Shown: piece by piece, positions 1 to 64,000 of the stretch | Position numbering within the stretch: the first letter of the stretch is position 1 | Layout of the letters: every line of letters begins with the position of its first letter | DNA from: Candidatus Liberimonas magnetica | GTDB lineage: Bacteria; Elusimicrobiota; Endomicrobiia; Endomicrobiales; JAFGIL01 | DNA length: 64,000 bases | Direction: 5' to 3' | NCBI GenBank assembly: GCA_020523885.1 | Contig: JAJAPY010000016.1 | Coordinates: forward strand, 10,359 to 74,358 | Notes under the pieces: generated by a model | What the model saw: the letters and a program-made list of their open reading frames with translations, nothing else | Databases searched by the model: none | What the model was told of the DNA's origin: nothing | Translations under genes and position numbers: made by a program

Positions 1-1
1 T

Positions 2-562
2 AAAGGCGAACCGTATAACGCTGGTTTTTTTTTCCTTTTAGAGATACTCAGTGTATATATTCTTCCTGGAATTCTGGCCCTGGGTATCTTAGGCGCTATT
101 ATAGAACCATCGGTTAAAGGAATTGCAAGAGACACTCTTTCTGAGGATAAAAAAAGCAGCTTTAAAGATGTTTTTGTTTATGCGGGAAAAGTCTACATAT
201 TTATAATGGGACTGGTTTATCTTGGCAGAGGATTTAAACCTATTATAGACACATACATAATAAAACTGCCAAGCGCTGCGCTTTACTGGATAAACAGTAT
301 TTCAGCGATATTGGACAACGCTACTTTAACAGCTGCTGAAATAAGCCCTTTAATGAGCTTGGCGCAGATAAAATATCTGTTGATGGGTCTTCTGATAGCC
401 GGCGGTATGCTTATACCGGGGAATGTACCTAACATAATCTGTGCCGGAAGGCTTAAAGTCAGTTCCAAACAATGGGCAAAAATCGGAGTCCCTGTCGGCC
501 TTGTCCTGATGATAATTTATTTCATCATTTTTTCGTTAATAGAACACATTTTCATTACTTAA
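2..562 (+). CDS. Polytopic membrane protein, DUF1646-like putative cation transporter; 5' end cut by the window edge
   Basis: Frame 2 is open from nt 2 to the TAA at 560-562. The ORF track reports it only from an internal Met at 206. Hydrophobic helices; the LDNATLTAAEISP stretch resembles DUF1646 as I remember it. Confidence 0.4.
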   Translation, partial: KGEPYNAGFFFLLEILSVYILPGILALGILGAIIEPSVKGIARDTLSEDKKSSFKDVFVYAGKVYIFIMGLVYLGRGFKPIIDTYIIKLPSAALYWINSISAILDNATLTAAEISPLMSLAQIKYLLMGLLIAGGMLIPGNVPNIICAGRLKVSSKQWAKIGVPVGLVLMIIYFIIFSLIEHIFIT

Positions 563-664
563 AAGTAATTTAATAGCTTAAAACCGTCACTTATTTCTTA
601 CCCCGATTTCCCGCTAATCCTTAGCAAAAAAGCAAAAAAGTAAAAAACTATAGAATAAGTAATC

Positions 665-693
665 TTGACTAAAAGTATTTATTTAAGTATAAT
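665..693 (+). promoter_or_regulatory. Sigma70-type promoter candidate upstream of the rnf operon
   Basis: TTGACT (665-670), 17-nt spacer, TATAAT (688-693). Confidence 0.5.
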
Positions 694-703
694 TTTTTAA
701 CAT

Positions 704-733
704 TAGGCAGATTAGAGTCTGCCTATTTTTTTT
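704..733 (+). terminator. Intrinsic-terminator-like hairpin with U-tract (terminator of upstream gene or leader attenuator)
   Basis: TAGGCAGA-ttagag-TCTGCCTA 8-bp stem followed by T8 (726-733). It lies about 10 nt downstream of the predicted -10 box. Confidence 0.55.
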
Positions 734-787
734 AATTTTATCATGTCAAATTAATAAATAGATTTGAGCAGGATTATCAATAAGAAA

Positions 788-2116
788 ATGAAAAAAGCAT
801 TCAAATTTTACGGTGGGGTTTACCCTCCTGAAAATAAAATAACTGCCGAAAAATCCATAGAAGTCATGCCTGTTCCTGATAAAGTGGCATTGCCGCTTAT
901 CCAGCATACCGGGATAAAATGTAAAGCTCTTGTTTCAAGAGGCGATACAGTGCTTCTGGGGGAGGAGATAGCCGAAGCTCAAGGGCATATTACAGCTCCC
1001 GTACATGCTTCTGTTTCAGGGAAAGTCAGTGATATTACGGCTTACCTGCATCCGTACCTGGGTGTACCGGTAGAGGCCATAGTAATAGAATCAGACGGAA
1101 AAGATGAAAAGGTAAAACCTAAAAGAGTTTATGACGCTTATTTCCGCTGTGCGCAGAAAGAGCTTATAAGTGCCATAAAGGATGCGGGGATAACAGGGCT
1201 TGGAGGTGCGGCATTCCCTACCCATGTAAAGCTTTCTCCTCCAAAAGACTCTGAAATAGATTTCCTCATAATAAACGGCTGCGAATGCGAGCCCTATATT
1301 ACCTCTGATGACAGGCTTATGCAGGAGCATTCGAAAGAAGTAGTAGAAGGCGCAAAGATAATGATGTATATACTCGGTGCGGTAAAATGCATCATAGCTA
1401 TAGAAGACAACAAACCGCTTGCCATAGAAATAATAAAAAATATAGTTTTCAACGAGCCGAACATAGACCTGGCTGTGCTTAAGGCTCATTACCCTCAAGG
1501 CTCAGAAAAACAGCTTATAAAAGCTCTGACCGGCAGGGTAGTACCTTCTAATAAGCTGCCATTTAATAGCGGTGTTATAGTTAATAATGTGGCTACCGCG
1601 TATGCGGTAAGCCGTGCTATAAAGGAAGGGGAAACTTTAACTTCAAGGATAATAACGGTAAGCGGTAAGGGAATCAATAATCCTAAAAACCTGAAAGTGA
1701 GGCTCGGTACTCTTTTAAGCGATATTGCCGATTATTGCGGAGGGCTTACTGATGATCTGGCGCAGATAGTGATGGGCGGGCCGATGGTGGGGATCAGCAT
1801 GCCCTCGCTTAATATTCCGGTTATAAAAGGAACCACCGGTATTTTGTTCTTTTCAAAGAAAGAGGCTATAAAAAGGGAATATTCCGATTGTTTCCGCTGC
1901 GGAAGGTGCGTCAGGGTATGCCCCATGGAACTTTTCCCGAACCAGCTGAGCGTTTTTATTGAAAATAATTATATTGAAGAGTCAAAACAGTTCTACCCAA
2001 TGGAATGCATCGAGTGCGGGTGCTGCAGTTATGTGTGCCCTGCCAACAGGCCTATCGTTCAGCAGATAAGGTTTATAAAATATAAGATTTGCCAGGAGCA
2101 AAAAACGGAAAAATAA
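788..2116 (+). CDS. rnfC: Rnf electron transport complex subunit C
   Basis: GLGGAAFP nucleotide-binding motif. Two C-terminal CxxCxxCxxxCP motifs (CFRCGRCVRVCP, CIECGCCSYVCP). First gene of an rnfCDGEAB array. ATG 788 preferred over the TTG at 764 used by the ORF track. Confidence 0.9.
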   Translation: MKKAFKFYGGVYPPENKITAEKSIEVMPVPDKVALPLIQHTGIKCKALVSRGDTVLLGEEIAEAQGHITAPVHASVSGKVSDITAYLHPYLGVPVEAIVIESDGKDEKVKPKRVYDAYFRCAQKELISAIKDAGITGLGGAAFPTHVKLSPPKDSEIDFLIINGCECEPYITSDDRLMQEHSKEVVEGAKIMMYILGAVKCIIAIEDNKPLAIEIIKNIVFNEPNIDLAVLKAHYPQGSEKQLIKALTGRVVPSNKLPFNSGVIVNNVATAYAVSRAIKEGETLTSRIITVSGKGINNPKNLKVRLGTLLSDIADYCGGLTDDLAQIVMGGPMVGISMPSLNIPVIKGTTGILFFSKKEAIKREYSDCFRCGRCVRVCPMELFPNQLSVFIENNYIEESKQFYPMECIECGCCSYVCPANRPIVQQIRFIKYKICQEQKTEK

Positions 2117-3078
2117 TGGCTAAAAAAACTTTTGATTTTTCAAAACTGATAATTGCGAATTCTCCCCATATGCATGATAGAATAAGCATATCAAAGGTCA
2201 TGCTTGAAGTTATAATCGCTCTTGTCCCTGCCATAACGGCATCGGTTTATTTTTTCAGGCTTGATGCCGTGACAGTTATTTCTGTGTCGGTAATAACTTG
2301 TTTGTCTGCGGAATATCTGTGGCAGAAGCTCTTTAAGCTCAAAGTAAGGATAAATGACCTGAGTGCTGCCGTAACAGGGATACTTTTTGCCCTTACCCTT
2401 CCGCCGTCTGTCCCCTGGTGGATGGTCATGATAGGAGCTTTGATATCGATACTCCTTGCCAAGAACGTTTTCGGAGGCCTCGGGCATAACCCTTTTAACC
2501 CGGCATTAGTAGGAAGAGCGTTCCTCCAGATTTCCTGGCCGCATGAGATGTCGTCATGGAAGCCGGTCTTTGATGCAGTGACAACAGCTACATCCGTAGA
2601 AGGGGTTTCAACAGCAACGCCCCTTGCTATAAATAAGTTTCATCTGCATTACAGTCTCCCATCGTATTTTGATTTTCTTATAGGCAACCATGCAGGGTCT
2701 ATAGGAGAGACATCAATCGTAGCTCTTGTTATCGGGGGAGCCTTTCTGTTATACAGAAAACATATATTTGCCGTTATACCCTTAACTTACATCACCACTG
2801 TTGCACTTGGGGCATTTGTATTTAAACAAGGCCCGCTTTTTCATATTTTCAGCGGAGGATTGATGCTCGGAGCCATATTTATGGCAACTGACCCCGTAAC
2901 TTCGCCGTTATCAGGCGCCGGAAGGTTCATCTTTGCGATCGGATGCGGGGTTTTGACTATTTTAATACGCTTAAAAGGCGGTTTTCCCGAATGTGTATGT
3001 TTTTCCATACTCATTATGAATATGTTTACGCCTCTTATAGATAGGTATACAATACCAAAACCATTCGGTGTAAAATAG
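2116..3078 (+). CDS. rnfD: Rnf complex subunit D (membrane, FMN-carrying)
   Basis: NqrB/RnfD-like polytopic protein with a VSTATPL flavinylation-type motif. ATG 2116 overlaps the rnfC stop (TAATG); the track start at 2089 lies inside rnfC. Confidence 0.9.
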   Translation: MAKKTFDFSKLIIANSPHMHDRISISKVMLEVIIALVPAITASVYFFRLDAVTVISVSVITCLSAEYLWQKLFKLKVRINDLSAAVTGILFALTLPPSVPWWMVMIGALISILLAKNVFGGLGHNPFNPALVGRAFLQISWPHEMSSWKPVFDAVTTATSVEGVSTATPLAINKFHLHYSLPSYFDFLIGNHAGSIGETSIVALVIGGAFLLYRKHIFAVIPLTYITTVALGAFVFKQGPLFHIFSGGLMLGAIFMATDPVTSPLSGAGRFIFAIGCGVLTILIRLKGGFPECVCFSILIMNMFTPLIDRYTIPKPFGVK

Positions 3079-3100
3079 GGTTTTGAAAAATCCAATAACC

Positions 3101-3190
3101 CTTGATTATGGTGATTAACTACAAGATTACAATGATCAATTATCTTAGAAGTATCACCGTAATCAAAGTTATGAATCTCTGTAATCAGGA
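3101..3190. repeat. Stutter-arm inverted repeat, GATTACA dialect
   Basis: The left arm cttgattatggtgattaactacaagattacaatgatc is mirrored by the right arm atcaccgtaatcaaag...ctctgtaatcagg, in the rnfD/rnfG spacer. Confidence 0.7.
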
Positions 3191-3198
3191 ATTTATAA

Positions 3199-3747
3199 AT
3201 GAAGATATTTAAATCAGGATTGATACTTCTAATACTCTCGGTTGTTTCAGGGGCCAGCTTATCTTTTGTCTACAGGCAGACAGAAGGACTGATCAAAGAT
3301 GCAAAAGCTAAGAAATTATATGATATGGAAAAGGAGCTATTGCCAGATGCCCGGAGTTTTAAAGAAATTGAAGACGGCAGTGTTGTGCTTGGGTTTAATG
3401 CCGAAGGAAGAAAGGCCGGTGTGATAGTTTTGTCAAGTTACAAAGGGTATGGCGGTATGATAGATATCCTGGCAGGGATTGACGAGCAAGACCGGGTCAC
3501 AAAGGTAAAGGTACTCAAACATACTGAAACTCCCGGGCTTGGAAACAGAGTAGAAAGAGACGATTTCCTCAGCCAGTTTACAGGGAAGAACTTGGCTGCA
3601 ATTTTTCTTAAAAAAGATAATCCGAACGGGGAGATAGAAGCCGTGACAGGAGCTACTGTCTCTTCCCGCGCTATAGTAGAAAGCGTTAAAAAAGCACTTG
3701 CTAAATCGTCAAATTATGAAGAAAAGATAGAGGTGAAAGAAGAATGA
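3199..3747 (+). CDS. rnfG: Rnf complex subunit G (FMN-binding)
   Basis: N-terminal TM helix, FMN_bind domain with TGATVSS flavinylation motif, position in the rnf array. Confidence 0.85.
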   Translation: MKIFKSGLILLILSVVSGASLSFVYRQTEGLIKDAKAKKLYDMEKELLPDARSFKEIEDGSVVLGFNAEGRKAGVIVLSSYKGYGGMIDILAGIDEQDRVTKVKVLKHTETPGLGNRVERDDFLSQFTGKNLAAIFLKKDNPNGEIEAVTGATVSSRAIVESVKKALAKSSNYEEKIEVKEE

Positions 3748-4430
3748 AACTCTGGCTTCAAATATTCTTAAACGGCATAACAAAGGAAAACCCTGTACTT
3801 ATAATGATGATCGGGCTTTGCCCTGTACTTGCCTGCTCCTCAACCGCTATAGATGCTCTTGCTATGGGCATAGTTACTACTTTTGTACTTGTTTCATCGA
3901 ACATCCTGGTTTCCGCCCTAAAGAGATGGACGCCTTCTGAGGTCAGGATACCGGCCTTTATAATAATCATTGCGAGTTTTGTGACTATAGCAGACTATCT
4001 TATGCAGGGTTATTTTCCGGACATCAGCAAAAACCTTGGCGTGTTCGTACCTTTGATAGCCGTAAACTGTATAATACTCGGCCGTGCAGAAGTTTTTGCG
4101 TACAAAAATTCCATGTGGCTTTCCTTCTTGGATGGTTTTGGCATGGGCACAGGATTTACTTTAGTGATACTCCTGTTAGGTGTTATACGCGAAGCTCTTG
4201 GAGCAGGCACGGTATTTCAACATAACCTTGGAATAAGCAATCCCGCCACTTTGATGATACTTCCTCCCGGTGCTTTTATAACCATAGGATTTCTGATAAT
4301 TATCTGGAGAGCCATATATAAAAAAGATAAAATTTCCGGTGCTTCCTGTTCTCATTGTAACCTGCTGCAGATATGCCATCCTGTCGAGAGCGGGAAATGT
4401 GAAGTAATAGATGAATTGGATAAAAAATAA
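3744..4430 (+). CDS. rnfE: Rnf complex subunit E, with an unusual Cys-rich C-terminal tail
   Basis: RnfE/NqrD-type polytopic protein. ATGA overlap with rnfG. Tail is SCSHCNLLQICHPVESGKCEV. Confidence 0.9.
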   Translation: MKLWLQIFLNGITKENPVLIMMIGLCPVLACSSTAIDALAMGIVTTFVLVSSNILVSALKRWTPSEVRIPAFIIIIASFVTIADYLMQGYFPDISKNLGVFVPLIAVNCIILGRAEVFAYKNSMWLSFLDGFGMGTGFTLVILLLGVIREALGAGTVFQHNLGISNPATLMILPPGAFITIGFLIIIWRAIYKKDKISGASCSHCNLLQICHPVESGKCEVIDELDKK

Positions 4431-4454
4431 AGCGTTGAGCGTATAGAATCTCCA

Positions 4455-4513
4455 GGTTTAAGGTGTAAGGGTAAGGTTTAAGATTTAAAACTTACCCCTT
4501 ACTCCTTATCCCT
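4455..4513. repeat. Stutter-arm inverted repeat, AAGG/CCTT dialect (single copy)
   Basis: ggtttaaggtgtaagggtaaggtttaag ... cttaccccttactccttatccc in the rnfE/rnfA spacer. Confidence 0.6.
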
Positions 4514-4534
4514 GTTTTTATCATGGAGTTATAA

Positions 4535-5125
4535 ATGCATTTTAGCGAGATGTTTTCGATTTTCTTTGCTGCACTTATAATCAACAATATAATCCTGATG
4601 CGGTTCATGGGGCTTTGCTCTTTTCTAGGGGTTTCGGACAAAATGAAGCCATCGATAGGCATGAGCCTTGCGGTCGCTTTTGTAATGATTATGTCAACTG
4701 CGGTTACTTGGCCTTTATATAATTATATCCTGATCCCGTTCCATCTTGAGTTCCTGCGCACAATTTCTTTTATACTTGTGATAGTCTCTCTCGTCCAGGC
4801 CGTCGAGATTTTTATGAAAAAAAATGCCCCGGTGCTTTACGGGGCCCTGGGCATTTATCTGCCTCTTATAACAGCCAACTGTGCGATACTTGCCGTGACT
4901 TTCCTGAACACAGATCATAACTACGATTTTCTGAGATCTCTCATACATACTCTGGGAGTAGCAGGAGGATATTCGATTGCCATAATCCTTTTGACGGCTA
5001 TACGGCTCAGGCTAAACTTCGCACCGGTCCCCAGATTGATCAGGGGTTATCCGTTGATTTTTTTTACCGCAGCACTTATGTCTCTTGCTTTCATGGGCTT
5101 TACAGGCCTTTTTGGGATACATTAA
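4535..5125 (+). CDS. rnfA: Rnf complex subunit A
   Basis: RnfA/NqrE-type six-helix membrane protein, paralogous to the preceding RnfE; position in the array. Confidence 0.9.
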   Translation: MHFSEMFSIFFAALIINNIILMRFMGLCSFLGVSDKMKPSIGMSLAVAFVMIMSTAVTWPLYNYILIPFHLEFLRTISFILVIVSLVQAVEIFMKKNAPVLYGALGIYLPLITANCAILAVTFLNTDHNYDFLRSLIHTLGVAGGYSIAIILLTAIRLRLNFAPVPRLIRGYPLIFFTAALMSLAFMGFTGLFGIH

Positions 5126-5137
5126 CGACAAAAACTC

Positions 5138-5188
5138 ATTTAATAATGCCTTTAACTTTAATTTTGCATTTTGATATTTTCAATTTGA
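5138..5188. repeat. TGCAAAAT-dialect element, core box plus right arm only
   Basis: tttaataatgcctttaactttaattttgcattttgatattttcaatttga. It matches the core and right arm of the elements at 7613, 9096, 11164 and 25202. Confidence 0.65.
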
Positions 5189-5197
5189 ATTAGAAAT

Positions 5198-6040
5198 ATG
5201 ATTATTGACCCTCTCATACTACATTCAATATTATTTTTAGGAGGTCTTGGTTTTATTTTAGGGATCGGGCTTGGTTCAATATCGCAAAAACATTTTTCAA
5301 ACCCTGACCTGCGCCGGGAAAGGCTTTTTAAGCTTCTACCAGGCACAAATTGCGGAGCTTGCGGTTTTTCCGGATGCAGCGCTTATTCATCTGCTTTATT
5401 AAATAATGAAACTGAAACAGATAAGTGTACTTCTTTAAAACATGGAAATAAACTTGAAATATCAAAATTATTGGGTATACCTGAGAAAAGCTCTGAACGT
5501 AAAACAGCAGTCATATTTTGTGCAGGCGGCAGAGAATGCAAAAATAAAATTGACTATCGCGGAATTAAAAGCTGCTCAATGACCTTGTTGGAGTTTGGCG
5601 GAAACAAGGCGTGCAGCAGGGGTTGCCTCGGGTTTGATGACTGCATAACAGCATGCAGGTTCGGTGCCATAGCAAAAAAGACCAAAGGAGATGTCCCTGT
5701 AATAGATACGAACAAATGTATTGCCTGCGGGGATTGTGTAAATGCCTGCCCGAACGGTCTGATACAGCTTGTGCCTGATAAGTTCAATTATCACATACTT
5801 TGCCGGACACAGGACAGGGTCACAGATGTAAAGAATTTCTGTTCAATAGGTTGTATCGGGTGTGGGATATGCGTTAAAACCTGCCCAAAGAAAGATATTT
5901 TAATTGAAGAGAACCTTGCCTACATGAAGTATAAAGAGTGTGATAACTGCGGGCTTTGCGCTCAAAAATGCCCGACTAAGAGTATCTCATTTATTAAACC
6001 CGCTGTAGTTTCAACTAATTTTATTAATTCGGTTGATTAA
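5198..6040 (+). CDS. rnfB: Rnf complex subunit B (polyferredoxin type)
   Basis: N-terminal TM helix, CGACGFSGC cluster motif, then CIACGDCVNACP, CIGCGICVKTCP and CDNCGLCAQKCP ferredoxin motifs. Confidence 0.85.
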   Translation: MIIDPLILHSILFLGGLGFILGIGLGSISQKHFSNPDLRRERLFKLLPGTNCGACGFSGCSAYSSALLNNETETDKCTSLKHGNKLEISKLLGIPEKSSERKTAVIFCAGGRECKNKIDYRGIKSCSMTLLEFGGNKACSRGCLGFDDCITACRFGAIAKKTKGDVPVIDTNKCIACGDCVNACPNGLIQLVPDKFNYHILCRTQDRVTDVKNFCSIGCIGCGICVKTCPKKDILIEENLAYMKYKECDNCGLCAQKCPTKSISFIKPAVVSTNFINSVD

Positions 6041-6061
6041 ATTAAAAAATAATAGTATAAT
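6033..6061 (+). promoter_or_regulatory. Sigma70-type promoter candidate for rpsB-tsf
   Basis: TTGATT (6033-6038), 17 nt, TATAAT (6056-6061). Overlaps the rnfB stop codon. Confidence 0.45.
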
Positions 6062-6175
6062 ATCAAATCCAAAAATACACACACTCCCGGATTTTCTTCA
6101 AAGTCCCCGGTCCTGGACTGGGGTTGAAGGGAAGATGAACGGAGTGGAGGAAAAAACTAAGGAGGGAGTAAAGGT

Positions 6176-7012
6176 ATGGCAAACATTTCGATGAAAGCGC
6201 TTCTGGAAGCAGGCGTGCATTTTGGCCACCAGACGCGTAGGTGGAACCCGAAGATGGCAAAATACATCTTTGGAAGCAGGAATAAAATACATATTATTGA
6301 CCTGCAAAAAACCGTAAAAGAGCTTAAAAAAGCTTACAAATTCGTAAGAGATTCAATCGCGGAAGGAAAGACTATTCTTTTCGTTGGCACGAAAAAACAG
6401 GCGGTAGTCCCGGTAAAAGAGGAAGCTATTCGCTGCGGGGCTTTTTTTGTATGCCAGAGATGGCTGGGCGGGACACTTACTAATTTCGAAACGATCAAGA
6501 AATCGCTCCAAAGGCTGCGTGACCTGAACAGGATGAAAAATGAAGGCATTTTTGATGCTATGTCTAAGAAAGAATCATCCAAGAGGGAAAGAGAAAGGCT
6601 TAAAATGGAGAAGTCTATGGAGGGTATAAAAGAAATGCGTGAGCTTCCCGGTCTTCTTTTTATCATAGACCCTTCTGAAGAAGCCACGGCTGTGGCAGAG
6701 GCGAGAAAGCTGGGGATACCTGTGGTCGCGATCGTTGACACGAACTGCAACCCTGAGATTATTGACCACCCTGTGCCGGGGAATGACGATGCGATAAGGG
6801 CTGTTAAGCTTTTCTGCTCCACAATTGCCGATGCTGTAATCGAAGGCAGGAACCTGGGCGGCAGGATAGATTCTGAAACTGCACAACAGCTTGAAGATTC
6901 AGCTGTAACAGGCGAACCCGCAGACGCTATAGAAAAAACTATTAAGCTTGACGAAAGTGACAATGTACAGGAAGAGAAAAAGGAGGTAGCTGCAGATGAG
7001 CCCAACAACTGA
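6176..7012 (+). CDS. rpsB: 30S ribosomal protein S2
   Basis: [20 protein letters not shown]-terminus, GGAGG SD 8 nt upstream, acidic C-terminal tail. Confidence 0.95.
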
Positions 7013-7604
7013 TTCAATTCAAAAACTGCGTTCAATGACCGGAGCGGGAATGATGGACTGTAAAACTGCCCTTGTTGAATGTAAAGATGATATAGAAAAA
7101 GCTGTACAATATTTAAGAGAAAAAGGGATCGCTACAGCGGTCAAAAAAGCTGCGAGGTCCGCAAAAGAAGGATTGGTAGTTTCGTATATCCATGCAGGAG
7201 GCAAGCTTGGCGTACTCCTTGAGATCAACTGCGAGACTGATTTTGTGGCAAGGACAGAAGATTTTCAGAACCTTGCAAAAGAACTCAGCATGCAGATAGC
7301 CGCTGCAAACCCCCTTTATGTGTCAAGAGAAGAGGTACCTGCTGAGGTGATAGAAAAAGAAAAAGAGATATACAAGAAACAGCTTGCGGAAGAGGGGAAA
7401 CCAAAACCGGCCAATGTCATGGAAAAGATAGTCGAAGGCAAGCTTGAGAAGTTTTATACGCAGGTAGTGCTTTTAGACCAGCCTTATATCAGGGATACGT
7501 CGGGAAAAGAGAAAGTAAAAGATATCATAACTAACACCGTTGCAAAGATAGGGGAAAATATCGTTGTTCGCCGTTTTGCCAGGTTCAGGGTTGGGGAAGA
7601 ATAG
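6996..7604 (+). CDS. tsf: Translation elongation factor Ts (short form)
   Basis: UBA-like N-terminus [27 protein letters not shown] motif, AAGGAGG SD. 17-nt overlap with rpsB. Confidence 0.95.
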
Positions 7605-7612
7605 TAAAAACG

Positions 7613-7711
7613 AAATGAAAAGTGCAAAATGAAAAATGAAAAATAGCATAAAATCTTTTTAATAAAAGCCTTTAACCTTAATTTTTCATTTTAAATTTTG
7701 CATTTTTCATT
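7613..7711. repeat. Stutter-arm inverted repeat, TGCAAAAT dialect (simple form)
   Basis: Left arm aaatgaaaagtgcaaaatgaaaaatgaaaaat. Core tttaataaaagcctttaaccttaatttt. Right arm tcattttaaattttgcatttttcatt. Ends 8 nt before the GGAGG of pyrH. Confidence 0.85.
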
Positions 7712-7729
7712 GATTTCTGGAGGTTTTGC

Positions 7730-8425
7730 TTGAAGTATAAAAGGGTGTTATTAAAACTTTCCGGCGAAGCTCTTGCCGGAAGCGGCAACTTCGGAATAAA
7801 TATCCCGAGCATTGAAAACATTGCTAAAGAAATAAAAAAAGCCGTAGAAAGGAAAGTGGAGCTGGCCATTGTAATAGGCGGAGGAAATATCTGGAGAGGC
7901 GCTGGAAAAAAGATAGACAGGGTAAAAGCAGATTATATGGGTATGCTTGCCACCGTAATAAATTCTTTAGCTATACAGAACGTGCTTGAAAAAAACGGCA
8001 TAAAAGCCTGTGTTTTGTCTGCTCTTGAGGTTTCTAAAATAGCTGAACTTTACGTTAGGGATAAAGCGATAGAGAATTTGAAAAACGGTTATGTCGTAGT
8101 TTTGAGCGGCGGTACCGGCAACCCCTATTTTACCACAGATACAACGGCTGCGCTCCGTGCGGCAGAGCTTAAAGCCGACGTGCTTCTCAAAGCTACCCAG
8201 GTTGACGGTGTTTATGATTGCGATCCTAAGGTAAACAAAAATGCGAAAAAATTCAAGAGTTTAAGTTATGATGAAGCTATACGAAAAAACTTAAGAATAA
8301 TGGATACTTCCGCTTTTTCTTTATGCAAGGAAAATAAATTGAACATAATCGTATTCAACTTCCATCAAGCCGGAAACCTATTTAAAGTTCTCGCAGGAGA
8401 AAATATTGGCACTTTAGTGTCATGA
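7730..8425 (+). CDS. pyrH: UMP kinase
   Basis: KRVLLKLSGEAL N-terminus, GGGNIWRG and GTGNPYFTTDT motifs. TTG start 7 nt after GGAGG. Confidence 0.95.
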   Translation: MKYKRVLLKLSGEALAGSGNFGINIPSIENIAKEIKKAVERKVELAIVIGGGNIWRGAGKKIDRVKADYMGMLATVINSLAIQNVLEKNGIKACVLSALEVSKIAELYVRDKAIENLKNGYVVVLSGGTGNPYFTTDTTAALRAAELKADVLLKATQVDGVYDCDPKVNKNAKKFKSLSYDEAIRKNLRIMDTSAFSLCKENKLNIIVFNFHQAGNLFKVLAGENIGTLVS

Positions 8426-8463
8426 ACTTTGCGGGTTCTAGCTGAATAATAAACTAATTTATT

Positions 8464-8525
8464 GGCTCGTCTCTTCCCGCCTGATCGGCGGATAAACTGG
8501 CGAGCCCGCCAGTGAGGCGGGGAGG
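8464..8525 (+). promoter_or_regulatory. GC-rich structured leader upstream of frr
   Basis: Outer pairing GGCTCG/CGAGCC encloses hairpin CCGCC-tgatc-GGCGG. A second hairpin, CCCGCC-agtga-GGCGGG, has a 3' arm that overlaps the GGGAGG SD. Confidence 0.45.
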
Positions 8526-8530
8526 TTATT

Positions 8531-9091
8531 ATGGATTGGAAACAGATACTTGTCAACGGTGAAATACCAATGAAGAAAACGATCGAAAAGATGAGGAATG
8601 ACTTTTCTGCCATAAGAACGGGCAGGGCAAGTGCGGCGTTGGTTGAGGGGCTCAAGGTAGAGAGTTATGGGGCTTTAATGCCTATAAACCAGTTAGCCAA
8701 TATAGGTACTTCGGATGCAAGGACGATAGAGATCCGGCCCTGGGATATTTCCCAGCTGGTAAACATTGAGAAAGCTATCCTTAAGTCAGACCTCGGGCTT
8801 ACCCCGATGAACGACGGTAAAATAATACGGCTGTCAATCCCTGCTCTTACCGAAGAACGCAGGAAAGACCTGACAAAAGTAGTGCATAAGATCGCCGAAG
8901 AATTCAGGATATCCGTGAGGAACGAGCGCAGGCAGATGCTTGAACAGGTAAAGAAAGCTGAAAAAGACAAGGCTATCACGGAAGATGACAGGAAAAAAGC
9001 AGAAGTACAGCTGCAAAAAGTCACAGATGATTATATAAAAAAGATCGATGAGATCTTAAAGACAAAAGAGAAAGAGATAATGGAAGTATAA
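8531..9091 (+). CDS. frr: Ribosome recycling factor
   Basis: Full-length RRF-like sequence (FSAIRTGRASAALVEGLKV...) and the conserved pyrH-frr context. Confidence 0.95.
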   Translation: MDWKQILVNGEIPMKKTIEKMRNDFSAIRTGRASAALVEGLKVESYGALMPINQLANIGTSDARTIEIRPWDISQLVNIEKAILKSDLGLTPMNDGKIIRLSIPALTEERRKDLTKVVHKIAEEFRISVRNERRQMLEQVKKAEKDKAITEDDRKKAEVQLQKVTDDYIKKIDEILKTKEKEIMEV

Positions 9092-9095
9092 CAAA

Positions 9096-9193
9096 AAATG
9101 CAAAATAAAAAGTGCAAAATGAAAAATTAAGGAAAAATCCATTAATAAAAGTTTTAAGATTAATTTTGCATTTTAATATTTGCAATTTGCATT
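9096..9193. repeat. Stutter-arm inverted repeat, TGCAAAAT dialect (simple form)
   Basis: aaatgcaaaataaaaagtgcaaaatgaaaaattaagg ... ttaataaaagttttaagattaattttgcattttaatatttgcaatttgcatt. Abuts the GGAGG of the ferredoxin gene. Confidence 0.85.
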
Positions 9194-9205
9194 GGAGGTT
9201 TTAAA

Positions 9206-9382
9206 ATGGCTTATAGTATTAACAAGGATGAGTGCGCAGGATGCGGGGTGTGTGCAGATACATGCAAAACAGAGGCAATTACACAGGATGAAGACAAGTA
9301 TAAGATATTGGAAGAAAAATGTACGGATTGCGGTGAATGTGCTTCCACCTGCCCTGTAGGGTGCATAAGCGAAAGCAATTAG
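9206..9382 (+). CDS. 2x[4Fe-4S] ferredoxin, 58 aa (below the ORF-track size cut-off)
   Basis: Hand translation: MAYSINKDECAGCGVCADTCKTEAITQDEDKYKILEEKCTDCGECASTCPVGCISESN. It has a CxxCxxCxxxC and a CxxCxxCxxxCP motif. GGAGG lies 8 nt upstream; TAG stop at 9380-9382. Confidence 0.75.
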   Translation: MAYSINKDECAGCGVCADTCKTEAITQDEDKYKILEEKCTDCGECASTCPVGCISESN

Positions 9383-9407
9383 GTTCTGCTGAAAAAATCA
9401 TCAGACC

Positions 9408-9483
9408 CTGATTACAACGATTACACAGATTAATCATCGATGAAGTTTCTGTGTAATCTGCCTTTACAATCCGTGTAATCATG
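9408..9483. repeat. Stutter-arm inverted repeat, GATTACA dialect
   Basis: The left arm ctgattacaacgattacacagattaatcat is mirrored by the right arm ttctgtgtaatctgcctttacaatccgtgtaatcatg. Confidence 0.75.
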
Positions 9484-9507
9484 ACCGTTGAGGATTTTTC
9501 AACGGTC
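9483..9507 (+). terminator. 9-bp hairpin without a clear U-tract, just upstream of uppS
   Basis: GACCGTTGA-ggatttt-TCAACGGTC. Confidence 0.3.
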
Positions 9508-9512
9508 TAAAT

Positions 9513-10241
9513 TTGAGATCCAAGGGGCTTTCAGTGCCTTTAAAAGAGAAGATAGATCTTTCTAAGCTGCCAAGGCACATAGCTATTATTATGGACGGAA
9601 ACGGCCGGTGGGCAAAAAAACGGAAACTACCCAGGGTTTTTGGCCATCGTGCAGGTATTAAATCCGTAAGAGAAACCGTAGAAACATGCGCAGAGTTAAA
9701 AATAGAAGTTTTAACCCTGTATGCCTTTTCAACAGAAAACTGGTCCCGCCCGAAAACCGAAGTTAATGCTTTAATGGCGCTTTTAAAGCTTTATCTAATG
9801 AAAGAGTTCGACAATTTAATGCGGAACGATATCAGGCTTAATGCCATAGGGGATATTTTAGGGTTACCGGAAGCTCCTAGAAAAGAGCTTTTAGGCATAA
9901 TGGAAAAGACAAGGACTAATAAGGGCTTGGTGCTGAATTTAGCTTTGAATTACGGCGGCAGGCAAGAAATATTGAATGCAGTAACCGGGATGATCAAAGA
10001 TAAAGTAGAAAAGGCAGATGAGGGAACGTTCAAAAAATACCTGTACACAAGCCTCTTCCCTGACCCTGACCTGTTGATAAGGACATCCGGAGAGATGAGG
10101 CTTTCGAACTTCCTGCTGTGGCAGAGTGCATATACCGAATTATATATTACAGAAGTTCTCTGGCCTGAATTCAGGGCTAAAAACCTGTATGAAGCTATAA
10201 GTGATTATCAGAAAAGAGAACGCAGGTACGGGGGAATATAA
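9513..10241 (+). CDS. uppS: Undecaprenyl diphosphate synthase
   Basis: IIMDGNGRWA motif, RTSGEMRLSNFLLWQSAYTE C-terminal motif. The start is uncertain (TTG 9513 or GTG 9534). Confidence 0.95.
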   Translation: MRSKGLSVPLKEKIDLSKLPRHIAIIMDGNGRWAKKRKLPRVFGHRAGIKSVRETVETCAELKIEVLTLYAFSTENWSRPKTEVNALMALLKLYLMKEFDNLMRNDIRLNAIGDILGLPEAPRKELLGIMEKTRTNKGLVLNLALNYGGRQEILNAVTGMIKDKVEKADEGTFKKYLYTSLFPDPDLLIRTSGEMRLSNFLLWQSAYTELYITEVLWPEFRAKNLYEAISDYQKRERRYGGI

Positions 10242-10248
10242 AACAACA

Positions 10249-10325
10249 GTCTTGAGTAATGTGTCTTGAGTCGTGAGAAAGAAATTGTTTTAGGCTCAGG
10301 ACTTAGGACTTAGGACTTAGGACTC
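10249..10325. repeat. Stutter-arm inverted repeat, GTCTTGAG / GGACTTAG dialect
   Basis: Left arm gtcttgagtaatgtgtcttgagtcgtgag. Right arm ctcaggacttaggacttaggacttaggactca. The arms pair only if G:U pairs on the + strand are allowed. Confidence 0.7.
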
Positions 10326-10334
10326 ATAACAACT

Positions 10335-11162
10335 ATGCTATTACCACGCTTGATAACGGCTATTATCGGAATACCTATCGTGTTGATCGCTATCTATTGG
10401 GGAGGGATACCTTTTTTTCTCCTAATGTTCGCGGTTATATTTTTGGCTTTGAAAGAATACTTTATGCTCACAACTTACGGCGGGTACAACAACCAGAGCA
10501 TAATCGGCACTATATCCGGATTACTGCTTTTTGTTTCCATGTATTTGAATACAACGAATTTTGGCCCAAAATACTTTAACCAAGGTACAGCCCTACTTGT
10601 AACTGTTATATTTGTAGGAATATTTACAAGGGAGCTCGTACGTAAAAGCCATGAAAAGAGTATCGAAAGCCTTGCAATAACGTTTTTTGGGGCATTTATT
10701 ATTCCCTGGACCTTAGGGCATCTTGTTTTGATAAGGAATCTAAGGCCAACAGGGATGTTGTATGTATTTTTTCTTTTCATAATAATATGGATTTTAGATA
10801 CCGGCGCATACGTTTTTGGAAGCCATTTCGGGCGTAACAGCCTGGCTGAAAAAATAAGCCCTAAAAAAACCCTTGAAGGCGCCATTGGCGGTGTTATTAC
10901 GGCCGTACTGATAGGCATAATAAGCTACTTTATTTTTTTAAAGAATTATTTTACCATGCGGGAGTTAATCCTTGTATCATTTTTAATATCTATAATTGCA
11001 CAGTTTTCCGACCTGTCCGAGTCTCTGATCAAAAGAGATGTAGGTGTAAAGGATTCCGCAAATTTGCTGCCTGGCCATGGCGGTATATTAGATAGGTTCG
11101 ATTCGTTCTTATTTACTGCTCCGCTTTTCTATTATTATCTTACAATTTTTAAGGGAAACTAA
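10335..11162 (+). CDS. cdsA: Phosphatidate cytidylyltransferase
   Basis: Polytopic protein with the signature SLIKRDVGVKDSANLLPGHGGILDRFDS. Confidence 0.85.
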   Translation: MLLPRLITAIIGIPIVLIAIYWGGIPFFLLMFAVIFLALKEYFMLTTYGGYNNQSIIGTISGLLLFVSMYLNTTNFGPKYFNQGTALLVTVIFVGIFTRELVRKSHEKSIESLAITFFGAFIIPWTLGHLVLIRNLRPTGMLYVFFLFIIIWILDTGAYVFGSHFGRNSLAEKISPKKTLEGAIGGVITAVLIGIISYFIFLKNYFTMRELILVSFLISIIAQFSDLSESLIKRDVGVKDSANLLPGHGGILDRFDSFLFTAPLFYYYLTIFKGN

Positions 11163-11163
11163 G

Positions 11164-11270
11164 AAAATAATGCAAATTGAAAATTGCAAAATGAAAAATT
11201 AAGGAATAAAAACTTATTTAATAAAAGTCGTTAACCTTAATCTTGCATTTTTTATTTTGCAATTTTCATT
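11164..11270. repeat. Stutter-arm inverted repeat, TGCAAAAT dialect (simple form)
   Basis: aaaataatgcaaattgaaaattgcaaaatgaaaaattaagg ... tttaataaaagtcgttaaccttaatcttgcattttttattttgcaattttcatt. Confidence 0.85.
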
Positions 11271-11291
11271 GGTGTTTATTGGAGCAATTTT

Positions 11292-12443
11292 GTGAAAAAA
11301 ATAGTCATTCTCGGCTCGACCGGTTCTATCGGATGCCAGGCAATTAATGTCATAAAACGGCTGAGAGGGGAAATAGAAATAGCCGGCCTTACCACCTATT
11401 CAAATCTGGCCTTGCTGAAAAAACAGATAAGAGTATGCCGTCCTCAGATAGTGTCGGTATGGAAAGAAGAACAGGCTTTGGAATTGAACGAGTGGTGCAA
11501 AAGAAATAAGATCAAGCTTGAAATACTGCATGGCCTTGAAGGGCTTGTAGAAATTGCCGGCTGCGCCGCATCTGACATGGTCCTTTCTGCGGTAGTCGGC
11601 TCGATAGGTCTTAAACCACTTCTTGCGGCTATTAAGAGCAAGAAAAATATAGCTTTGGCAAATAAAGAAGCGCTGGTCATAGCCGGCGATATTATAATGG
11701 CCGAAGCAAAAAAAAATAAAGTTAAGCTGATTCCTGTAGACAGCGAGCATTCGGCGGTATTCCAATGTCTGAAACAAGAGGATGCAAAAACAGTTCATAA
11801 GATCATTTTAACGGCTTCTGGCGGCCCCTTTTACAGGTATAACAGCTCTCATTCAGATATTAAAGTTTCACAAGCCCTGGACCATCCTACATGGAAGATG
11901 GGGCAAAAGATAACGATAGATTCAGCAACTTTGATGAACAAGGGTCTTGAAGCTATTGAAGCTCATCATCTGTTCAATATCGGGTTTGATAAAATAGAAA
12001 TAGTCATTCATCCTCAATCCATAGTCCATTCAATGGTTGAATTTATAGATACTACCGTGTTGGCTCATTTGTCCTATCCTACTATGGAATTGCCTATACA
12101 GTATGCTCTAACATATCCGGAAAGGTGTAAGTTGCCTTTAAGAAGACTTGATTTATCCGTTATTAAAAGATTGGAGTTCGATGCCCCTGATTTTGACAGG
12201 TTCCCGTGTCTGAAACTTGCACTAAATGCAGGAAAGATATCCGGTACAATGCCTGCTGTCATGAATGCGGCGAACGAGAAAGCAGTAAGGTTTTTTTTAG
12301 ATGGAAAAATAAAGTTTACCGATATTGCAAAAATAATAAAAAAAGTCATGTCGCTTCATAAAACTATAGAAAACCCGTCTTTAGATGATATATTTGCAGC
12401 AGATTTATGGGCCAGGGAAGTAACTAGAGCGTTTAGCGGATAG
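11292..12443 (+). CDS. dxr: 1-deoxy-D-xylulose 5-phosphate reductoisomerase
   Basis: ILGSTGSIG NADPH motif, LANKEALV, DSEHSA, HPTWKMG motifs. GTG start. Confidence 0.95.
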   Translation: MKKIVILGSTGSIGCQAINVIKRLRGEIEIAGLTTYSNLALLKKQIRVCRPQIVSVWKEEQALELNEWCKRNKIKLEILHGLEGLVEIAGCAASDMVLSAVVGSIGLKPLLAAIKSKKNIALANKEALVIAGDIIMAEAKKNKVKLIPVDSEHSAVFQCLKQEDAKTVHKIILTASGGPFYRYNSSHSDIKVSQALDHPTWKMGQKITIDSATLMNKGLEAIEAHHLFNIGFDKIEIVIHPQSIVHSMVEFIDTTVLAHLSYPTMELPIQYALTYPERCKLPLRRLDLSVIKRLEFDAPDFDRFPCLKLALNAGKISGTMPAVMNAANEKAVRFFLDGKIKFTDIAKIIKKVMSLHKTIENPSLDDIFAADLWAREVTRAFSG

Positions 12444-12518
12444 CGTAGAGCGGATAGGAAAAACAAAGTCTTTCTGTTTTGTTGTTTACTATACGCTATA
12501 CGCTGAACGCTCTACGCT
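12426..12518. repeat. Stutter-arm inverted repeat, AGCGTAGAGCG dialect
   Basis: Left arm agagcgtttagcggatagcgtagagcggatagg, which overlaps the last dxr codons. Right arm ctatacgctatacgctgaacgctctacgct. Confidence 0.8.
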
Positions 12519-12532
12519 AAAAAGGAGATATA

Positions 12533-13591
12533 ATGTTTCATATAGCAGGACTTAACGTTACGATATTCCAGATAGTGGCTACGATATTCGGTATTGGTAT
12601 ACTGGTTTTTGTGCACGAGTTGGGCCATTTTATTATGGCAAAGAAGTTTAAACTCAAAGTAGAGAAGTTCACTTTTGGTTTCGGTCCCGAGATATTCGGC
12701 TATACTTACGGGGAAACCAGGTACGCTGTCTGTGCAATCCCTTTGGGAGGAATGGTAAAGATGCCCGGGGAAGATATAGAATCAGCTACAGGTTCTCCGG
12801 GGGAATTTTATTCGCAGCCGTGGTATAAAAGGTTAATAATCGCTTTTGCCGGGCCTTTCATGAACTATGTTTTTGCAGTCATAATCTTTGCTATTGTCAT
12901 ATTTGTCTGGGGGCTTGCAAAACCGTCCGACCTTCCTAAAATAGGCGAAGTCATAGAAGGTTATCCTGCGCAAACCGCAGGAATTCAAGCAGGGGATACC
13001 GTTCTTAAAATAAATGGCGTAGCTGTAACTAACTGGGCTGATATGGCAGGATATATCCACTCTCATTCTAACGAAGAATTAAAACTTTTAATATCGCGCA
13101 GCAATGAAAATATTACGTTTAAGATAATCCCCAAAAAGGATGATGTCTCAGGGTTTGGAGTGATAGGCATATCGCCGCAGTTTGAGACCGAGTATGTCAC
13201 TTTGCCGGCTTCTGCCTGGCTCGGCACAAAGATGGTAATATTTCAGTCCCTGTTTACATTGGAATATCTCGGCCAGAAATTGATAAAATTTGAAAAACCG
13301 GATGTTGCAGGGCCCATCGGGGTGATCCAGTACCTGGCGAAAGCAGCTAAAACAGGTTGGAGGACCTTGCTTCATTTCCTTGCAGTCATATCCACAGCTC
13401 TCGGGCTGTTTAACCTGCTACCTATCCCTATCCTTGACGGCGGACATATATTCATAGCCCTTATAGAAGGCATTATAAGAAGGCCGGTGAACAAAAAAAC
13501 TATCATAACCGCTAATATGGTGGGTCTAAGCATAATAGTCCTTATCTTTATTCTTGCTACATACAATGATATAACACGGATAATGCAATAG
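12533..13591 (+). CDS. rseP: RIP zinc metalloprotease RseP
   Basis: HELGH zinc motif in TM1, PDZ domain, C-terminal NLLPIPILDGGH motif. Confidence 0.9.
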   Translation: MFHIAGLNVTIFQIVATIFGIGILVFVHELGHFIMAKKFKLKVEKFTFGFGPEIFGYTYGETRYAVCAIPLGGMVKMPGEDIESATGSPGEFYSQPWYKRLIIAFAGPFMNYVFAVIIFAIVIFVWGLAKPSDLPKIGEVIEGYPAQTAGIQAGDTVLKINGVAVTNWADMAGYIHSHSNEELKLLISRSNENITFKIIPKKDDVSGFGVIGISPQFETEYVTLPASAWLGTKMVIFQSLFTLEYLGQKLIKFEKPDVAGPIGVIQYLAKAAKTGWRTLLHFLAVISTALGLFNLLPIPILDGGHIFIALIEGIIRRPVNKKTIITANMVGLSIIVLIFILATYNDITRIMQ

Positions 13592-13600
13592 AGGATAAAT

Positions 13601-13730
13601 ACTAAACTCTAAATCCTAAACAAACTCAAAACTCAATTAACAAAAACTAAAAAATACAACTGGATTTGTTTTGAATTTGAAGCTTTGAGTATTTGAGTTT
13701 ATCTAGAGTTTAGGATTTAGTGTTTAGGGT
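13601..13730. repeat. Stutter-arm inverted repeat, CTAAACTC / GAGTTTAG dialect
   Basis: Left arm actaaactctaaatcctaaacaaactcaaaactcaa. Right arm ttgagtatttgagtttatctagagtttaggatttagtgtttaggg. The same units appear in both arms but in a permuted order. Confidence 0.75.
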
Positions 13731-13751
13731 TTTAAATTCAGAGGTTAAAGT

Positions 13752-14840
13752 ATGTTTAAACGTTGGCAAACAAGGAAAGTTAATATAGGTAAGTTGAGTA
13801 TCGGCGGGGGCTCTCCTGTCCTTGTCCAATCTATGACAAATACCAAGACATCCGACGTCAATTCGACAGTAAGCCAGATAAAAAAACTTGAAGATGCGGG
13901 CTGCGATATTGTAAGGGTATCTGTACCTGACCTGGAGGCCGCACGCAGCATAGAAAAAATAAAGAATAAGATAAAAATACCTCTTGTCTGCGACATCCAT
14001 TTTGACTACAAGCTCGCCATCGAATCGATAAAACGGGGTGCAGATAAGATAAGGATCAACCCGGGCAATATCGGGTCAGTTGATAAAGTTCAGGCAGTGG
14101 TCGAAGCTGCAAAAAAAGCAAGGATACCTATACGCATAGGCGTTAATGCAGGGTCTTTAAAAAAAGCCCAGGGTTTAGACACGTACAAGAAAAGAGCAGA
14201 AGTTCTTGCAGGTTCGGCTCTGGAACACATCAAGTTGCTTGAGAAGTTAAACTTCTATGATACGGTAGTTGCTTTAAAAGCCTCCGATGTCCTGACCACT
14301 ATAGAAGCATACAGAGTCTTTGCATCTAAAAAAAATTATCCTTTGCATATTGGCATTTCGGAATCAGGGAGTGTTTACAGAGGCACCATTAAATCTTCGG
14401 TAGGTTTAGGAGTGCTTCTTTACATGGGACTCGGGGATACTTTAAGGGTTTCTTTGACAGGCAACCCCGTGGATGAGGTCCAGGTGGGCTATCATATCCT
14501 GCAGACTCTCGGTCTCCGTTCTACGGGCATAGATATGGTCTCGTGCCCGACTTGTTCAAGGTGCGAGGTAGATTTGATCAAAATAGTAAACAAAATAGAA
14601 GATGAAATAAAATCCGTAAAAATATCATCCAGGTACAAGAAAAAACCGTTAAAAGTAGCTGTTATGGGGTGTGTAGTCAACGGCCCGGGAGAGGCTAAGG
14701 AATCCGATTTCGGAATAGCCGGAGGGAAAAACTCAGGGTTGTTATTTGTCAAAGGCAAAATTATAAAACGATTGAAACCCAAAGATTGGGTAAAGACCAT
14801 ACTAAAACTGATAAAAGAAAAAAATAAGGGCAAAAGCTAG
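13752..14840 (+). CDS. ispG: 4-hydroxy-3-methylbut-2-enyl diphosphate synthase
   Basis: GGGSPVLVQSMTNT N-terminus, CPTCSRC and GCVVNGPGE cluster motifs. Confidence 0.95.
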   Translation: MFKRWQTRKVNIGKLSIGGGSPVLVQSMTNTKTSDVNSTVSQIKKLEDAGCDIVRVSVPDLEAARSIEKIKNKIKIPLVCDIHFDYKLAIESIKRGADKIRINPGNIGSVDKVQAVVEAAKKARIPIRIGVNAGSLKKAQGLDTYKKRAEVLAGSALEHIKLLEKLNFYDTVVALKASDVLTTIEAYRVFASKKNYPLHIGISESGSVYRGTIKSSVGLGVLLYMGLGDTLRVSLTGNPVDEVQVGYHILQTLGLRSTGIDMVSCPTCSRCEVDLIKIVNKIEDEIKSVKISSRYKKKPLKVAVMGCVVNGPGEAKESDFGIAGGKNSGLLFVKGKIIKRLKPKDWVKTILKLIKEKNKGKS

Positions 14841-14910
14841 GGCCAAAGAGGCAAGGATAAGGAAAACATGATTCCTATTGATCCTTGACCCTGAAGTTTT
14901 GACCCTGATT
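14826..14910. repeat. Imperfect stutter-arm inverted repeat, AAGG/CCTTG dialect
   Basis: aagggcaaaagctagggccaaagaggcaaggataagg ... cctattgatccttgaccctgaagttttgaccctg. The left arm overlaps the ispG stop. Confidence 0.5.
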
Positions 14911-14924
14911 TTCGGGAGTAGAAA

Positions 14925-15395
14925 ATGTCAAAAGAAATTTATTTAACCAGGGAAGGTTATGCAAAGCTGAATGAAGAGCTTGAAAGGCTCAAAAAAAGAA
15001 AACCTCAAATTTCAAAAGATATAGGGACAGCAAGAGAGATGGGCGATCTAAAAGAAAATGCAGAGTACCATGCGGCTAAAGAGACCCTGGGGCATTTGGT
15101 AAGCAGGATAGCCGAGCTTGAGGACAAGATAGCAAGGTCAAAAATAATTGACGAACAAAATATAGCTAAAGACACGATATATATAGGCGCTACGGTTACT
15201 CTTGAAGATATAGAAGAAAAAGATGAATTTGCTTATACCATCGTTGATATAGAAGAAGCAAACCCAGGCGAGGGTAAAATATCCGTACAGTCGCCTTTGG
15301 CACAGGGCCTGCTCGGGCATAAAGTAGGGGAAACCCTTGAGGTCAATTTGCCAGGCGGCAAATTAAATGTTAAAATACTAAAAATAACAAGATAA
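14925..15395 (+). CDS. greA: Transcription elongation factor GreA
   Basis: Coiled-coil N-terminus with GDLKENAEYHAAKE, C-terminal FKBP-like domain. Confidence 0.95.
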   Translation: MSKEIYLTREGYAKLNEELERLKKRKPQISKDIGTAREMGDLKENAEYHAAKETLGHLVSRIAELEDKIARSKIIDEQNIAKDTIYIGATVTLEDIEEKDEFAYTIVDIEEANPGEGKISVQSPLAQGLLGHKVGETLEVNLPGGKLNVKILKITR

Positions 15396-15404
15396 GTATA
15401 TAAC

Positions 15405-15520
15405 AAATTTCGAATCTCGAATATCGAAATCCGAAAAAAAATCAATATCAAATAGCAAATGAATCAAAATTGTTTTTTATTTAATATTTTTTCGAAATTC
15501 GAAATTGCTTATTCGAGATT
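15405..15520. repeat. Stutter-arm inverted repeat, TTCGAAAT dialect
   Basis: Left arm aaatttcgaatctcgaatatcgaaatccgaaaaaaaa. Right arm ttttttcgaaattcgaaattgcttattcgagatt. Confidence 0.8.
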
Positions 15521-15540
15521 GTAAAAGAAAAAGGATTTTT

Positions 15541-17262
15541 ATGAAGATATCGAAATTATTTCTGCCAACTTTACGGGAAGTCCCGGCTGATGCGGATGTT
15601 ATATCTGCAAAACTTATGTTAAGGTCCGGGATGATTAGAAAAGTATCTTCCGGTATCTATGAATGGCTCCCGCTCGGTTTAAAAGTATTAAAAAAAGTCG
15701 AGGAAGTGGTCAGGCTGGAAATGAATGCCATAGGAGGCCAGGAGGTCTGGTTTCCGCTGCTCCTTCCAAAAGAATTGTGGGAAGAGACCGGGCGCTGGAA
15801 TGTGTATGGGAAAGAGCTTTTCAGGATCAAAGACAGAAAAAACTCCGAGTTTTGCCTGGGACCCACTCACGAAGAAGCAGTTACTGACCTTGTAAGAAGA
15901 GATGTGCGCTCTTACAGGCAATTGCCTCTTATGCTTTACCAGTTCGGCACAAAGTTCAGAGATGAGGTCAGGCCGAGGTTCGGCGTGATGAGGGCAAGGG
16001 AATTTTATATGAAAGACGCCTATTCTTTCCATGCGGATGAAAAGGATGCGGAAAATTATTACCTGAAAGCCTTTGAAGCTTATAAAAAGATATGCGAAAG
16101 GTGCGGGTTTAAATACCGCGCAGTTGAGGCTACCAGCGGAGCTATTGGAGGCGCGTTCTCGCATGAGTTTATGGTGCTTGCCGAAACCGGAGAAGAAGAA
16201 ATAGCGTCATGCCTGTGCGGTTACGGAGCTAATACAGAAAAAACAGAATGCATTAAAACAAGTGCGGAGTGCCAAGTTCGGAGTTCGGAGCAAGAACAAC
16301 TTCAGGAAATTCTTACACCTAACATAAAGACTGTTGAAGAAGTAGGGGCTTTTTTAAAGGAAAAACCTTCGCAATTCATAAAGACGATGATTTATTTGGC
16401 TGACGGCGAACCTGTTATAGCGCTTGTACGCGGCGACTATGAGATAAACGAGCATAAACTTCAATCGGTGCTTAACTGCTCTATCCTGGCTTTGGCGGAT
16501 GAGCAAACGATAGAAAAAATAACAGGGGCACCTCTTGGTTTTGCCGGTCCGGTCAAGCTTAAAGATAATAGCGTTAAGATCATTGCGGACTATTCTGTTG
16601 AATTTATCCTTAATGGAATTTCAGGTGCGAACAGGAAAGATTATCATCTTGTAAATATAAACATAAACAGGGATTTTAAGCCCGGCGTTATTGCCGATAT
16701 AAGAAAGGTGGTCAAAGGCGATGCCTGCCCGCGGTGCAATAAAGAACTCAAATTTAACAGAGGGATCGAAGTAGGGCATACTTTCAAACTGGGAACTAAG
16801 TATTCAAAATCCATGAAAGCGGCATATCTTGACGAGCAGGGAAAAGAAAAACTGATGGTGATGGGCTGTTACGGTATCGGAGTATCCCGTATAGTCGCAG
16901 CAACGATAGAACAGTCTAATGATGAGAACGGTATCATCTGGCCTGTCCCGCTTGCCCCTTTTGAGGTAATAATCGTTCCGATAAACTGGCTTGAGGAAAA
17001 TACCAGGAAAACAAGCGAGAAACTCTATAATGAACTTTTAGAAAAAGACATCGACGTTATTCTAGATGACAGGGAAGAGCGTGCCGGAATGAAGTTTAAA
17101 GATGCAGACCTTATCGGTATCCCTTACCGCATTACGATAAGCGACCGGAACCTTAAAGATAACAAATGTGAACTTAAAGCCAGGTGGGAGAAAAAAGAAG
17201 AATCCAAGCTGATTAATGTTGACGAGATAGTAGATGTCATAATACAGCTGTTAAAAAAATAG
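15541..17262 (+). CDS. proS: Prolyl-tRNA synthetase (bacterial type with INS editing domain)
   Basis: MKISKLFLPTLRE N-terminus, class II motifs (FRDEVRPRFGVMRAREF, GCYGIGVSR). ATG 15541 preferred over the track start at 15505. Confidence 0.95.
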   Translation: MKISKLFLPTLREVPADADVISAKLMLRSGMIRKVSSGIYEWLPLGLKVLKKVEEVVRLEMNAIGGQEVWFPLLLPKELWEETGRWNVYGKELFRIKDRKNSEFCLGPTHEEAVTDLVRRDVRSYRQLPLMLYQFGTKFRDEVRPRFGVMRAREFYMKDAYSFHADEKDAENYYLKAFEAYKKICERCGFKYRAVEATSGAIGGAFSHEFMVLAETGEEEIASCLCGYGANTEKTECIKTSAECQVRSSEQEQLQEILTPNIKTVEEVGAFLKEKPSQFIKTMIYLADGEPVIALVRGDYEINEHKLQSVLNCSILALADEQTIEKITGAPLGFAGPVKLKDNSVKIIADYSVEFILNGISGANRKDYHLVNININRDFKPGVIADIRKVVKGDACPRCNKELKFNRGIEVGHTFKLGTKYSKSMKAAYLDEQGKEKLMVMGCYGIGVSRIVAATIEQSNDENGIIWPVPLAPFEVIIVPINWLEENTRKTSEKLYNELLEKDIDVILDDREERAGMKFKDADLIGIPYRITISDRNLKDNKCELKARWEKKEESKLINVDEIVDVIIQLLKK

Positions 17263-17302
17263 TCGTAAATCTTTGTAATCGTAATAAAAAGAGGTGCTGA
17301 TT

Positions 17303-17452
17303 ATGAGTTTAGTAAAAGAGTTTTTACAGTTTGCCTGGAAAGAAAAGAAATACTGGATAATACCTATGGTCCTGGTTTTCCTTATCCTGGGGTTGTTGAT
17401 TATTTTCTTTGAAAGTGCAACGGTAGTCCCTTTTGTTTATACACTTTTCTAA
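17303..17452 (+). CDS. DUF5989-like 49-aa single-TM protein (below the ORF-track cut-off)
   Basis: Hand translation: MSLVKEFLQFAWKEKKYWIIPMVLVFLILGLLIIFFESATVVPFVYTLF. GAGGTG SD upstream. The TAA stop overlaps the next ATG (TAATG). The C-terminal PFVYTLF matches my memory of DUF5989. Confidence 0.6.
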   Translation: MSLVKEFLQFAWKEKKYWIIPMVLVFLILGLLIIFFESATVVPFVYTLF

Positions 17453-17667
17453 TGATAAAAAAAGCTAAATTACTATACCGACGCTGGGTAGTTATCGCTA
17501 AAAGGATAGCTCTCTTACAGACAAAGATTTTATTTATAGTTACTTACTATATTTTTATAATACCATTTGGTACTTTTGTAAAATTATTCTACAAATTTCC
17601 AAAACCAGGCTGGCATAAAGCCGATGCGCCCGAAGACACTTTAGATGGAGCTAGAAGGCAGTTCTAA
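17452..17667 (+). CDS. Small membrane protein resembling the C-terminal half of SxtJ-family proteins
   Basis: 71 aa with one long hydrophobic segment, ending in RRQF. Translationally coupled on both sides (TAATG junctions). Confidence 0.45.
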   Translation: MIKKAKLLYRRWVVIAKRIALLQTKILFIVTYYIFIIPFGTFVKLFYKFPKPGWHKADAPEDTLDGARRQF

Positions 17668-19433
17668 TGTATATATTAGGTATATCCTGCTGGTACCATG
17701 ACGCAGCCGCCTGCCTTTTGAAGGACGGCAGAATAGCTGCCTGTTCCGAAGAAGAAAGGTTCTCAAGAAAAAAACATGATTTTGAATTTCCGGTAAATGC
17801 TATAAACTTCTGTCTTGAAGAGGCGGGCATTACTTCAAAAGATATTGAGTACGTGGTTTTTTATGACAAACCTATCAGAAAATTCGACAGGATACTTACC
17901 TCAGTAATCCAGAACATACCAAAATCCCTAAAACTTTTTTATCTTGCCGTGCCTTTGTGGCTCAAGGAAAAGCTGCAGTTTAAAAGAAAAATAAAAAAAC
18001 AACTTGGCATCGATGCAGACAAAGTGCTTTTTGCTTCTCACCACAGCTCGCATGAGGCAAGCACATTTTTTCTGTCTCCGTTTAGTGAAGCAGCGATACT
18101 GACAGTTGACGGGGTCGGAGAATGGGCTACCGCAAGCCTCGGTATAGGAAAAGAAAACAATATTATGCTCTTTGAAGAGATGCGGTTCCCACATTCAGTA
18201 GGGCTTTTGTACTCGGCTTTTACGGCTTTCCTGGGTTTCGAAATAAACGACGGTGAGTACAAGGTCATGGGCCTGGCGCCGTACGGAGAACCGAAATACA
18301 AAGATAAAGTGTATAAGGTAGTGGAACTTAACGAAGACGGCAGTATTAAGCTTAATTTAGAATATTTTTCTTTTACCTATTCGACTGATGCTACTTATAC
18401 GGATAAATTCCTTGACATCTTCGGTGAGCCTCGGGACCCGAAGTCCCTGTTCTTTACGGAAAAATCCGGGTATTTTTCCTATTACGGACAAAAGCCGGAA
18501 AATTACATTGAACAGCAGAAGAAAAACCAGTATTATGCAGATATAGCGGCAAGCATTCAGGATGTTTTAGAAGAGATACTTGTAAAAATGGCAAAGTATC
18601 TTTATCAGAAGACCAAATCAAAGAACCTTTGCTATGCTGGGGGGGTGGCTTTAAACAGTAAAGCGAATTACAGGCTTATGAAAGAATCAGGTTTTGAGAA
18701 TATATATATCCAGCCCGCTTCTACCGACGCAGGAGGAGCTATAGGCGCTGCCCTGTGGGCCTGGTGCCAGGTATTAAAAAATAAGAGGGTTGAAGTAATG
18801 GAACACGCCTATTACGGCAAAGAATACGGCGAGCAGGAAATAGTTGATGCAATAAAAGAAAACAATCTAAAATACAAAAAAATAGACGATGAGCAGCTTA
18901 TAGACGAAGTATCAGGTTTGCTTTCCAAGGGGAATGTTATCGGCTGGTATCAGGGAAGGACTGAATGGGGGCCGAGGGCTCTCGGCAACAGGTCTATTCT
19001 TGCGGATGCACGAAACCCGAAGATGAAAGACATAGTAAATACCAAAGTGAAATTCAGGGAGCCCTTCAGGCCTTTTGCCCCGTCTGTCCTTGATACTTCT
19101 GTTGCGGATTATTTTGAAGTTGATAAGGAAAGCTATGTCCAAAGGTTCATGCTTATGACTTATCCGGTAAAAAAAGAAATGCAAAAAGTGATACCTGCCG
19201 TGACCCATGAAGACGGCACTTCAAGGATCCAGTCTGTTATAAAGCAGTATAATCCCAGGTATTATAAATTGATAGAAAAGTTCAAAGAAAAAACCGGCGT
19301 CGGGGTTGTGCTTAATACTTCGTTTAATCTTAAAGGCGAGCCTATAGTAAACTCTCCGGGCAATGCTATAAAAACTTACCTTAATTCGGGTATTGACCTG
19401 CTTATTTTGGGAAATTACATCGTTTATAAATAA
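17667..19433 (+). CDS. Carbamoyltransferase (NodU/CmcH family)
   Basis: ILGISCWYHDAAACLL N-terminus, two-domain 588-aa architecture, C-terminal NTSFNLKGEPIV motif. Confidence 0.9.
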   Translation: MYILGISCWYHDAAACLLKDGRIAACSEEERFSRKKHDFEFPVNAINFCLEEAGITSKDIEYVVFYDKPIRKFDRILTSVIQNIPKSLKLFYLAVPLWLKEKLQFKRKIKKQLGIDADKVLFASHHSSHEASTFFLSPFSEAAILTVDGVGEWATASLGIGKENNIMLFEEMRFPHSVGLLYSAFTAFLGFEINDGEYKVMGLAPYGEPKYKDKVYKVVELNEDGSIKLNLEYFSFTYSTDATYTDKFLDIFGEPRDPKSLFFTEKSGYFSYYGQKPENYIEQQKKNQYYADIAASIQDVLEEILVKMAKYLYQKTKSKNLCYAGGVALNSKANYRLMKESGFENIYIQPASTDAGGAIGAALWAWCQVLKNKRVEVMEHAYYGKEYGEQEIVDAIKENNLKYKKIDDEQLIDEVSGLLSKGNVIGWYQGRTEWGPRALGNRSILADARNPKMKDIVNTKVKFREPFRPFAPSVLDTSVADYFEVDKESYVQRFMLMTYPVKKEMQKVIPAVTHEDGTSRIQSVIKQYNPRYYKLIEKFKEKTGVGVVLNTSFNLKGEPIVNSPGNAIKTYLNSGIDLLILGNYIVYK

Positions 19434-19463
19434 TTCAAGTTTGTCTTATTTCAAATATGTAAA

Positions 19464-20978
19464 ATGAACAACAAGAGCATATATTTAATCCTGTTTTTCA
19501 TTGTTTTATTCCATCTTGCAGGGAATTATTATTGGCTTAAAAAAAATGATGTCCAATATGAATCTTGCCATCCGTTCGCATTTTATACTTCTCAAGTGAT
19601 TTTTACAGGGGATAGTATCAATGTAAAAAGCATTTTAAGGTACTGTTTTGATAGTTACAATTATCCGCCTTTTCAGTTGTTGTTTGGAGCCGCGGTTATG
19701 TCAGCCAGTGACAGGAACTTTCAGGCATTGATCCTTGTAACGAACACTTTCTGGATGATTTTGTCGATATTTTTAACTTATAAAATAGGCGAATTCGTTC
19801 ATTCTAAAGAAGCAGGCATAACAGCAGCTTTGTTATTATCCATGTATCCTGCTTTTTACCTGCTTTCCAGGCATTACACTTTCCATTTTGCTTTAATACC
19901 CGCGGTTGCTTTATCTATTTATTGCCTCTTAAAAACCGAAGGTTTTGAAAATACCAAATGGTCGGTAATATTAGGCATGTCTCTCTTGCTGGGGACACTT
20001 GTAAAACACCCTTTTATTGTTTTTTTGGCCGGGCCTTTAGTTTATATGATGTCCAGGGCGCTTATAAAAAGGGCCGGTATTACCGTAATAAGAAATATGA
20101 TTTATTCTGTAGCTATAGGGCTGTCTTTTGATTCGGTGTTTTATTTTAATCCAAATGCTGTTAAAAAAATCATTTCGAACAATTTGTTGTGCGATCCGGC
20201 CGGCCCGTGGTATAAACTGGAAAATTTAAAGGTTTATACTACCGGAGTACCGCAAAGCCAGCTGTCGCCGCTCTTGTTTTTATTGTTTCTTTTCGGTCTT
20301 TATATAGTGATAAAAAAATACAAAGTAGCTTACGTTAAGGTTATTTTCATTTTATGGATACTGGTCCCGTTACTGATATTGATCTTTATGCCGCATAATA
20401 AAGAGTCGAGTTATATCACTCCGTACTTGCCTGCGCTGGCGGTTATTTCAGCGATAGGGACAGCGGGCTTAAAAAGAGGTCCCAGGTACTTTATCCTGTG
20501 TTTTAGTTTTATTCTGTCATTATTGCTTTATTCTGAATTGAGTTCGATGATTAATCTTAACCTGCAGAAAATAAATATAAGTATCGCGCCTACCATGGAA
20601 ATGAGCTATTTTCGTAAAGACGTTTTCGCTGACAACAACGAGGCCTATAAGGCTATTTCCAGTTATATCGAAAGTAAAAATAATACTGAGGGCATAAAAA
20701 CAAAAACATTAGTACTCGTGCAAAACGCCCTTGAGGTCAATATGAATGTAATAAGAAATCTATCCTGGCACAGAAAACTGGACATAGATGTTTTTGAAGG
20801 TCTTCCGACTGATTTGTTTGCACCCGGTAAAAACTATGATACAATATTGTTTGCGGGGTCTCCAAACAGGGCAAATACTTATAAATACCTAAAACTTTGG
20901 GGGTTTTTGAATAAGTACAGATCAAAAAAAACAATATATATGAAAAACGCTCTTGAAGTTATCGCATATACCAAATGA
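19464..20978 (+). CDS. GT-C fold membrane glycosyltransferase (GT39/GT83, ArnT/PMT-like), putative
   Basis: 504 aa with about 10 predicted TM helices and a soluble C-terminal domain. The call rests on overall resemblance only. Confidence 0.5.
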   Translation: MNNKSIYLILFFIVLFHLAGNYYWLKKNDVQYESCHPFAFYTSQVIFTGDSINVKSILRYCFDSYNYPPFQLLFGAAVMSASDRNFQALILVTNTFWMILSIFLTYKIGEFVHSKEAGITAALLLSMYPAFYLLSRHYTFHFALIPAVALSIYCLLKTEGFENTKWSVILGMSLLLGTLVKHPFIVFLAGPLVYMMSRALIKRAGITVIRNMIYSVAIGLSFDSVFYFNPNAVKKIISNNLLCDPAGPWYKLENLKVYTTGVPQSQLSPLLFLLFLFGLYIVIKKYKVAYVKVIFILWILVPLLILIFMPHNKESSYITPYLPALAVISAIGTAGLKRGPRYFILCFSFILSLLLYSELSSMINLNLQKINISIAPTMEMSYFRKDVFADNNEAYKAISSYIESKNNTEGIKTKTLVLVQNALEVNMNVIRNLSWHRKLDIDVFEGLPTDLFAPGKNYDTILFAGSPNRANTYKYLKLWGFLNKYRSKKTIYMKNALEVIAYTK

Positions 20979-21011
20979 AGCAATATTTTCTTGCATAGAA
21001 AACAGGTTAAA

Positions 21012-23195
21012 ATGAACACAGTTAAAAAGTTAGTGTTTACAGGTATTATTTTATGCTCACCAGCTGTCAGTTCTGTTTATGGCAGTTATGCTATTACGAC
21101 TTTTGCCGGAAACGGAATTGCAGGGTATTCCGGAGACGGAGGCAGTGCGGTTTCTGCTAAAATTAGCTATCCATACGGAGTAGCGGTTGATACAGCAGGG
21201 AATGTTTATATTTCCGGATGTACCGGTTCAATAAATCATCGGATAAGGAAAATAAACCCGTCAGGCATAATATCGAATTTTGCAGGGACCGGAACAGAAG
21301 ATTACTCAGGCGACGGAGGCCAGGCAACTTCCGCCAAACTTGATACTCCCAGAGGAGTAGCGGTTGATGCTACAGGGAACGTTTATATCGTGGATCAATT
21401 GAATAACCGGATAAGGAAAGTAAATACCTCAGGTATAATTTCTACTTTTGCGGGAAGCGGGACTGCCGGTTATTCTGGAGACGGGGGCCAGGCAGCTTCG
21501 GCTAAACTTAATTATCCTTTTGGAGTAGCGGCCGATGCTTCGGGGAACGTTTATATTGCCGATACAGGTAATTTTGTAATAAGGAAAGTAAACCCTTCAG
21601 GCATTATATCTACTTTTGCGGGAAACGGGACTTCAGGTTATTCCGGAGACGGAGGTAGTGCATCTTCAGCTCAACTTGTCCAGCCTGTAGGCATAGCGGC
21701 CGATGTTTCTGGGAATGTGTATATTGCGGATCAATCGGGCAATCGAATAAGGAAAGTAAATACATCTGGAAAAATATCTACCTTTGCAGGAAACGGGACA
21801 GCCGGTTATTCCGGAGATGGAGGTAGTGCTGATTCAGCTCAGCTTAACAATCCTCAGGCAGTAGCGGTTGATACTTTGGGGAACGTATATATATCTGACT
21901 ATGGAAATTATCGAATAAGGAAAGTAAACACTTCAGGCCTAATAGCTACTTTTGCAGGAAACGGGACAGCCGGTTTTTCAGGAGACGGAGGCAGTGCAAC
22001 TTCAGCTCAAGTTGACGGCCCTGTAGGAGTAGCGGTTGATGTTTCGGGGAATGTCTATATCTCTGATTATACTAATATTCGGGTAAGAAAAGTTTTTGTC
22101 AATTCTGAAACAGGAATTATTTCTGGTAAGATAACTAAATCCGATGGCACAACAGCGATTTCAGGAGTGCTTGTAGAAGTATTAGAATCCGGTGTTGTTA
22201 TATCAACTGCAACAAGCGACATAAGCGGTAATTATTCAATAACGGTCGGAATAGGTACTTATGATGTAAGGACTTCCTTGTCAGGGTATCAATCACAGTT
22301 GAAAAATGGCTATAGTGTAAGTGGCGGTTCTATTATAACCATCAATTTTTCTTTAACGGAAGCTCCTTCATCACAGACAGGCACTCTTTCCTGTACGATA
22401 ATAGCATCGGACGGTTCAGCCATTATTAATGCTTTAATAAAAATTTATCAGGGAAGCATACCTGTGAATGAAGGCTATTCTGACCCTTCGGGCAAATGCA
22501 GTTTTTCTTTAGGAGCCGGAAGTTATGATATCTCTGTTTCAAAGGCCGGCTTTCAAACAAAAGCGCAGAAAGGCCTTTCTGTTACTGCTGAACAGACAGC
22601 GTCCGCAAATTTTTCGCTTGCCCCTGCGGTTCAAGCCCGGACAGGGACCATTACGTGCAATATCCAGTGTAACGGAGCAGTTGTAGTAAATGCGGTGATA
22701 AGGATTACCCAAAACAACGATTTGATAGATGTAGAACAGACTGATTCCATAGGGACATACGGGTTTTCCCTTGCGGCAGGAATGTATGACATAAATGTAT
22801 CTAAAACCGGCTATCAGACGTCAAACCAGACAGGCGTTATCGTAAACAATAACCAGACTACAAAGGTATATATTTCACTTCTTCAGACAAGCCAGCAAAA
22901 ACCTCAGGCAGGCATGCAGACTACGCTCGGCAATAACTTGTTCAGCCCCGGTGCCGGCGGGACATGTAAAATTGTGTATAATGTGTCCCAAGCAGGCAAT
23001 GTAACTATAAAAATATGTGATTTGATGGGGAGACAGGTGAGAAGTGCAATTGATAATTCAAACTATACCGCGGGCAGCTACCAGTGGGACTGGGACGGCA
23101 AAGACGATAACGGGGAAAATGTGCCGTCCGGCATATATATTTTATATTTCAAATATCCCGGAGGCACTGAAACAAGGAAGATAGGCGTAAAATAG
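21012..23195 (+). CDS. Secreted protein: six NHL repeats, three CarboxypepD_reg-like domains, FlgD-Ig-like C-terminal domain
   Basis: Signal peptide MNTVKKLVFTGIILCSPAVSSVYG. Six repeats of GYSGDGG..A..L..P.GVAVD..GNVYI.D..N.RIRKVN. Tail contains WDWDGKDDNGENVPSGIYILYF. ATG 21012 preferred over the track start at 20991. Confidence 0.85.
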   Translation: MNTVKKLVFTGIILCSPAVSSVYGSYAITTFAGNGIAGYSGDGGSAVSAKISYPYGVAVDTAGNVYISGCTGSINHRIRKINPSGIISNFAGTGTEDYSGDGGQATSAKLDTPRGVAVDATGNVYIVDQLNNRIRKVNTSGIISTFAGSGTAGYSGDGGQAASAKLNYPFGVAADASGNVYIADTGNFVIRKVNPSGIISTFAGNGTSGYSGDGGSASSAQLVQPVGIAADVSGNVYIADQSGNRIRKVNTSGKISTFAGNGTAGYSGDGGSADSAQLNNPQAVAVDTLGNVYISDYGNYRIRKVNTSGLIATFAGNGTAGFSGDGGSATSAQVDGPVGVAVDVSGNVYISDYTNIRVRKVFVNSETGIISGKITKSDGTTAISGVLVEVLESGVVISTATSDISGNYSITVGIGTYDVRTSLSGYQSQLKNGYSVSGGSIITINFSLTEAPSSQTGTLSCTIIASDGSAIINALIKIYQGSIPVNEGYSDPSGKCSFSLGAGSYDISVSKAGFQTKAQKGLSVTAEQTASANFSLAPAVQARTGTITCNIQCNGAVVVNAVIRITQNNDLIDVEQTDSIGTYGFSLAAGMYDINVSKTGYQTSNQTGVIVNNNQTTKVYISLLQTSQQKPQAGMQTTLGNNLFSPGAGGTCKIVYNVSQAGNVTIKICDLMGRQVRSAIDNSNYTAGSYQWDWDGKDDNGENVPSGIYILYFKYPGGTETRKIGVK

Positions 23196-23228
23196 GACAA
23201 CAGACAACAGATTACAGGCAACTAAACT

Positions 23229-24581
23229 ATGACGAATATAGCAAAACGTAACTTTGTAATTATGTCTTTATTTTGTATTTTTTTTATGCAAAGTAAGTCT
23301 TTCGCGGATCAGTCTGCTGGAGTATTACTTGAATTGCCGACTTCAGCAAGGGCAGGAGGAATGGCGGAATGTTATACTGCCCTGGCTGATGACCCGTTCG
23401 GAGTTTATTATAACCCTGCAGGGATTTCGTTTATTAAAAAGCCGTCGGTTTCTTTTTTATACCAGCAGTATTTGCAGGATATAAACGGCAGTTTTGTGGC
23501 ATTGACGCTGCCGGGAAAGAATTTCAGTATAAATGCCGCGCCGGGTTTTATCTCAATGAAAGAAGAACCTGTATATGATTATTTCGGGAATGATACCGGG
23601 AGAAAATTTAAGTTCCAGGGGACCGTCATACCGCTATCAGGAGCATACAGGCTCAAAGATATTTCTTTCGGTGCAACGGTTAAATACTATAAGGAACAGT
23701 TAGATGACATAGCGAAAGACGTTACGACTTTTGATGCGGGTGTGATTTATAAGTATACAGATATCAGCTTAGGCACATCTTTGCTCAACATGAGCGGCAA
23801 ATTCGGTGATTACGACCTTCCAAAGACAATAAGATTCGGTATTGCCTATACAGTCAGTAAAATAAACATTCTTTTTGACTATAGTTCGCAGGTCACGGTT
23901 AAAAAAAATACTTACCATATAGGCGGCGAGGTGCCGGTATCCGATCATATCTTCATTAGGCTTGGCTATAAATTAAAAGATGAGTTTAGCGGCTTAAGCT
24001 ATGGTTTGGGAATTAAAATGAGCAAGTTTGATATTGATTATGCGGCTTCAAGCTACAGCGAGCTTGGATTGACACAGAGGGCGAGCCTTAACTATCATTT
24101 TGAAATAAAAAAGAAGAAAGAAAAAGCAAAAGAAAAAGTAGTAAAAAAAGATAAATATAAAGAAAAAGAACCGACCACCCCGTATATTAAAGGAGTTATT
24201 ACTGCAGCTGTCGCTGATCTGGTAGCTAGAAACGCATCTGCAGCCGAAGCCGCTTCCGCAACAGATTCTATAAGGAGCGAACTTAACTCAATTATGGAGG
24301 TCAATGTAATTGAAAAGGAAAATATGGAAATGCTCCTGGCTGAACAGAAATTTCCGATGTCAGGATGCTCAAGCCAGGAATGTGCGGTTAAAATGGGAAA
24401 GATACTTAATGCAAAAATCGTTATAATAGGTTCTTTATCAAAGCTTTCAGATACTTATTTTATTAATGCTTTGATAATAGATGTTTCAACCGGAGATATA
24501 TTACAATCCGTAGTCCAAGAAGGGATAAGCGCAACTAAGTTAAGGAACGCCTGCAAGCAGATCCTTGGAAGGATCAAATAG
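23229..24581 (+). CDS. PorV/PorQ-like outer-membrane beta-barrel fused to a CsgG/LpoB-like periplasmic domain
   Basis: Signal peptide; ARAGGMAECYTALADDPFGVYYNPAGISF motif typical of the PorV/PorQ family. K/E-rich linker, then a C-terminal domain with GCSSQECAVKMGKILNAKIVIIGSL. Confidence 0.6.
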   Translation: MTNIAKRNFVIMSLFCIFFMQSKSFADQSAGVLLELPTSARAGGMAECYTALADDPFGVYYNPAGISFIKKPSVSFLYQQYLQDINGSFVALTLPGKNFSINAAPGFISMKEEPVYDYFGNDTGRKFKFQGTVIPLSGAYRLKDISFGATVKYYKEQLDDIAKDVTTFDAGVIYKYTDISLGTSLLNMSGKFGDYDLPKTIRFGIAYTVSKINILFDYSSQVTVKKNTYHIGGEVPVSDHIFIRLGYKLKDEFSGLSYGLGIKMSKFDIDYAASSYSELGLTQRASLNYHFEIKKKKEKAKEKVVKKDKYKEKEPTTPYIKGVITAAVADLVARNASAAEAASATDSIRSELNSIMEVNVIEKENMEMLLAEQKFPMSGCSSQECAVKMGKILNAKIVIIGSLSKLSDTYFINALIIDVSTGDILQSVVQEGISATKLRNACKQILGRIK

Positions 24582-24602
24582 GAAATGAATAGAAAAATTG
24601 GC

Positions 24603-24631
24603 TTGCAAATATATTTCTAATTTAGTATTAT
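24603..24631 (+). promoter_or_regulatory. Sigma70-type promoter candidate for rimP-nusA-infB
   Basis: TTGCAA (24603-24608), 17 nt, TATTAT (24626-24631). Confidence 0.45.
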
Positions 24632-24739
24632 AAACAAAAGAGTGGCATGTACGTTAAGCCGCTCTTTAGTTTTTCTGGCCCAGTTGGCCAGATAAAGATA
24701 AGATTAGACAGATTAAAACGGAATAAAACGGCTGGATCT

Positions 24740-25201
24740 ATGAGCACGATAGAAGAGCTTGAAAAAGTTATTGCACCAGTACTTGAGACAGATAAATTTG
24801 AGCTTGTCGATATTAATTACGGAAAAGAAGGCGGCAAGAAGGTGTTGCGTGTTTTCATCGATAAAGAAGGCGGCGTAAAACTGGCAGATTGCGAGGCCGT
24901 GAGCCTCAAGATAGAAGAAGCGGTTGAAACTTCAGAGCTTATACCTGATGATTATGTAATAGAAGTGTCTTCGCCCGGGCTTGACAGGATAATAAAGAAA
25001 GAGAAAGACTTTATAAAGTTTACGGGGCAGGATGTGAAAATATCGGTTTTTGCACCGATTGACGGGCAGCGGAATTTTACAGGCAAACTGCTCTGGGCAG
25101 GCGAAGGAAAAGTCAAGATAGCCGATATATCCGGTAAGACGCTTGAGATAGAGATAGAAAAGATTGCAAGAGCCAGGTTGAACCCTGAGATAAGAATATA
25201 A
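24740..25201 (+). CDS. rimP: Ribosome maturation factor RimP
   Basis: MSTIEELEKVIAPVLE..., EVSSPGLDR motif, position before nusA. ATG 24740 preferred over the track start at 24647. Confidence 0.85.
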   Translation: MSTIEELEKVIAPVLETDKFELVDINYGKEGGKKVLRVFIDKEGGVKLADCEAVSLKIEEAVETSELIPDDYVIEVSSPGLDRIIKKEKDFIKFTGQDVKISVFAPIDGQRNFTGKLLWAGEGKVKIADISGKTLEIEIEKIARARLNPEIRI

Positions 25202-25303
25202 TGAAAAAATTAAAATGAAAAATGCAAAATTAAGGAAAGAACCAATATAATAAAAGTCTTTTAACCTTAATTTTTCAATTTGATATTTGCATTTTGCATT
25301 TGA
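25202..25303. repeat. Stutter-arm inverted repeat, TGCAAAAT dialect (simple form)
   Basis: tgaaaaaattaaaatgaaaaatgcaaaattaagg ... ataataaaagtcttttaaccttaatttttcaatttgatatttgcattttgcatttga. The track's nusA start at 25294 falls inside the right arm. Confidence 0.85.
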
Positions 25304-25323
25304 TTTTTATAGGGAGAATTAGG

Positions 25324-26682
25324 ATGCCAGAAAAAAGTGAAATGATTTTAGCTTTAGAACAAATAGAAAAAGACAAAGGAATCCCAAAGGGCGATATAAT
25401 AAAAGTCATTGAAAATGCACTTGTTTCAGCTTATAAGAAGCATGTCGGCAAAGACGTTAACGTAGAGGCCGTGGTTAACCCCGAGTCAGGGGAGATGGGA
25501 GCTGTCGTCATAAAGAAAGTTGTCTTGGAATTGAAAAACCCTTCTTTGGAAATTACCCTGGATGAAGCAAAGGCAATAAAAAGCGATATTAAGCTGGACG
25601 AAGACCTCAGGATGCCTCTTGATACGCAGGATTTTTCAAGGATCGCCGCCCAGATAGCAAAACAGGTCATTGTTCAAAAGATAAGAGAATCCGAAAGGCA
25701 AAGCCTTTTTGACGATTATAAAGGGAAAGTCGGTTTAATGGTTAACGGTGTCGTATGGCGTTTTGCGAACCGCAACATAATAGTTGACCTTGGAAAAACC
25801 GAAGCTATTTTACCTGTATCCGAACAGATAAGCAAGGAAAAATTCAATCTCGGCCAACATGTAAGGGCTATAATAGTAAAGGTAGAGAAAGGTTCAAGAG
25901 GGCCCGTAGTAGTGCTGTCAAGGAGCCATCCGGACCTTGTTAAAAGGCTTTTTGAAGTTGAAGTGCCAGAGATCTATGAAAAGATAGTCGAAATAGTAAA
26001 TGTTGTGCGCGAAAAAGGGATGAGGGCTAAAGTAGCCGTTACATCCAATAATCCGAAAGTCGACCCTGTAGGCGCTTGTGTCGGTATTAAAGGAGCAAGG
26101 GTAAAACCTATCATAGACGAGCTTTTCGGAGAACGCATAGACCTTATACCCTTTTCGAACGACCCGGAAAGATATATCGCATCATCTCTTTCACCTGCAA
26201 AAGTTACGCGGGTTAACCTGATATCAAAAGAAGCAAAAAAGGCGGAGGTTATAGTAAACGATGAAATGCTCTCTCTTGCCATCGGAAAGAGCGGGCATAA
26301 TGTCCGACTTGCCGCAAAATTGGTAGGATGGCACATCGATATCCGCTCAGAATCCCAGAAAAAGAAGGAAACAGAACAGAATAATACCGTGGTAAGCGAG
26401 AATCTAAGCAAACTTAAAGGCGTAGGGCAAAAAACCGTTGAAGTCTTAACGAAAGCAGGTTTTATTGACATCAATAAACTTGCCAATGCAAAAATAGATG
26501 ACTTAACGACTTTACAAGGCATCGGAGAAAAAACCGCCAAGAAAATAATAGACTCAGCAAAGGAATTAATTAACACGAAACTTCAGGAGGCAAAAGAAAC
26601 AGAAACAAAAGCAACGGAAACAGACGAAGCCCCTGCAGCAAAGCCTAAAACAAAAGAAAAATCATCAAAAAAGGAAGAGTAA
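25324..26682 (+). CDS. nusA: Transcription termination/antitermination factor NusA
   Basis: NusA N-terminal domain, S1, two KH domains (GACVGIKGARV, AIGKSGHNVRLA), C-terminal HhH region. Confidence 0.95.
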   Translation: MPEKSEMILALEQIEKDKGIPKGDIIKVIENALVSAYKKHVGKDVNVEAVVNPESGEMGAVVIKKVVLELKNPSLEITLDEAKAIKSDIKLDEDLRMPLDTQDFSRIAAQIAKQVIVQKIRESERQSLFDDYKGKVGLMVNGVVWRFANRNIIVDLGKTEAILPVSEQISKEKFNLGQHVRAIIVKVEKGSRGPVVVLSRSHPDLVKRLFEVEVPEIYEKIVEIVNVVREKGMRAKVAVTSNNPKVDPVGACVGIKGARVKPIIDELFGERIDLIPFSNDPERYIASSLSPAKVTRVNLISKEAKKAEVIVNDEMLSLAIGKSGHNVRLAAKLVGWHIDIRSESQKKKETEQNNTVVSENLSKLKGVGQKTVEVLTKAGFIDINKLANAKIDDLTTLQGIGEKTAKKIIDSAKELINTKLQEAKETETKATETDEAPAAKPKTKEKSSKKEE

Positions 26683-26705
26683 TCGTGTTTAAAGAGGATT
26701 AAAAT

Positions 26706-28886
26706 ATGGCCCCAAAAGAGAAAGACAAACCAGTTTCAAAAAAGGCGACCCCCGTAAAAAAGGCTGAACCACGCAAGGTTAAAGAGAAGAAAGCAGCAGC
26801 CCCGGAATTAAAAGAAAAATCCCCTGCTCCAGCCGGGGCTAAGGAAAAAAAACCCAGAACCAAGAAAGTACCTGCGGAACCTAAAGCCGAAAAAAAGGCA
26901 AAAATACCCAAGAAAGAACCGGCAGAAAAAAAAATAAAACCTAAAGCCATAAAACCGGCCAAGGAAGAAAAAGTAAAAGCAGCCGAAAAAATCGTAGAAA
27001 AACATAAGGAAGCAAAAGAACCGGAAGTTAAAGAAAAAAAACATGAAGTTCATATAAAACCGCCTTCAGCAGAGCCCGTTATCGAACAGAAAGCCGAAGT
27101 TCCTCAAGCAGTCCCTAAAAAAGAAGAAAAAAAGCACGGAAGAGATATCAGGATAAACGAGCTTACCACAATACGCGAGATAGCAGAAAAGCTGGGGCAA
27201 ACTACCGGCGATGTGATCAAGAAATTATTGTCTATGGGCACGCTTGCAACGATAAACCAGAGAATAGACCTGGAAGTTGCGGAGCTCTTGGCCAGTGAAT
27301 ACGGATTTGATATAAAATTTGCATCGATATTTGAAGGCGAGAAAATAGCCGAAGAAGAAGATGATGTCGAAAATCTAAAACCGAGGCCTGCGGTCGTGAC
27401 TATTATGGGCCATGTAAATCATGGAAAAACTTCTCTTTTGGATGCCATCAGGGAAACCGATGTAGCCAGTAAGGAAGCAGGGGGAATAACACAGCATATA
27501 GGCGCCTATAAAGTTAAAACAGCAAAAGGCGAGGTGACTTTCCTTGACACGCCCGGCCATGAAGCATTTACCGCGATGCGTTCGCGCGGTGCCCAGGTTA
27601 CGGATATAGTTGTGCTTGTAGTTGCTGCAGATGACGGCGTAATGCCCCAGACAGTTGAGGCCCTGGACCATGCGCGTGCAGCGGCTGTCCCCATAATCGT
27701 AGCGATCAACAAAATAGATGTTCCAGGAGCAAACCCTTCCCAGGTAAAGCAGGAGCTTACAAAATATAACCTTCTTTCCGAAGATTGGGGTGGCGATACC
27801 ATAATGGTAGAGGTTTCTGCAAAAAACAATATCAAGATCGACGCACTGCTTGAAATGATACTTTTAAAAGCTGAAATGATGGAGCTAAAGGCAAATCCGG
27901 ATACTCTGGCCAGGGGAGCTGTAGTAGAAGCCAGGCTTGACCATAAAAGAGGCCCTGTTATAACCGTTTTGATCCAGAAAGGCACTCTTCATGTCGGTGA
28001 TAATTTTATAGTGGGTACTACGTACGGCAAAGTGCGCGCCATGACCGATGACCACGGCAAAAAGCTTGATGAAGCAAAACCTGTGACACCCGTTGAGATC
28101 CTGGGAGTAAATTCTCTTCCCCATGCAGGCGACAGGTTCATCGCGATGGATGACGAACGAAAAGCAAGAGAAATAGCCCAGACCAGGTTCAGCCGGGCAA
28201 GAGAAGAAAGGATGAAACCGAGGCATCATTTGTCATTGGAAGATATCAGCTCCGGAAAAGTCAAAGAACTAAGGCTTGTCCTAAAGGCTGATGTTCAGGG
28301 GTCTTTAGGAGCGCTGCGCGATTCCTTAGATAAGCTTTCAACACCGGAAATAAAACTTACGATAATTCACGGCGGGATCGGCACCATAAACGAATCGGAC
28401 GTGACCTTAGCCGCTGCAAGCGATGCTATAATAATGGGGTTCAGCATTAAACCTGACACCGCAGTCGAGCGCATGGCTGAACGCGAAGGGGTAAGCATCA
28501 GGATTTACCGCATTATATACGAGGTCATTGCCGATGTAAGGGCGGCAATGGAAGGCATGCTTGAACCGCAATTAAAGGAAATAAGCCTTGGAAAAGCCCA
28601 GGTAAGGCAGGTTTTTAAAATATCCAAGGTGGGCACTATTGCGGGATGCAGTGTCCTGGAAGGGAAAATACAGAGGGGTTGTAAAGTGAGGATCCTTCGT
28701 GACAACGTAATAATTTATGACGGAAATATAATTACCTTAAGAAGGTTCAAAGATGACGTCAAAGAAGTTGACAAAGGTTTTGAATGCGGTATAGGCCTTG
28801 AGAGATATTCTGACTTTAAGAATGGAGATATTTTGGATTTATATACTTTTGAAAAAATAGCAAGAAAACTTGAAGACAATAAATAA
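26706..28886 (+). CDS. infB: Translation initiation factor IF-2
   Basis: K/E/P-rich N-terminus. G domain with GHVNHGKTS, DTPGHEAF and NKID motifs. Confidence 0.95.
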   Translation: MAPKEKDKPVSKKATPVKKAEPRKVKEKKAAAPELKEKSPAPAGAKEKKPRTKKVPAEPKAEKKAKIPKKEPAEKKIKPKAIKPAKEEKVKAAEKIVEKHKEAKEPEVKEKKHEVHIKPPSAEPVIEQKAEVPQAVPKKEEKKHGRDIRINELTTIREIAEKLGQTTGDVIKKLLSMGTLATINQRIDLEVAELLASEYGFDIKFASIFEGEKIAEEEDDVENLKPRPAVVTIMGHVNHGKTSLLDAIRETDVASKEAGGITQHIGAYKVKTAKGEVTFLDTPGHEAFTAMRSRGAQVTDIVVLVVAADDGVMPQTVEALDHARAAAVPIIVAINKIDVPGANPSQVKQELTKYNLLSEDWGGDTIMVEVSAKNNIKIDALLEMILLKAEMMELKANPDTLARGAVVEARLDHKRGPVITVLIQKGTLHVGDNFIVGTTYGKVRAMTDDHGKKLDEAKPVTPVEILGVNSLPHAGDRFIAMDDERKAREIAQTRFSRAREERMKPRHHLSLEDISSGKVKELRLVLKADVQGSLGALRDSLDKLSTPEIKLTIIHGGIGTINESDVTLAAASDAIIMGFSIKPDTAVERMAEREGVSIRIYRIIYEVIADVRAAMEGMLEPQLKEISLGKAQVRQVFKISKVGTIAGCSVLEGKIQRGCKVRILRDNVIIYDGNIITLRRFKDDVKEVDKGFECGIGLERYSDFKNGDILDLYTFEKIARKLEDNK

Positions 28887-28890
28887 AGAG

Positions 28891-28927
28891 ATTGCAAATT
28901 GCAAAATGAAAATTGCAAAATGAAGAT
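28891..28927. repeat. TGCAAAAT-dialect left arm only
   Basis: attgcaaattgcaaaatgaaaattgcaaaatgaagat. I saw no matching right arm before rbfA. Confidence 0.6.
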
Positions 28928-28971
28928 TATATACAGCAAACCAACAAAAAAACTAATTACAGTAGGGATAT

Positions 28972-29343
28972 ATGGAAAGTTATAAACGGGCTGTCAGGGT
29001 GGGGGAGCTGATACAGCATGAAATATCGAAGATCGTACAGGAACTGAAAGAGCCAGGGTTGGGGTTTATTACGATTACGGGAGTTAAGCTTACCGATGAC
29101 CTGAAATCTGCCAGGGTTTTTTACTCGATAATAGGCGATGAAAAAGACAAAAAAATAAATGACGAGATATTAAAGAACGTGACCCCTTTTATAAGGCATA
29201 TGCTAGCTGTCCGTGTAAATTTAAGATATACCCCTACTATAGAATTTAACTATGACGATACACCGGAACGTGCAACCAGGATTTTTGAGATATTGGAAAA
29301 GATAAAGAAAGAGGAATCATTAGAAAATCCAAATGATTCCTGA
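28972..29343 (+). CDS. rbfA: Ribosome-binding factor A
   Basis: RbfA-like KH fold sequence (RVGELIQHEISKIV...), position after infB. Confidence 0.9.
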   Translation: MESYKRAVRVGELIQHEISKIVQELKEPGLGFITITGVKLTDDLKSARVFYSIIGDEKDKKINDEILKNVTPFIRHMLAVRVNLRYTPTIEFNYDDTPERATRIFEILEKIKKEESLENPNDS

Positions 29344-29406
29344 TTATGATGATTAAAAAATAGATTACATAGATTATGGTTCTACAGTATTATCTGTATA
29401 ATCAAG
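29341..29406. repeat. Stutter-arm inverted repeat, GATTACA dialect
   Basis: tgattatgatgattaaaaaatagattacatagattatgg ... ctacagtattatctgtataatcaag. Confidence 0.6.
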
Positions 29407-29431
29407 TCCCTAAATAGACTGAAAAAAGAAA

Positions 29432-30403
29432 ATGATACCGAGAGATAAAGAGTTTTCGTTAATAGCAAAGACTATCAAAAAAAATAAAACATTTTTTATA
29501 GCCGGGCATCTTAACCCGGACGGGGATACTATAGGCACGGCTTTGGCTTTGTCGTCGCTATTGACCAGGCTTGGCAAAAAACCCAGGGTGTATTCCAAAG
29601 ATGTTGTCCCTGAATATCTCTCATTTTTGCAGGGTGCCGGTAAAATAATAGTTGCGGATAAAGTAAAAGGAAGGTTTGACTGTGCTATTATTTTAGAATG
29701 CCTTGATATGAACAGGATGGGAGACTTAATATCGCCGGGACAGGCTAAAGAAGTAATTAATATTGACCACCATGCGAATTTTAACCATTTTGGGCATGTA
29801 AATTATATAGATTCAAGCGCTTCTTCCAGCTCCGAGATAATATTCCATCTGTTCAGGCATCTTAAAATGAAGCTGACTCCGCAAGAGGCGAACGCTCTTT
29901 ACGTGGGGGTAGTGACAGATACGGGAAAATTCCAGTATAACAATACAACTTCCTCGGCTGTTTATATGGCGTCTTGTTTGATCGATGCTGGAGTTAAGCC
30001 TTACTATATCTATAATAAACTTTATTCTACGAAAACATTCTCTTCGCTTAAGCTTTTTGGGCTTGCCCTGTCAGGATTAAAAAAAACCGATTCCGGAAAA
30101 ATAGCGTACATTGAAATAACAAAAGAAATGTATAAGAAATCAGGTTCAAACGTTACTGAGAGCGAAGGGATAGTGAATGAAACTCTGAAGATACCAGGTG
30201 TCGTGATAGGAGCCCTTTTCAGGGAAGAAAAAGAAAGAAACATAACAAAAATAAGTTTACGCTCCCATGAAAAATATAATGTAAATAAGGTCGTCCAGGT
30301 TTTTGGCGGGGGCGGCCATAAGAATGCCTCAGGATGCACTTACAAAGGCACGATGGAAACTGCAAAAAAAGTCATCTTAAGCCATTTGGAAAAGCTAGTA
30401 TGA
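29432..30403 (+). CDS. nrnA: DHH/DHHA1 phosphoesterase (NrnA-like nanoRNase/pAp phosphatase)
   Basis: GHLNPDGD, NIDHH and GGGGH motifs. Confidence 0.75.
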   Translation: MIPRDKEFSLIAKTIKKNKTFFIAGHLNPDGDTIGTALALSSLLTRLGKKPRVYSKDVVPEYLSFLQGAGKIIVADKVKGRFDCAIILECLDMNRMGDLISPGQAKEVINIDHHANFNHFGHVNYIDSSASSSSEIIFHLFRHLKMKLTPQEANALYVGVVTDTGKFQYNNTTSSAVYMASCLIDAGVKPYYIYNKLYSTKTFSSLKLFGLALSGLKKTDSGKIAYIEITKEMYKKSGSNVTESEGIVNETLKIPGVVIGALFREEKERNITKISLRSHEKYNVNKVVQVFGGGGHKNASGCTYKGTMETAKKVILSHLEKLV

Positions 30404-31134
30404 CGTTCAACCTGGCAGAATCAGGCCTGCTGGTCATTAATAAACCGTCAGGCATAACATCCTATGGTGTTGTACGGAAGGTCAAGCACCTGTTGCAAAT
30501 TGACAAAGTCGGACATTGCGGAACGCTGGACCCTATGGCAGAAGGGGTCCTTTTAGTGCTGTTCGGTTCCTCAACGAAAATGCAGAGCGTGTTGATGGGC
30601 CAGAGGAAAGTTTACAGGACTGTTTTGTCCCTGGGTGTAAGAACTGACACCGGCGATATAACAGGAAAGATAATAGAAAAAAAAGAAACCAGGGATATCC
30701 AAAAGGAAGATCTTTTAAATGCGCTAAAAAAGTTTAGCGGGGAGATAAGACAGCTTACTCCGCATTTTTCCGCTGTAAAGGTGAACGGGAAAAAAATGTA
30801 CGAGCTTGCCCGCGAAGGGATAACGGTGGAAAGGCCGCCAAGGATAGTAAATATACATGAAATAGAGCTTCGCGGCTTTAATAGAGATGAGGTCAGTTTA
30901 AGGGTGGAGTGCTCAAGCGGGACATATATCAGGACTTTATGCGAAGATATAGGCGAAGAGCTGGGAATGCCAGCGACCATGAAATATTTGTGCAGGGAAA
31001 AGATAGGAAATTACGATATAAGCGCAGCAATAGCATTAAGTGAAATGGATAAATTAGGCAGGGACGGTTTGCTAGATAGAAAAATAAATTTAAGTTCAGA
31101 AATTCAAAATGCAAATTGCAAAATGCAAAATTAA
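30400..31134 (+). CDS. truB: tRNA pseudouridine(55) synthase
   Basis: GLLVINKPSGITS, HCGTLDPMAEGVL catalytic motif. ATGA overlap with nrnA. The last 11 codons read into the TGCAAAAT element. Confidence 0.9.
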   Translation: MTFNLAESGLLVINKPSGITSYGVVRKVKHLLQIDKVGHCGTLDPMAEGVLLVLFGSSTKMQSVLMGQRKVYRTVLSLGVRTDTGDITGKIIEKKETRDIQKEDLLNALKKFSGEIRQLTPHFSAVKVNGKKMYELAREGITVERPPRIVNIHEIELRGFNRDEVSLRVECSSGTYIRTLCEDIGEELGMPATMKYLCREKIGNYDISAAIALSEMDKLGRDGLLDRKINLSSEIQNANCKMQN

Positions 31135-31220
31135 TGTGTCGCCTTTGGCGACTTATTTAAATTATCCCGCCAAGGCGGGATTCCGCAATTTTGCACTTTG
31201 CAATTTTCATTTTGCAATTA
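31101..31220. repeat. TGCAAAAT-dialect element, complex form with two internal GC hairpins
   Basis: Left arm aattcaaaatgcaaattgcaaaatgcaaaatt. Hairpins GTCGCC-ttt-GGCGAC (31138-31152) and ATCCCGCC-aa-GGCGGGAT (31164-31181). Right arm caattttgcactttgcaattttcattttgcaatt. Confidence 0.85.
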
Positions 31221-31244
31221 AGTTAGCCGTTATAGGGGGCTAAC

Positions 31245-32138
31245 TTGAGGCCTTCTTGTGTCAGCATAGGTACGTTTGACGGTGTTCATCTCGGGCACCA
31301 GCATTTAATAAAAAATCTTTTAAAGACAGCGCGAAAAAAAAACCTTAAGAGCATTCTTGTTACAATAGCTTCGCCTGTCCGGCCTGTACCCGGAGTTTTG
31401 ACCGTTCAAAAAGAAAAGCTGGAGCTGTTAAAGAGCTTTTCTTTAGACGAAATAATCATACTCCCGAATACAAGTGAAATATTAGAACAGTCAGCCCTTT
31501 CTTTTTTCGAGAATTTTATTTGCCGGAAACTTAAGACAAAATACATAATAGCAGGCGAAAACTTTGCTTTTGGCCGTAACAGGGAAGGGGATATCCAGTG
31601 GTTGAAAGAAAAATCAAAGGCAGAAGGCATCAGGATCGAAATAGTCAAACCCTATCTGGATAACGGTTTAGTTTCGTCAACAAGGATAAGAAGGCTTATG
31701 CTCTGTGGAAAACTGAGTGAAGCGAATAAGCTTCTAGGCAGAGAATATCAGTTCGAAGGAATGCCTGTAAAAGGAAGAGGGTTGGGTAGGAAATTAGGTT
31801 TTCCTACGATAAATTTGAAAGTTGACCCGGAAAAACTCCTCCCTACAGGAGTTTATGCAGCCTGGGCCGTGATAGGGGCCGGAGATGAAAAGGAGAATGC
31901 GGCAGCCTGGCCTTCTGTAGTAAACATAGGGACGCGGCCGACGTTCTTTAACAAAGGCAATATTCATTCGGAAGTGCATTTACTGGATGTCAAATGTCTA
32001 TGTCCGGACAAAAGAACGATAGTAGCTTTGCACAAGTTCATAAGGCCGGAAAAAAAATTTGAGAATATAGAACGGTTGACAAAACAGGTCAATTTGGACA
32101 TAAGCGAAGCAAAAAACTTCTTTAAGGTGATAAGCTAA
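31245..32138 (+). CDS. ribF: Bifunctional riboflavin kinase / FMN adenylyltransferase
   Basis: IGTFDGVHLGHQHLI motif, C-terminal riboflavin kinase domain. TTG start. Confidence 0.9.
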   Translation: MRPSCVSIGTFDGVHLGHQHLIKNLLKTARKKNLKSILVTIASPVRPVPGVLTVQKEKLELLKSFSLDEIIILPNTSEILEQSALSFFENFICRKLKTKYIIAGENFAFGRNREGDIQWLKEKSKAEGIRIEIVKPYLDNGLVSSTRIRRLMLCGKLSEANKLLGREYQFEGMPVKGRGLGRKLGFPTINLKVDPEKLLPTGVYAAWAVIGAGDEKENAAAWPSVVNIGTRPTFFNKGNIHSEVHLLDVKCLCPDKRTIVALHKFIRPEKKFENIERLTKQVNLDISEAKNFFKVIS

Positions 32139-32175
32139 AATGATCCACAACATCAATGGAACGGAGGTATTTTAA

Positions 32176-34149
32176 ATGAAGGCTTATGATAGTGAATCCA
32201 TACGGAATGTTTGCCTGGTCGGATCTCAAGGCGACGGAAAGACTTCTGTCGCGGAAGCGATGCTTTTTAACGCAAAAGTAACTACCCGTTTGGGGACTAT
32301 AGCTGAAGGAAATACTGTATGTGATTCAAGCGACGAAGAGATCGAAAGAAAGATATCAATAAGCATGAGCCTTTCTTTTTTGGAACATAAAGATAAAAAG
32401 ATCAACCTTCTTATTACGCCCGGCTACGGGGATTTTATCGGAGAGGTTTTAGCAGGTCTTGCGGTAGCAGAGACCGCTGTTTTTACTGTTTCCGCAGATT
32501 CAGGGGTTACGCCGGTAGGGGAAAATCTTTGGGAGATACTTGAAGAAAAGTCCATACCTACCGCGATTTTTTTAAACAAACTGGATAGGGACAATATTAA
32601 TTTCGAACAACTGATAAAAGAACTTAAAGAAAAGTTGAACCAGCAGGTGGCAGTAATAAATATGCCGAATGCAACCGGCCCGGATTTCAAAAATGTAACG
32701 AACATCCTGGAAGGGAATTCAAAGGACTCCTGGTATGAGAACCTGCTTGAAATAGTCTCTTCGGCGGACGATACATTAACTGAAAAATATCTTGACGGCA
32801 AGGAAATAACCCTTGAGGAAGTCAAGGCAGCGCTTAAAAAAGCCATGATAGAGCGTAAAGTATTCCCTTTGCTGTGCGGCAGTGCCGTAAAAAATATAGG
32901 CATTAAAGAACTGTCGGATTTTATAGCGGATTACTTTTCGCCGCCTAAACCGTCGGCTGACAATGCTCATTTTTCAGGGCTTGTTTTTAAGACTATTAAC
33001 GAACCCGGCATGGGGCAGGTAAACTTTGCAAAGATATATTCGGGTGCCCTGGTACACGGGAAGGATATATATAATTTTACCAAAAGCACTACCGAACGCA
33101 TAGGCCAGCTCAGTTTTGTCCAGGGTAAAAAGAAAGTTGATGCAGCTAACGTTTGCGTAGGCGACCTGGTAGCTCTTTTAAAGCTTAAAGATACAAGGAC
33201 TAACGATATACTCTGCGATGAAAAGTCTCAGCCGAACATAAAGCAAATATCTTTTCCAGAACCGATATACAAAAAAGCCATTATAACGGCTTCCAAAGGG
33301 GATGCGGAAAAAGTCGGCAATGCACTTGCGACTGCTATAACTGAAAACCCGACCATTACTTATAAATTTGACGCTGAAACGAAAGAGATGACTCTGTCGG
33401 GCATGGGGTCTTTACAGCTTGAGGTGATGATAAAAAAGATAAAAGGCCGCTATGGTGTTGATGTAAGCCTTCAAAAGCCCCGTGTGCCTTTCAAAGAAAC
33501 GCTGCATGGAAAATCCGAAGTGCAGGGTAAGTATAAACGGCAGTCAGGCGGCCGCGGCCAGTACGGAGACTGCTGGCTGAGGGTTGAGCCTTTGCCAAGA
33601 AGCAAAGGTTTTGAATTTGTAAATAAAATAGTCGGCGGAGTCATACCCCGCAACTATATACCCGCAATAGAAAAAGGCGTTAAGGAAGCGATGGAGCAGG
33701 GAGTCATAGCAGGATACCCTGTAGTGGATATCTCCGTTACGGTCTTTGACGGTTCATATCATGAAGTAGATTCGTCAGATATGGCTTTCAAGATAGCAGG
33801 GGCTATGGCATTTAGAAAGGGGTTTGTAGAAGCTAAACCGGGCATACTTGAGCCGATATGCGACCTGGAAGTTATAATTCCGGACGGTTACATGGGGGCG
33901 ATCATGGGCGACCTGAATTCCCGCAGAGGCAGGGTCATGGGAATGGATAAAGCCGGCAAAAAACAGCTTATCAAAGCCCAGGTACCGATGGGTGAGATAT
34001 TTGAATATGCCACGGACCTTCGTTCCTTGACAAAAGGGAGCGGTAAATATTCAATGAGGTTCTCCCATTACGAGGACTCACCGCCTCAGATAGCGCAGCC
34101 TTTAATAGACCTGTTCGCTAAGACAAAAGAAAGTGAAAGTGAAAAATAA
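32176..34149 (+). CDS. Elongation factor G paralog with a degenerate G3 motif
   Basis: Five-domain EF-G architecture. G1 GSQGDGKT and G4 NKLD are present, but the canonical IIDTPGHVDF is replaced by LLITPGYGDF. Confidence 0.85.
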   Translation: MKAYDSESIRNVCLVGSQGDGKTSVAEAMLFNAKVTTRLGTIAEGNTVCDSSDEEIERKISISMSLSFLEHKDKKINLLITPGYGDFIGEVLAGLAVAETAVFTVSADSGVTPVGENLWEILEEKSIPTAIFLNKLDRDNINFEQLIKELKEKLNQQVAVINMPNATGPDFKNVTNILEGNSKDSWYENLLEIVSSADDTLTEKYLDGKEITLEEVKAALKKAMIERKVFPLLCGSAVKNIGIKELSDFIADYFSPPKPSADNAHFSGLVFKTINEPGMGQVNFAKIYSGALVHGKDIYNFTKSTTERIGQLSFVQGKKKVDAANVCVGDLVALLKLKDTRTNDILCDEKSQPNIKQISFPEPIYKKAIITASKGDAEKVGNALATAITENPTITYKFDAETKEMTLSGMGSLQLEVMIKKIKGRYGVDVSLQKPRVPFKETLHGKSEVQGKYKRQSGGRGQYGDCWLRVEPLPRSKGFEFVNKIVGGVIPRNYIPAIEKGVKEAMEQGVIAGYPVVDISVTVFDGSYHEVDSSDMAFKIAGAMAFRKGFVEAKPGILEPICDLEVIIPDGYMGAIMGDLNSRRGRVMGMDKAGKKQLIKAQVPMGEIFEYATDLRSLTKGSGKYSMRFSHYEDSPPQIAQPLIDLFAKTKESESEK

Positions 34150-34204
34150 GTAATTATTTTATATAATAATAAAAAAAAACAGTAGAAACTAGAGGAGGTT
34201 TCAA

Positions 34205-34465
34205 ATGGAACCGGTCAAAAAAACGATTATTGAAGATTTTAAAGTGCATGCTACGGACACAGGTTCATCGGAAGTACAGGTGGCCCTATTGACAAGCAGG
34301 ATAAATTACTTGTCAGATCATTTTAAGAACCATCCGAAAGATTTCGCATCCCGTTCCGGTTTCTTAAAGATGATTAACCAGAGGCGCAAGTTATTAGACT
34401 ATTTAAAGAAGCACAGCCATGAAAAATACAAAACAATAATCGAAAAACTCGATTTAAGAAAATAA
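34205..34465 (+). CDS. rpsO: 30S ribosomal protein S15
   Basis: TGSSEVQVALLTSRINYLSDHFKNHPKD..., GAGGAGG SD. Confidence 0.95.
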   Translation: MEPVKKTIIEDFKVHATDTGSSEVQVALLTSRINYLSDHFKNHPKDFASRSGFLKMINQRRKLLDYLKKHSHEKYKTIIEKLDLRK

Positions 34466-34469
34466 TAAA

Positions 34470-34507
34470 TGATTACACAGATTAGTAAATGCGATTACAT
34501 AGATTAA
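34470..34507. repeat. GATTACA-dialect left arm
   Basis: tgattacacagattagtaaatgcgattacatagattaa. A weak partner, aaatctgtgaat, lies at about 34548-34560. Confidence 0.55.
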
Positions 34508-34595
34508 AATCATATACAAGTAATAAAATCCGGATAAGCTTTTTAAGAAATCTGTGAATTCAAAGTTAGCGAAGCTAGCTTTAAAAGGAGTTATA

Positions 34596-36665
34596 GTGAA
34601 CAGAATATCAAAGTCAATAGATGTCGGAGGCAAAACTCTTACTATACAGACAGGCCATTTGGCAAAGCAGGCGAATGGTTCATGCCTGGTAAGTATGGGA
34701 GATACGGTTGTCCTGGTTGCGGTAGTTGCAGCAAAAGAACCGAAGGAAGGCGGAGATTTTCTGCCTTTGACGGTAGATTACCGCGAGCGTACCTATGCCG
34801 CTGGAAAGATACCGGGAGGTTTCTTTAAAAGAGAAGGAAGGCCCAGAGAAAAAGAAATATTGTCATCAAGGATCGTTGACAGGAGCATAAGGCCGTTGTT
34901 TGATGAAAAATGGAAAAACGAAACCCAGGTATCTATTCTTGTGCTTTCTTTTGACGGCGAGAATGACCCAGATGTGTTAAGCGTGATAGGCGCTTCCAGC
35001 GCCCTGAGATTATCGAATGTACCGTTTACCAGCCTCCTTTCCTGTGTCAGGATCGGCAGGATAGATGGAAAGTTGATAGTCAACCCCACTCTTTCAGAGC
35101 GGAAACTGAGCGACCTGGACCTTCTGGTGAGCGGAAAAAGCGATGCTTTGTGTATGGTGGAAGCAGGCGCAAATGAAATGTCCGAACAAGAAATGCTTGC
35201 GGCACTCAATTTTGCCCAGGATGAAATAAAGAAAATATGTGCCTTCCAGGAAACTCTCCCGGCGAAAGATAAAATGGCCCTCATTGAGCCCGAAAAAATA
35301 CAAGAACTGGAAAGTGAAATTAAAAACACAGTCACAGAACAGGTAAAGAACATCCTTACGGTCAGCGATAAAACCAGCCGCGATGAGCAATGGAGCAGCC
35401 TTAAGAAAGCTGTTGTTGAAAAACATATAGCGCAGTACCCCGAAAAAGAAGGGTATATTGACAGCGTTCTGGAAAATATATTCTATTGCCAGGCAAGAGA
35501 GCTTATTTTAGGAAAAAAAGTAAGGTCGGACGGAAGGCAATTTGACGAAATCCGGCCGATCGAATGTAATATCGGGGTTTTGCCGCGAGCCCATGGTTCT
35601 GCCGTATTTACAAGAGGCCAGACCCAAAGTTTAGCCACGGTCACGCTCGGCAGCCCTCAAGATATGCAGATAAAGGATGAACTGGAAGGCGAATATAAAG
35701 AAAGGTTTATGCTTCACTATAATTTTCCCGGTTTTGCGACGGGAGAGTCAAAGCCTGAGCGTGGGACAAGCCGCAGGGAAACAGGCCACGGCGCCCTTGC
35801 AAGGAAATCCCTGCTGCCGTTACTGCCGAAAGAAGACGATTTTCCTTATACTATAAGGGTAGTTTCGGATATCCTGGAATCGAACGGTTCTTCGTCTATG
35901 GCTTCGGTTTGCGGAGGTTCTCTTGCTCTTTTTGATGCAGGAGTACCTATAAAGTCATCCTGTGCAGGGGTTGCCATGGGGCTTGTGAAAGAGGGCGAAA
36001 CATACGCGATACTTACGGATATAATGGGAATGGAAGACCATCTTGGAGACATGGATTTCAAAGTTGCTGGCACAAAGAACGGGATCACTGCCCTTCAAAT
36101 GGATATAAAGATATCCGGGTTGTCAGCCCAGCTCATGAGCGAAGCCCTGGAAAAAGCAAGGGCTGCAAGGCTTAAGATACTTGAGAAGATGGAAACAACT
36201 ATAGCAAGCCCAAAATCCGACATATCCAGTTTTGCGCCGAGGATGCTCACTATTATGATACCCCAGTCAAAGATAGGGGAGTTAATAGGTCCTGGCGGCA
36301 AAAATATAAGAAAGATCCAGGAAGATACAAAAGTTGAGATAAATATAGAAGAAGACGGAAGGGTGTTTATTTCCAGCCCCGACAAAGCTGCTGTTGAGGC
36401 GGCAAGGACCATTGTTGAAGCCCTTACCCAGGAAGCAGAGGTCGGGAAAGTCTATAAGGGAAGAGTGACAAGGCTGATGAACTTCGGCGCTTTTGTCGAA
36501 ATCCTTCCAGGCAAAGAAGGGCTGGTCCATATATCCCAGCTGGCTGAAAAAAGAGTAGCAAAAGTCGAAGATGTCGTAAAAGAGGGTGACGAGATAACCG
36601 TCAAGGTAATTGAAATCGACAACCAGGGCAGGATAAACCTGAGCAAGAAAGCAGTCGATAAGTAA
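34596..36665 (+). CDS. pnp: Polyribonucleotide nucleotidyltransferase (PNPase)
   Basis: Two RNase PH domains, KH and S1 domains. GTG 34596 has an AAGGAG SD 7 nt upstream and is preferred over the track start at 34554. Confidence 0.95.
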   Translation: MNRISKSIDVGGKTLTIQTGHLAKQANGSCLVSMGDTVVLVAVVAAKEPKEGGDFLPLTVDYRERTYAAGKIPGGFFKREGRPREKEILSSRIVDRSIRPLFDEKWKNETQVSILVLSFDGENDPDVLSVIGASSALRLSNVPFTSLLSCVRIGRIDGKLIVNPTLSERKLSDLDLLVSGKSDALCMVEAGANEMSEQEMLAALNFAQDEIKKICAFQETLPAKDKMALIEPEKIQELESEIKNTVTEQVKNILTVSDKTSRDEQWSSLKKAVVEKHIAQYPEKEGYIDSVLENIFYCQARELILGKKVRSDGRQFDEIRPIECNIGVLPRAHGSAVFTRGQTQSLATVTLGSPQDMQIKDELEGEYKERFMLHYNFPGFATGESKPERGTSRRETGHGALARKSLLPLLPKEDDFPYTIRVVSDILESNGSSSMASVCGGSLALFDAGVPIKSSCAGVAMGLVKEGETYAILTDIMGMEDHLGDMDFKVAGTKNGITALQMDIKISGLSAQLMSEALEKARAARLKILEKMETTIASPKSDISSFAPRMLTIMIPQSKIGELIGPGGKNIRKIQEDTKVEINIEEDGRVFISSPDKAAVEAARTIVEALTQEAEVGKVYKGRVTRLMNFGAFVEILPGKEGLVHISQLAEKRVAKVEDVVKEGDEITVKVIEIDNQGRINLSKKAVDK

Positions 36666-36820
36666 AAAAATCTCGAATATCGAATTTCGAAATCCGAAAA
36701 AATATTCAAGAAACAAATACGGCAAAAAAGCGCATAGAAATCCTTGATTATTTGATTATTAGATATTTGAAATTGCAGTTTTTTTCGGAATTCGTGCTTC
36801 GGATTTCGAATTTGATATTG
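36666..36820. repeat. Stutter-arm inverted repeat, TTCGAAAT dialect
   Basis: Left arm aaaaaatctcgaatatcgaatttcgaaatccgaaaaaa. Right arm tttttttcggaattcgtgcttcggatttcgaatttgatattg. Confidence 0.8.
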
Positions 36821-36835
36821 TAAGGAGAGAAGAAA

Positions 36836-37309
36836 GTGAACGAAATAGATCCTAAGAAGAAAAAAATAGCGTCCATTAAGGAACGGGTCGGAGAACTCTA
36901 TGACCTGATGAAAAATGAAAACCTGGAAGAACTTGAAATCAAGGATCAGGATACCTACATCAATTTAAAGAGGAAAGGGAAAAGGTTATTTTCTGAACCA
37001 CTAATATACGCTAATCCCCAAGTAGAACGGAACGTTGTGCAATCAGCAGATACCAGACATGCAGAAGTTAAAGGAGAAACGATAAAATCACCTATCATCG
37101 GAACCTTTTACCGTTCGCCTTCGCCGACGTCCGCACCTTTTGTTAAGGACGGAGATACTGCCGATGAAGGCAAGACTCTTTGCATTATAGAAGCCATGAA
37201 AGTTATGAATGAGATAAAAGCCGAATCTCGCATAAAGATATTGAAAATACTTGTAGAGAACGGCAAACCCGTAACTTCAGGGCAGGATTTGTTTTTAATT
37301 GAGAAATAA
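36836..37309 (+). CDS. accB: Biotin carboxyl carrier protein
   Basis: Biotinyl-lysine motif [15 protein letters not shown] start after an AAGGAG SD. Confidence 0.85.
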
Positions 37310-37328
37310 ATCCCGGCAGGGATAAAAG

Positions 37329-37430
37329 AATTGCAAATTGCAAATCGAGAAATTGCAAATTTAAAATTGTAGGTTTTGAAATACAGTTGTTAAATTTGCA
37401 TTTTGCAATTTGCAATTTTCAATTTGCAAT
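37329..37430. repeat. Stutter-arm inverted repeat, TGCAAAAT/ATTGCAA dialect
   Basis: Left arm aattgcaaattgcaaatcgagaaattgcaaatttaaaattg. Right arm taaatttgcattttgcaatttgcaattttcaatttgcaat. Preceded by the hairpin ATCCC-ggca-GGGAT at 37310-37323. The right arm abuts the ftsK ATG. Confidence 0.8.
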
Positions 37431-39645
37431 GAAGTCGGTAATAATAAATATGTATTTTAAAGTTAAAGCAAAATCAAAACCTAAGTTCGGGTACGAAAGC
37501 GAGTTAAAAGGATTGGCCTTTATTCTGACCGCCTTTTTGCTTTCCTATTGCCTGGTCATACCGCAGCAATCAGGCGCTCTCGGCCAGGCAGCGGCCAGGA
37601 TATTGTTTTTATTTTTCGGAAAAGCTGCCTTCGTAATACCTTTGATAATGCTCTGGTGGGGCTATTCTTTCTTAAGGGCTTCGCTTGATATTCAATGGCG
37701 TATAAACTTTGTTTTAAGCCTTATTTTCTTAGGGGTCTTAAGCAGCCTGCTTTCTTTATTGGGACAGAGGTTTTATGCCGTCAATTCCGGCGGATTTCTG
37801 GGCCTTAAAATGGCACCGTTTTTCTACAGGATATTCGGCCCGAATTTTGCGCTTGTTATAACAACAGTTATCCTGGTTTATCTCGGAAGTCTTATCTTCA
37901 GGGTCTCATTGAGGGATGTTTTTGTTACAGCCTGCAATAAACTGGTAGAAGATTATAAACTCTGGCAGAAAGAAAGAGCCCAGTGGAAAAAGGCTTTGCC
38001 GCCAAAAATAAAAACAAGAGAAGAAGCACAAAAACCTCAAGCCGCTAAACCTGAGCCCGAAGCAAAGCCCAAAATAATAGAGCCTCAAAAGCCCGTTATT
38101 ACAAAGACAGAAGAAAAAAGAGCAGAAAAAAAACCTGCTGATGCAGAAACTGCCAAGAAATCCAAAGCAAATACAGAAGAAAAACAGCCAGCATACAATA
38201 AATACCAGCTGCCTCTTTTCAGCCTTCTTTCATCTTCAGGCGATATAGTTGTAAAGCATGACCAAAGTGAGCATCTGGCAAATGCTGAACTTCTTACTAA
38301 AACACTTGAACAATTCAATATTTCTGCAAAGGTCAAAGAGATAATCCCGGGCCCGGTAGTCACGAGATATGATATAGAACTTGCTCCGGGCATAAAAATA
38401 CAGGCTGTAACTGCTTTAAGCGACAATATTTCTTTATCAATGAAAGTCCCTGCAGTACGGATAATAGCAGTACCGGAAAAATCGGCCGTGGGAATTGAAG
38501 TCCCTAACAGCGAAACCAGGATAGTCAACCTTAAAGGAATTTTTGAAAGCCAGGAATTTGCAAATTCAAAATCTCTTCTTACTCTTGCCCTCGGAAGGAC
38601 AACCGACGGGGCCTCCTATGTTACGGACCTTGTTCCCATGCCTCATCTGCTCATAGCAGGCGCTACGGGTTCGGGAAAAAGCGTGGGCATACACAGCATT
38701 ATAGCTTCCATACTTTATAAGGCAAGGCCTGATGAAGTGAAATTCCTTCTTATTGATCCGAAACGCCTGGAACTGCCTATGTACCATGGAATACCTCATA
38801 TCTATGACCCCAGCGTTGCACCCGAGCAGGCCGATATAATAACCCAGCCCAAGGAAGCTGCCTTGTCCTTGAAAAAACTTGTCAAAGTGATGGAAAAAAG
38901 GTATGAGAAATTTGCAAAAGAAACCGTAAGGAATATCGAAGGTTATAATGAGAAAATGCAGGAAACAGGCGGCGAGAAGGAGTTCTATATAGTGGTGGTG
39001 ATAGATGAGCTTGCCGACCTTATGCTGATCGCTACAAAAGAAGTCGAAGATTCCATACAACGGCTTGCCCAGATGGCAAGGGCCGTAGGTATCCATTTGA
39101 TACTTGCCACGCAGAGGCCGTCGGTGGATGTTATTACGGGTGTTATTAAAGCTAATTTCCCTGCCAGGATAGCTTTCCAGACGACTTCAAAAGTGGATTC
39201 ACGCGTTATCCTTGACACCATAGGCGCAGAGGACCTGTTCGGAAAAGGCGATATGCTTTTTGTCCCTCCCGGAGAATCAAAGCAGATACGTTTACAGGGC
39301 GGTTTTATATCACAGAAAGAGATAGAAAAGGTGGTCAAGTTCATAAAAGACCAGAACCTGCCTGCCCATTACGAGGACATCTTTGAAAAATCAGGTGCCT
39401 CGGAGGTTCTGGATGAAGAGGAAGAAAAGCATTCCGAAGACCTTTCCAGAGCCTTACAGCTTGTAAGGGAACGCAAACGCGTTTCCCAGGACCTTTTAAA
39501 AGCCCATTTCGGTTCGTCAGCCCGTGCAACGAATATATTAAGTCTGCTTGAAACCAAGGGTTTTATACATAAACCCGAAGGCACGAACCGCTGGCAGATC
39601 CATTTCGATAAGATAGACGAATACTTGAACCTCACTGGAAATTAA
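37429..39645 (+). CDS. ftsK: DNA translocase FtsK
   Basis: N-terminal TM helices, P/K/E-rich linker, motor domain with GATGSGKS Walker A, C-terminal winged-helix gamma domain. The start is uncertain (37429 or 37451). Confidence 0.9.
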   Translation: MKSVIINMYFKVKAKSKPKFGYESELKGLAFILTAFLLSYCLVIPQQSGALGQAAARILFLFFGKAAFVIPLIMLWWGYSFLRASLDIQWRINFVLSLIFLGVLSSLLSLLGQRFYAVNSGGFLGLKMAPFFYRIFGPNFALVITTVILVYLGSLIFRVSLRDVFVTACNKLVEDYKLWQKERAQWKKALPPKIKTREEAQKPQAAKPEPEAKPKIIEPQKPVITKTEEKRAEKKPADAETAKKSKANTEEKQPAYNKYQLPLFSLLSSSGDIVVKHDQSEHLANAELLTKTLEQFNISAKVKEIIPGPVVTRYDIELAPGIKIQAVTALSDNISLSMKVPAVRIIAVPEKSAVGIEVPNSETRIVNLKGIFESQEFANSKSLLTLALGRTTDGASYVTDLVPMPHLLIAGATGSGKSVGIHSIIASILYKARPDEVKFLLIDPKRLELPMYHGIPHIYDPSVAPEQADIITQPKEAALSLKKLVKVMEKRYEKFAKETVRNIEGYNEKMQETGGEKEFYIVVVIDELADLMLIATKEVEDSIQRLAQMARAVGIHLILATQRPSVDVITGVIKANFPARIAFQTTSKVDSRVILDTIGAEDLFGKGDMLFVPPGESKQIRLQGGFISQKEIEKVVKFIKDQNLPAHYEDIFEKSGASEVLDEEEEKHSEDLSRALQLVRERKRVSQDLLKAHFGSSARATNILSLLETKGFIHKPEGTNRWQIHFDKIDEYLNLTGN

Positions 39646-39647
39646 AA

Positions 39648-40337
39648 ATGAAAAAACTTTTTGTAGAATTATCGCTTGTTTGTATAGTTTCTGTTAATTG
39701 TTCTGTAAGCTTGACGGCTTATGAAACAAAATTGGACGAGATACTCAGTAACCTCGAAAAAAACGACGAGGCCGTAGAAAATATAAAATTCAATTATACC
39801 CAGGATATAACATATACGCTTACCAATGAGATACAACATACTTATGGACAGATGATATTTAGTAAACCGAATAATTTTTATTTCAAACAGGATAAACCCC
39901 TCGATCAGGAGATCGTTTCGAACGGAAAAAAGGTCTGGATCTATACACCATCCTACAAGCAGGTGATAGTTGATGATGTACAGAGATGGCTTAAGAGCGG
40001 TATCCTGCCTAATTCTACTATAAGCCTTAATTTAAACTGGAAGGAGTTAAAAAGTAAATATTCTTTTGAATACCTGGGAGAAGAAAACGGGGCATACCTG
40101 CTCCTTTTTACTCCGCTTGCAGTTCAAGCTGAGGCCAAAGACGGTTCTTTAAATAGCTGGAAAATGAAGCTGTGGTTCGACACAAAAGAATACAGCCCGT
40201 TGAGGGTTGACCTGCTCGGGGAAAATATTTCCGTGATAACAAAAATAAGCGGCTATGCCAGGGACCAGAAAATAGATAAGAAAATATTTGTTTTTAAAGC
40301 CCCTAAAGGTGTGGATATTATGAGGATGAGTAAATAA
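39648..40337 (+). CDS. lolA: LolA-like outer-membrane lipoprotein carrier protein
   Basis: Signal peptide, LolA-fold length and pattern (GQMIFSKPNNFYFKQDKP...VSNGKKVWIYTP), ftsK-lolA synteny. Confidence 0.7.
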   Translation: MKKLFVELSLVCIVSVNCSVSLTAYETKLDEILSNLEKNDEAVENIKFNYTQDITYTLTNEIQHTYGQMIFSKPNNFYFKQDKPLDQEIVSNGKKVWIYTPSYKQVIVDDVQRWLKSGILPNSTISLNLNWKELKSKYSFEYLGEENGAYLLLFTPLAVQAEAKDGSLNSWKMKLWFDTKEYSPLRVDLLGENISVITKISGYARDQKIDKKIFVFKAPKGVDIMRMSK

Positions 40338-41318
40338 ATGGAAATAAAAACAGCGCTGAATAATACCACGATGAAAATAGGAAAGTCCCTGAAAGATAGA
40401 AGGGCAGCCAAGAATATATCTATAGAGGCCATAAACCAGGAGACCCGCATACCGAAGATTTATATAAAGGCTATAGAAGAAGGGGACATGTCCAAGTTCT
40501 CTGCCGATGTATATTACACCGGTTCTTTACGGAAGTATGCGTCTTATCTGGGTCTGAATGCGAATGAGCTTGTAGACCAGTATTTGAATGAAAAAAGTGC
40601 GGCAAAGAACGAGTTAAAGGCAAAAACAGAAAAAAAAGAAAAAGCCAGTCTTAAAAGGATACTGGTTGCAGCCTTAGCGGTGCTTTTCCTGTGGGCTGCA
40701 GCTTTTATATCTATCTTAAGCCTGAATAAAATAAACGAAAATAAATCCGTTAATAAAAGTAAAATAAGCGCAGTCAAAGAAAATGAGCTGCTTAAGCCGA
40801 AACACCTTAAAAAAAATGAACTTGATCTTGAGGTAAAAGCCATTTCCTCCACCTGGATAAGAGTAAAAAGTGACGGCAATTTGGTATTCGAGAACGTACT
40901 TCCTGCCGGTGAAAAAAGGAACTGGATAGCAAAAGAAAACCTCGTTCTGAGAATAGGTTATGTCCCTGGTGTTGAAGTGAGCCTTAACGGTAAACGCGTG
41001 GACACTATGATAGGTGCAAAAGAATATATAAACGAGATCCAGTTCACAAAAGAATCCTTAAAAAAAGAAAAGCAGTCAAAGGATGTGGAGAGCCCTGTGA
41101 AAAAAAACCGGTCAAAAACGGGGATACCGCCCCAGGGTAGGTCCGGCATGGACGGGAATGTCAATAACGGCGGTATACCGCACCTCCTTCAGCCGTCCCA
41201 GGATAAAGGGAGGACTACGGAGGGCAAACGATTTTCAAAGGAATCCTTGGACCAGCCGGAGGGGGCCCGCGACCTTGACTTGAACAAAGGACCCAGGGAA
41301 ATTCAAAATGCAAGATGA
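40338..41318 (+). CDS. rodZ: RodZ-like cytoskeleton protein (HTH, TM, DUF4115)
   Basis: XRE-type HTH N-terminus, single TM (ILVAALAVLFLWAAAFISIL), DUF4115-like segment WIRVKSDGNLVFENVLPAGEKRNW. The last ~70 codons look like read-through into repeat-derived sequence. Confidence 0.7.
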   Translation: MEIKTALNNTTMKIGKSLKDRRAAKNISIEAINQETRIPKIYIKAIEEGDMSKFSADVYYTGSLRKYASYLGLNANELVDQYLNEKSAAKNELKAKTEKKEKASLKRILVAALAVLFLWAAAFISILSLNKINENKSVNKSKISAVKENELLKPKHLKKNELDLEVKAISSTWIRVKSDGNLVFENVLPAGEKRNWIAKENLVLRIGYVPGVEVSLNGKRVDTMIGAKEYINEIQFTKESLKKEKQSKDVESPVKKNRSKTGIPPQGRSGMDGNVNNGGIPHLLQPSQDKGRTTEGKRFSKESLDQPEGARDLDLNKGPREIQNAR

Positions 41319-41409
41319 AAAATCTCCCGGTGACAAACAGGGTGCCTCTTATCGCCCCGCTGCACAAAAAGCCCAATCCAAGGCGGGAATAAATGTAAAT
41401 GATGACGGG

Positions 41410-42777
41410 ATGTCACGTTCTCAAAGTCCCGCTAGGGCGGGATCTCTCAAGGCGGGAGAGGGGTTCCACAGGGATAAAAATAAAGTTTGTCTTGTAGCGC
41501 TGGGATGCCCCAAAAATATGGTTGAAGTTGAAAGCCTGGCTGGCCTGGTAAAGGATAACGGCTGGGATTTAACGACGGACCTGGATAACTCCAAAGCTGC
41601 CATAGTACATACGTGTTCGTTCATAAAAGATGCAAGGGATGAATCAGCCGGAGCCATTAAAGCACTGTCCGAGATAAAGAAAAAAGGAAAGCTTGAAAAA
41701 CTTATCGTTTCCGGCTGTATGGTTCAGGGAGAAGGAAAAAGGCTTATAAAAGAATTCCCTGATGTTGACGGGTTTATCGGTACGGGTAATTTAAAAGGTA
41801 TATTAAAACTGCTTTCAGGAGAAAAAAAATTTATTTTAGGAACACCCGGCGGGCTTTTAGATTCTTATGCGCCCAGGCTGCTATCCTCAAATTTACCTAC
41901 CGCATATTTAAGGCTGGCAGAAGGCTGTAATCATAGATGCAGTTTTTGTTCGATACCTTATCTAAGAGGAAAGTATAAAAGCAGAAATATAAGTTCCATT
42001 ATTAAAGAGGCAGAAGACCTTTCCTTTAACGGTATAAAGGAATTGATACTTGTAGCCCAGGATACTACTTATTACGGGCACGACATTTACGGCAAGAACA
42101 GCCTGCCGGAGCTTCTAAGGAAATTGACTGCTATAAAAGGTATTTCCTGGATAAGGATTATGTACACTTATCCGGACAGTATAGATGAAAGGCTCTTAGA
42201 TATAGTAAAGTCACAAGACAAGGTATGCAAGTATTTAGATATGCCTCTTCAGCATATCAGTGAAAACGTTTTAAAGAGGATGCGCAGGCATCAAAACGTA
42301 AGAGAAACAGTAAAAAGTATAAAGAATAGGATCCCTGATTTAGCACTGCGGACCGCTCTGATAGTGGGTTTTCCTGGAGAGTCAGAAAAGGATTTTAAGG
42401 AGATGCATGATTTTGTAGCTCAAGGGTGGTTCGACCAGCTCGGTGTATTTGAATACTCCGATGACAAGAACATCGTTTCACATAAGTTAACCGGTCAGGT
42501 CTCGCAGGAAATAAGGCATGGAAGAAGAAAACAGCTTATGCTCAAGCAGAAGGAGATAGTCTTAAATAAGAACAGGGCAATGAAAGGAAAGGTTTTTAAG
42601 GTTTTAGTTGAAACCGCAGATAAAAACAATATTTGTTCAGGCAGGGCATATTTCCAGGCTCCGGAAATAGACAATAAAATATTTTTTAAAGGCAGTGCAG
42701 CAATAGGCAGTTTTAGGGATGTTAAAATAACTGGATACAAAGGATATGACCTCTACGGCGAGATAGCGTCTGCTTAA
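41410..42777 (+). CDS. rimO: Ribosomal protein S12 methylthiotransferase RimO
   Basis: MTTase N-domain VALGCPKNMVEVE, radical-SAM CNHRCSFC, TRAM domain. ATG 41410 is the nearest in-frame start; the track start at 41308 adds a repeat-derived extension. Confidence 0.85.
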   Translation: MSRSQSPARAGSLKAGEGFHRDKNKVCLVALGCPKNMVEVESLAGLVKDNGWDLTTDLDNSKAAIVHTCSFIKDARDESAGAIKALSEIKKKGKLEKLIVSGCMVQGEGKRLIKEFPDVDGFIGTGNLKGILKLLSGEKKFILGTPGGLLDSYAPRLLSSNLPTAYLRLAEGCNHRCSFCSIPYLRGKYKSRNISSIIKEAEDLSFNGIKELILVAQDTTYYGHDIYGKNSLPELLRKLTAIKGISWIRIMYTYPDSIDERLLDIVKSQDKVCKYLDMPLQHISENVLKRMRRHQNVRETVKSIKNRIPDLALRTALIVGFPGESEKDFKEMHDFVAQGWFDQLGVFEYSDDKNIVSHKLTGQVSQEIRHGRRKQLMLKQKEIVLNKNRAMKGKVFKVLVETADKNNICSGRAYFQAPEIDNKIFFKGSAAIGSFRDVKITGYKGYDLYGEIASA

Positions 42778-42848
42778 AATTTAGCAGGCTCCTGATTACG
42801 GTGATTGATTTTTTAGATGTAATAAGGAAATGGTATAGAGTTAAATAA

Positions 42849-43466
42849 ATGAACTTAGCAAATAAATTGACCTTACTTCGCATCGGCCTGGTGCCGTTTC
42901 TGATATTCTGTATGTACCTGAACAATTTTTGGACAAGAGTAATAGCCCTTGTGATTTTTGTCGGGGCCGCTTTGACCGATACTTTAGACGGTTTTATAGC
43001 AAGAAAATTAAATACAGTAACTACTCTGGGAAAATTTTTGGACCCTTTAGCCGATAAATTGCTTATATCCGCCGTCCTTATAACATTTGTTGGTTTAAGA
43101 GAGCTCCGTATCCCTTCCTGGATGGTGGTTTTGATAATTTCAAGGGAATTCATCATAAGCGGTTTAAGGATGCATGCAGCTTCAAAAAACGTGATTATCG
43201 CAGCTCATATGTCGGGCAAATTCAAAACCACTTCGCAGATGGTTTCCATAATTATTGTTATGCTTATATTGATAATAAATGCCGCCATCTGGCATACGAA
43301 ACACCTTACACCTACGCAGCTGCTGTCAACTTCTGCAGGGATGAAGTATTTTATAGAATGGTGCCTGCTTATGCTCCCCTATTATTTAATGTTGATTACT
43401 ACAATACTGACCGTTTATTCCGGTTTAGCTTACCTCTATGAACACAGAGATTTATTAAGAGAATAA
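42849..43466 (+). CDS. pgsA: CDP-diacylglycerol--glycerol-3-phosphate 3-phosphatidyltransferase
   Basis: CDP-alcohol phosphatidyltransferase motif DTLDGFIARKLNTVTTLGKFLDPLADK. Confidence 0.85.
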   Translation: MNLANKLTLLRIGLVPFLIFCMYLNNFWTRVIALVIFVGAALTDTLDGFIARKLNTVTTLGKFLDPLADKLLISAVLITFVGLRELRIPSWMVVLIISREFIISGLRMHAASKNVIIAAHMSGKFKTTSQMVSIIIVMLILIINAAIWHTKHLTPTQLLSTSAGMKYFIEWCLLMLPYYLMLITTILTVYSGLAYLYEHRDLLRE

Positions 43467-43609
43467 GGCCTTCCTACGCAAAACATCCGCCGCAGAATTA
43501 TTGGAGGATTGCCGCGGAGGGTCACCTAAGTTTTGTGAGCATCTGGCATTATGTTTGAAAAATCAAAGTATGCTTGAGTATAGAAAAGCAATTTTAGGAG
43601 TGTCTTCAG

Positions 43610-44062
43610 GTGAAAATACTAATTAAATTTCTTTCAACGGGATTTTTTATAGGCTACTTTCCCTTGATTCCAGGCACCCTGGGCACTTTTGCAAGTGCCT
43701 TTATATACTGGCAGCTCCTGCCAAAAAACAACATCCTATTTTTGTTAATTACATTGGTAATGGTTGCGGTTTCCGTGCCCGTATGCACAAAGGCTGAAGT
43801 AGTATTCGGCAAAAAAGACGAAAAAAGAATAATTATCGATGAAATAGCGGGTTTTTGGGTTTCGATGCTTCTGCTTCCCCGTTCTTCGGGCGTCCTTTTC
43901 GCAGGTATCGTTCTGTTCAGGCTTTTTGATATTTATAAACCTTTCTTTATAAAAAAAGTGCAGGTTTGGAACGGCGGGCTTGGAGTGGTAGCAGATGATG
44001 TTTTTGCCGGCCTTTTCACGAACATTATTTTATGGGTATTTGTAGCAGTAAAAAATATATAG
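43610..44062 (+). CDS. pgpA: Phosphatidylglycerophosphatase A
   Basis: PgpA-like GYFPLIPGTLGT N-terminus and DEIAG / ADD motifs. GTG start. Confidence 0.8.
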   Translation: MKILIKFLSTGFFIGYFPLIPGTLGTFASAFIYWQLLPKNNILFLLITLVMVAVSVPVCTKAEVVFGKKDEKRIIIDEIAGFWVSMLLLPRSSGVLFAGIVLFRLFDIYKPFFIKKVQVWNGGLGVVADDVFAGLFTNIILWVFVAVKNI

Positions 44063-44065
44063 CTT

Positions 44066-44701
44066 ATGAATAAATATTTAATAAGATCGTTAACGGTAGG
44101 CTCTCTTCAGGTTAACTGCTATCTTCTTGCGGACATTAACTCAAAAGAGACTATAATAATAGACCCCGGCGATGAGCCTAAAACTATAATAAAAGAAGTA
44201 AGTAAAAATGGTTTAAAGCCTATAATTATATTGAATACACACGGGCATATAGACCACATCGGAGCGAATAAATATTTAAAAAACCACTATAATATACCAA
44301 TAGTTATTCATAAAGAAGATGCAGATTATCTTACTGACCCATCGTTGAACGGAGCAGGCCTTGTCGGTTACGCAGATAACCGGCAAAAAGCCGACAGGCT
44401 GCTTGAAAATAACCAAAAAATTGTGATAGGAAGCTTGGAGTTAAAAATAATCCATACCCCGGGGCATACACCCGGCGGGGTCTGTGTCATAACAGAAGGC
44501 CTCATATTTACCGGAGATACTCTTTTTTGCGGTTCGATAGGTAGATGGGATTTTAAGGGCGGGGATAAAGCCGCATTGGTCAAGTCTTTAGAAATATTTA
44601 AAAAACTTGATCCGAAGTTAATGGTCTTGCCCGGGCACGGCCCTTCAAGCACCCTGGAAGAAGAATTGGAAAGTAATCCGTACCTGGCAGGGGAATTTTA
44701 A
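44066..44701 (+). CDS. MBL-fold metallo-hydrolase (glyoxalase II-like)
   Basis: THGHIDHIG metal motif, HTPGHTPG, later PGHG. Confidence 0.85.
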   Translation: MNKYLIRSLTVGSLQVNCYLLADINSKETIIIDPGDEPKTIIKEVSKNGLKPIIILNTHGHIDHIGANKYLKNHYNIPIVIHKEDADYLTDPSLNGAGLVGYADNRQKADRLLENNQKIVIGSLELKIIHTPGHTPGGVCVITEGLIFTGDTLFCGSIGRWDFKGGDKAALVKSLEIFKKLDPKLMVLPGHGPSSTLEEELESNPYLAGEF

Positions 44702-44710
44702 CTTCAACAT

Positions 44711-44835
44711 ATAATTGCAAATTGCAAAATTAAAAATGTAAAATTAAGGTGTCCCGCTGTGCGGGGATGTATTTAAATTAATCCCGCCTTGGCGGGATAC
44801 ATTAATTTTTCATTTTGCAATTTTCAATTTGCAAT
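44711..44835. repeat. TGCAAAAT-dialect element, complex form with two internal GC hairpins
   Basis: Left arm ataattgcaaattgcaaaattaaaaatgtaaaattaagg. Hairpins CCCGC-tgt-GCGGG (about 44752-44767) and ATCCCGCC-tt-GGCGGGAT (44781-44798). Right arm attaatttttcattttgcaattttcaatttgcaat. Confidence 0.85.
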
Positions 44836-44855
44836 AGATCTTAGGGTGTCTATCC

Positions 44856-45737
44856 ATGGATGCTTATCTTAAAGATTTTGTTTCATATATAGAGGCAGAA
44901 AAGGGCTTGAGCAAGAACACCGTCCTTGCATACACTTCAGACTTAAAACACTACTTCAAATACCTTGATAAAATAAAAAAGCCTCTATTGAATCTTGAAC
45001 ACCAGGACCTGACCGAATTTCTCTGGCAGAAGAAACTGGAGGGGTTAAAACCGCGTTCGTTAAGCCGCCTCATAGAAACATTGAGGCAGTTCCACAGGTT
45101 CCTTATAATCGAAGGATATACGTCAAATGACCCGACTCTAGACCTATTGGCCCCTCGCATCCCGGCAAAGCTTCCCAATATGCTTACTAACGAAGAAGTA
45201 GAGCGCCTCCTTTTTACTATATCCGGAGAAAAGGAGCGCCAGATAAGGAACAGGGCTATGGTAGAGCTTATGTATGCCTCAGGTTTAAGGGTATCTGAAC
45301 TTGTCAATCTGACCGCAGAAAACCTTGATCTTAGCCTCGGGTTTGTGAAGGTATTTGGAAAGGGAAATAAAGAAAGGATAGTCCCTGTAGGTAAAACAGC
45401 GCTAAAGTTTCTGGCGAAATACCTTGAATTAAGGAATAAAAACCCCAGAAACCAGGGAAAACACGAATTGTTTTTGACTAAATTAGGCACCAAAATGTCC
45501 AGGATAGAATTCTGGCGCCAGCTTAAAAACCACGCAAAAAAAGCCGGAATTACAAAGAATATGACGCCGCACGTCCTGCGCCATTCTTTTGCCTCTCACA
45601 TGCTTGCCCACGGTGCGGACCTGAGGTTCGTACAGGAGATGCTGGGCCACAGCTCAATTGCAACCACGCAGATATACACTCATGTCGACAAAGAAAGGTT
45701 AAAAGAACTCCACAAAAAATACCATCCCAGAGGTTGA
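44856..45737 (+). CDS. xerD: Tyrosine recombinase XerD/XerC type
   Basis: N-terminal SAM-like domain (EKGLSKNTVLAYTSDL). Catalytic residues in ASGLRVSEL, HVLRHSFASH, LGHSSIATTQIYTHV. Confidence 0.75.
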   Translation: MDAYLKDFVSYIEAEKGLSKNTVLAYTSDLKHYFKYLDKIKKPLLNLEHQDLTEFLWQKKLEGLKPRSLSRLIETLRQFHRFLIIEGYTSNDPTLDLLAPRIPAKLPNMLTNEEVERLLFTISGEKERQIRNRAMVELMYASGLRVSELVNLTAENLDLSLGFVKVFGKGNKERIVPVGKTALKFLAKYLELRNKNPRNQGKHELFLTKLGTKMSRIEFWRQLKNHAKKAGITKNMTPHVLRHSFASHMLAHGADLRFVQEMLGHSSIATTQIYTHVDKERLKELHKKYHPRG

Positions 45738-45779
45738 TCCTGAAATTTAGCGGCAAGTAAGAATTAAAAGTTAAAAATT

Positions 45780-45788
45780 TGATATAAT
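45780..45788 (+). promoter_or_regulatory. Extended -10 promoter candidate placed so the transcript would be nearly leaderless
   Basis: TGaTATAAT ends 6 nt before the ATG at 45795. No SD lies between them. Confidence 0.35.
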
Positions 45789-45794
45789 CATTTT

Positions 45795-46022
45795 ATGAAA
45801 ACAGTTGGAAAAAGATCGGAAAACCAGATAGATTTTCATGCTTCCGCAGAAAAACTTAAAACCGGGGCGCTGTTTAATGATGAGATGCAAAAACTTGCGC
45901 TTACATACGGTGGTTTTTTTAAGAAAGGTGTTTACAGGTACAAAACGCATGAAGATGCAAATAAACATTGGGAAGACAGCCTGGTAAAAAATGTTGCAAG
46001 GAAAAACATTAATGGAAAATGA
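45795..46022 (+). CDS. Small hypothetical protein, possible antitoxin-like partner of the downstream nucleotidyltransferase
   Basis: 75 aa. Overlaps the next ORF by 11 nt. The opposite-strand 102-aa ORF is F/C/K-rich and looks spurious. Confidence 0.4.
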   Translation: MKTVGKRSENQIDFHASAEKLKTGALFNDEMQKLALTYGGFFKKGVYRYKTHEDANKHWEDSLVKNVARKNINGK

Positions 46023-46494
46023 TGTTTCAAGGCCGGCTACATTGGATGATTTAAAAAAACTTGTTGAGGCTTTAAACAAGGAGAATGCAGATTATATCCT
46101 TATAGGCGGTTACGCCCTTTATGCCCATGGTTTGTATCGGACAACGACAGATATAGATATATTAGTCCCGCCTAATGAGGAATCAGGAAAAAAAGTCATA
46201 AATGCGCTTCTTGTTTTACCCGATAGAGCAGCCCGTGATATAGATGTTTCGTGGTTCGAAGAAAAAGATACAATAAGGTTGGCTGATGAAATTGTTGTAG
46301 ATATAATGTTTAATGCTGCAGGCGAAACATATGAATCTTTAAAAAAATACATGGAAGTTATAAAGATAGACGGCATCCCTGTTAAAACTATCAATCTTGA
46401 AGGCCTCTTGCTTACCAAAAATACTTTCCGTGAAAAGGATCTTACGGATAAAAAACTCCTAAAAAGCATTTTAAACGAAATAAACAAGTCATAA
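46012..46494 (+). CDS. Minimal nucleotidyltransferase-fold protein (DUF6036/AbiEii-like)
   Basis: The pol-beta-type NTase pattern (hG[GS]..., then DhDh) is seen as LIGGYALYAHGLYRTTTDIDILV. Confidence 0.55.
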   Translation: MENDVSRPATLDDLKKLVEALNKENADYILIGGYALYAHGLYRTTTDIDILVPPNEESGKKVINALLVLPDRAARDIDVSWFEEKDTIRLADEIVVDIMFNAAGETYESLKKYMEVIKIDGIPVKTINLEGLLLTKNTFREKDLTDKKLLKSILNEINKS

Positions 46495-46505
46495 ACAGAG
46501 AACAA

Positions 46506-49463
46506 ATGACTATAATTAAAAAAATAATATTCATAGGTATTATTTTACGTACGATATCTGCCAGCTCTGTTTTCGGCCAGGATGTCATTACTACTTTTGC
46601 CGGAACCGGAACTTACGGTTATTCAGGCGACGGAGGGTTGGCCGCTTCAGCCAGGCTATATAATCCTAAAGGAGTAGCGGTTGATAATAATTCGGGAGTT
46701 GTTTATATCTGTGATAGTAATAATCATCGAATACGGAAAGTAAACGCTTCGGGAATAATATCAACTTTTGCCGGAACGGGAACAGCCGGTTTTTCAGGAG
46801 ACGGCAGCCTTGCAACTTCAGCTGAACTTGATACACCTTATGGAGTAGCGGTTGACACTTCAGGGAATGTCTATATCTCTGACCAGGGTAACAACCGGAT
46901 ACGGAAAGTAAACACTTCAAGCACAATAGCAACTTTTGCCGGAGGCGGGACCGGTGGTTTAGGCGACGGCGGCCCTGCAACCTCCGCCCAACTTAATAGT
47001 CCTTACGGAGTAGCGGTTGATTCTTCAGGGAATGTCTATATCTCTGACCAGGGTAACAACCGGATACGGAAAGTAAACACTTCAGGCACAATAGCAACTT
47101 TTGCCGGAGGCGGGACCGGCGGTTTAGGCGACGGCGGCCCTGCAGTCTTAGCTCAACTTAATAACCCTTATGGAGTAACGGTTGACACTCAAGGGAGTGT
47201 CTATATCTCTGATTATACTAATAATTTAATCAGGAAAGTAAACGCTTCAGGCACAATAGCAACTTTTGCCGGAGGCGGGGTCGGCGGTTTAGGCGACGGC
47301 GGCCCTGCAACTTCAGCCCGGCTCACAAATCCCAGTGGTATAGCGGTTGATGATTTAGGGAATGTTTATATTTCTTCCTTTATTGATTTTCGAATACGGA
47401 AAGTGGACACTTCAGGAATAATATCAACTTTTGCGGGGACTGGAATTGCAGGTGATTCAGGCGACGGAGGGAAAGCTACGTTAGCTCAGATAAGTAATTC
47501 TTACGGAGTAGCTGTCGATACTTCAGGGCATGTTTATATCTCTGACTATAACAGTCATCGAATAAGGAAAGTTATTTTGGGGCGCGGGGCTATTGCAGGG
47601 CAGGTATTAGATTCTTATGGAAAAACAGCGGTTTCGGGAGTGCTCATAGAAATATTGCAGTCGGGTGTGCTTAAATCAAGTACGACAAGCGATACGTTCG
47701 GAAATTATGCAGTCAAAGTTGATACCGGGGTTTATAATGTGCGGGCTTCTTTGACAGGCTACCAACCTCAGACTAAAAACGGGTATAATGTAAAAACTAG
47801 TTCGACTGTAACGGTAAATTTTTCCCTTGCACGGATCATCGGCGTTATTTCCGGAAAAGTAACAAAATCGGACGGAACAACGGCGGTTTCAGGAGCGCTC
47901 GTAGAAGCAATGCAATCCGGAGTAACAAAAGCAAGCATTAATACGAATACAAGCGGCAATTACTCAATGAAAATAACTCCGGGGACGTATGATGTAAGAG
48001 TGTCTTCTACAGGTTATGAGCCCCAGCTTAAAACAGGTTATACCGTAGCCGATGGTTCAACTGCCACAGTAAATTTTTCTCTTCTGCAGATCCCAGGTGT
48101 TATTTCAGGCAAAGTGACAAAATCAGACGGAACAACACCTGTCCCAGGAGCCCTTATAGAAATATTACAGTCCGGCGCAGTTAAAGCAAGCGCAACAAGC
48201 GATATAAGCGGCAATTATTCTATAACAACAGATGTGGGAACCTATAATGTAAAGGCATCTAAAACAGGATACCTGTCCCAGACAAAAACCGGGTATGACG
48301 TGACAACCGGTTCGACAAAAACCGTTGATTTTTTGCTTGTCGAGCTTTCTGCAGCTAAAACAGGCGTCATTTCAGGTAAAGTTACACGGTCAAATGGCAC
48401 AACTCCTGTCTCCGGAGCGATGGTAGAAGCGTTAATTTCAGGAATAACAAAAGCAAATGCAACAACAGATGCAAGCGGCAATTATTCTATAAGAGCAGGG
48501 ACGGGGACATATAATGTAAAGGCATCTAAAGCAGGGTACATGTCACAGACAAAAACCGGATACTATGTGGCAGACGGTTCGACAAAAACCGTTAATTTTT
48601 CGCTTGTCGAGCTTGCGGCAGCCAAAACCGGGGTTATTTCAGGGAACGTGACACGGTCGGACGGCATAACACCTGCTTCCGGAGCGGTAGTAGAAGCATT
48701 AATTTCCGGAATAACAAAAGCAAATGTAACAACAGATCTGTACGGCAATTATTCTATAACAGTAGGGACGGGGGCCTATGACGTAAAGGCATCTAAAGGC
48801 GGGTACCTGTCTCAAACAAAAACAGGGTATGACGTGACAACAGGATCGACAAAAACCGTTAATTTTTCGCTTGTAGAGCTTTCAGGGGGCAGCTATGGCG
48901 AAATTGCCGGAAGAGTGACAAAATCCGACGGAGTGACACCTGTTTTTGGTGCGGTAATTGAGGTATTTGAGGCAGGCGTGGAAAGATCAAATGCGATGAC
49001 CGATATAGACGGTTATTATTACCTGGCGGTATCGACAGGGATTTATGATATAAAAGCTTCTATTACAGGATTTCAATCTCAGACAAAAACCTTTTATGCG
49101 CTGGACAGCGCGTCGTTAGTTACTGTAGATTTTTCTTTAGTTGAGGAAATACAGGAAAAACAGGAGATACCTCACGACGACAAAGTGATCGCTCTCGGAG
49201 ATAACTTGTTTAATCCGAGGGCGGGCGGGACATGCAAGGTATGGTTTAACCTTTCACAACCGGGCGATGTAACGATAAAAGTGTATGATTTTATGGGCTC
49301 TCAGGTAAGAACCGGCCTGGACAATGCAAACCATGCTTCGGGGATATCCCAGTGGAACTGGGACGGTAAAGATAATGACGGGAAAATCGTCCCGCCCGGC
49401 ATCTATATTCTGTATTTTAAATACCCGGGTGGAATTATAAAAAGAAAAATAGGCGTAAAATGA
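46506..49463 (+). CDS. Secreted protein: six NHL repeats, six CarboxypepD_reg-like domains, FlgD-Ig-like C-terminal domain (paralog of 21012-23195)
   Basis: Signal peptide, six ...VYIS.. NHL blades, six GVISGKVT.SDGTT.VSGA.VE... domains. The tail WNWDGKDNDGKIVPPGIYILYFKYPGG is nearly the same as the paralog's. Confidence 0.85.
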   Translation: MTIIKKIIFIGIILRTISASSVFGQDVITTFAGTGTYGYSGDGGLAASARLYNPKGVAVDNNSGVVYICDSNNHRIRKVNASGIISTFAGTGTAGFSGDGSLATSAELDTPYGVAVDTSGNVYISDQGNNRIRKVNTSSTIATFAGGGTGGLGDGGPATSAQLNSPYGVAVDSSGNVYISDQGNNRIRKVNTSGTIATFAGGGTGGLGDGGPAVLAQLNNPYGVTVDTQGSVYISDYTNNLIRKVNASGTIATFAGGGVGGLGDGGPATSARLTNPSGIAVDDLGNVYISSFIDFRIRKVDTSGIISTFAGTGIAGDSGDGGKATLAQISNSYGVAVDTSGHVYISDYNSHRIRKVILGRGAIAGQVLDSYGKTAVSGVLIEILQSGVLKSSTTSDTFGNYAVKVDTGVYNVRASLTGYQPQTKNGYNVKTSSTVTVNFSLARIIGVISGKVTKSDGTTAVSGALVEAMQSGVTKASINTNTSGNYSMKITPGTYDVRVSSTGYEPQLKTGYTVADGSTATVNFSLLQIPGVISGKVTKSDGTTPVPGALIEILQSGAVKASATSDISGNYSITTDVGTYNVKASKTGYLSQTKTGYDVTTGSTKTVDFLLVELSAAKTGVISGKVTRSNGTTPVSGAMVEALISGITKANATTDASGNYSIRAGTGTYNVKASKAGYMSQTKTGYYVADGSTKTVNFSLVELAAAKTGVISGNVTRSDGITPASGAVVEALISGITKANVTTDLYGNYSITVGTGAYDVKASKGGYLSQTKTGYDVTTGSTKTVNFSLVELSGGSYGEIAGRVTKSDGVTPVFGAVIEVFEAGVERSNAMTDIDGYYYLAVSTGIYDIKASITGFQSQTKTFYALDSASLVTVDFSLVEEIQEKQEIPHDDKVIALGDNLFNPRAGGTCKVWFNLSQPGDVTIKVYDFMGSQVRTGLDNANHASGISQWNWDGKDNDGKIVPPGIYILYFKYPGGIIKRKIGVK
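46836..47165 (+). repeat. Intragenic tandem repeat, 2 x 165 bp (one NHL blade each)
   Basis: The copies start at 46836 and 47001. By eye I count about a dozen mismatches, including one run of 62 identical nt. A third, more diverged copy follows. Confidence 0.85.
48336..48869 (+). repeat. Intragenic tandem repeat, 2 x 267 bp (one CarboxypepD_reg-like domain each)
   Basis: Units begin with cttgtcgagctt at 48336 and 48603; the next unit starts at 48870. The encoded units, LVEL(S/A)AAKTGVISG..., are highly similar. Confidence 0.8.
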
Positions 49464-49519
49464 GACAACACAACAAGACACAAGACACAAGACTATACTA
49501 TATTGCTTAGGAATTATGG

Positions 49520-50845
49520 ATGAACATAGCAAAACGTAACTTAGTAATTATATTTTTATTTTGTATTTTATTCATGCAAAGTAAGTTGTTCGCGGACCAG
49601 CCTGCCGGGGTGTTCCTTGGGCTGCCTGTATCAGCAAGGGCAGGGGGAATGGCTGATTGTTTTACCGCTTTGGCTGATGACCCGTTCGGCGCATATTATA
49701 ACCCGGCCGGAATATCGTTTATTAGATATCCTGCAGCTTCTTTTTCATACCAGGAGTACTTAGTAGATACAAACGGTACTTTTGCGGCAATAGCTGTTCC
49801 GGGAAGGAATTTCAGTATGAGTATCGCACCCGGATTTGTTACGATGCAAGAAGAACCTATATATGATTCCTTGTGGAATGATACAGGAAAGAAATTCAAG
49901 TTCCAGGCAACGATAGTCCCAGTATCAGGTGCATACAGGATTGGAGGCTTTTCTTTAGGGGCTTCGGCTAAATACTATAAAGAAGAGATAGCTGATGAAG
50001 CGCAAGACGTTTCAACGTTTGATGCCGGCATAATTTATAAGTTTAAAAACATAAGTTTTGGCGCATCCTGGCTTAACATGAACGGTAAATTGTGGGATTA
50101 TGACCTTCCGGGTACGATAAAATACGGTGCCGCCTGCAAGATCATGAAAACAAACCTTCTTTTTGATTACAATTCTCAAATTAATATAAGGAAGGATTCT
50201 TATAATTTGGGCGGAGAGGTTGCGCTGTATGAAGCTTTGTTTATAAGGTTCGGGTATAAGTTAAAAGACGAGTTTGGCGGGTTAAGCTATGGTTTAGGCA
50301 TTAAGATCGGCAAATTTGATATTGATTATGCATCTTCAAACTACAGCGAGCTTGGAGTGACCCAGAGAGTAGCCTTGAACTGTCGTTTTAGCGGTGAAAA
50401 GGCGGAAGAGCCTGTAAAAAGAAAGGAAGAGAAGGTCAGCCGTGTTAAAAAACTGGAAAAAGGCTCAAGGATAGCCGTCTGCGAATTTAAGGCTGAAAAC
50501 ACTTCTCAAGCCAGTGTTTCGATGCTAAGACGTGCCATATTTAACGAACTTAGTTCGAACAGGAAGTTCGAAACGCTTAGCAAGGAAAATATGGAAACGG
50601 CCCTTACCAAAAAGGGGTTTAAATCGACAGGGTGCACAAACGATGAATGTGCAGTTAGAATGGGAAAGGCCCTTAAAGTAAAAGTTGTCTTAACAGGTTC
50701 ATTATCAAAGACTGAGGATACTTATCACATTAAAATTTCATTGGTAGAGGTCAAAACCGGAGAGGTTATGCAGTCCATTGCCCAGGATGCGACCTTGGCC
50801 ACGTTATTACAGGCCTGCAAGCAAATCGTTGAAAGAATAGAATAG
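49520..50845 (+). CDS. PorV/PorQ-like outer-membrane beta-barrel fused to a CsgG/LpoB-like periplasmic domain (paralog of 23229-24581)
   Basis: ARAGGMADCFTALADDPFGAYYNPAGISF. C-terminal domain with GCTNDECAVRMGKALKVKVVLTGSL. The 5' ~170 nt are very similar to the paralog at the DNA level. Confidence 0.6.
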   Translation: MNIAKRNLVIIFLFCILFMQSKLFADQPAGVFLGLPVSARAGGMADCFTALADDPFGAYYNPAGISFIRYPAASFSYQEYLVDTNGTFAAIAVPGRNFSMSIAPGFVTMQEEPIYDSLWNDTGKKFKFQATIVPVSGAYRIGGFSLGASAKYYKEEIADEAQDVSTFDAGIIYKFKNISFGASWLNMNGKLWDYDLPGTIKYGAACKIMKTNLLFDYNSQINIRKDSYNLGGEVALYEALFIRFGYKLKDEFGGLSYGLGIKIGKFDIDYASSNYSELGVTQRVALNCRFSGEKAEEPVKRKEEKVSRVKKLEKGSRIAVCEFKAENTSQASVSMLRRAIFNELSSNRKFETLSKENMETALTKKGFKSTGCTNDECAVRMGKALKVKVVLTGSLSKTEDTYHIKISLVEVKTGEVMQSIAQDATLATLLQACKQIVERIE

Positions 50846-50880
50846 CTGTATGTCCTGTTTGAAATCAATTTAAAAAAGCC

Positions 50881-50991
50881 GTCATTCCTGCCCCCGATTT
50901 AGGGCATTCGAGGGTAAACTCCAGCAGGAATCCAGAGAAGTTGTTTGTCGTCGATATTCCTGGATTCCCGCTAAAGGCATGCAGGAATGAC
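50881..50991. repeat. Nested inverted repeat with GTCATT...AATGAC termini (REP/MITE-like)
   Basis: Outer pair GTCATTCCTGC / GCAGGAATGAC. Inner pair GCAGGAATCCAG / CCTGGATTCCCGC. Confidence 0.75.
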
Positions 50992-51033
50992 AAAATATGT
51001 TGGAGAGTAGTGAAAATATAATAAAATAAAATG

Positions 51034-51062
51034 TTGATTTTTGTGCGTAAAATAGATAAAAT
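51034..51062 (+). promoter_or_regulatory. Sigma70-type promoter candidate for the 51126 gene
   Basis: TTGATT (51034-51039), 17 nt, TAAAAT (51057-51062). Confidence 0.35.
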
Positions 51063-51125
51063 AACGTCAGTCAATGCATTGAAAAACTCCGTTTTTTTAA
51101 CGGAAATCATAGCCGGGGAGTTGTT

Positions 51126-52757
51126 ATGAAAAAAATTATATTTTTATCAGCTGTTATCTGTATAAATTGTTCCTTTGTTTATGCCGCCTTATCTCAAAAG
51201 ATTAATTTTCAGGGCCAGCTGACAAATTCAAACGGCAGCCCTGTGACAGGTACCGTTTCCATGACTTTCAATATCCATGACGCCTTGACGGGAGGGAATA
51301 CCCTAAAAACCATAACTAATTCAAGCGTTTCATTTAATGAAAACGGATTGTATAACGTTGAGCTGGATTTAACGGGTTTAAACTTAAACCAGGATATGTG
51401 GCTCGGCATTAAGGTGGGCTCGGATTCCGAGATGACGCCCAGGGTCCCCATACTTCCTTCCGCATCTTCAATTTTTTCAATAACGGCCCAGAGCGCTCAG
51501 GCTTCCCAGGATAGCAGCCAGTTGGGAGGCATAAGCGCTAATTCTTACTTCTTAAAATCAGGCGGCACGCTAACAGGCCAGATAAACATGGGAAATTTCT
51601 CTATACTTACATCGAGCTCTATCGTAGGGATAACAAAGATAAAATGGGCTGACGGGTCTACAAGCACCCATGCGGCGTCATGCAGCGGCGCCGACATGAC
51701 AAAAGCGACTTATGATGTTAACTCAAACAATAGCGTTGACGATTCAGAGAGGCTGGGCGGAGCATTGCCTTCCATATATTTAACTAAAGCTGTTGCCACC
51801 ACTACTTACTTGCCCTTATCTGTTGCCGCGACTACATATTTGAAATTAGCTGTAGCTAATACAGCTTATATGAAATTATCCGGAGGCACTCTTGGCGGCA
51901 AATTGAACATGAGCAATTTTTCTGTTATTTCTTCCAGTTCCATAGAAGGCATATCAAAGATAAGATGGGCAGACGGGTCTGTAAGTACCCATGCAGCCTC
52001 GATGAGCAGTGCTGATATGACAAAGTCCACCTATGATACAGATACAGATAATATAGTTGACAATTCAGAAAGGCTTGGCGGCAGCCTGCCTTCCCTATAT
52101 TTAACTAAAGCTGTTGCCACTACTACTTACCTGCCTTTAGCTGTTGCATCCACTACGTATTTGAGATTGTCTGTTGCCAATACCACTTATATGAAATTAT
52201 CCGGCGGGACGTTTAGCGGTGACATAACTTCATCGCAAAACAGATTGCAAATATCTACTAATGTGTATACAGTCGGCTATTCCTCAGCTGCCGCATTTTA
52301 CGGAGACGGCTCAAACCTCAGCCTGGGCAGGTCATACGGAGAGATGTTTGCAACTGCTTCTGCGGATCTTAGTGACGTAACCGTTGCCGGCACTTATTTG
52401 AAAGCAGCCACTGTTACTACAGCTGGTGATCTTAAGAATTTCACCCATTCATCAGGAAGGTTGACTTATACTGGAACAAAAACAAAGATATTTAAATGCA
52501 GCGTTTCTTTAACCTCGGCAGTAGCCGCAGGCACACACCTGACAGGTTATAAGATCTATAAAAATGGGGCGCCAATTGCAAAGAGCGAAATATTATCTGT
52601 AACTGGAACAACAGCAATTAATAGATCGGATGTTAATCTTGGATGTCTCGCCCAATTAAACCAAAATGATTTCCTTGAACTTTGGCTTACAACCACTGAT
52701 GCAATTATAGATGTGACAGTATCCTATTTGAATTTTAGTTTAACAGAGGTGCAATAG
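51126..52757 (+). CDS. Secreted tail-fibre-like repeat protein with a possible jelly-roll (C1q/TNF-like) C-terminal head
   Basis: Signal peptide. The N-terminal INFQGQLTNSNGSPVTG domain is a type common in bacterial fibre proteins. Two 107-aa repeats contain ERLGG.LPS.YLTK and YMKLSGGT..G motifs reminiscent of phage tail fibres. Confidence 0.55.
   Translation: MKKIIFLSAVICINCSFVYAALSQKINFQGQLTNSNGSPVTGTVSMTFNIHDALTGGNTLKTITNSSVSFNENGLYNVELDLTGLNLNQDMWLGIKVGSDSEMTPRVPILPSASSIFSITAQSAQASQDSSQLGGISANSYFLKSGGTLTGQINMGNFSILTSSSIVGITKIKWADGSTSTHAASCSGADMTKATYDVNSNNSVDDSERLGGALPSIYLTKAVATTTYLPLSVAATTYLKLAVANTAYMKLSGGTLGGKLNMSNFSVISSSSIEGISKIRWADGSVSTHAASMSSADMTKSTYDTDTDNIVDNSERLGGSLPSLYLTKAVATTTYLPLAVASTTYLRLSVANTTYMKLSGGTFSGDITSSQNRLQISTNVYTVGYSSAAAFYGDGSNLSLGRSYGEMFATASADLSDVTVAGTYLKAATVTTAGDLKNFTHSSGRLTYTGTKTKIFKCSVSLTSAVAAGTHLTGYKIYKNGAPIAKSEILSVTGTTAINRSDVNLGCLAQLNQNDFLELWLTTTDAIIDVTVSYLNFSLTEVQ
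51558..52199 (+). repeat. Intragenic tandem repeat, 2 x 321 bp
   Basis: The units start with tc(a/c)gg(c/a)ggcac at 51558 and 51879, and a third unit begins at 52200. They encode SGGTL.G..NM.NFS...SSSI.GI.KI.WADGS.STHAAS... Confidence 0.8.
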
Positions 52758-52782
52758 GAGCATAAATATTTTTTAAAATAAA

Positions 52783-53349
52783 ATGAAAATAAAAAACTGT
52801 TATAAATTTATTTTATTGTTTCTCTATGGTTTTCTGTTTTTTTATTCCAAATGCCTGGCGGCAAGCGCGAGCGCTAACTATACGCTTGTCAATTACAGCT
52901 TGAATTCAAGCGCGGCAGCGGGGCTTTCCTCTGAAAATAACAAAGCGAAGGCGGCGATAGGGCAGAACATAGTTGTCTTAAGCGAAAGCCCGCTTTATAA
53001 GTCCCTGCCGGGCTACATCTCCGGGATTACGGCTACTGCGCTGACCTTTGCCTCGGATACCCTGGACAACGTTTACGTTTACCCTAACCCTTATAAGCCA
53101 AGCTCACAGGGAAGCATTTATCAGGCCCAGTACCTGACGTTTAAAAACCTTCCCCAGAGAGCTACAATAAAAATTTTCAGCCTCTCGGGTGAGTTGATAG
53201 CCGCGCTTGAAAAAGATTCAAGCTTGAACCAGTGCCAGTGGGTTCCGAAAAATGATGCCGGGAACCGGTTGTCGAGCGGTTTATATTTTTATTACATTAC
53301 AGATGGCCAGGGAAGAAAATCAAAAGGCAAATTTACCGTAATACGCTAA
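52783..53349 (+). CDS. Small secreted protein with an FlgD-Ig / T9SS-sorting-like C-terminal domain
   Basis: Signal peptide. C-terminal VYVYPNPYKP...ATIKIFSLSGELIA...SSGLYFYYITDGQGRKSKGKFTVIR. Confidence 0.55.
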   Translation: MKIKNCYKFILLFLYGFLFFYSKCLAASASANYTLVNYSLNSSAAAGLSSENNKAKAAIGQNIVVLSESPLYKSLPGYISGITATALTFASDTLDNVYVYPNPYKPSSQGSIYQAQYLTFKNLPQRATIKIFSLSGELIAALEKDSSLNQCQWVPKNDAGNRLSSGLYFYYITDGQGRKSKGKFTVIR

Positions 53350-53364
53350 AAAACGAAACGCTGT

Positions 53365-55119
53365 ATGAAGAATAAATCCGGAATTATCCTTGTTTTATGG
53401 TTTGCGCTTGCAGGTTTTGCTTCTATTTCAAAAGCGGCTCTATTTTCCAGGGATGACGCAGGGACTACTTCGGCACAGTTTTTAAAACTCGGGACAGGCG
53501 CAAGGCCTGTTGCCATGGGCGAGGCCTTCACCGGCCTGGCAGACGACATAAATGCGATATACTGGAACCCTGCAGGCCTGACAAACATAAATAATAGGGA
53601 AATTACAGCAATGAGGGCTCAGTGGTTCGAAGACGTTTCTTTCAACTGGGCAGCCTATACTCAGCCTGCCTTTGGCGGCAGTCTCGGGTTAGGGTTGTTT
53701 TATCTCGGGTCAGGTGATATAAAAAAATACGACAATACAGGTAAGGCAAGAAACGAGTCTTACAGCGGTTTTGACTCTGCTTTAAGCGTTTCCTACGCAA
53801 GGCAGTCGCTCTCTATACCGCTCGGCATTACAGTGAAGTTCCTGAATTCAAAACTGGAGGAGGAGTCTGCCTCTGGCATTGCTGCGGATATAGGGTTGCT
53901 TAAGACGCTATCCAAAGCAAAAGATATTATTTTCGGCCTTGCCCTGCAAAACATAGGGACAGGTTTAAAGTATGTCCAGGATAACTCACCGCTTCCTTTG
54001 ACGTTGAGGGCAGGCGTTTCGTTTAAACAGCTCAACAAAAAACTCCTTCTTGTTTCAGACCTGAACTTTCCCGTTGATAATGAAATAAATGCACACCTGG
54101 GAGCCGAATACAAACAGAATTTTGGCGCGTTTGACCTGTTCCCCAGAGTAGGTTTTAAGACAAATACGGTCCGCTCTAGGGATGTTTTGTCCGGGGTTTC
54201 CGGAGGCTTCGGCATTTCTTATAACGATATAAGCGTAAACTACGCCTGGGTCCCGTATTGGGAGCTGGGAGCTACCCAGAGGGTTGACATCGGGTTTAAG
54301 TTCAGCGAAACAAAAAAGAAAATAAAAATAGACTATTCCTCATATTCATCGCAGTATGCCTGTGTTGATTGTGTTAACATAGCAGCTCAAAACATCCACT
54401 TCGATTTCGGCAATTATAGCGTCAAAGAAATAGAAATGCCGATCCTGGATACCGTAGCCGCTCTGATATTCAAATACGACCCTTACAAAGTGCGCATTTC
54501 AGGGCATTCTGACACCGTGGAGGATAAAGCTTTTGGCAAAGATATCTCTTTTATGAGAGCGAATTTTGTTATGAAGTATTTAGTTGAAAGAGGCGTTCCG
54601 CAGGACAAGATTTATGCGGCAGGCTACGGGAGTGATTTACCCGTAGAACCTAACGACGCCGAAGCGGGGCGAAGCAAAAACAGGCGGGTAGAGTTTTTAA
54701 TAACCGATAATAAAGGCGGAGAAGAATTAAAGTTTTCACTTTATGCTTCTTTAAAGGAAAAAGAAGAACTTATAAACATGGATTTAAAGCTTGGCCAGAG
54801 CCTATTTGCAGAAGATAACTATGATAAAGCTATAGAGGAATTTAAAAAAGTTTTACAGCTTGACCCTGACAATACCGAGGCCAAAGAGTATATAAGGAAG
54901 GCCGAAGACATGAAAATCGGCAAAAAGAGCGTAACGGCTGATAATATAGATAAAAAGATAACCAGGATGCGCGGGTATTTTCAGAATGGGCAGGAGTTAT
55001 TTAAAAAAGGAAAATACAGGAAATCAATTAAAGAATTTGAAAAGGTTTTAAAAATAGACCCTATGCATGTCAAATCTATGAGATATATCTTGCGTGCCAC
55101 AGAAGAGATTAATAAATAG
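53365..55119 (+). CDS. PorV/PorQ-like beta-barrel fused to an OmpA C-terminal domain and TPR repeats
   Basis: GARPVAMGEAFTGLADDINAIYWNPAGL motif. OmpA-like RISGHSD...NRRVEFLI peptidoglycan-binding domain. C-terminal TPR-like repeats. Confidence 0.7.
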   Translation: MKNKSGIILVLWFALAGFASISKAALFSRDDAGTTSAQFLKLGTGARPVAMGEAFTGLADDINAIYWNPAGLTNINNREITAMRAQWFEDVSFNWAAYTQPAFGGSLGLGLFYLGSGDIKKYDNTGKARNESYSGFDSALSVSYARQSLSIPLGITVKFLNSKLEEESASGIAADIGLLKTLSKAKDIIFGLALQNIGTGLKYVQDNSPLPLTLRAGVSFKQLNKKLLLVSDLNFPVDNEINAHLGAEYKQNFGAFDLFPRVGFKTNTVRSRDVLSGVSGGFGISYNDISVNYAWVPYWELGATQRVDIGFKFSETKKKIKIDYSSYSSQYACVDCVNIAAQNIHFDFGNYSVKEIEMPILDTVAALIFKYDPYKVRISGHSDTVEDKAFGKDISFMRANFVMKYLVERGVPQDKIYAAGYGSDLPVEPNDAEAGRSKNRRVEFLITDNKGGEELKFSLYASLKEKEELINMDLKLGQSLFAEDNYDKAIEEFKKVLQLDPDNTEAKEYIRKAEDMKIGKKSVTADNIDKKITRMRGYFQNGQELFKKGKYRKSIKEFEKVLKIDPMHVKSMRYILRATEEINK

Positions 55120-55180
55120 CATCCCATCCCCGTTGTCCCTCATAATTGTTTTTTCTTTAAACTGTCAAATTTGAAGTAAG

Positions 55181-55209
55181 TTGAAATATGATTGAAAATT
55201 GAGTATAAT
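55181..55209 (+). promoter_or_regulatory. Sigma70-type promoter candidate for the MoxR operon
   Basis: TTGAAA (55181-55186), 17 nt, TATAAT (55204-55209). Confidence 0.5.
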
Positions 55210-55244
55210 TTATAAAGTTTCATTATTCTGAACGGAGGCGTAAC

Positions 55245-56249
55245 GTGAAAGAAATCAAGGACAAGAACGACCTGGCTCTCGTTGAAAAACTTCAGGAAGG
55301 ATATAAATCTATCAAGGACCAGCTGTCAAAGGTCATAGTGGGACAGGACGAAGTTATTGAAAAACTTTTAATAGCGCTTTTTTCTAAGGGCCATGTTTTG
55401 ATAGTAGGGGTGCCCGGCCTTGCAAAGACACTCCTTATCTCAAGCCTTGCAAACATCCTGGACCTCAATTTTAGCAGGATACAGTTCACTCCTGACCTTA
55501 TGCCCGCGGACATTACAGGCACTGAGCTGATAGAACAGGATCCGTCTACAGGCAAAAGGAGTTTCAGGTTCGTCAAAGGGCCGTTGTTCGGGCAGATAAT
55601 CCTTGCAGATGAAATAAACCGCACTCCTCCTAAGACCCAGGCAGCTCTGCTCCAGGCGATGCAGGAATATAAGATAACAGCAGGCGGCCAGACCTATCCT
55701 TTGATGCTTCCTTTTTTTGTTCTGGCTACCCAGAATCCCATAGAACAGGAAGGTACCTACCCTTTGCCGGAAGCGCAGCTGGACAGGTTTTTCTTTCAGA
55801 TAAATATTGATTATCCGAGCGCAGAACAGGAAAAGGCGATCATTACGCGGACGACCGGTGCCTACGAACCTAAACTTGAGAAAGTGCTGGCTGCAAATGA
55901 AATTTTAAGCCTTCAGGAAATTGTGAGAAAAGTCCCTGCCTCGGACCATGCAGTCGATTTTGCTGTCCGTTTGACCAGGTCATCGAGGCCGAATGAAAAA
56001 GACTCACCTGATTTTATTAAGCAGTTCGTAAGCTGGGGAGCCGGCCCGCGCGGAGCCCAGGCCTTGATAATCGGCGCCAAGGCGAGGGCTATCCTGTCCG
56101 GCCGCTATGCGGTTTCAATAGAAGATATTAAGGAACTGGTTTACACGAGCTTGCGGCACAGGGTTTTAGTTAATTTTCATGCAGAAGCTGAAGGAATAAC
56201 CAGCGAAGAGATAATAAAGCGGTTGTTAGCTCAAGTCGCAAGCGAATAA
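55245..56249 (+). CDS. MoxR-family AAA+ ATPase
   Basis: Walker A GVPGLAKT, Walker B ILADEINR, LATQNPIEQEGTYPLPEAQLDRF motif. GTG start after GGAGG. Confidence 0.9.
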   Translation: MKEIKDKNDLALVEKLQEGYKSIKDQLSKVIVGQDEVIEKLLIALFSKGHVLIVGVPGLAKTLLISSLANILDLNFSRIQFTPDLMPADITGTELIEQDPSTGKRSFRFVKGPLFGQIILADEINRTPPKTQAALLQAMQEYKITAGGQTYPLMLPFFVLATQNPIEQEGTYPLPEAQLDRFFFQINIDYPSAEQEKAIITRTTGAYEPKLEKVLAANEILSLQEIVRKVPASDHAVDFAVRLTRSSRPNEKDSPDFIKQFVSWGAGPRGAQALIIGAKARAILSGRYAVSIEDIKELVYTSLRHRVLVNFHAEAEGITSEEIIKRLLAQVASE

Positions 56250-56267
56250 ACTAAGCGGAACTAAAGT

Positions 56268-56387
56268 AAATTCAAAATGAAAAATGAAAAATGCAAAATT
56301 AATGTGTCCGCTATGGCGGACGTATTAAAATTATTCGCAAAAGGCGAATACCTCAATTTTGCATTTTGCATTTTGCAATTTGCATTT
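56268..56387. repeat. TGCAAAAT-dialect element, complex form with two internal GC hairpins
   Basis: Left arm aaattcaaaatgaaaaatgaaaaatgcaaaattaatg. Hairpins GTCCGC-tatg-GCGGAC (56306-56321) and ATTCGC-aaaag-GCGAAT (56333-56349). Right arm caattttgcattttgcattttgcaatttgcattt. Confidence 0.85.
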
Positions 56388-56416
56388 AAGTCAGCTGCAA
56401 TAGGCGGTCTGACTTT

Positions 56417-57292
56417 ATGAAATTTTTCGATCCGGTTTCTCTGGCAAAACTTGCAAATATGCATATCCGGGCAAAATCCGTGGTAGAAGGCCTTTTGTCC
56501 GGGCTGCATAACAGCCCTTATAAAGGGCATTCGCTTGAGTTTTCCCAGCACAGGGAATATTCCTACGGCGACGAGTTAAGGCATATTGACTGGAAGGTTT
56601 TCGGCAGGTCCGATAAATTCTTCATAAAACAATTCCAGGATGAAACAAATTTAAGGGGCTATATACTTTTAGACGCTTCAGGTTCCATGAACTTTGCCTC
56701 AAGCGGGCATATAACCAAGCTTGATTATGCCAAATTTCTTGCCGCTTCATTGGCCTACCTTTTCCTTCACCAGGAGGATTCCGCATCTTTGAGCGCTTTT
56801 GATTCCGGCCTTCGTTTTTATCTTCCTCCAAGGCACCAACTCTCGCATCTTTCGGTAATCTTTGATAAATTAGAGGAATTATCAAGCGGAGGCGAGACCG
56901 AGATAGAAAATGTCCTGAAGCTGTTCGGCCAATATTTAAAAAAGCGGGGGCTTATAATCTTTATCTCCGACCTCTTAGCGGACCCGCAGAACGTCCTTAA
57001 GGCCTTAAAATACCTGCGTTTCAGGCACCATGAGATAATCGTCCTTCAGGTGCTTGACCCAAGTGAGGTAAAATTCCCTTTCCTGGGAGACAATCTTTTC
57101 ATCCATCTGGAAAATGAAAAAGAAATCTTTGCCGATGCGGATACGCTGCGGGCAGAATACATAAAACTTTTCAAACAATTCCTGGATGAATACAAAACCG
57201 GTTTCCGCAAGGCCGATATAGATTATTATTTGATAACCACAGATACACCGGTCGAGATCGCCCTGGGACAGTGCTTGAGCAATAGAAGCTAA
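56417..57292 (+). CDS. DUF58 domain protein (MoxR partner)
   Basis: REYSYGDELRHIDWKVFGRSDKFFIKQF motif typical of DUF58; immediately follows MoxR. Confidence 0.85.
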   Translation: MKFFDPVSLAKLANMHIRAKSVVEGLLSGLHNSPYKGHSLEFSQHREYSYGDELRHIDWKVFGRSDKFFIKQFQDETNLRGYILLDASGSMNFASSGHITKLDYAKFLAASLAYLFLHQEDSASLSAFDSGLRFYLPPRHQLSHLSVIFDKLEELSSGGETEIENVLKLFGQYLKKRGLIIFISDLLADPQNVLKALKYLRFRHHEIIVLQVLDPSEVKFPFLGDNLFIHLENEKEIFADADTLRAEYIKLFKQFLDEYKTGFRKADIDYYLITTDTPVEIALGQCLSNRS

Positions 57293-57296
57293 AAAA

Positions 57297-57390
57297 CATA
57301 GCGTAGAGCGTATAGCGGATAGCGTAGAGAAAAGCTAAAACATGAACAGACTTTGACGTTCCTATACGCTCTACGCTATCCGCTATCCGC
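57297..57390. repeat. Stutter-arm inverted repeat, AGCGTAGAGCG dialect
   Basis: Left arm catagcgtagagcgtatagcggatagcgtagag. Right arm cctatacgctctacgctatccgctatccgc. Same dialect as 12426-12518. Confidence 0.85.
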
Positions 57391-57404
57391 TTTCAGTTAA
57401 ATAT

Positions 57405-59405
57405 ATGAATCTTTCTTTCCTTAATATTTCAATTCTCTGGGCCTTGCCTGTAGTATTATTACCGCTTATACTCCATCTTTTTTTCAAGAAGAACCCGAAA
57501 AAACAAGAGTTCAGCGATTTTCGTTTTATCTATCTTGCATTACAAAAACTGCAGAATAAATTCAGGTTGAGGCAGTATTTATTGCTTTTAACCAGGATGC
57601 TTATACTCTTTCTTTTGGTATTGTTTTTTGCAAAACCGATACTGCAATTCAACTTGCAGAAAGGTTCCGAAAGTAAAGATAACCTGATAGCCCTGGTTTT
57701 ATTGATAGATACTTCATATTCCATGGACTACAACCAGGAAGGCAGGCCGCGCTTTGAACATAACAAAGTGATAGCAAAAAAGATAATTTCTATGCTTTCT
57801 GCAAGAGACAGGATAGGCATCATAGCATATTCAAACAGGATAGAAGCTGCAACACCCAGCCTGAGCAACGACAAGAAATACCTTTTAAAGATAATCGATG
57901 AGCTGAAGGTTACTAACCGTCCGACCGATTTCAGCGCGGCGTGGCCTGTCTTAAAACAGCTCCTGGGCCAGTTCCCGGCGTCAAACCAGGCGGCGGTCGT
58001 ACTTTCCGACCTTGCTTCTCACGGGTTTAACACAACCCTGCCGGAAGATGACAGGAGCATCAAGGTGTTTTATTTTAAGCCAAAAGGGGGGGATAACTAT
58101 TGGTTAAATGAAGTAAAAGCGGGGTTCTCTGATGTTCAAAACATGTGGAATATAGAATCCGTGTGCAGGTTTGATTCCGGAAAGTACCCATTTTTATGGC
58201 CTGTGAACTATTTTATAGACAATAAGAAGGCAGGCAGTGATGTCCTTGATGTTTCATCGAAAGACAAAATAAAGGTTTTTTTCTCCTGCCCGGGTGAAAC
58301 CGACGGCCTGCCTTTCAGGGCCAGGCTGGAACAGGATAACCTGGACAGGGATAATAATTATTACTTACTGCTTGACCAGCCAAAAAAATGCAAGACCTGG
58401 ATAGTCGACGGGGACCCGAGGTTCGGAGGCGTTACGTCCGAGAGTTTTTATTTAAAGAATGCCCTCTTAAATGCCGTAACAGTAGGCGAAGACAAGGTAG
58501 ATGAAACGCAGTTAAAGCCTCCCGGAGTCGTTATCCTTGCAAATTTAAGGAAAGACCATGAAAATATAGACCGGTTCATAAACTCCGGAGGAGGGGCGCT
58601 TATTTTTCTTGGCGACAGGACAGCTGATGAATTCAATCCCGATTACCTGCCGGGGAATATCGGTTCCAGGTTTGAGAAAACCCAAAGCATAAACTGGGAA
58701 TCCAAGGACCATGTTTTGAACAAGTTAATGGATATGTCCGAATTTGAGATCGCCAATATCGCCGTAAATCAGGGTTTTGTGCTTCAGGCAAAACCGGGTT
58801 CTCAGGTACTGGCGAGCCTTTCATCGGGCTGGCCTTATCTGCTTGAATCGAAGTACGGCGACGGCAGGGTTATCCTGTGCGCGACCAGGGCAAACCGCGA
58901 GTGGGGCAACATCGTAAGTAAAACCGTTTTTATGCCCCTGATAAAAAATATCGCAGCTTATTTGTCCGGTGGTGCCGAGGAAACGAATACAGCTTCTTTA
59001 AAAATAGGCGAAGCTTTTAGGTATAAAACTTCTATGCCGGATAGCAGGGTTCTTAAGCCCGACGGCACTGTCGTAAAGGCTGTAAAGGGAGGCGAAGAGG
59101 CTCTTTTTACCGATACCGAAGAACCGGGCATATATGCTATGGTTTCAGGCGGCAGGGTTATAAAAAAGTTTGCGGTAAATCTAGACACATCTATTGAAAG
59201 CGAGCTTTCACCCGCGGGCGATACAAGCCTTAAGAGGTATTTTTCAAAGAATTACCTCATAAAGCTTGACGAAGCTAACTGGGAAAGCCAGTTCATTTCG
59301 GCCATATCCGGAAAAGATATATCCAGATGGCTGCTCCTAATCATATTTTTGCTTATAATAGCCGAAATTTATCTTGCAAACCCGATGTCTAAAAAAATAA
59401 ATTAG
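57405..59405 (+). CDS. BatA-N-terminal-domain / von Willebrand factor A membrane protein
   Basis: Aerotolerance-regulator N-terminal motif (ILWALPVVLLPLILHLF), VWA MIDAS DTSYS, C-terminal TM anchor. Confidence 0.75.
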   Translation: MNLSFLNISILWALPVVLLPLILHLFFKKNPKKQEFSDFRFIYLALQKLQNKFRLRQYLLLLTRMLILFLLVLFFAKPILQFNLQKGSESKDNLIALVLLIDTSYSMDYNQEGRPRFEHNKVIAKKIISMLSARDRIGIIAYSNRIEAATPSLSNDKKYLLKIIDELKVTNRPTDFSAAWPVLKQLLGQFPASNQAAVVLSDLASHGFNTTLPEDDRSIKVFYFKPKGGDNYWLNEVKAGFSDVQNMWNIESVCRFDSGKYPFLWPVNYFIDNKKAGSDVLDVSSKDKIKVFFSCPGETDGLPFRARLEQDNLDRDNNYYLLLDQPKKCKTWIVDGDPRFGGVTSESFYLKNALLNAVTVGEDKVDETQLKPPGVVILANLRKDHENIDRFINSGGGALIFLGDRTADEFNPDYLPGNIGSRFEKTQSINWESKDHVLNKLMDMSEFEIANIAVNQGFVLQAKPGSQVLASLSSGWPYLLESKYGDGRVILCATRANREWGNIVSKTVFMPLIKNIAAYLSGGAEETNTASLKIGEAFRYKTSMPDSRVLKPDGTVVKAVKGGEEALFTDTEEPGIYAMVSGGRVIKKFAVNLDTSIESELSPAGDTSLKRYFSKNYLIKLDEANWESQFISAISGKDISRWLLLIIFLLIIAEIYLANPMSKKIN

Positions 59406-59482
59406 AGGGGAAATCATAGATGTCCCAATTTGGTGTCATACCCGCGAACAGACTGTGTCGCAATCGGTAAAAATGAAGGTTT

Positions 59483-59560
59483 TGTCATTGCGAGGCGTCT
59501 TTTGCCGAAGCAATCCATATTTTAACGACGAGATTGCTTCGCCTTCGGCTCGCAATGACA
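59483..59560. repeat. Nested inverted repeat with TGTCATTGC...GCAATGACA termini (REP/MITE-like)
   Basis: Outer pair TGTCATTGCGAG / CTCGCAATGACA. Inner pair GCCGAAGCAATC / GATTGCTTCGCC. Followed by the hairpin CCTCTCC-tgcc-GGAGAGG. Confidence 0.8.
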
Positions 59561-59609
59561 TTCTGGCACCTCCTCTCCTGCCGGAGAGGTTTCACAGGAG
59601 AAGAATACT

Positions 59610-60341
59610 ATGATGATTTTGAGGATACTTCTTGTTATAATCTTTTCAATAAATCTTTGTTTTTCCCAGGAAGGGAATTATTTTAAGTTCGTACAGCTGA
59701 AATATGACGGCAAATGTGACCCTTACCCGGAGGCCTGGCAGGATATACTGGAGTTTATTACCACTACTACTACAATAAAACCGCTCAAGGAAAGGAAACT
59801 GGTCACTTTAGATGACGAAGAACTGTTCTCATACCCGTATTTGTTCATCCTGGGCACAGAAAGCTTCCCGGGTTTAAGCGATAAAGACTGTGCTGTGATT
59901 AGGAGGTACCTCTCTAACGGCGGGATGATATTTGCCGAGGATTCTTCCGGGATAAAAGGCAGTGCTTTTGATTCTTCCTTCAGGAAAGAAATAGCCAAGG
60001 CCTTTCCTGAAAGCAAGCTTAAAAAACTGCCCTTTGACCACCCGCTTTACAGGGCTTATTATCTGTTAAGAAAGGTGGGAGGGAGGCGTTTGACAAATAA
60101 TTATATGGAAGGAATAGATATTTCAGGAAGGACTGCGCTCATCTATTCGCAGAATGACCTTATCGGTGCCTGGGCAAAAGACCGTCTGGGGAATTACTTG
60201 TGGCACTGCCTGCCCGGGGAAGAGACCCAGAGGTTTGAAGCGCAGAAACTGACCTTGAACCTGATAATGTATTTTGTCACAGGCACCTATAAAAGCGATG
60301 CTGTGCATAAACCGTACATACAGGAAAAGCTGGGAAGATAA
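59610..60341 (+). CDS. DUF4159 domain protein
   Basis: FKFVQLKYDGKCDPYPEAWQDIL...FSYPYLFILGTESF...IRRYLSNGGMIFAED matches the DUF4159 pattern and its usual Bat/MoxR context. Confidence 0.7.
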   Translation: MMILRILLVIIFSINLCFSQEGNYFKFVQLKYDGKCDPYPEAWQDILEFITTTTTIKPLKERKLVTLDDEELFSYPYLFILGTESFPGLSDKDCAVIRRYLSNGGMIFAEDSSGIKGSAFDSSFRKEIAKAFPESKLKKLPFDHPLYRAYYLLRKVGGRRLTNNYMEGIDISGRTALIYSQNDLIGAWAKDRLGNYLWHCLPGEETQRFEAQKLTLNLIMYFVTGTYKSDAVHKPYIQEKLGR

Positions 60342-60347
60342 TAATAT

Positions 60348-60476
60348 GGCAATTTCGAAATCCGAAGCACTAATTTCGAAAAAAATCGCAAACTTAAAAA
60401 AGCAAAATATTTTTTCTTTTTGCCTATTGGTCATTGATTATTTTTTCGAGATTCGAAATTGGTTATTCGAGATTGG
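60348..60476. repeat. Stutter-arm inverted repeat, TTCGAAAT dialect
   Basis: Left arm ggcaatttcgaaatccgaagcactaatttcgaaaaaaatcg. Right arm ttattttttcgagattcgaaattggttattcgagattgg. Confidence 0.8.
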
Positions 60477-60484
60477 AACTATAA

Positions 60485-62644
60485 ATGAGCATTGAACTAT
60501 TTAAATTTGATTATATTTTTGCTCTGTCTGTGCTTTTAGCCGCAGGCGGGCTGGTTTTGCTTTGGCATCTGCAGAACAGGAAGGCTGTTTTTTTATGGAG
60601 GGCGGCCAACATTGTAGTCCTTTTACTGCTTATCTGCCAGCCTGTGCTGGTAAATTATTCGAGCGACGACAGGCCCCTGGTGGCTGTTGCCGTAGATGTT
60701 TCTCCGAGCATGGTGACAGCAGGCCGGATAAAGACAGTGGAAGATATCCTGGAGCGAAACTATGAATCTTTGAGCGAAAAGCTAAGGCTTAAAAACTATG
60801 TTTTTTCGTCTTTGTCAGGCCAGTTAAATACCGGCCTTGATAAATATTTGAAAGACAAAAAATCAGCGGAATCGCTGGGTTTTTATACGGACCTCTACAG
60901 GTCGCTGTGGGACATAAGAAGAGAGAACGGCGAGAAATTGTCCGGCATAATACTTCTTTCGGACGGGAACCATAACGCCGGTACCCTGCCGGAGTCCTGG
61001 ATAAAAGAGCTGAATATCCCTGTTTTCCCTGTCAATTTAGGAAATAAAGGCGGCTTAAAAGACCTGGCCATAAACGGTTTAAAAGTCAGCGATTTTGCTT
61101 TCAAGAACCTTCCTTTGAAGATAACGGTAAACTTAAGCGCTATCGGTTTTTCTGGCAGGTATGCCACGGTAAATTTAAGAAGGATTGATTCGAACGCAAC
61201 ACTTGCGTCGCATACGGCCAAAATAAACTCGGATAATGAGAGTTTTGATGCCGTCCTTGATTATACGCCGAGCCTGAGCGGCAGGTTCATGTATGAAGCC
61301 GAAGCCCTGCCTTTAAAAGGCGAAACAACCCTTGCAAATAACAAAAAACGATTTTATCTTGATATAATCCGCGACAAAATACGGGTGCTTTACCTCTGCG
61401 GCCAGCCGGGCCCGGAATATTCTTTTTTAAGGCACTATCTCAAAAACGACCCGCTGGTTGAGCTGGTATCTTTTGTTATCTTAAGGAACCCTGAGAACAT
61501 TACCCTGGTATCGGATTACGACCTGTCCTTGATACCGTTTCCGGTGGAAACGATATTTGTCAGTGACCTGAAGAATTTTGATGTCTTTATACTTGATAAC
61601 TTTACTTACCGGAGGTTCGGTTTCCTGCCGGAATACCTTGCCAATATCAAGAGATGGGTGGTTGAAAAGGGCGGCGGGCTTATCATGATAGGAGGAGAAA
61701 ATTCTTTCGGGAAAGGCGGCTGGGCCGGGACTCCTCTGGAAAGTATCCTGCCTGTGATATTCGATAAACCGCAGGACGAAGACGAGAACGGGCTGTTCAG
61801 CCCTAAAATAGAGGATACGCGGCAGGACATAATGAGGTTAAACGATGACGAAAAAAAGAACCTGGAACTCTGGAAAAACGCCCCGCAGCTTGAGGGCTGC
61901 CAGGCGCTTGTTAAAAACTTAAATGCAAAGGTATTGCTGCGCCATCCATGGAAGAACTGGGTTGTGCTGGCCTCGTGGGATATAGGAAAAGGCAGGGCTG
62001 CCGCGCTTGGGGCCAATACGACCTGGCGCTGGGCTTTAGCCGGCCAATCAACGGAATTGTATTATAGTTTCTGGAAAAATATGATCCGCTACCTTTCGCA
62101 TTCCGAAAAATCGTTCGAAGGGAAGATAAACTTAGACAGGCCGGAATACTTTTCCGGGCAGGAATACAGCTTAAAGCTAAGGGGGAACAAAGACCTGAAT
62201 AGGAAAAATATGAAGCTTGTCCTGGTGGAGCCGTCAGGACAAAGGTCTGAACTGGAGGTTAACAAAATAAGCGAGAAAGAATGGGAAGCCAAAGGCGTAT
62301 TTAGGGCCAGCGGGAAATACTCTTTTCAGTTTTATTTAAATGAGAACGGGGTTTTTGCTGCCAAGGATTCTGCCGGCGTGGACGTAAAACCATTTTTATT
62401 GCAGGAAAAAACGAACCTGAAACAGAACGATGAGCTCTTAAACAGCGCAGCCGCAGAGTCGGGCGGGGAATACTTTGATAAAGATGAAATATTGGTAAAT
62501 AAGTTGTATAGTAAATTAAGGGATATAAAAAAGAGGGCTGTAATTAACAAAACAACTCTGTGGTCAAACCCCTGGCTTATGGCTCTTATTATCTTGAGTT
62601 TTTTAGGCGAGTGGATATACAGAAGAAAAATCGGGCTGTGGTGA
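60485..62644 (+). CDS. Membrane protein with a VWA-like N-domain and a class-I glutamine-amidotransferase-like domain (Bat-operon terminal gene)
   Basis: N- and C-terminal TM helices, DVSPS MIDAS-like motif, IRVLYLCGQP...FDVFILDNF...GGGLIMIGGENSFG segment. Confidence 0.55.
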   Translation: MSIELFKFDYIFALSVLLAAGGLVLLWHLQNRKAVFLWRAANIVVLLLLICQPVLVNYSSDDRPLVAVAVDVSPSMVTAGRIKTVEDILERNYESLSEKLRLKNYVFSSLSGQLNTGLDKYLKDKKSAESLGFYTDLYRSLWDIRRENGEKLSGIILLSDGNHNAGTLPESWIKELNIPVFPVNLGNKGGLKDLAINGLKVSDFAFKNLPLKITVNLSAIGFSGRYATVNLRRIDSNATLASHTAKINSDNESFDAVLDYTPSLSGRFMYEAEALPLKGETTLANNKKRFYLDIIRDKIRVLYLCGQPGPEYSFLRHYLKNDPLVELVSFVILRNPENITLVSDYDLSLIPFPVETIFVSDLKNFDVFILDNFTYRRFGFLPEYLANIKRWVVEKGGGLIMIGGENSFGKGGWAGTPLESILPVIFDKPQDEDENGLFSPKIEDTRQDIMRLNDDEKKNLELWKNAPQLEGCQALVKNLNAKVLLRHPWKNWVVLASWDIGKGRAAALGANTTWRWALAGQSTELYYSFWKNMIRYLSHSEKSFEGKINLDRPEYFSGQEYSLKLRGNKDLNRKNMKLVLVEPSGQRSELEVNKISEKEWEAKGVFRASGKYSFQFYLNENGVFAAKDSAGVDVKPFLLQEKTNLKQNDELLNSAAAESGGEYFDKDEILVNKLYSKLRDIKKRAVINKTTLWSNPWLMALIILSFLGEWIYRRKIGLW

Positions 62645-62683
62645 AAACAATTGGAAAATTAGGCTGTTGACGGACTCCTAAGG

Positions 62684-62722
62684 TGTCATTGCTTCTCCCG
62701 CAAAGCGGGAGAAGCAATGACA
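62684..62722. repeat. Perfect 18-bp hairpin with TGTCATTGC...GCAATGACA termini
   Basis: TGTCATTGCTTCTCCCGC-aaa-GCGGGAGAAGCAATGACA, 40 nt after the stop of the 719-aa gene. Confidence 0.85.
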
Positions 62723-62932
62723 GAAAATCAAGTTCAGCAACAGCCTCATTTGAAATATTACAATCCCGCAGAATTCACTGAAAAATGCTCGCTCATCACT
62801 GGCTCCACGGTTAAGGAGGTAAAAAATGTAAACCAAACTTCTCAATTGCACATCCCACCAAATCGTCAAAAAACAGGTATCAGTCAAGCCTGCAAGGTCA
62901 AACTAATCAAAAAATTAAATGTAAAAAACCCC

Positions 62933-62960
62933 TTGAATGTTTAATTAAATCTATTATAAT
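62933..62960 (+). promoter_or_regulatory. Sigma70-type promoter candidate for the response regulator
   Basis: TTGAAT (62933-62938), 16 nt, TATAAT (62955-62960). Followed by three aataatc(a/c)aa(a) decamers in the leader. Confidence 0.4.
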
Positions 62961-63016
62961 AATAATGCAAGTTTAGAATAATCAAAATAATCCAAATAAT
63001 CAAAAATGGAGGAAAT

Positions 63017-63646
63017 ATGTCTAACGAGAAGATTTTGATAGTTGATGATGATTCGGCAATACTACAGACATGTCTAAAAGCTGTCCAGAGTATGGCCTAC
63101 GATGCTAAAGGTGTCAGCAGTGGTGAAGAAGCAGTTGAGGTGCTTAAAGAAGAACACGTTGACCTTGTTGTTACTGATTTACAGATGGGCGGTATGAGTG
63201 GAATAGACCTTCTCAAATATATAAAGGCTAACAATCCCAATACCAGTGTTATTATTATTACAGCTTACCCAAGTGCAGATAGTGCCATTGAATCCCTGCG
63301 TGCAGGCGTGAGCGACTATATAAAGAAACCCTTTAACGTTTTTGAGTTCAGGGATGCAGTCAAAAGATGCCTTGAGGCAAGAGCTGACCTGAAAGAAAAA
63401 CATACAGAATCAGCTTCTTCAACAGCAAACAGGCCGGGTGCAGAATACAGCGCCAAAAATGAGGTTCTGACCACATACCAGGTAAGCAGGTACTGCGGTG
63501 TGACACTTACTACGGTAACGAACTGGATAGAACACGGGTTGATCCCTGCTTATAAAACGCCAGGCGGCCACAGAAGAGTTAAAAAAGATGACCTGATCGA
63601 ATTCTTAAAAAACTACAACATGCCGATTCCTGATGAACTGAAATAG
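63017..63646 (+). CDS. Response regulator: receiver domain plus excisionase/MerR-type HTH
   Basis: REC residues (DDD, VVTDLQMGG, KKPF). C-terminal LTTYQVSRYCGVTLTTVTNWIEHGLIPAYKTPGGHRRVKKDDL helix-turn-helix. Confidence 0.85.
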   Translation: MSNEKILIVDDDSAILQTCLKAVQSMAYDAKGVSSGEEAVEVLKEEHVDLVVTDLQMGGMSGIDLLKYIKANNPNTSVIIITAYPSADSAIESLRAGVSDYIKKPFNVFEFRDAVKRCLEARADLKEKHTESASSTANRPGAEYSAKNEVLTTYQVSRYCGVTLTTVTNWIEHGLIPAYKTPGGHRRVKKDDLIEFLKNYNMPIPDELK

Positions 63647-63647
63647 T

Positions 63648-63760
63648 CCAAAAAGCACCAATCCCACCTACGCGGTGGGATAAGGTCATGCCGGTTCCTG
63701 AAGGGCTTAAATAGAGTTTGTCCAAATAACACCGATTCCAACTACGCGGGGAACAAGGGT
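63648..63760 (+). repeat. Two ~39-nt direct repeats, each with a stem-loop around a conserved CTACGCGG loop
   Basis: tccaaaaagcaccaATCCCACCtacgcGGTGGGATaagg and tccaaataacaccgaTTCCaactacgcggGGAAcaaggg, about 74 nt apart. Confidence 0.6.
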
Positions 63761-63766
63761 TAAGAT

Positions 63767-64000
63767 ATGGACAGGGTTTTACGTCTCATTCAAAGTATCG
63801 TAATAGCATTTTTTCTGTTCTTAAGCGCCATCCCCTGCCTGGCTGATACGGCAGCTTATGATTACCTCACAGGCGCTGGTACGAATAAATTTGCGTATGA
63901 AAAGAAAGGCGAAGCAAGCAACATTCCGGCTACAGGCCCTGACATATCCGGGCAAACCGTTATAACTTCATACCCAGCCATTGAGTCGGCCAACGACGTC
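63767..64000 (+). CDS. Secreted hypothetical protein, 3' end cut by the window edge
   Basis: ATG followed by a signal-peptide-like MDRVLRLIQSIVIAFFLFLSAIPCLA. The frame stays open to the end of the window. Not in the ORF track because it has no stop. Confidence 0.4.
   Translation, partial: MDRVLRLIQSIVIAFFLFLSAIPCLADTAAYDYLTGAGTNKFAYEKKGEASNIPATGPDISGQTVITSYPAIESANDV

Follow-up and report, generated by a model that had tools for sequence, protein, structure and literature searches.

A probable surface fibre of mosaic adhesive trimer type, encoded ahead of a conserved pair of envelope genes, in Candidatus Liberimonas magnetica

The gene at 51126-52757 of a 64,000-nucleotide stretch of Candidatus Liberimonas magnetica DNA (assembly GCA_020523885.1, contig JAJAPY010000016.1, forward-strand positions 10,359 to 74,358; referred to below as the window) probably codes for a mosaic adhesive trimer (MAT)-type fibre of the cell surface. 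Its product is composed of a leader, an N-terminal domain of beta-sandwich fold, a repetitive stalk and a tip of TNF/C1q-like fold. It has mosaic homologues in other bacteria, lies outside any phage context and is followed by two envelope genes in a conserved order. The fibre would be trimeric, exposed at the cell surface and adhesive, and the two downstream-encoded proteins may serve in its attachment or export.

MAT fibres were described in 2024 as a means of prey recognition in Bdellovibrio (Caulton et al., Nat Microbiol 2024, PMC10769870). They comprise a signal peptide, a conserved beta-rich N-domain of ~130 aa, a trimeric fibre and a variable tip; TNF-like (Bd2439, Bd2734) and S74 domains are among the tips, and the tested members are adhesins (PMC10769870). 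The route of MATs across or onto the outer membrane and the binding partner of their N-domain are explicitly given as unknown (PMC10769870). An Omnitrophica MAT of 713 aa is listed in Table S3 of that study (PMC10769870), and the phylum Elusimicrobia is not included in its table of examples. The architecture found here belongs to an already described family, which had not been recognised in a first-pass annotation of the locus.

The open reading frame was recovered exactly as called in that annotation (forward strand, 543 aa); feature coordinates are compiled in Table 1. A gap of 280 bp precedes the gene and contains a sigma-70-like promoter candidate. A structured element upstream gave a sub-threshold chance match only when compared with Rfam. 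The fibre gene is the first of a tight operon. Its stop codon is followed after 25 bp by the gene for a small protein (188 aa) with a C-terminal sorting domain (CTD) and, after a further 15 bp, by the gene for a PorV-OmpA-TPR barrel (584 aa). The position at the head of an operon-like cluster had been noted before, and the gene order is also kept in relatives.

Table 1. Features of the fibre gene and its downstream partners (positions within the window).
Feature	Position	Strand	Basis or remark
Promoter candidate, sigma-70-like, TTGATT-17-TAAAAT	51034..51062	+	consensus scan, 9/12 matches; weak evidence
Putative ribosome-binding site GGGGAG, ATG 5 nt downstream	51115..51120	+	sequence reading
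Fibre ORF	51126-52757	+	543 aa; translation
Signal peptide, residues 1-20, predicted cleavage after VYA	51126..51185	+	translation
MAT-like beta-sandwich N-domain, residues 21-~112, linker to 129	51186..51512	+	AF2, homology
Partial B-type module B0, residues 130-144, SSQLGGISANSYFLK	51513..51557	+	resembles ends of B1 and B2
Stalk repeat unit 1, residues 145-251, modules A1, B1, C1	51558..51878	+	gap-free match to unit 2
Stalk repeat unit 2, residues 252-358, modules A2, B2, C2	51879..52199	+	gap-free match to unit 1
Variant module A3', residues 359-402, SGGTFSGDITSSQNRLQISTNVYTVGYSSAAAFYGDGSNL, Chlorovirus-glycoprotein-repeat-like neck	52200..52331	+	similarity to P0004
TNF/C1q-like jelly-roll tip, residues 403-543 (141 aa), and stop	52332..52757	+	AF2, Foldseek
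188-aa partner: signal peptide, ~55-aa N-module, T9SS type-A C-terminal sorting domain	52783..53349	+	TIGR04183
584-aa PorV/PorQ-family barrel with OmpA-like peptidoglycan-binding domain and TPR	53365..55119	+	NF033709, Pfam

As in MATs, a signal peptide (residues 1-20) is followed by an all-beta domain (residues 21-~112). The leader (MKKIIFLSAVICINCSFVYA, with ALSQ after the cleavage site) reads as a type-I signal peptide without lipobox and combines basic residues in its n-region with a hydrophobic core and an A-x-A-like site. It is directly followed by the motif INFQGQLT..G.PVTG; both had been predicted previously, and the motif is conserved in relatives, all of which carry an equivalent leader immediately ahead of INFQG. 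A second motif of the domain is D.EMTPR. In the AlphaFold2 (AF2) model the domain was all-beta with pLDDT of 94-98 at model residues 11-90 and 88 for the first ten. A Foldseek search of the N-domain and stalk model against the PDB gave no significant neighbour, with generic Ig/macroglobulin-like sandwiches at E>=0.0095; the N-domain of MATs likewise has no structural homologue in the PDB.

NCBIfam model NF053851 (Bdello_MAT_N) was matched by 33 of 40 relatives at E<=0.01 (best E 1.4e-13). The fibre itself scored 13.3 bits (E 0.055) and did not reach the cut-off of 60 bits. Ten relatives scored singly gave 12.7-37.2 bits, all under the same cut-off, and aligned to profile positions ~3-78 of 162 only, signal peptide included. 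These profile matches support homology of the N-domain to Bdello_MAT_N and do not support membership of the Bdellovibrio subfamily. Because the scores are below the cut-off and the match is confined to the first half of the profile, the domain (~100 aa, unlike the ~130 aa of MATs) appears to be a divergent, shorter relative and not a curated member. Presumably it is the cell-proximal, anchoring part of the fibre. At 50 % identity, 9,791 clusters shared part of the fibre (E<=1e-3), mostly via the N-domain, and a match through residues 21-128 was common to 135 of 156 retrieved relatives. With ~9,800 clusters the family is too large to mark a predator or epibiont, so the N-domain is taken as a general bacterial surface-fibre module and not as a predator hallmark.

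The stalk contains two units of 107 aa (321 bp) with exact period, which align without gaps and are identical at 80/107 aa and 242/321 nt; the two repeats reported in the first-pass annotation are therefore real. In the best 80-aa window 63 residues matched, compared to a maximum of 21 in 200 shuffles. The repeat went undetected by Tandem Repeats Finder, the DNA copies being just 75 % alike. Identity by codon position (77/92/58 %) fits an ancient duplication maintained by purifying selection. Each unit is built from the modules A (SGGTL.G.LNM.NFS..SSSI.GI.KI.WADGS.STHAAS), B (..ADMTK.TYD....N.VD.SERLGG.LPS.YLTK) and C (the 10-aa motif.VA.TTYL.L in triplicate). Many copies of the B-module motif GDMTK.TYD....VD..E are present in ~1,090-aa proteins from IMG/VR viral contigs, and a segment of A3' type occurs five times in relative P0004, where Pfam assigns PF06598 (Chlorovi_GP_rpt, E 1.5e-13). 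In the monomer AF2 model the stalk was not folded (pLDDT 33-76), as would be expected of an intertwined oligomer. Indirect support for a trimeric stalk comes from relatives with an S74 trimer chaperone and from the TNF-like tip.

The tip was modelled with pLDDT 91, pTM 0.85 and ~10 strands. Foldseek returned 194 PDB matches at E<=1e-3, and the best 50 of these were TNF/C1q-fold proteins or phage fibre or tail parts with TM <=0.73. ExsFA, BxpB, BclA, a cyanophage fibre CBD, EDA, 4-1BBL, C1QTNF5 and BC2L-C were among the PDB matches listed. The TNF/C1q-fold proteins matched in the PDB are trimeric. Against BFVD, phage proteins were matched with TM 0.92-0.95 and rmsd 1.3-1.5 Å. In Pfam the fibre had no match at E<=0.1, and hence neither C1q (PF00386) nor TNF (PF00229), and neither the single fibre sequence nor a C-domain profile retrieved a PDB sequence at E<=10. 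As sequence and profile searches gave nothing, the fold assignment rests on AF2 and Foldseek, which support a TNF/C1q-like jelly roll; a C-terminus of this kind had been suspected from its beta-rich pattern, with Foldseek on an AlphaFold model proposed as the check. The tip is a discrete domain that is also present in other proteins. Two tip domains occur in tandem on one chain in relatives P0037, P0063, P0094 and P0131, which does not fit a simple picture of a terminal trimeric knob.

The relatives are mosaics of these parts. The N-domain of the fibre is joined elsewhere to S74 (P0010), Hcp-like (P0007) and Chlorovirus-repeat (P0004) C-terminal parts, and the tip is also found on proteins with other N-termini. 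In P0012 (268 aa) the tip is fused straight to the N-domain without a stalk. The C-terminal tip is thus exchangeable, as in MATs, being TNF/C1q-like here and S74, Hcp-like or other in the relatives. One of them, the 702-aa P0009, comes from Omnitrophica, for which the MAT study tabulates a member of 713 aa. A single-protein genome scan yielded one weak locus, with an Anaerolineaceae phage-like protein that had the B-module motif alone in common, and a metagenome scan yielded three loci, none of which contributed a readable cassette.

In the order of its parts, its tail-fibre-like stalk and an exchangeable tip that may be TNF-like, the fibre resembles MATs and in particular the TNF-tipped Bd2439 and Bd2734. 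Its gene is likewise chromosomal without phage context, and its domains are shuffled among relatives. Unlike MATs of ~600-2,000 aa it is much shorter (543 aa), and its stalk of A-B-C modules, modelled at low pLDDT, contained no detected beta-helices, unlike that of several MATs. The host is an Elusimicrobia metagenome-assembled genome and not a Bdellovibrio, and the conserved downstream pair of CTD adaptor and PorV-OmpA-TPR barrel is not described for the systems in the MAT paper. Since TNF-tipped MATs are already known, the fibre is regarded as a short new addition to a known type. The interpretation as an adhesin or contact fibre would agree with the tested function of the MAT family.

Alternatively, the fibre might be structural and not adhesive, forming a hair-like nap or coat that sets surface properties, like BclA and ExsFA on the Bacillus exosporium. 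BclA, ExsFA and BxpB are proteins of surface filaments whose C-terminus forms a trimeric, C1q/TNF-like knob. They include the best PDB matches of the tip (ExsFA with E 9.7e-7, BxpB and BclA; PDB 3tyj, 2r6q, 7r1m and 8d02, TM 0.63-0.73), and share the general architecture of a stalk with a C1q-like knob. The length of the fibre also differs among orthologues or alleles via the stalk (543 vs 506 aa; 1,047 vs 1,094 aa), and the stalk of BclA is variable in length too. However, these proteins are 13-16 % identical to the fibre, are anchored differently at the N-terminus, and are located on a spore and not on a diderm envelope. A collagen-like G-X-Y run is absent from the translation of the fibre, and a BclA-like collagen filament was consequently rejected in favour of the A-B-C modules. 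The N-domain is of the type found in MATs, whose tested members adhere, TNF-like tips bind sugar in MATs and in BC2L-C, and the exchange of tips among the mosaic relatives points to diversifying ligand recognition. A purely structural coat is thus considered improbable, and an adhesive fibre of MAT type is preferred.

The two downstream genes accompany such fibres elsewhere. The 188-aa protein consists of an N-module (SANYTLVNYSLNS...SS.N...G.N....S..Y....GYI) and a CTD that scored 29.6 bits on TIGR04183 (cut-off 23) and matched the PorZ C-terminal domain with E 7e-15. The 584-aa protein scored 157.9 bits on NF033709 (PorV_fam, cut-off 90) and contained the Pfam domains OmpA (1.4e-14) and TPR_2 (3.8e-14). 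Orthologues of the 188-aa protein are invariably encoded 3' of a fibre gene, and a fibre followed by an N-module and CTD protein of ~170-270 aa was found at eight independent loci. A PorV/PorQ-family barrel gene is third in seven of the eight, as in the window, and the eighth contig ends too early. This cassette of fibre or fibres, small N-module and CTD protein and PorV-family barrel was recorded in the window, L002/L003, L010=L019/L017/L018/L020, L021/L022, L023, L024 and L004. Its flanks are unrelated between loci and its fibres carry different tips. Proteins P0003 and P0164 apparently lie on one 4,228-bp contig, as suggested by the matching lengths of their contigs.

An N-module HMM built from close family members only detected the distant partners in L004 (E 1.5e-5) and L023 (E 4.5e-12). 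For neighbours in L006, L007, L009 and L025 it gave E 0.08 or worse, so that homology is unsupported there. The N-module profile found nothing significant in a library of 5.8 billion proteins because the module is too short for a database of this size. The regular expression 'S.NY.L' was discarded as a marker of the N-module, as it is unspecific and also matches CarboxypepD_reg repeats; the HMM was used in its place. In the MAT-like loci L006 and L007 the cassette is absent altogether, L009 has a different small protein, and L014 and L025 are truncated.

The fibre itself was rejected as T9SS cargo, having no TIGR04183 or TIGR04131 CTD and ending in the TNF-like domain. Its link to the PorV-like barrel is hence indirect. 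SprA, PorK/L/M/N and PorU were not seen within the window. The same window contains two more pairs of genes for CTD cargo and PorV-like proteins. As in the T9SS pairs PorZ-PorQ and PorU-PorV, a CTD protein is encoded beside a barrel of the PorV/PorQ family; unlike in these pairs the barrel is part of a fusion with OmpA and TPR domains, the CTD protein has just 188 aa with a novel N-module, and the fibre has no CTD. The conserved cassette appears to be new. From it we infer that the small CTD protein and the PorV-like barrel anchor or export the fibre. More specifically, and only tentatively, the two may form an attachment or export station for MAT-type fibres, with the CTD inserted in its cognate barrel, in the manner of PorZ with PorQ, and the N-module on the trimeric base.

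The small partners also bear on a different arrangement, in which the fibre would act as adhesin at the tip of a pilus-like or T9SS-anchored filament and be joined by strand complementation to a pilin-like small base subunit. They align with the initial ~80 positions of NCBIfam CPR_pilus_PamT with E 1e-5 to 1.6e-8, PamT having been proposed as the pilin at the tip of a pilus built by donor-strand exchange, and in L007 a MAT-like fibre adjoins pilin-like and chaperone-like genes. However, the PamT scores fall far short of the required 240 bits and the signal peptide is part of the alignment. No Pam model was matched by the L007 proteins, and the N-module HMM did not significantly detect the neighbours in L006, L007, L009 or L025. 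The cassette in the window has no chaperone or usher gene. Such a pilus tip is very unlikely compared to a MAT-type fibre held by its own N-domain.

A phage origin was considered in view of the tip, for which phage proteins are the nearest structural matches. Its fold is near-identical to that of phage fibre or receptor-binding proteins (cyanophage A-1(L) short tail fibre CBD, 8ke9; BFVD models A0A6J5RU47 and, from Roseobacter phage CRP-5, A0A646QWC8) with TM 0.84-0.95, rmsd 1.3-1.9 Å and 17-26 % identity. Viral fibre-like proteins also contain the stalk motif GDMTK.TYD, A3' corresponds to the Chlorovirus glycoprotein repeat, and the S74 chaperone domain of tailspikes is present in relatives. 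The likeness to tail-fibre repeats suggested in the first-pass annotation accordingly holds for the modules and tip shared with phage fibre-like proteins and not for a Pfam 'phage tail collar' domain, as the repeats match no Pfam or PHROG family; for the fibre as a whole, no PHROG family was matched at E<=1. Where phage fibres have a domain for attachment to a baseplate or tail, the fibre has a Sec signal peptide and a cellular N-domain of MAT type. Capsid, terminase, portal, baseplate, sheath and lysis genes were absent from ~30 kb upstream to 11 kb downstream, in line with the earlier reading, for which a prophage in the flanks was the named refutation. A Pfam survey of 28 neighbouring ORFs between 17.6 and 63.6 kb turned up nothing but housekeeping and envelope genes, including IF-2, EF-G, PNPase, FtsK, LolA, RodZ, PgsA and a MoxR/Bat operon. 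The sole integrase-family gene (44856-45737) has the two-domain layout of XerC/D, GC content is flat (0.39-0.45), and in several relatives the fibre is syntenic with outer-membrane genes while the flanks differ. The phage resemblance is thus at the level of modules and fold alone, and the view that the gene is a relic of a prophage, tailocin or contractile injection system, stranded or serving a particle encoded elsewhere, was rejected as scarcely credible.

For the MAT-type fibre the following course is proposed from the sequence and models. The precursor would be exported by Sec with removal of the 20-residue leader, and three chains would assemble into one fibre. The N-terminal beta-sandwich of ~100 aa would stay beside the cell and keep the fibre on the envelope. 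The two 107-aa A-B-C units and the neck would act as a spacer of set length made of tail-fibre-type modules, and three jelly rolls would form a distal, ligand-binding tip. Its ligand would most likely be a surface glycan of another cell or a particle. The products of the two co-transcribed downstream genes may act as a station for attachment of the fibre to the envelope or for its export. In the 188-aa protein, the sorting domain might dock in, or be handled by, the PorV/PorQ-like barrel, which its OmpA domain would tie to peptidoglycan, and the free N-module could touch the base of the fibre.

MAT-like fibres are thus present in Elusimicrobia, and the compact form of 543 aa should be easy to express. 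In its host the fibre is a candidate device for contact between cells or between cell and particle. As such fibres travel with a CTD adaptor and a PorV-like barrel in several lineages, a concrete and testable hypothesis for their anchoring or export is available. If true, it would answer the question raised in the MAT paper of what the N-domain binds, and would define a T9SS-derived two-partner display module that may be general in the host.

The fibre protein was placed, as a new member of compact size, in the known mosaic adhesive trimer (MAT) family of fibres rather than in a new kind of system; the observation in the first-pass annotation and nearly all of its interpretation were confirmed. 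The gene was read by translation of the window as one open reading frame, which is preceded by a 280-bp intergenic gap with a weak promoter-like site. The database record of the identical protein is hypothetical protein LHV68_11100 from an Elusimicrobia metagenome-assembled genome. No second MAT-like gene was found within the 64-kb window.

Features of the fibre and of loci discussed here (window positions unless a locus or residues are named)
Feature	Position	Description
Fibre gene	51126-52757 (+)	543 codons
Ribosome-binding site	5 nt before fibre ATG (+)	GGGGAG
Signal peptide	residues 1-20	type I; first part of protein
N-terminal domain (N-domain)	begins at INFQGQLT motif	second part
Stalk	between N-domain and tip	third part
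Partial B module	N-terminal to unit 1	
Stalk unit 1	residues 145-251	
Stalk unit 2	residues 252-358	
Module A	in stalk unit	SGGTL.G.LNM...SSSI.GI.KI.WADGS.STHAAS
Module B	in stalk unit	ADMTK.TYD....VD.SERLGG.LPS.YLTK
Module C	in stalk unit	decapeptide.VA.TTYL.L, three times
Variant A module (neck)	residues 359-402	C-terminal to unit 2
C-terminal domain (tip)	C-terminal 141 residues	fourth part; beta-rich
First gene pair	20991-23195, 23229-24581	cargo protein, barrel
Integrase-family gene	44856-45737	293 aa
Second gene pair	46506-49463, 49520-50845	cargo protein, barrel
Inverted repeat	50881-50991	about 110 nt, nested
Promoter-like site	55181-55209	strong; of Bat-type set
Bat-type set	55245-62644	
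P0007 gene	L006 7985-9406	
Gene after P0007	L006 9485-11857	
P0006 locus	L007 1302-7965	
Long fibre allele	L017 2282-5566	1,094 aa
Short fibre allele	L019 222-3365	1,047 aa

The MAT family was defined from 21 proteins of Bdellovibrio; these combine a signal peptide and a conserved beta-rich N-domain of ~130 aa with a trimeric fibre of phage-like type and tips of various kinds, S74 and TNF-like domains among them, the latter in Bd2439 and Bd2734 (Caulton et al. 2024, PMC10769870). Their N-domain has no homologue in the PDB, and its partner is presumed to be an unidentified element of the cell surface; Table S3 of the same study lists MATs from Oligoflexia, the PVC group, Alpha- and Deltaproteobacteria, the FCB group and Omnitrophica, and Elusimicrobia are absent from it. 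The corresponding NCBIfam profile NF053851 (Bdello_MAT_N, 'mosaic adhesive trimer family chimeric fiber protein') was matched by 33 of 40 N-domain relatives of our fibre (best E 1.4e-13). The fibre itself scored 13.3 bits against a cut-off of 60, and ten relatives scored individually reached <=37 bits over profile positions ~3-78 of 162. These low scores over part of the profile suggest that the N-domain is a shorter, divergent relative of the Bdellovibrio one, as compared through this profile.

Exhaustive HMMER searching of 1.84 billion cluster representatives yielded 9,791 proteins at E<=1e-3. N-domain matches were present in 135 of the 156 relatives retrieved, tip matches in 21, matches to the stalk repeat region in 17 and to the short neck in 11. 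The N-domain type was found fused to an S74 chaperone-protease domain (P0010), to Chlorovirus glycoprotein repeats (P0004) or, without a stalk, straight to the tip (P0012), and the tip type occurred behind other N-termini; P0007 joins a MAT-type N-domain to an Hcp-like C-terminal region (T6SS tube, PF05638, E 3.2e-6). With N-domain and tip recurring in other combinations, the fibre is a mosaic. P0007 is followed by a gene for another MAT-like fibre, which has YadA_head and Peptidase_S74 domains; proteins with thrombospondin-type-3 repeats are encoded close by.

The tip was modelled from an alignment of 25 homologous segments (pLDDT 91, pTM 0.85, all-beta). Against the PDB, 194 chains matched at E<=1e-3, the best 50 being TNF/C1q-fold proteins or phage fibre/tail parts; among the matches listed were ExsFA, BxpB and BclA (Bacillus exosporium), EDA, 4-1BBL, TRAIL, C1QTNF5, a cyanophage short-tail-fibre binding domain and the BC2L-C lectin. 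Predicted viral structures, from uncultured tailed phage proteins of 20-26 % identity, were far closer (TM 0.92-0.95, rmsd 1.3-1.5 A). By these matches, the earlier guess of a C1q/TNF-like head is right at the level of fold; by sequence, no such relationship was detected with Pfam, a PDB sequence search or the domain profile against PDB sequences. The N-domain (residues 21-~112) was modelled as a beta-sandwich (pLDDT 94-98 over most of its length) with no significant PDB structural neighbour (best E 0.0095, generic Ig-like sandwiches). In the same model the stalk reached pLDDT 33-76, as expected of a chain that would fold only as an oligomer. Four representative-library proteins (P0037, P0063, P0094, P0131) carry tandem double TNF-like tips inside single long chains, which is unusual if the domain is expected to cap a trimer.

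Besides the tip fold, the fibre is linked to phage fibres by the B-module motif, found in many copies in ~1,090-aa proteins on IMG/VR viral contigs, and by the neck, the counterpart of a Chlorovirus glycoprotein repeat. Its surroundings are cellular. Upstream lie genes for IF-2, EF-G, PNPase, FtsK, LolA, RodZ, a MiaB-like protein, PgsA, PgpA and a XerC/D-type recombinase, and downstream of the cassette a MoxR-DUF58-BatA operon; neighbours on both sides are all on the + strand and GC is flat (0.39-0.45), in agreement with the reported absence of phage context. A PHROGs search of the fibre gave no match. Near the locus, the sole gene of the integrase family is laid out like XerC/XerD (Phage_int_SAM_1 + Phage_integrase) and stands amid housekeeping genes; the surface-protein cluster lies ~5 kb downstream of it. 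The Bat aerotolerance-type set (MoxR AAA+, DUF58, BatA-VWA, DUF4159, GATase1-like) begins 125 bp past the cassette. The inverted repeat (GTCATTCCTGC...GCAGGAATGAC), which separates the PorV-LpoB gene from the promoter of the fibre gene, folds as RNA at -48.2 kcal/mol (z = -5.4 vs shuffles). Its arm sequence did not recur above chance in the window, and Rfam gave no family (sole match sub-threshold); it could be a terminator, attenuator or repeat element.

The two exact-period 321-bp (107-aa) repeats described previously were recovered as gap-free stalk units with 80/107 residues and 242/321 nucleotides identical; the best 80-residue window held 63 identities, vs <=21 in shuffled sequences. The nucleotide identity, distributed over codon positions as 77, 92 and 58 %, marks an old duplication maintained by selection rather than a recent slip. 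Stalk length differs between relatives: in the closest orthologue, P0002 (62 % identity), each unit contains a single decapeptide vs three here. The L017 and L019 genes, from different samples, are two alleles of one longer fibre gene in a related population; they are 95.6 % identical with a 47-residue indel in the stalk and have an identical downstream 186-aa partner, a stalk-length polymorphism inside one population.

As proposed earlier, the fibre heads an operon-like cluster. After 25 bp follows the gene of a 188-aa protein with signal peptide, ~55-aa N-module and T9SS type-A C-terminal sorting domain (CTD; 29.6 bits vs cut-off 23; PorZ CTD E 7e-15), and after a further 15 bp that of a 584-aa PorV/PorQ-family barrel (157.9 bits vs cut-off 90) fused to OmpA and TPR domains. 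This gene order recurs among relatives with unrelated flanking genes.

Cassette composition in other loci carrying relatives
Locus	Fibre	Small protein	Barrel
L002/L003	two different tandem genes	189 aa	583 aa
L010=L019, L017, L018, L020	two tandem, TNF-tipped	186 aa	569 aa
L021/L022	C-terminal end	187 aa	341-aa UPF0164
L023	700 aa; no TNF-like domain detected	171 aa, 45 % identical to window's	405-aa PorV
L024	YadA-head-like	192-aa CTD protein	incomplete at contig end
L004 (distant variant)	490 aa, PorV gene before it	272-aa CarboxypepD_reg+CTD	UPF0164

An N-module HMM built solely from the close family recovered, among 1,454 ORFs, the small proteins of L023 (E 4.5e-12) and L004 (E 1.5e-5). 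Every homologue of the 188-aa protein for which the context was read has a fibre gene directly upstream. P0003 and P0164 appear, from the equal length of their contigs only, to share one 4,228-bp contig. The cassette is not present in all MAT-like loci: L009 has a different small protein, no PorV gene is present in L006 and L007, and the L014 and L025 sequences end before the downstream genes. In L007, four genes directly precede that of the MAT-like fibre P0006 (Bdello_MAT_N E 1.3e-6): two encode pilin-like proteins with a common C-terminal motif, ...DYTDTITVV..., and two encode proteins with a C-terminal transmembrane helix. The layout resembles the CPR 'Pam' pilus operon (bioRxiv 10.64898/2026.03.03.709456); NCBIfam Pam models did not match the L007 proteins.

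Two paralogous gene pairs were also seen in the window, each with a gene for a large NHL-propeller/CarboxypepD_reg protein whose C-terminal domain is FlgD_ig/T9SS-like and, directly after it, one for a PorV-family barrel whose C-terminal part is LpoB/CsgG-like (52 % identity between cargo proteins, 56 % between barrels). Counting the fibre cassette, the 64 kb contain three CTD proteins that each precede a PorV-like barrel of their own, which hints at cognate cargo-barrel pairing.

By analogy with what has been tested for MATs and for TNF/C1q domains, the fibre would be exported by Sec and trimerise, its base formed by the N-domains and its tip by three TNF-like jelly rolls. The tip would bind a ligand, probably a glycan, because its analogues include the BC2L-C lectin and Bd2439, a GlcNAc binder (Caulton et al. 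2024, PMC10769870). The CTD of the small protein might engage the PorV-like barrel cognate to it, in the manner of PorZ with PorQ, the OmpA domain would fix the barrel to peptidoglycan, and the N-module would touch the fibre base. That the partner pair holds the fibre in place or delivers it through these contacts is, on conserved gene order alone, possible but rather doubtful.

The added value of the locus lies in this conserved partner cassette and in the evidence that the fibre-anchoring N-domain is far more widespread than predators.
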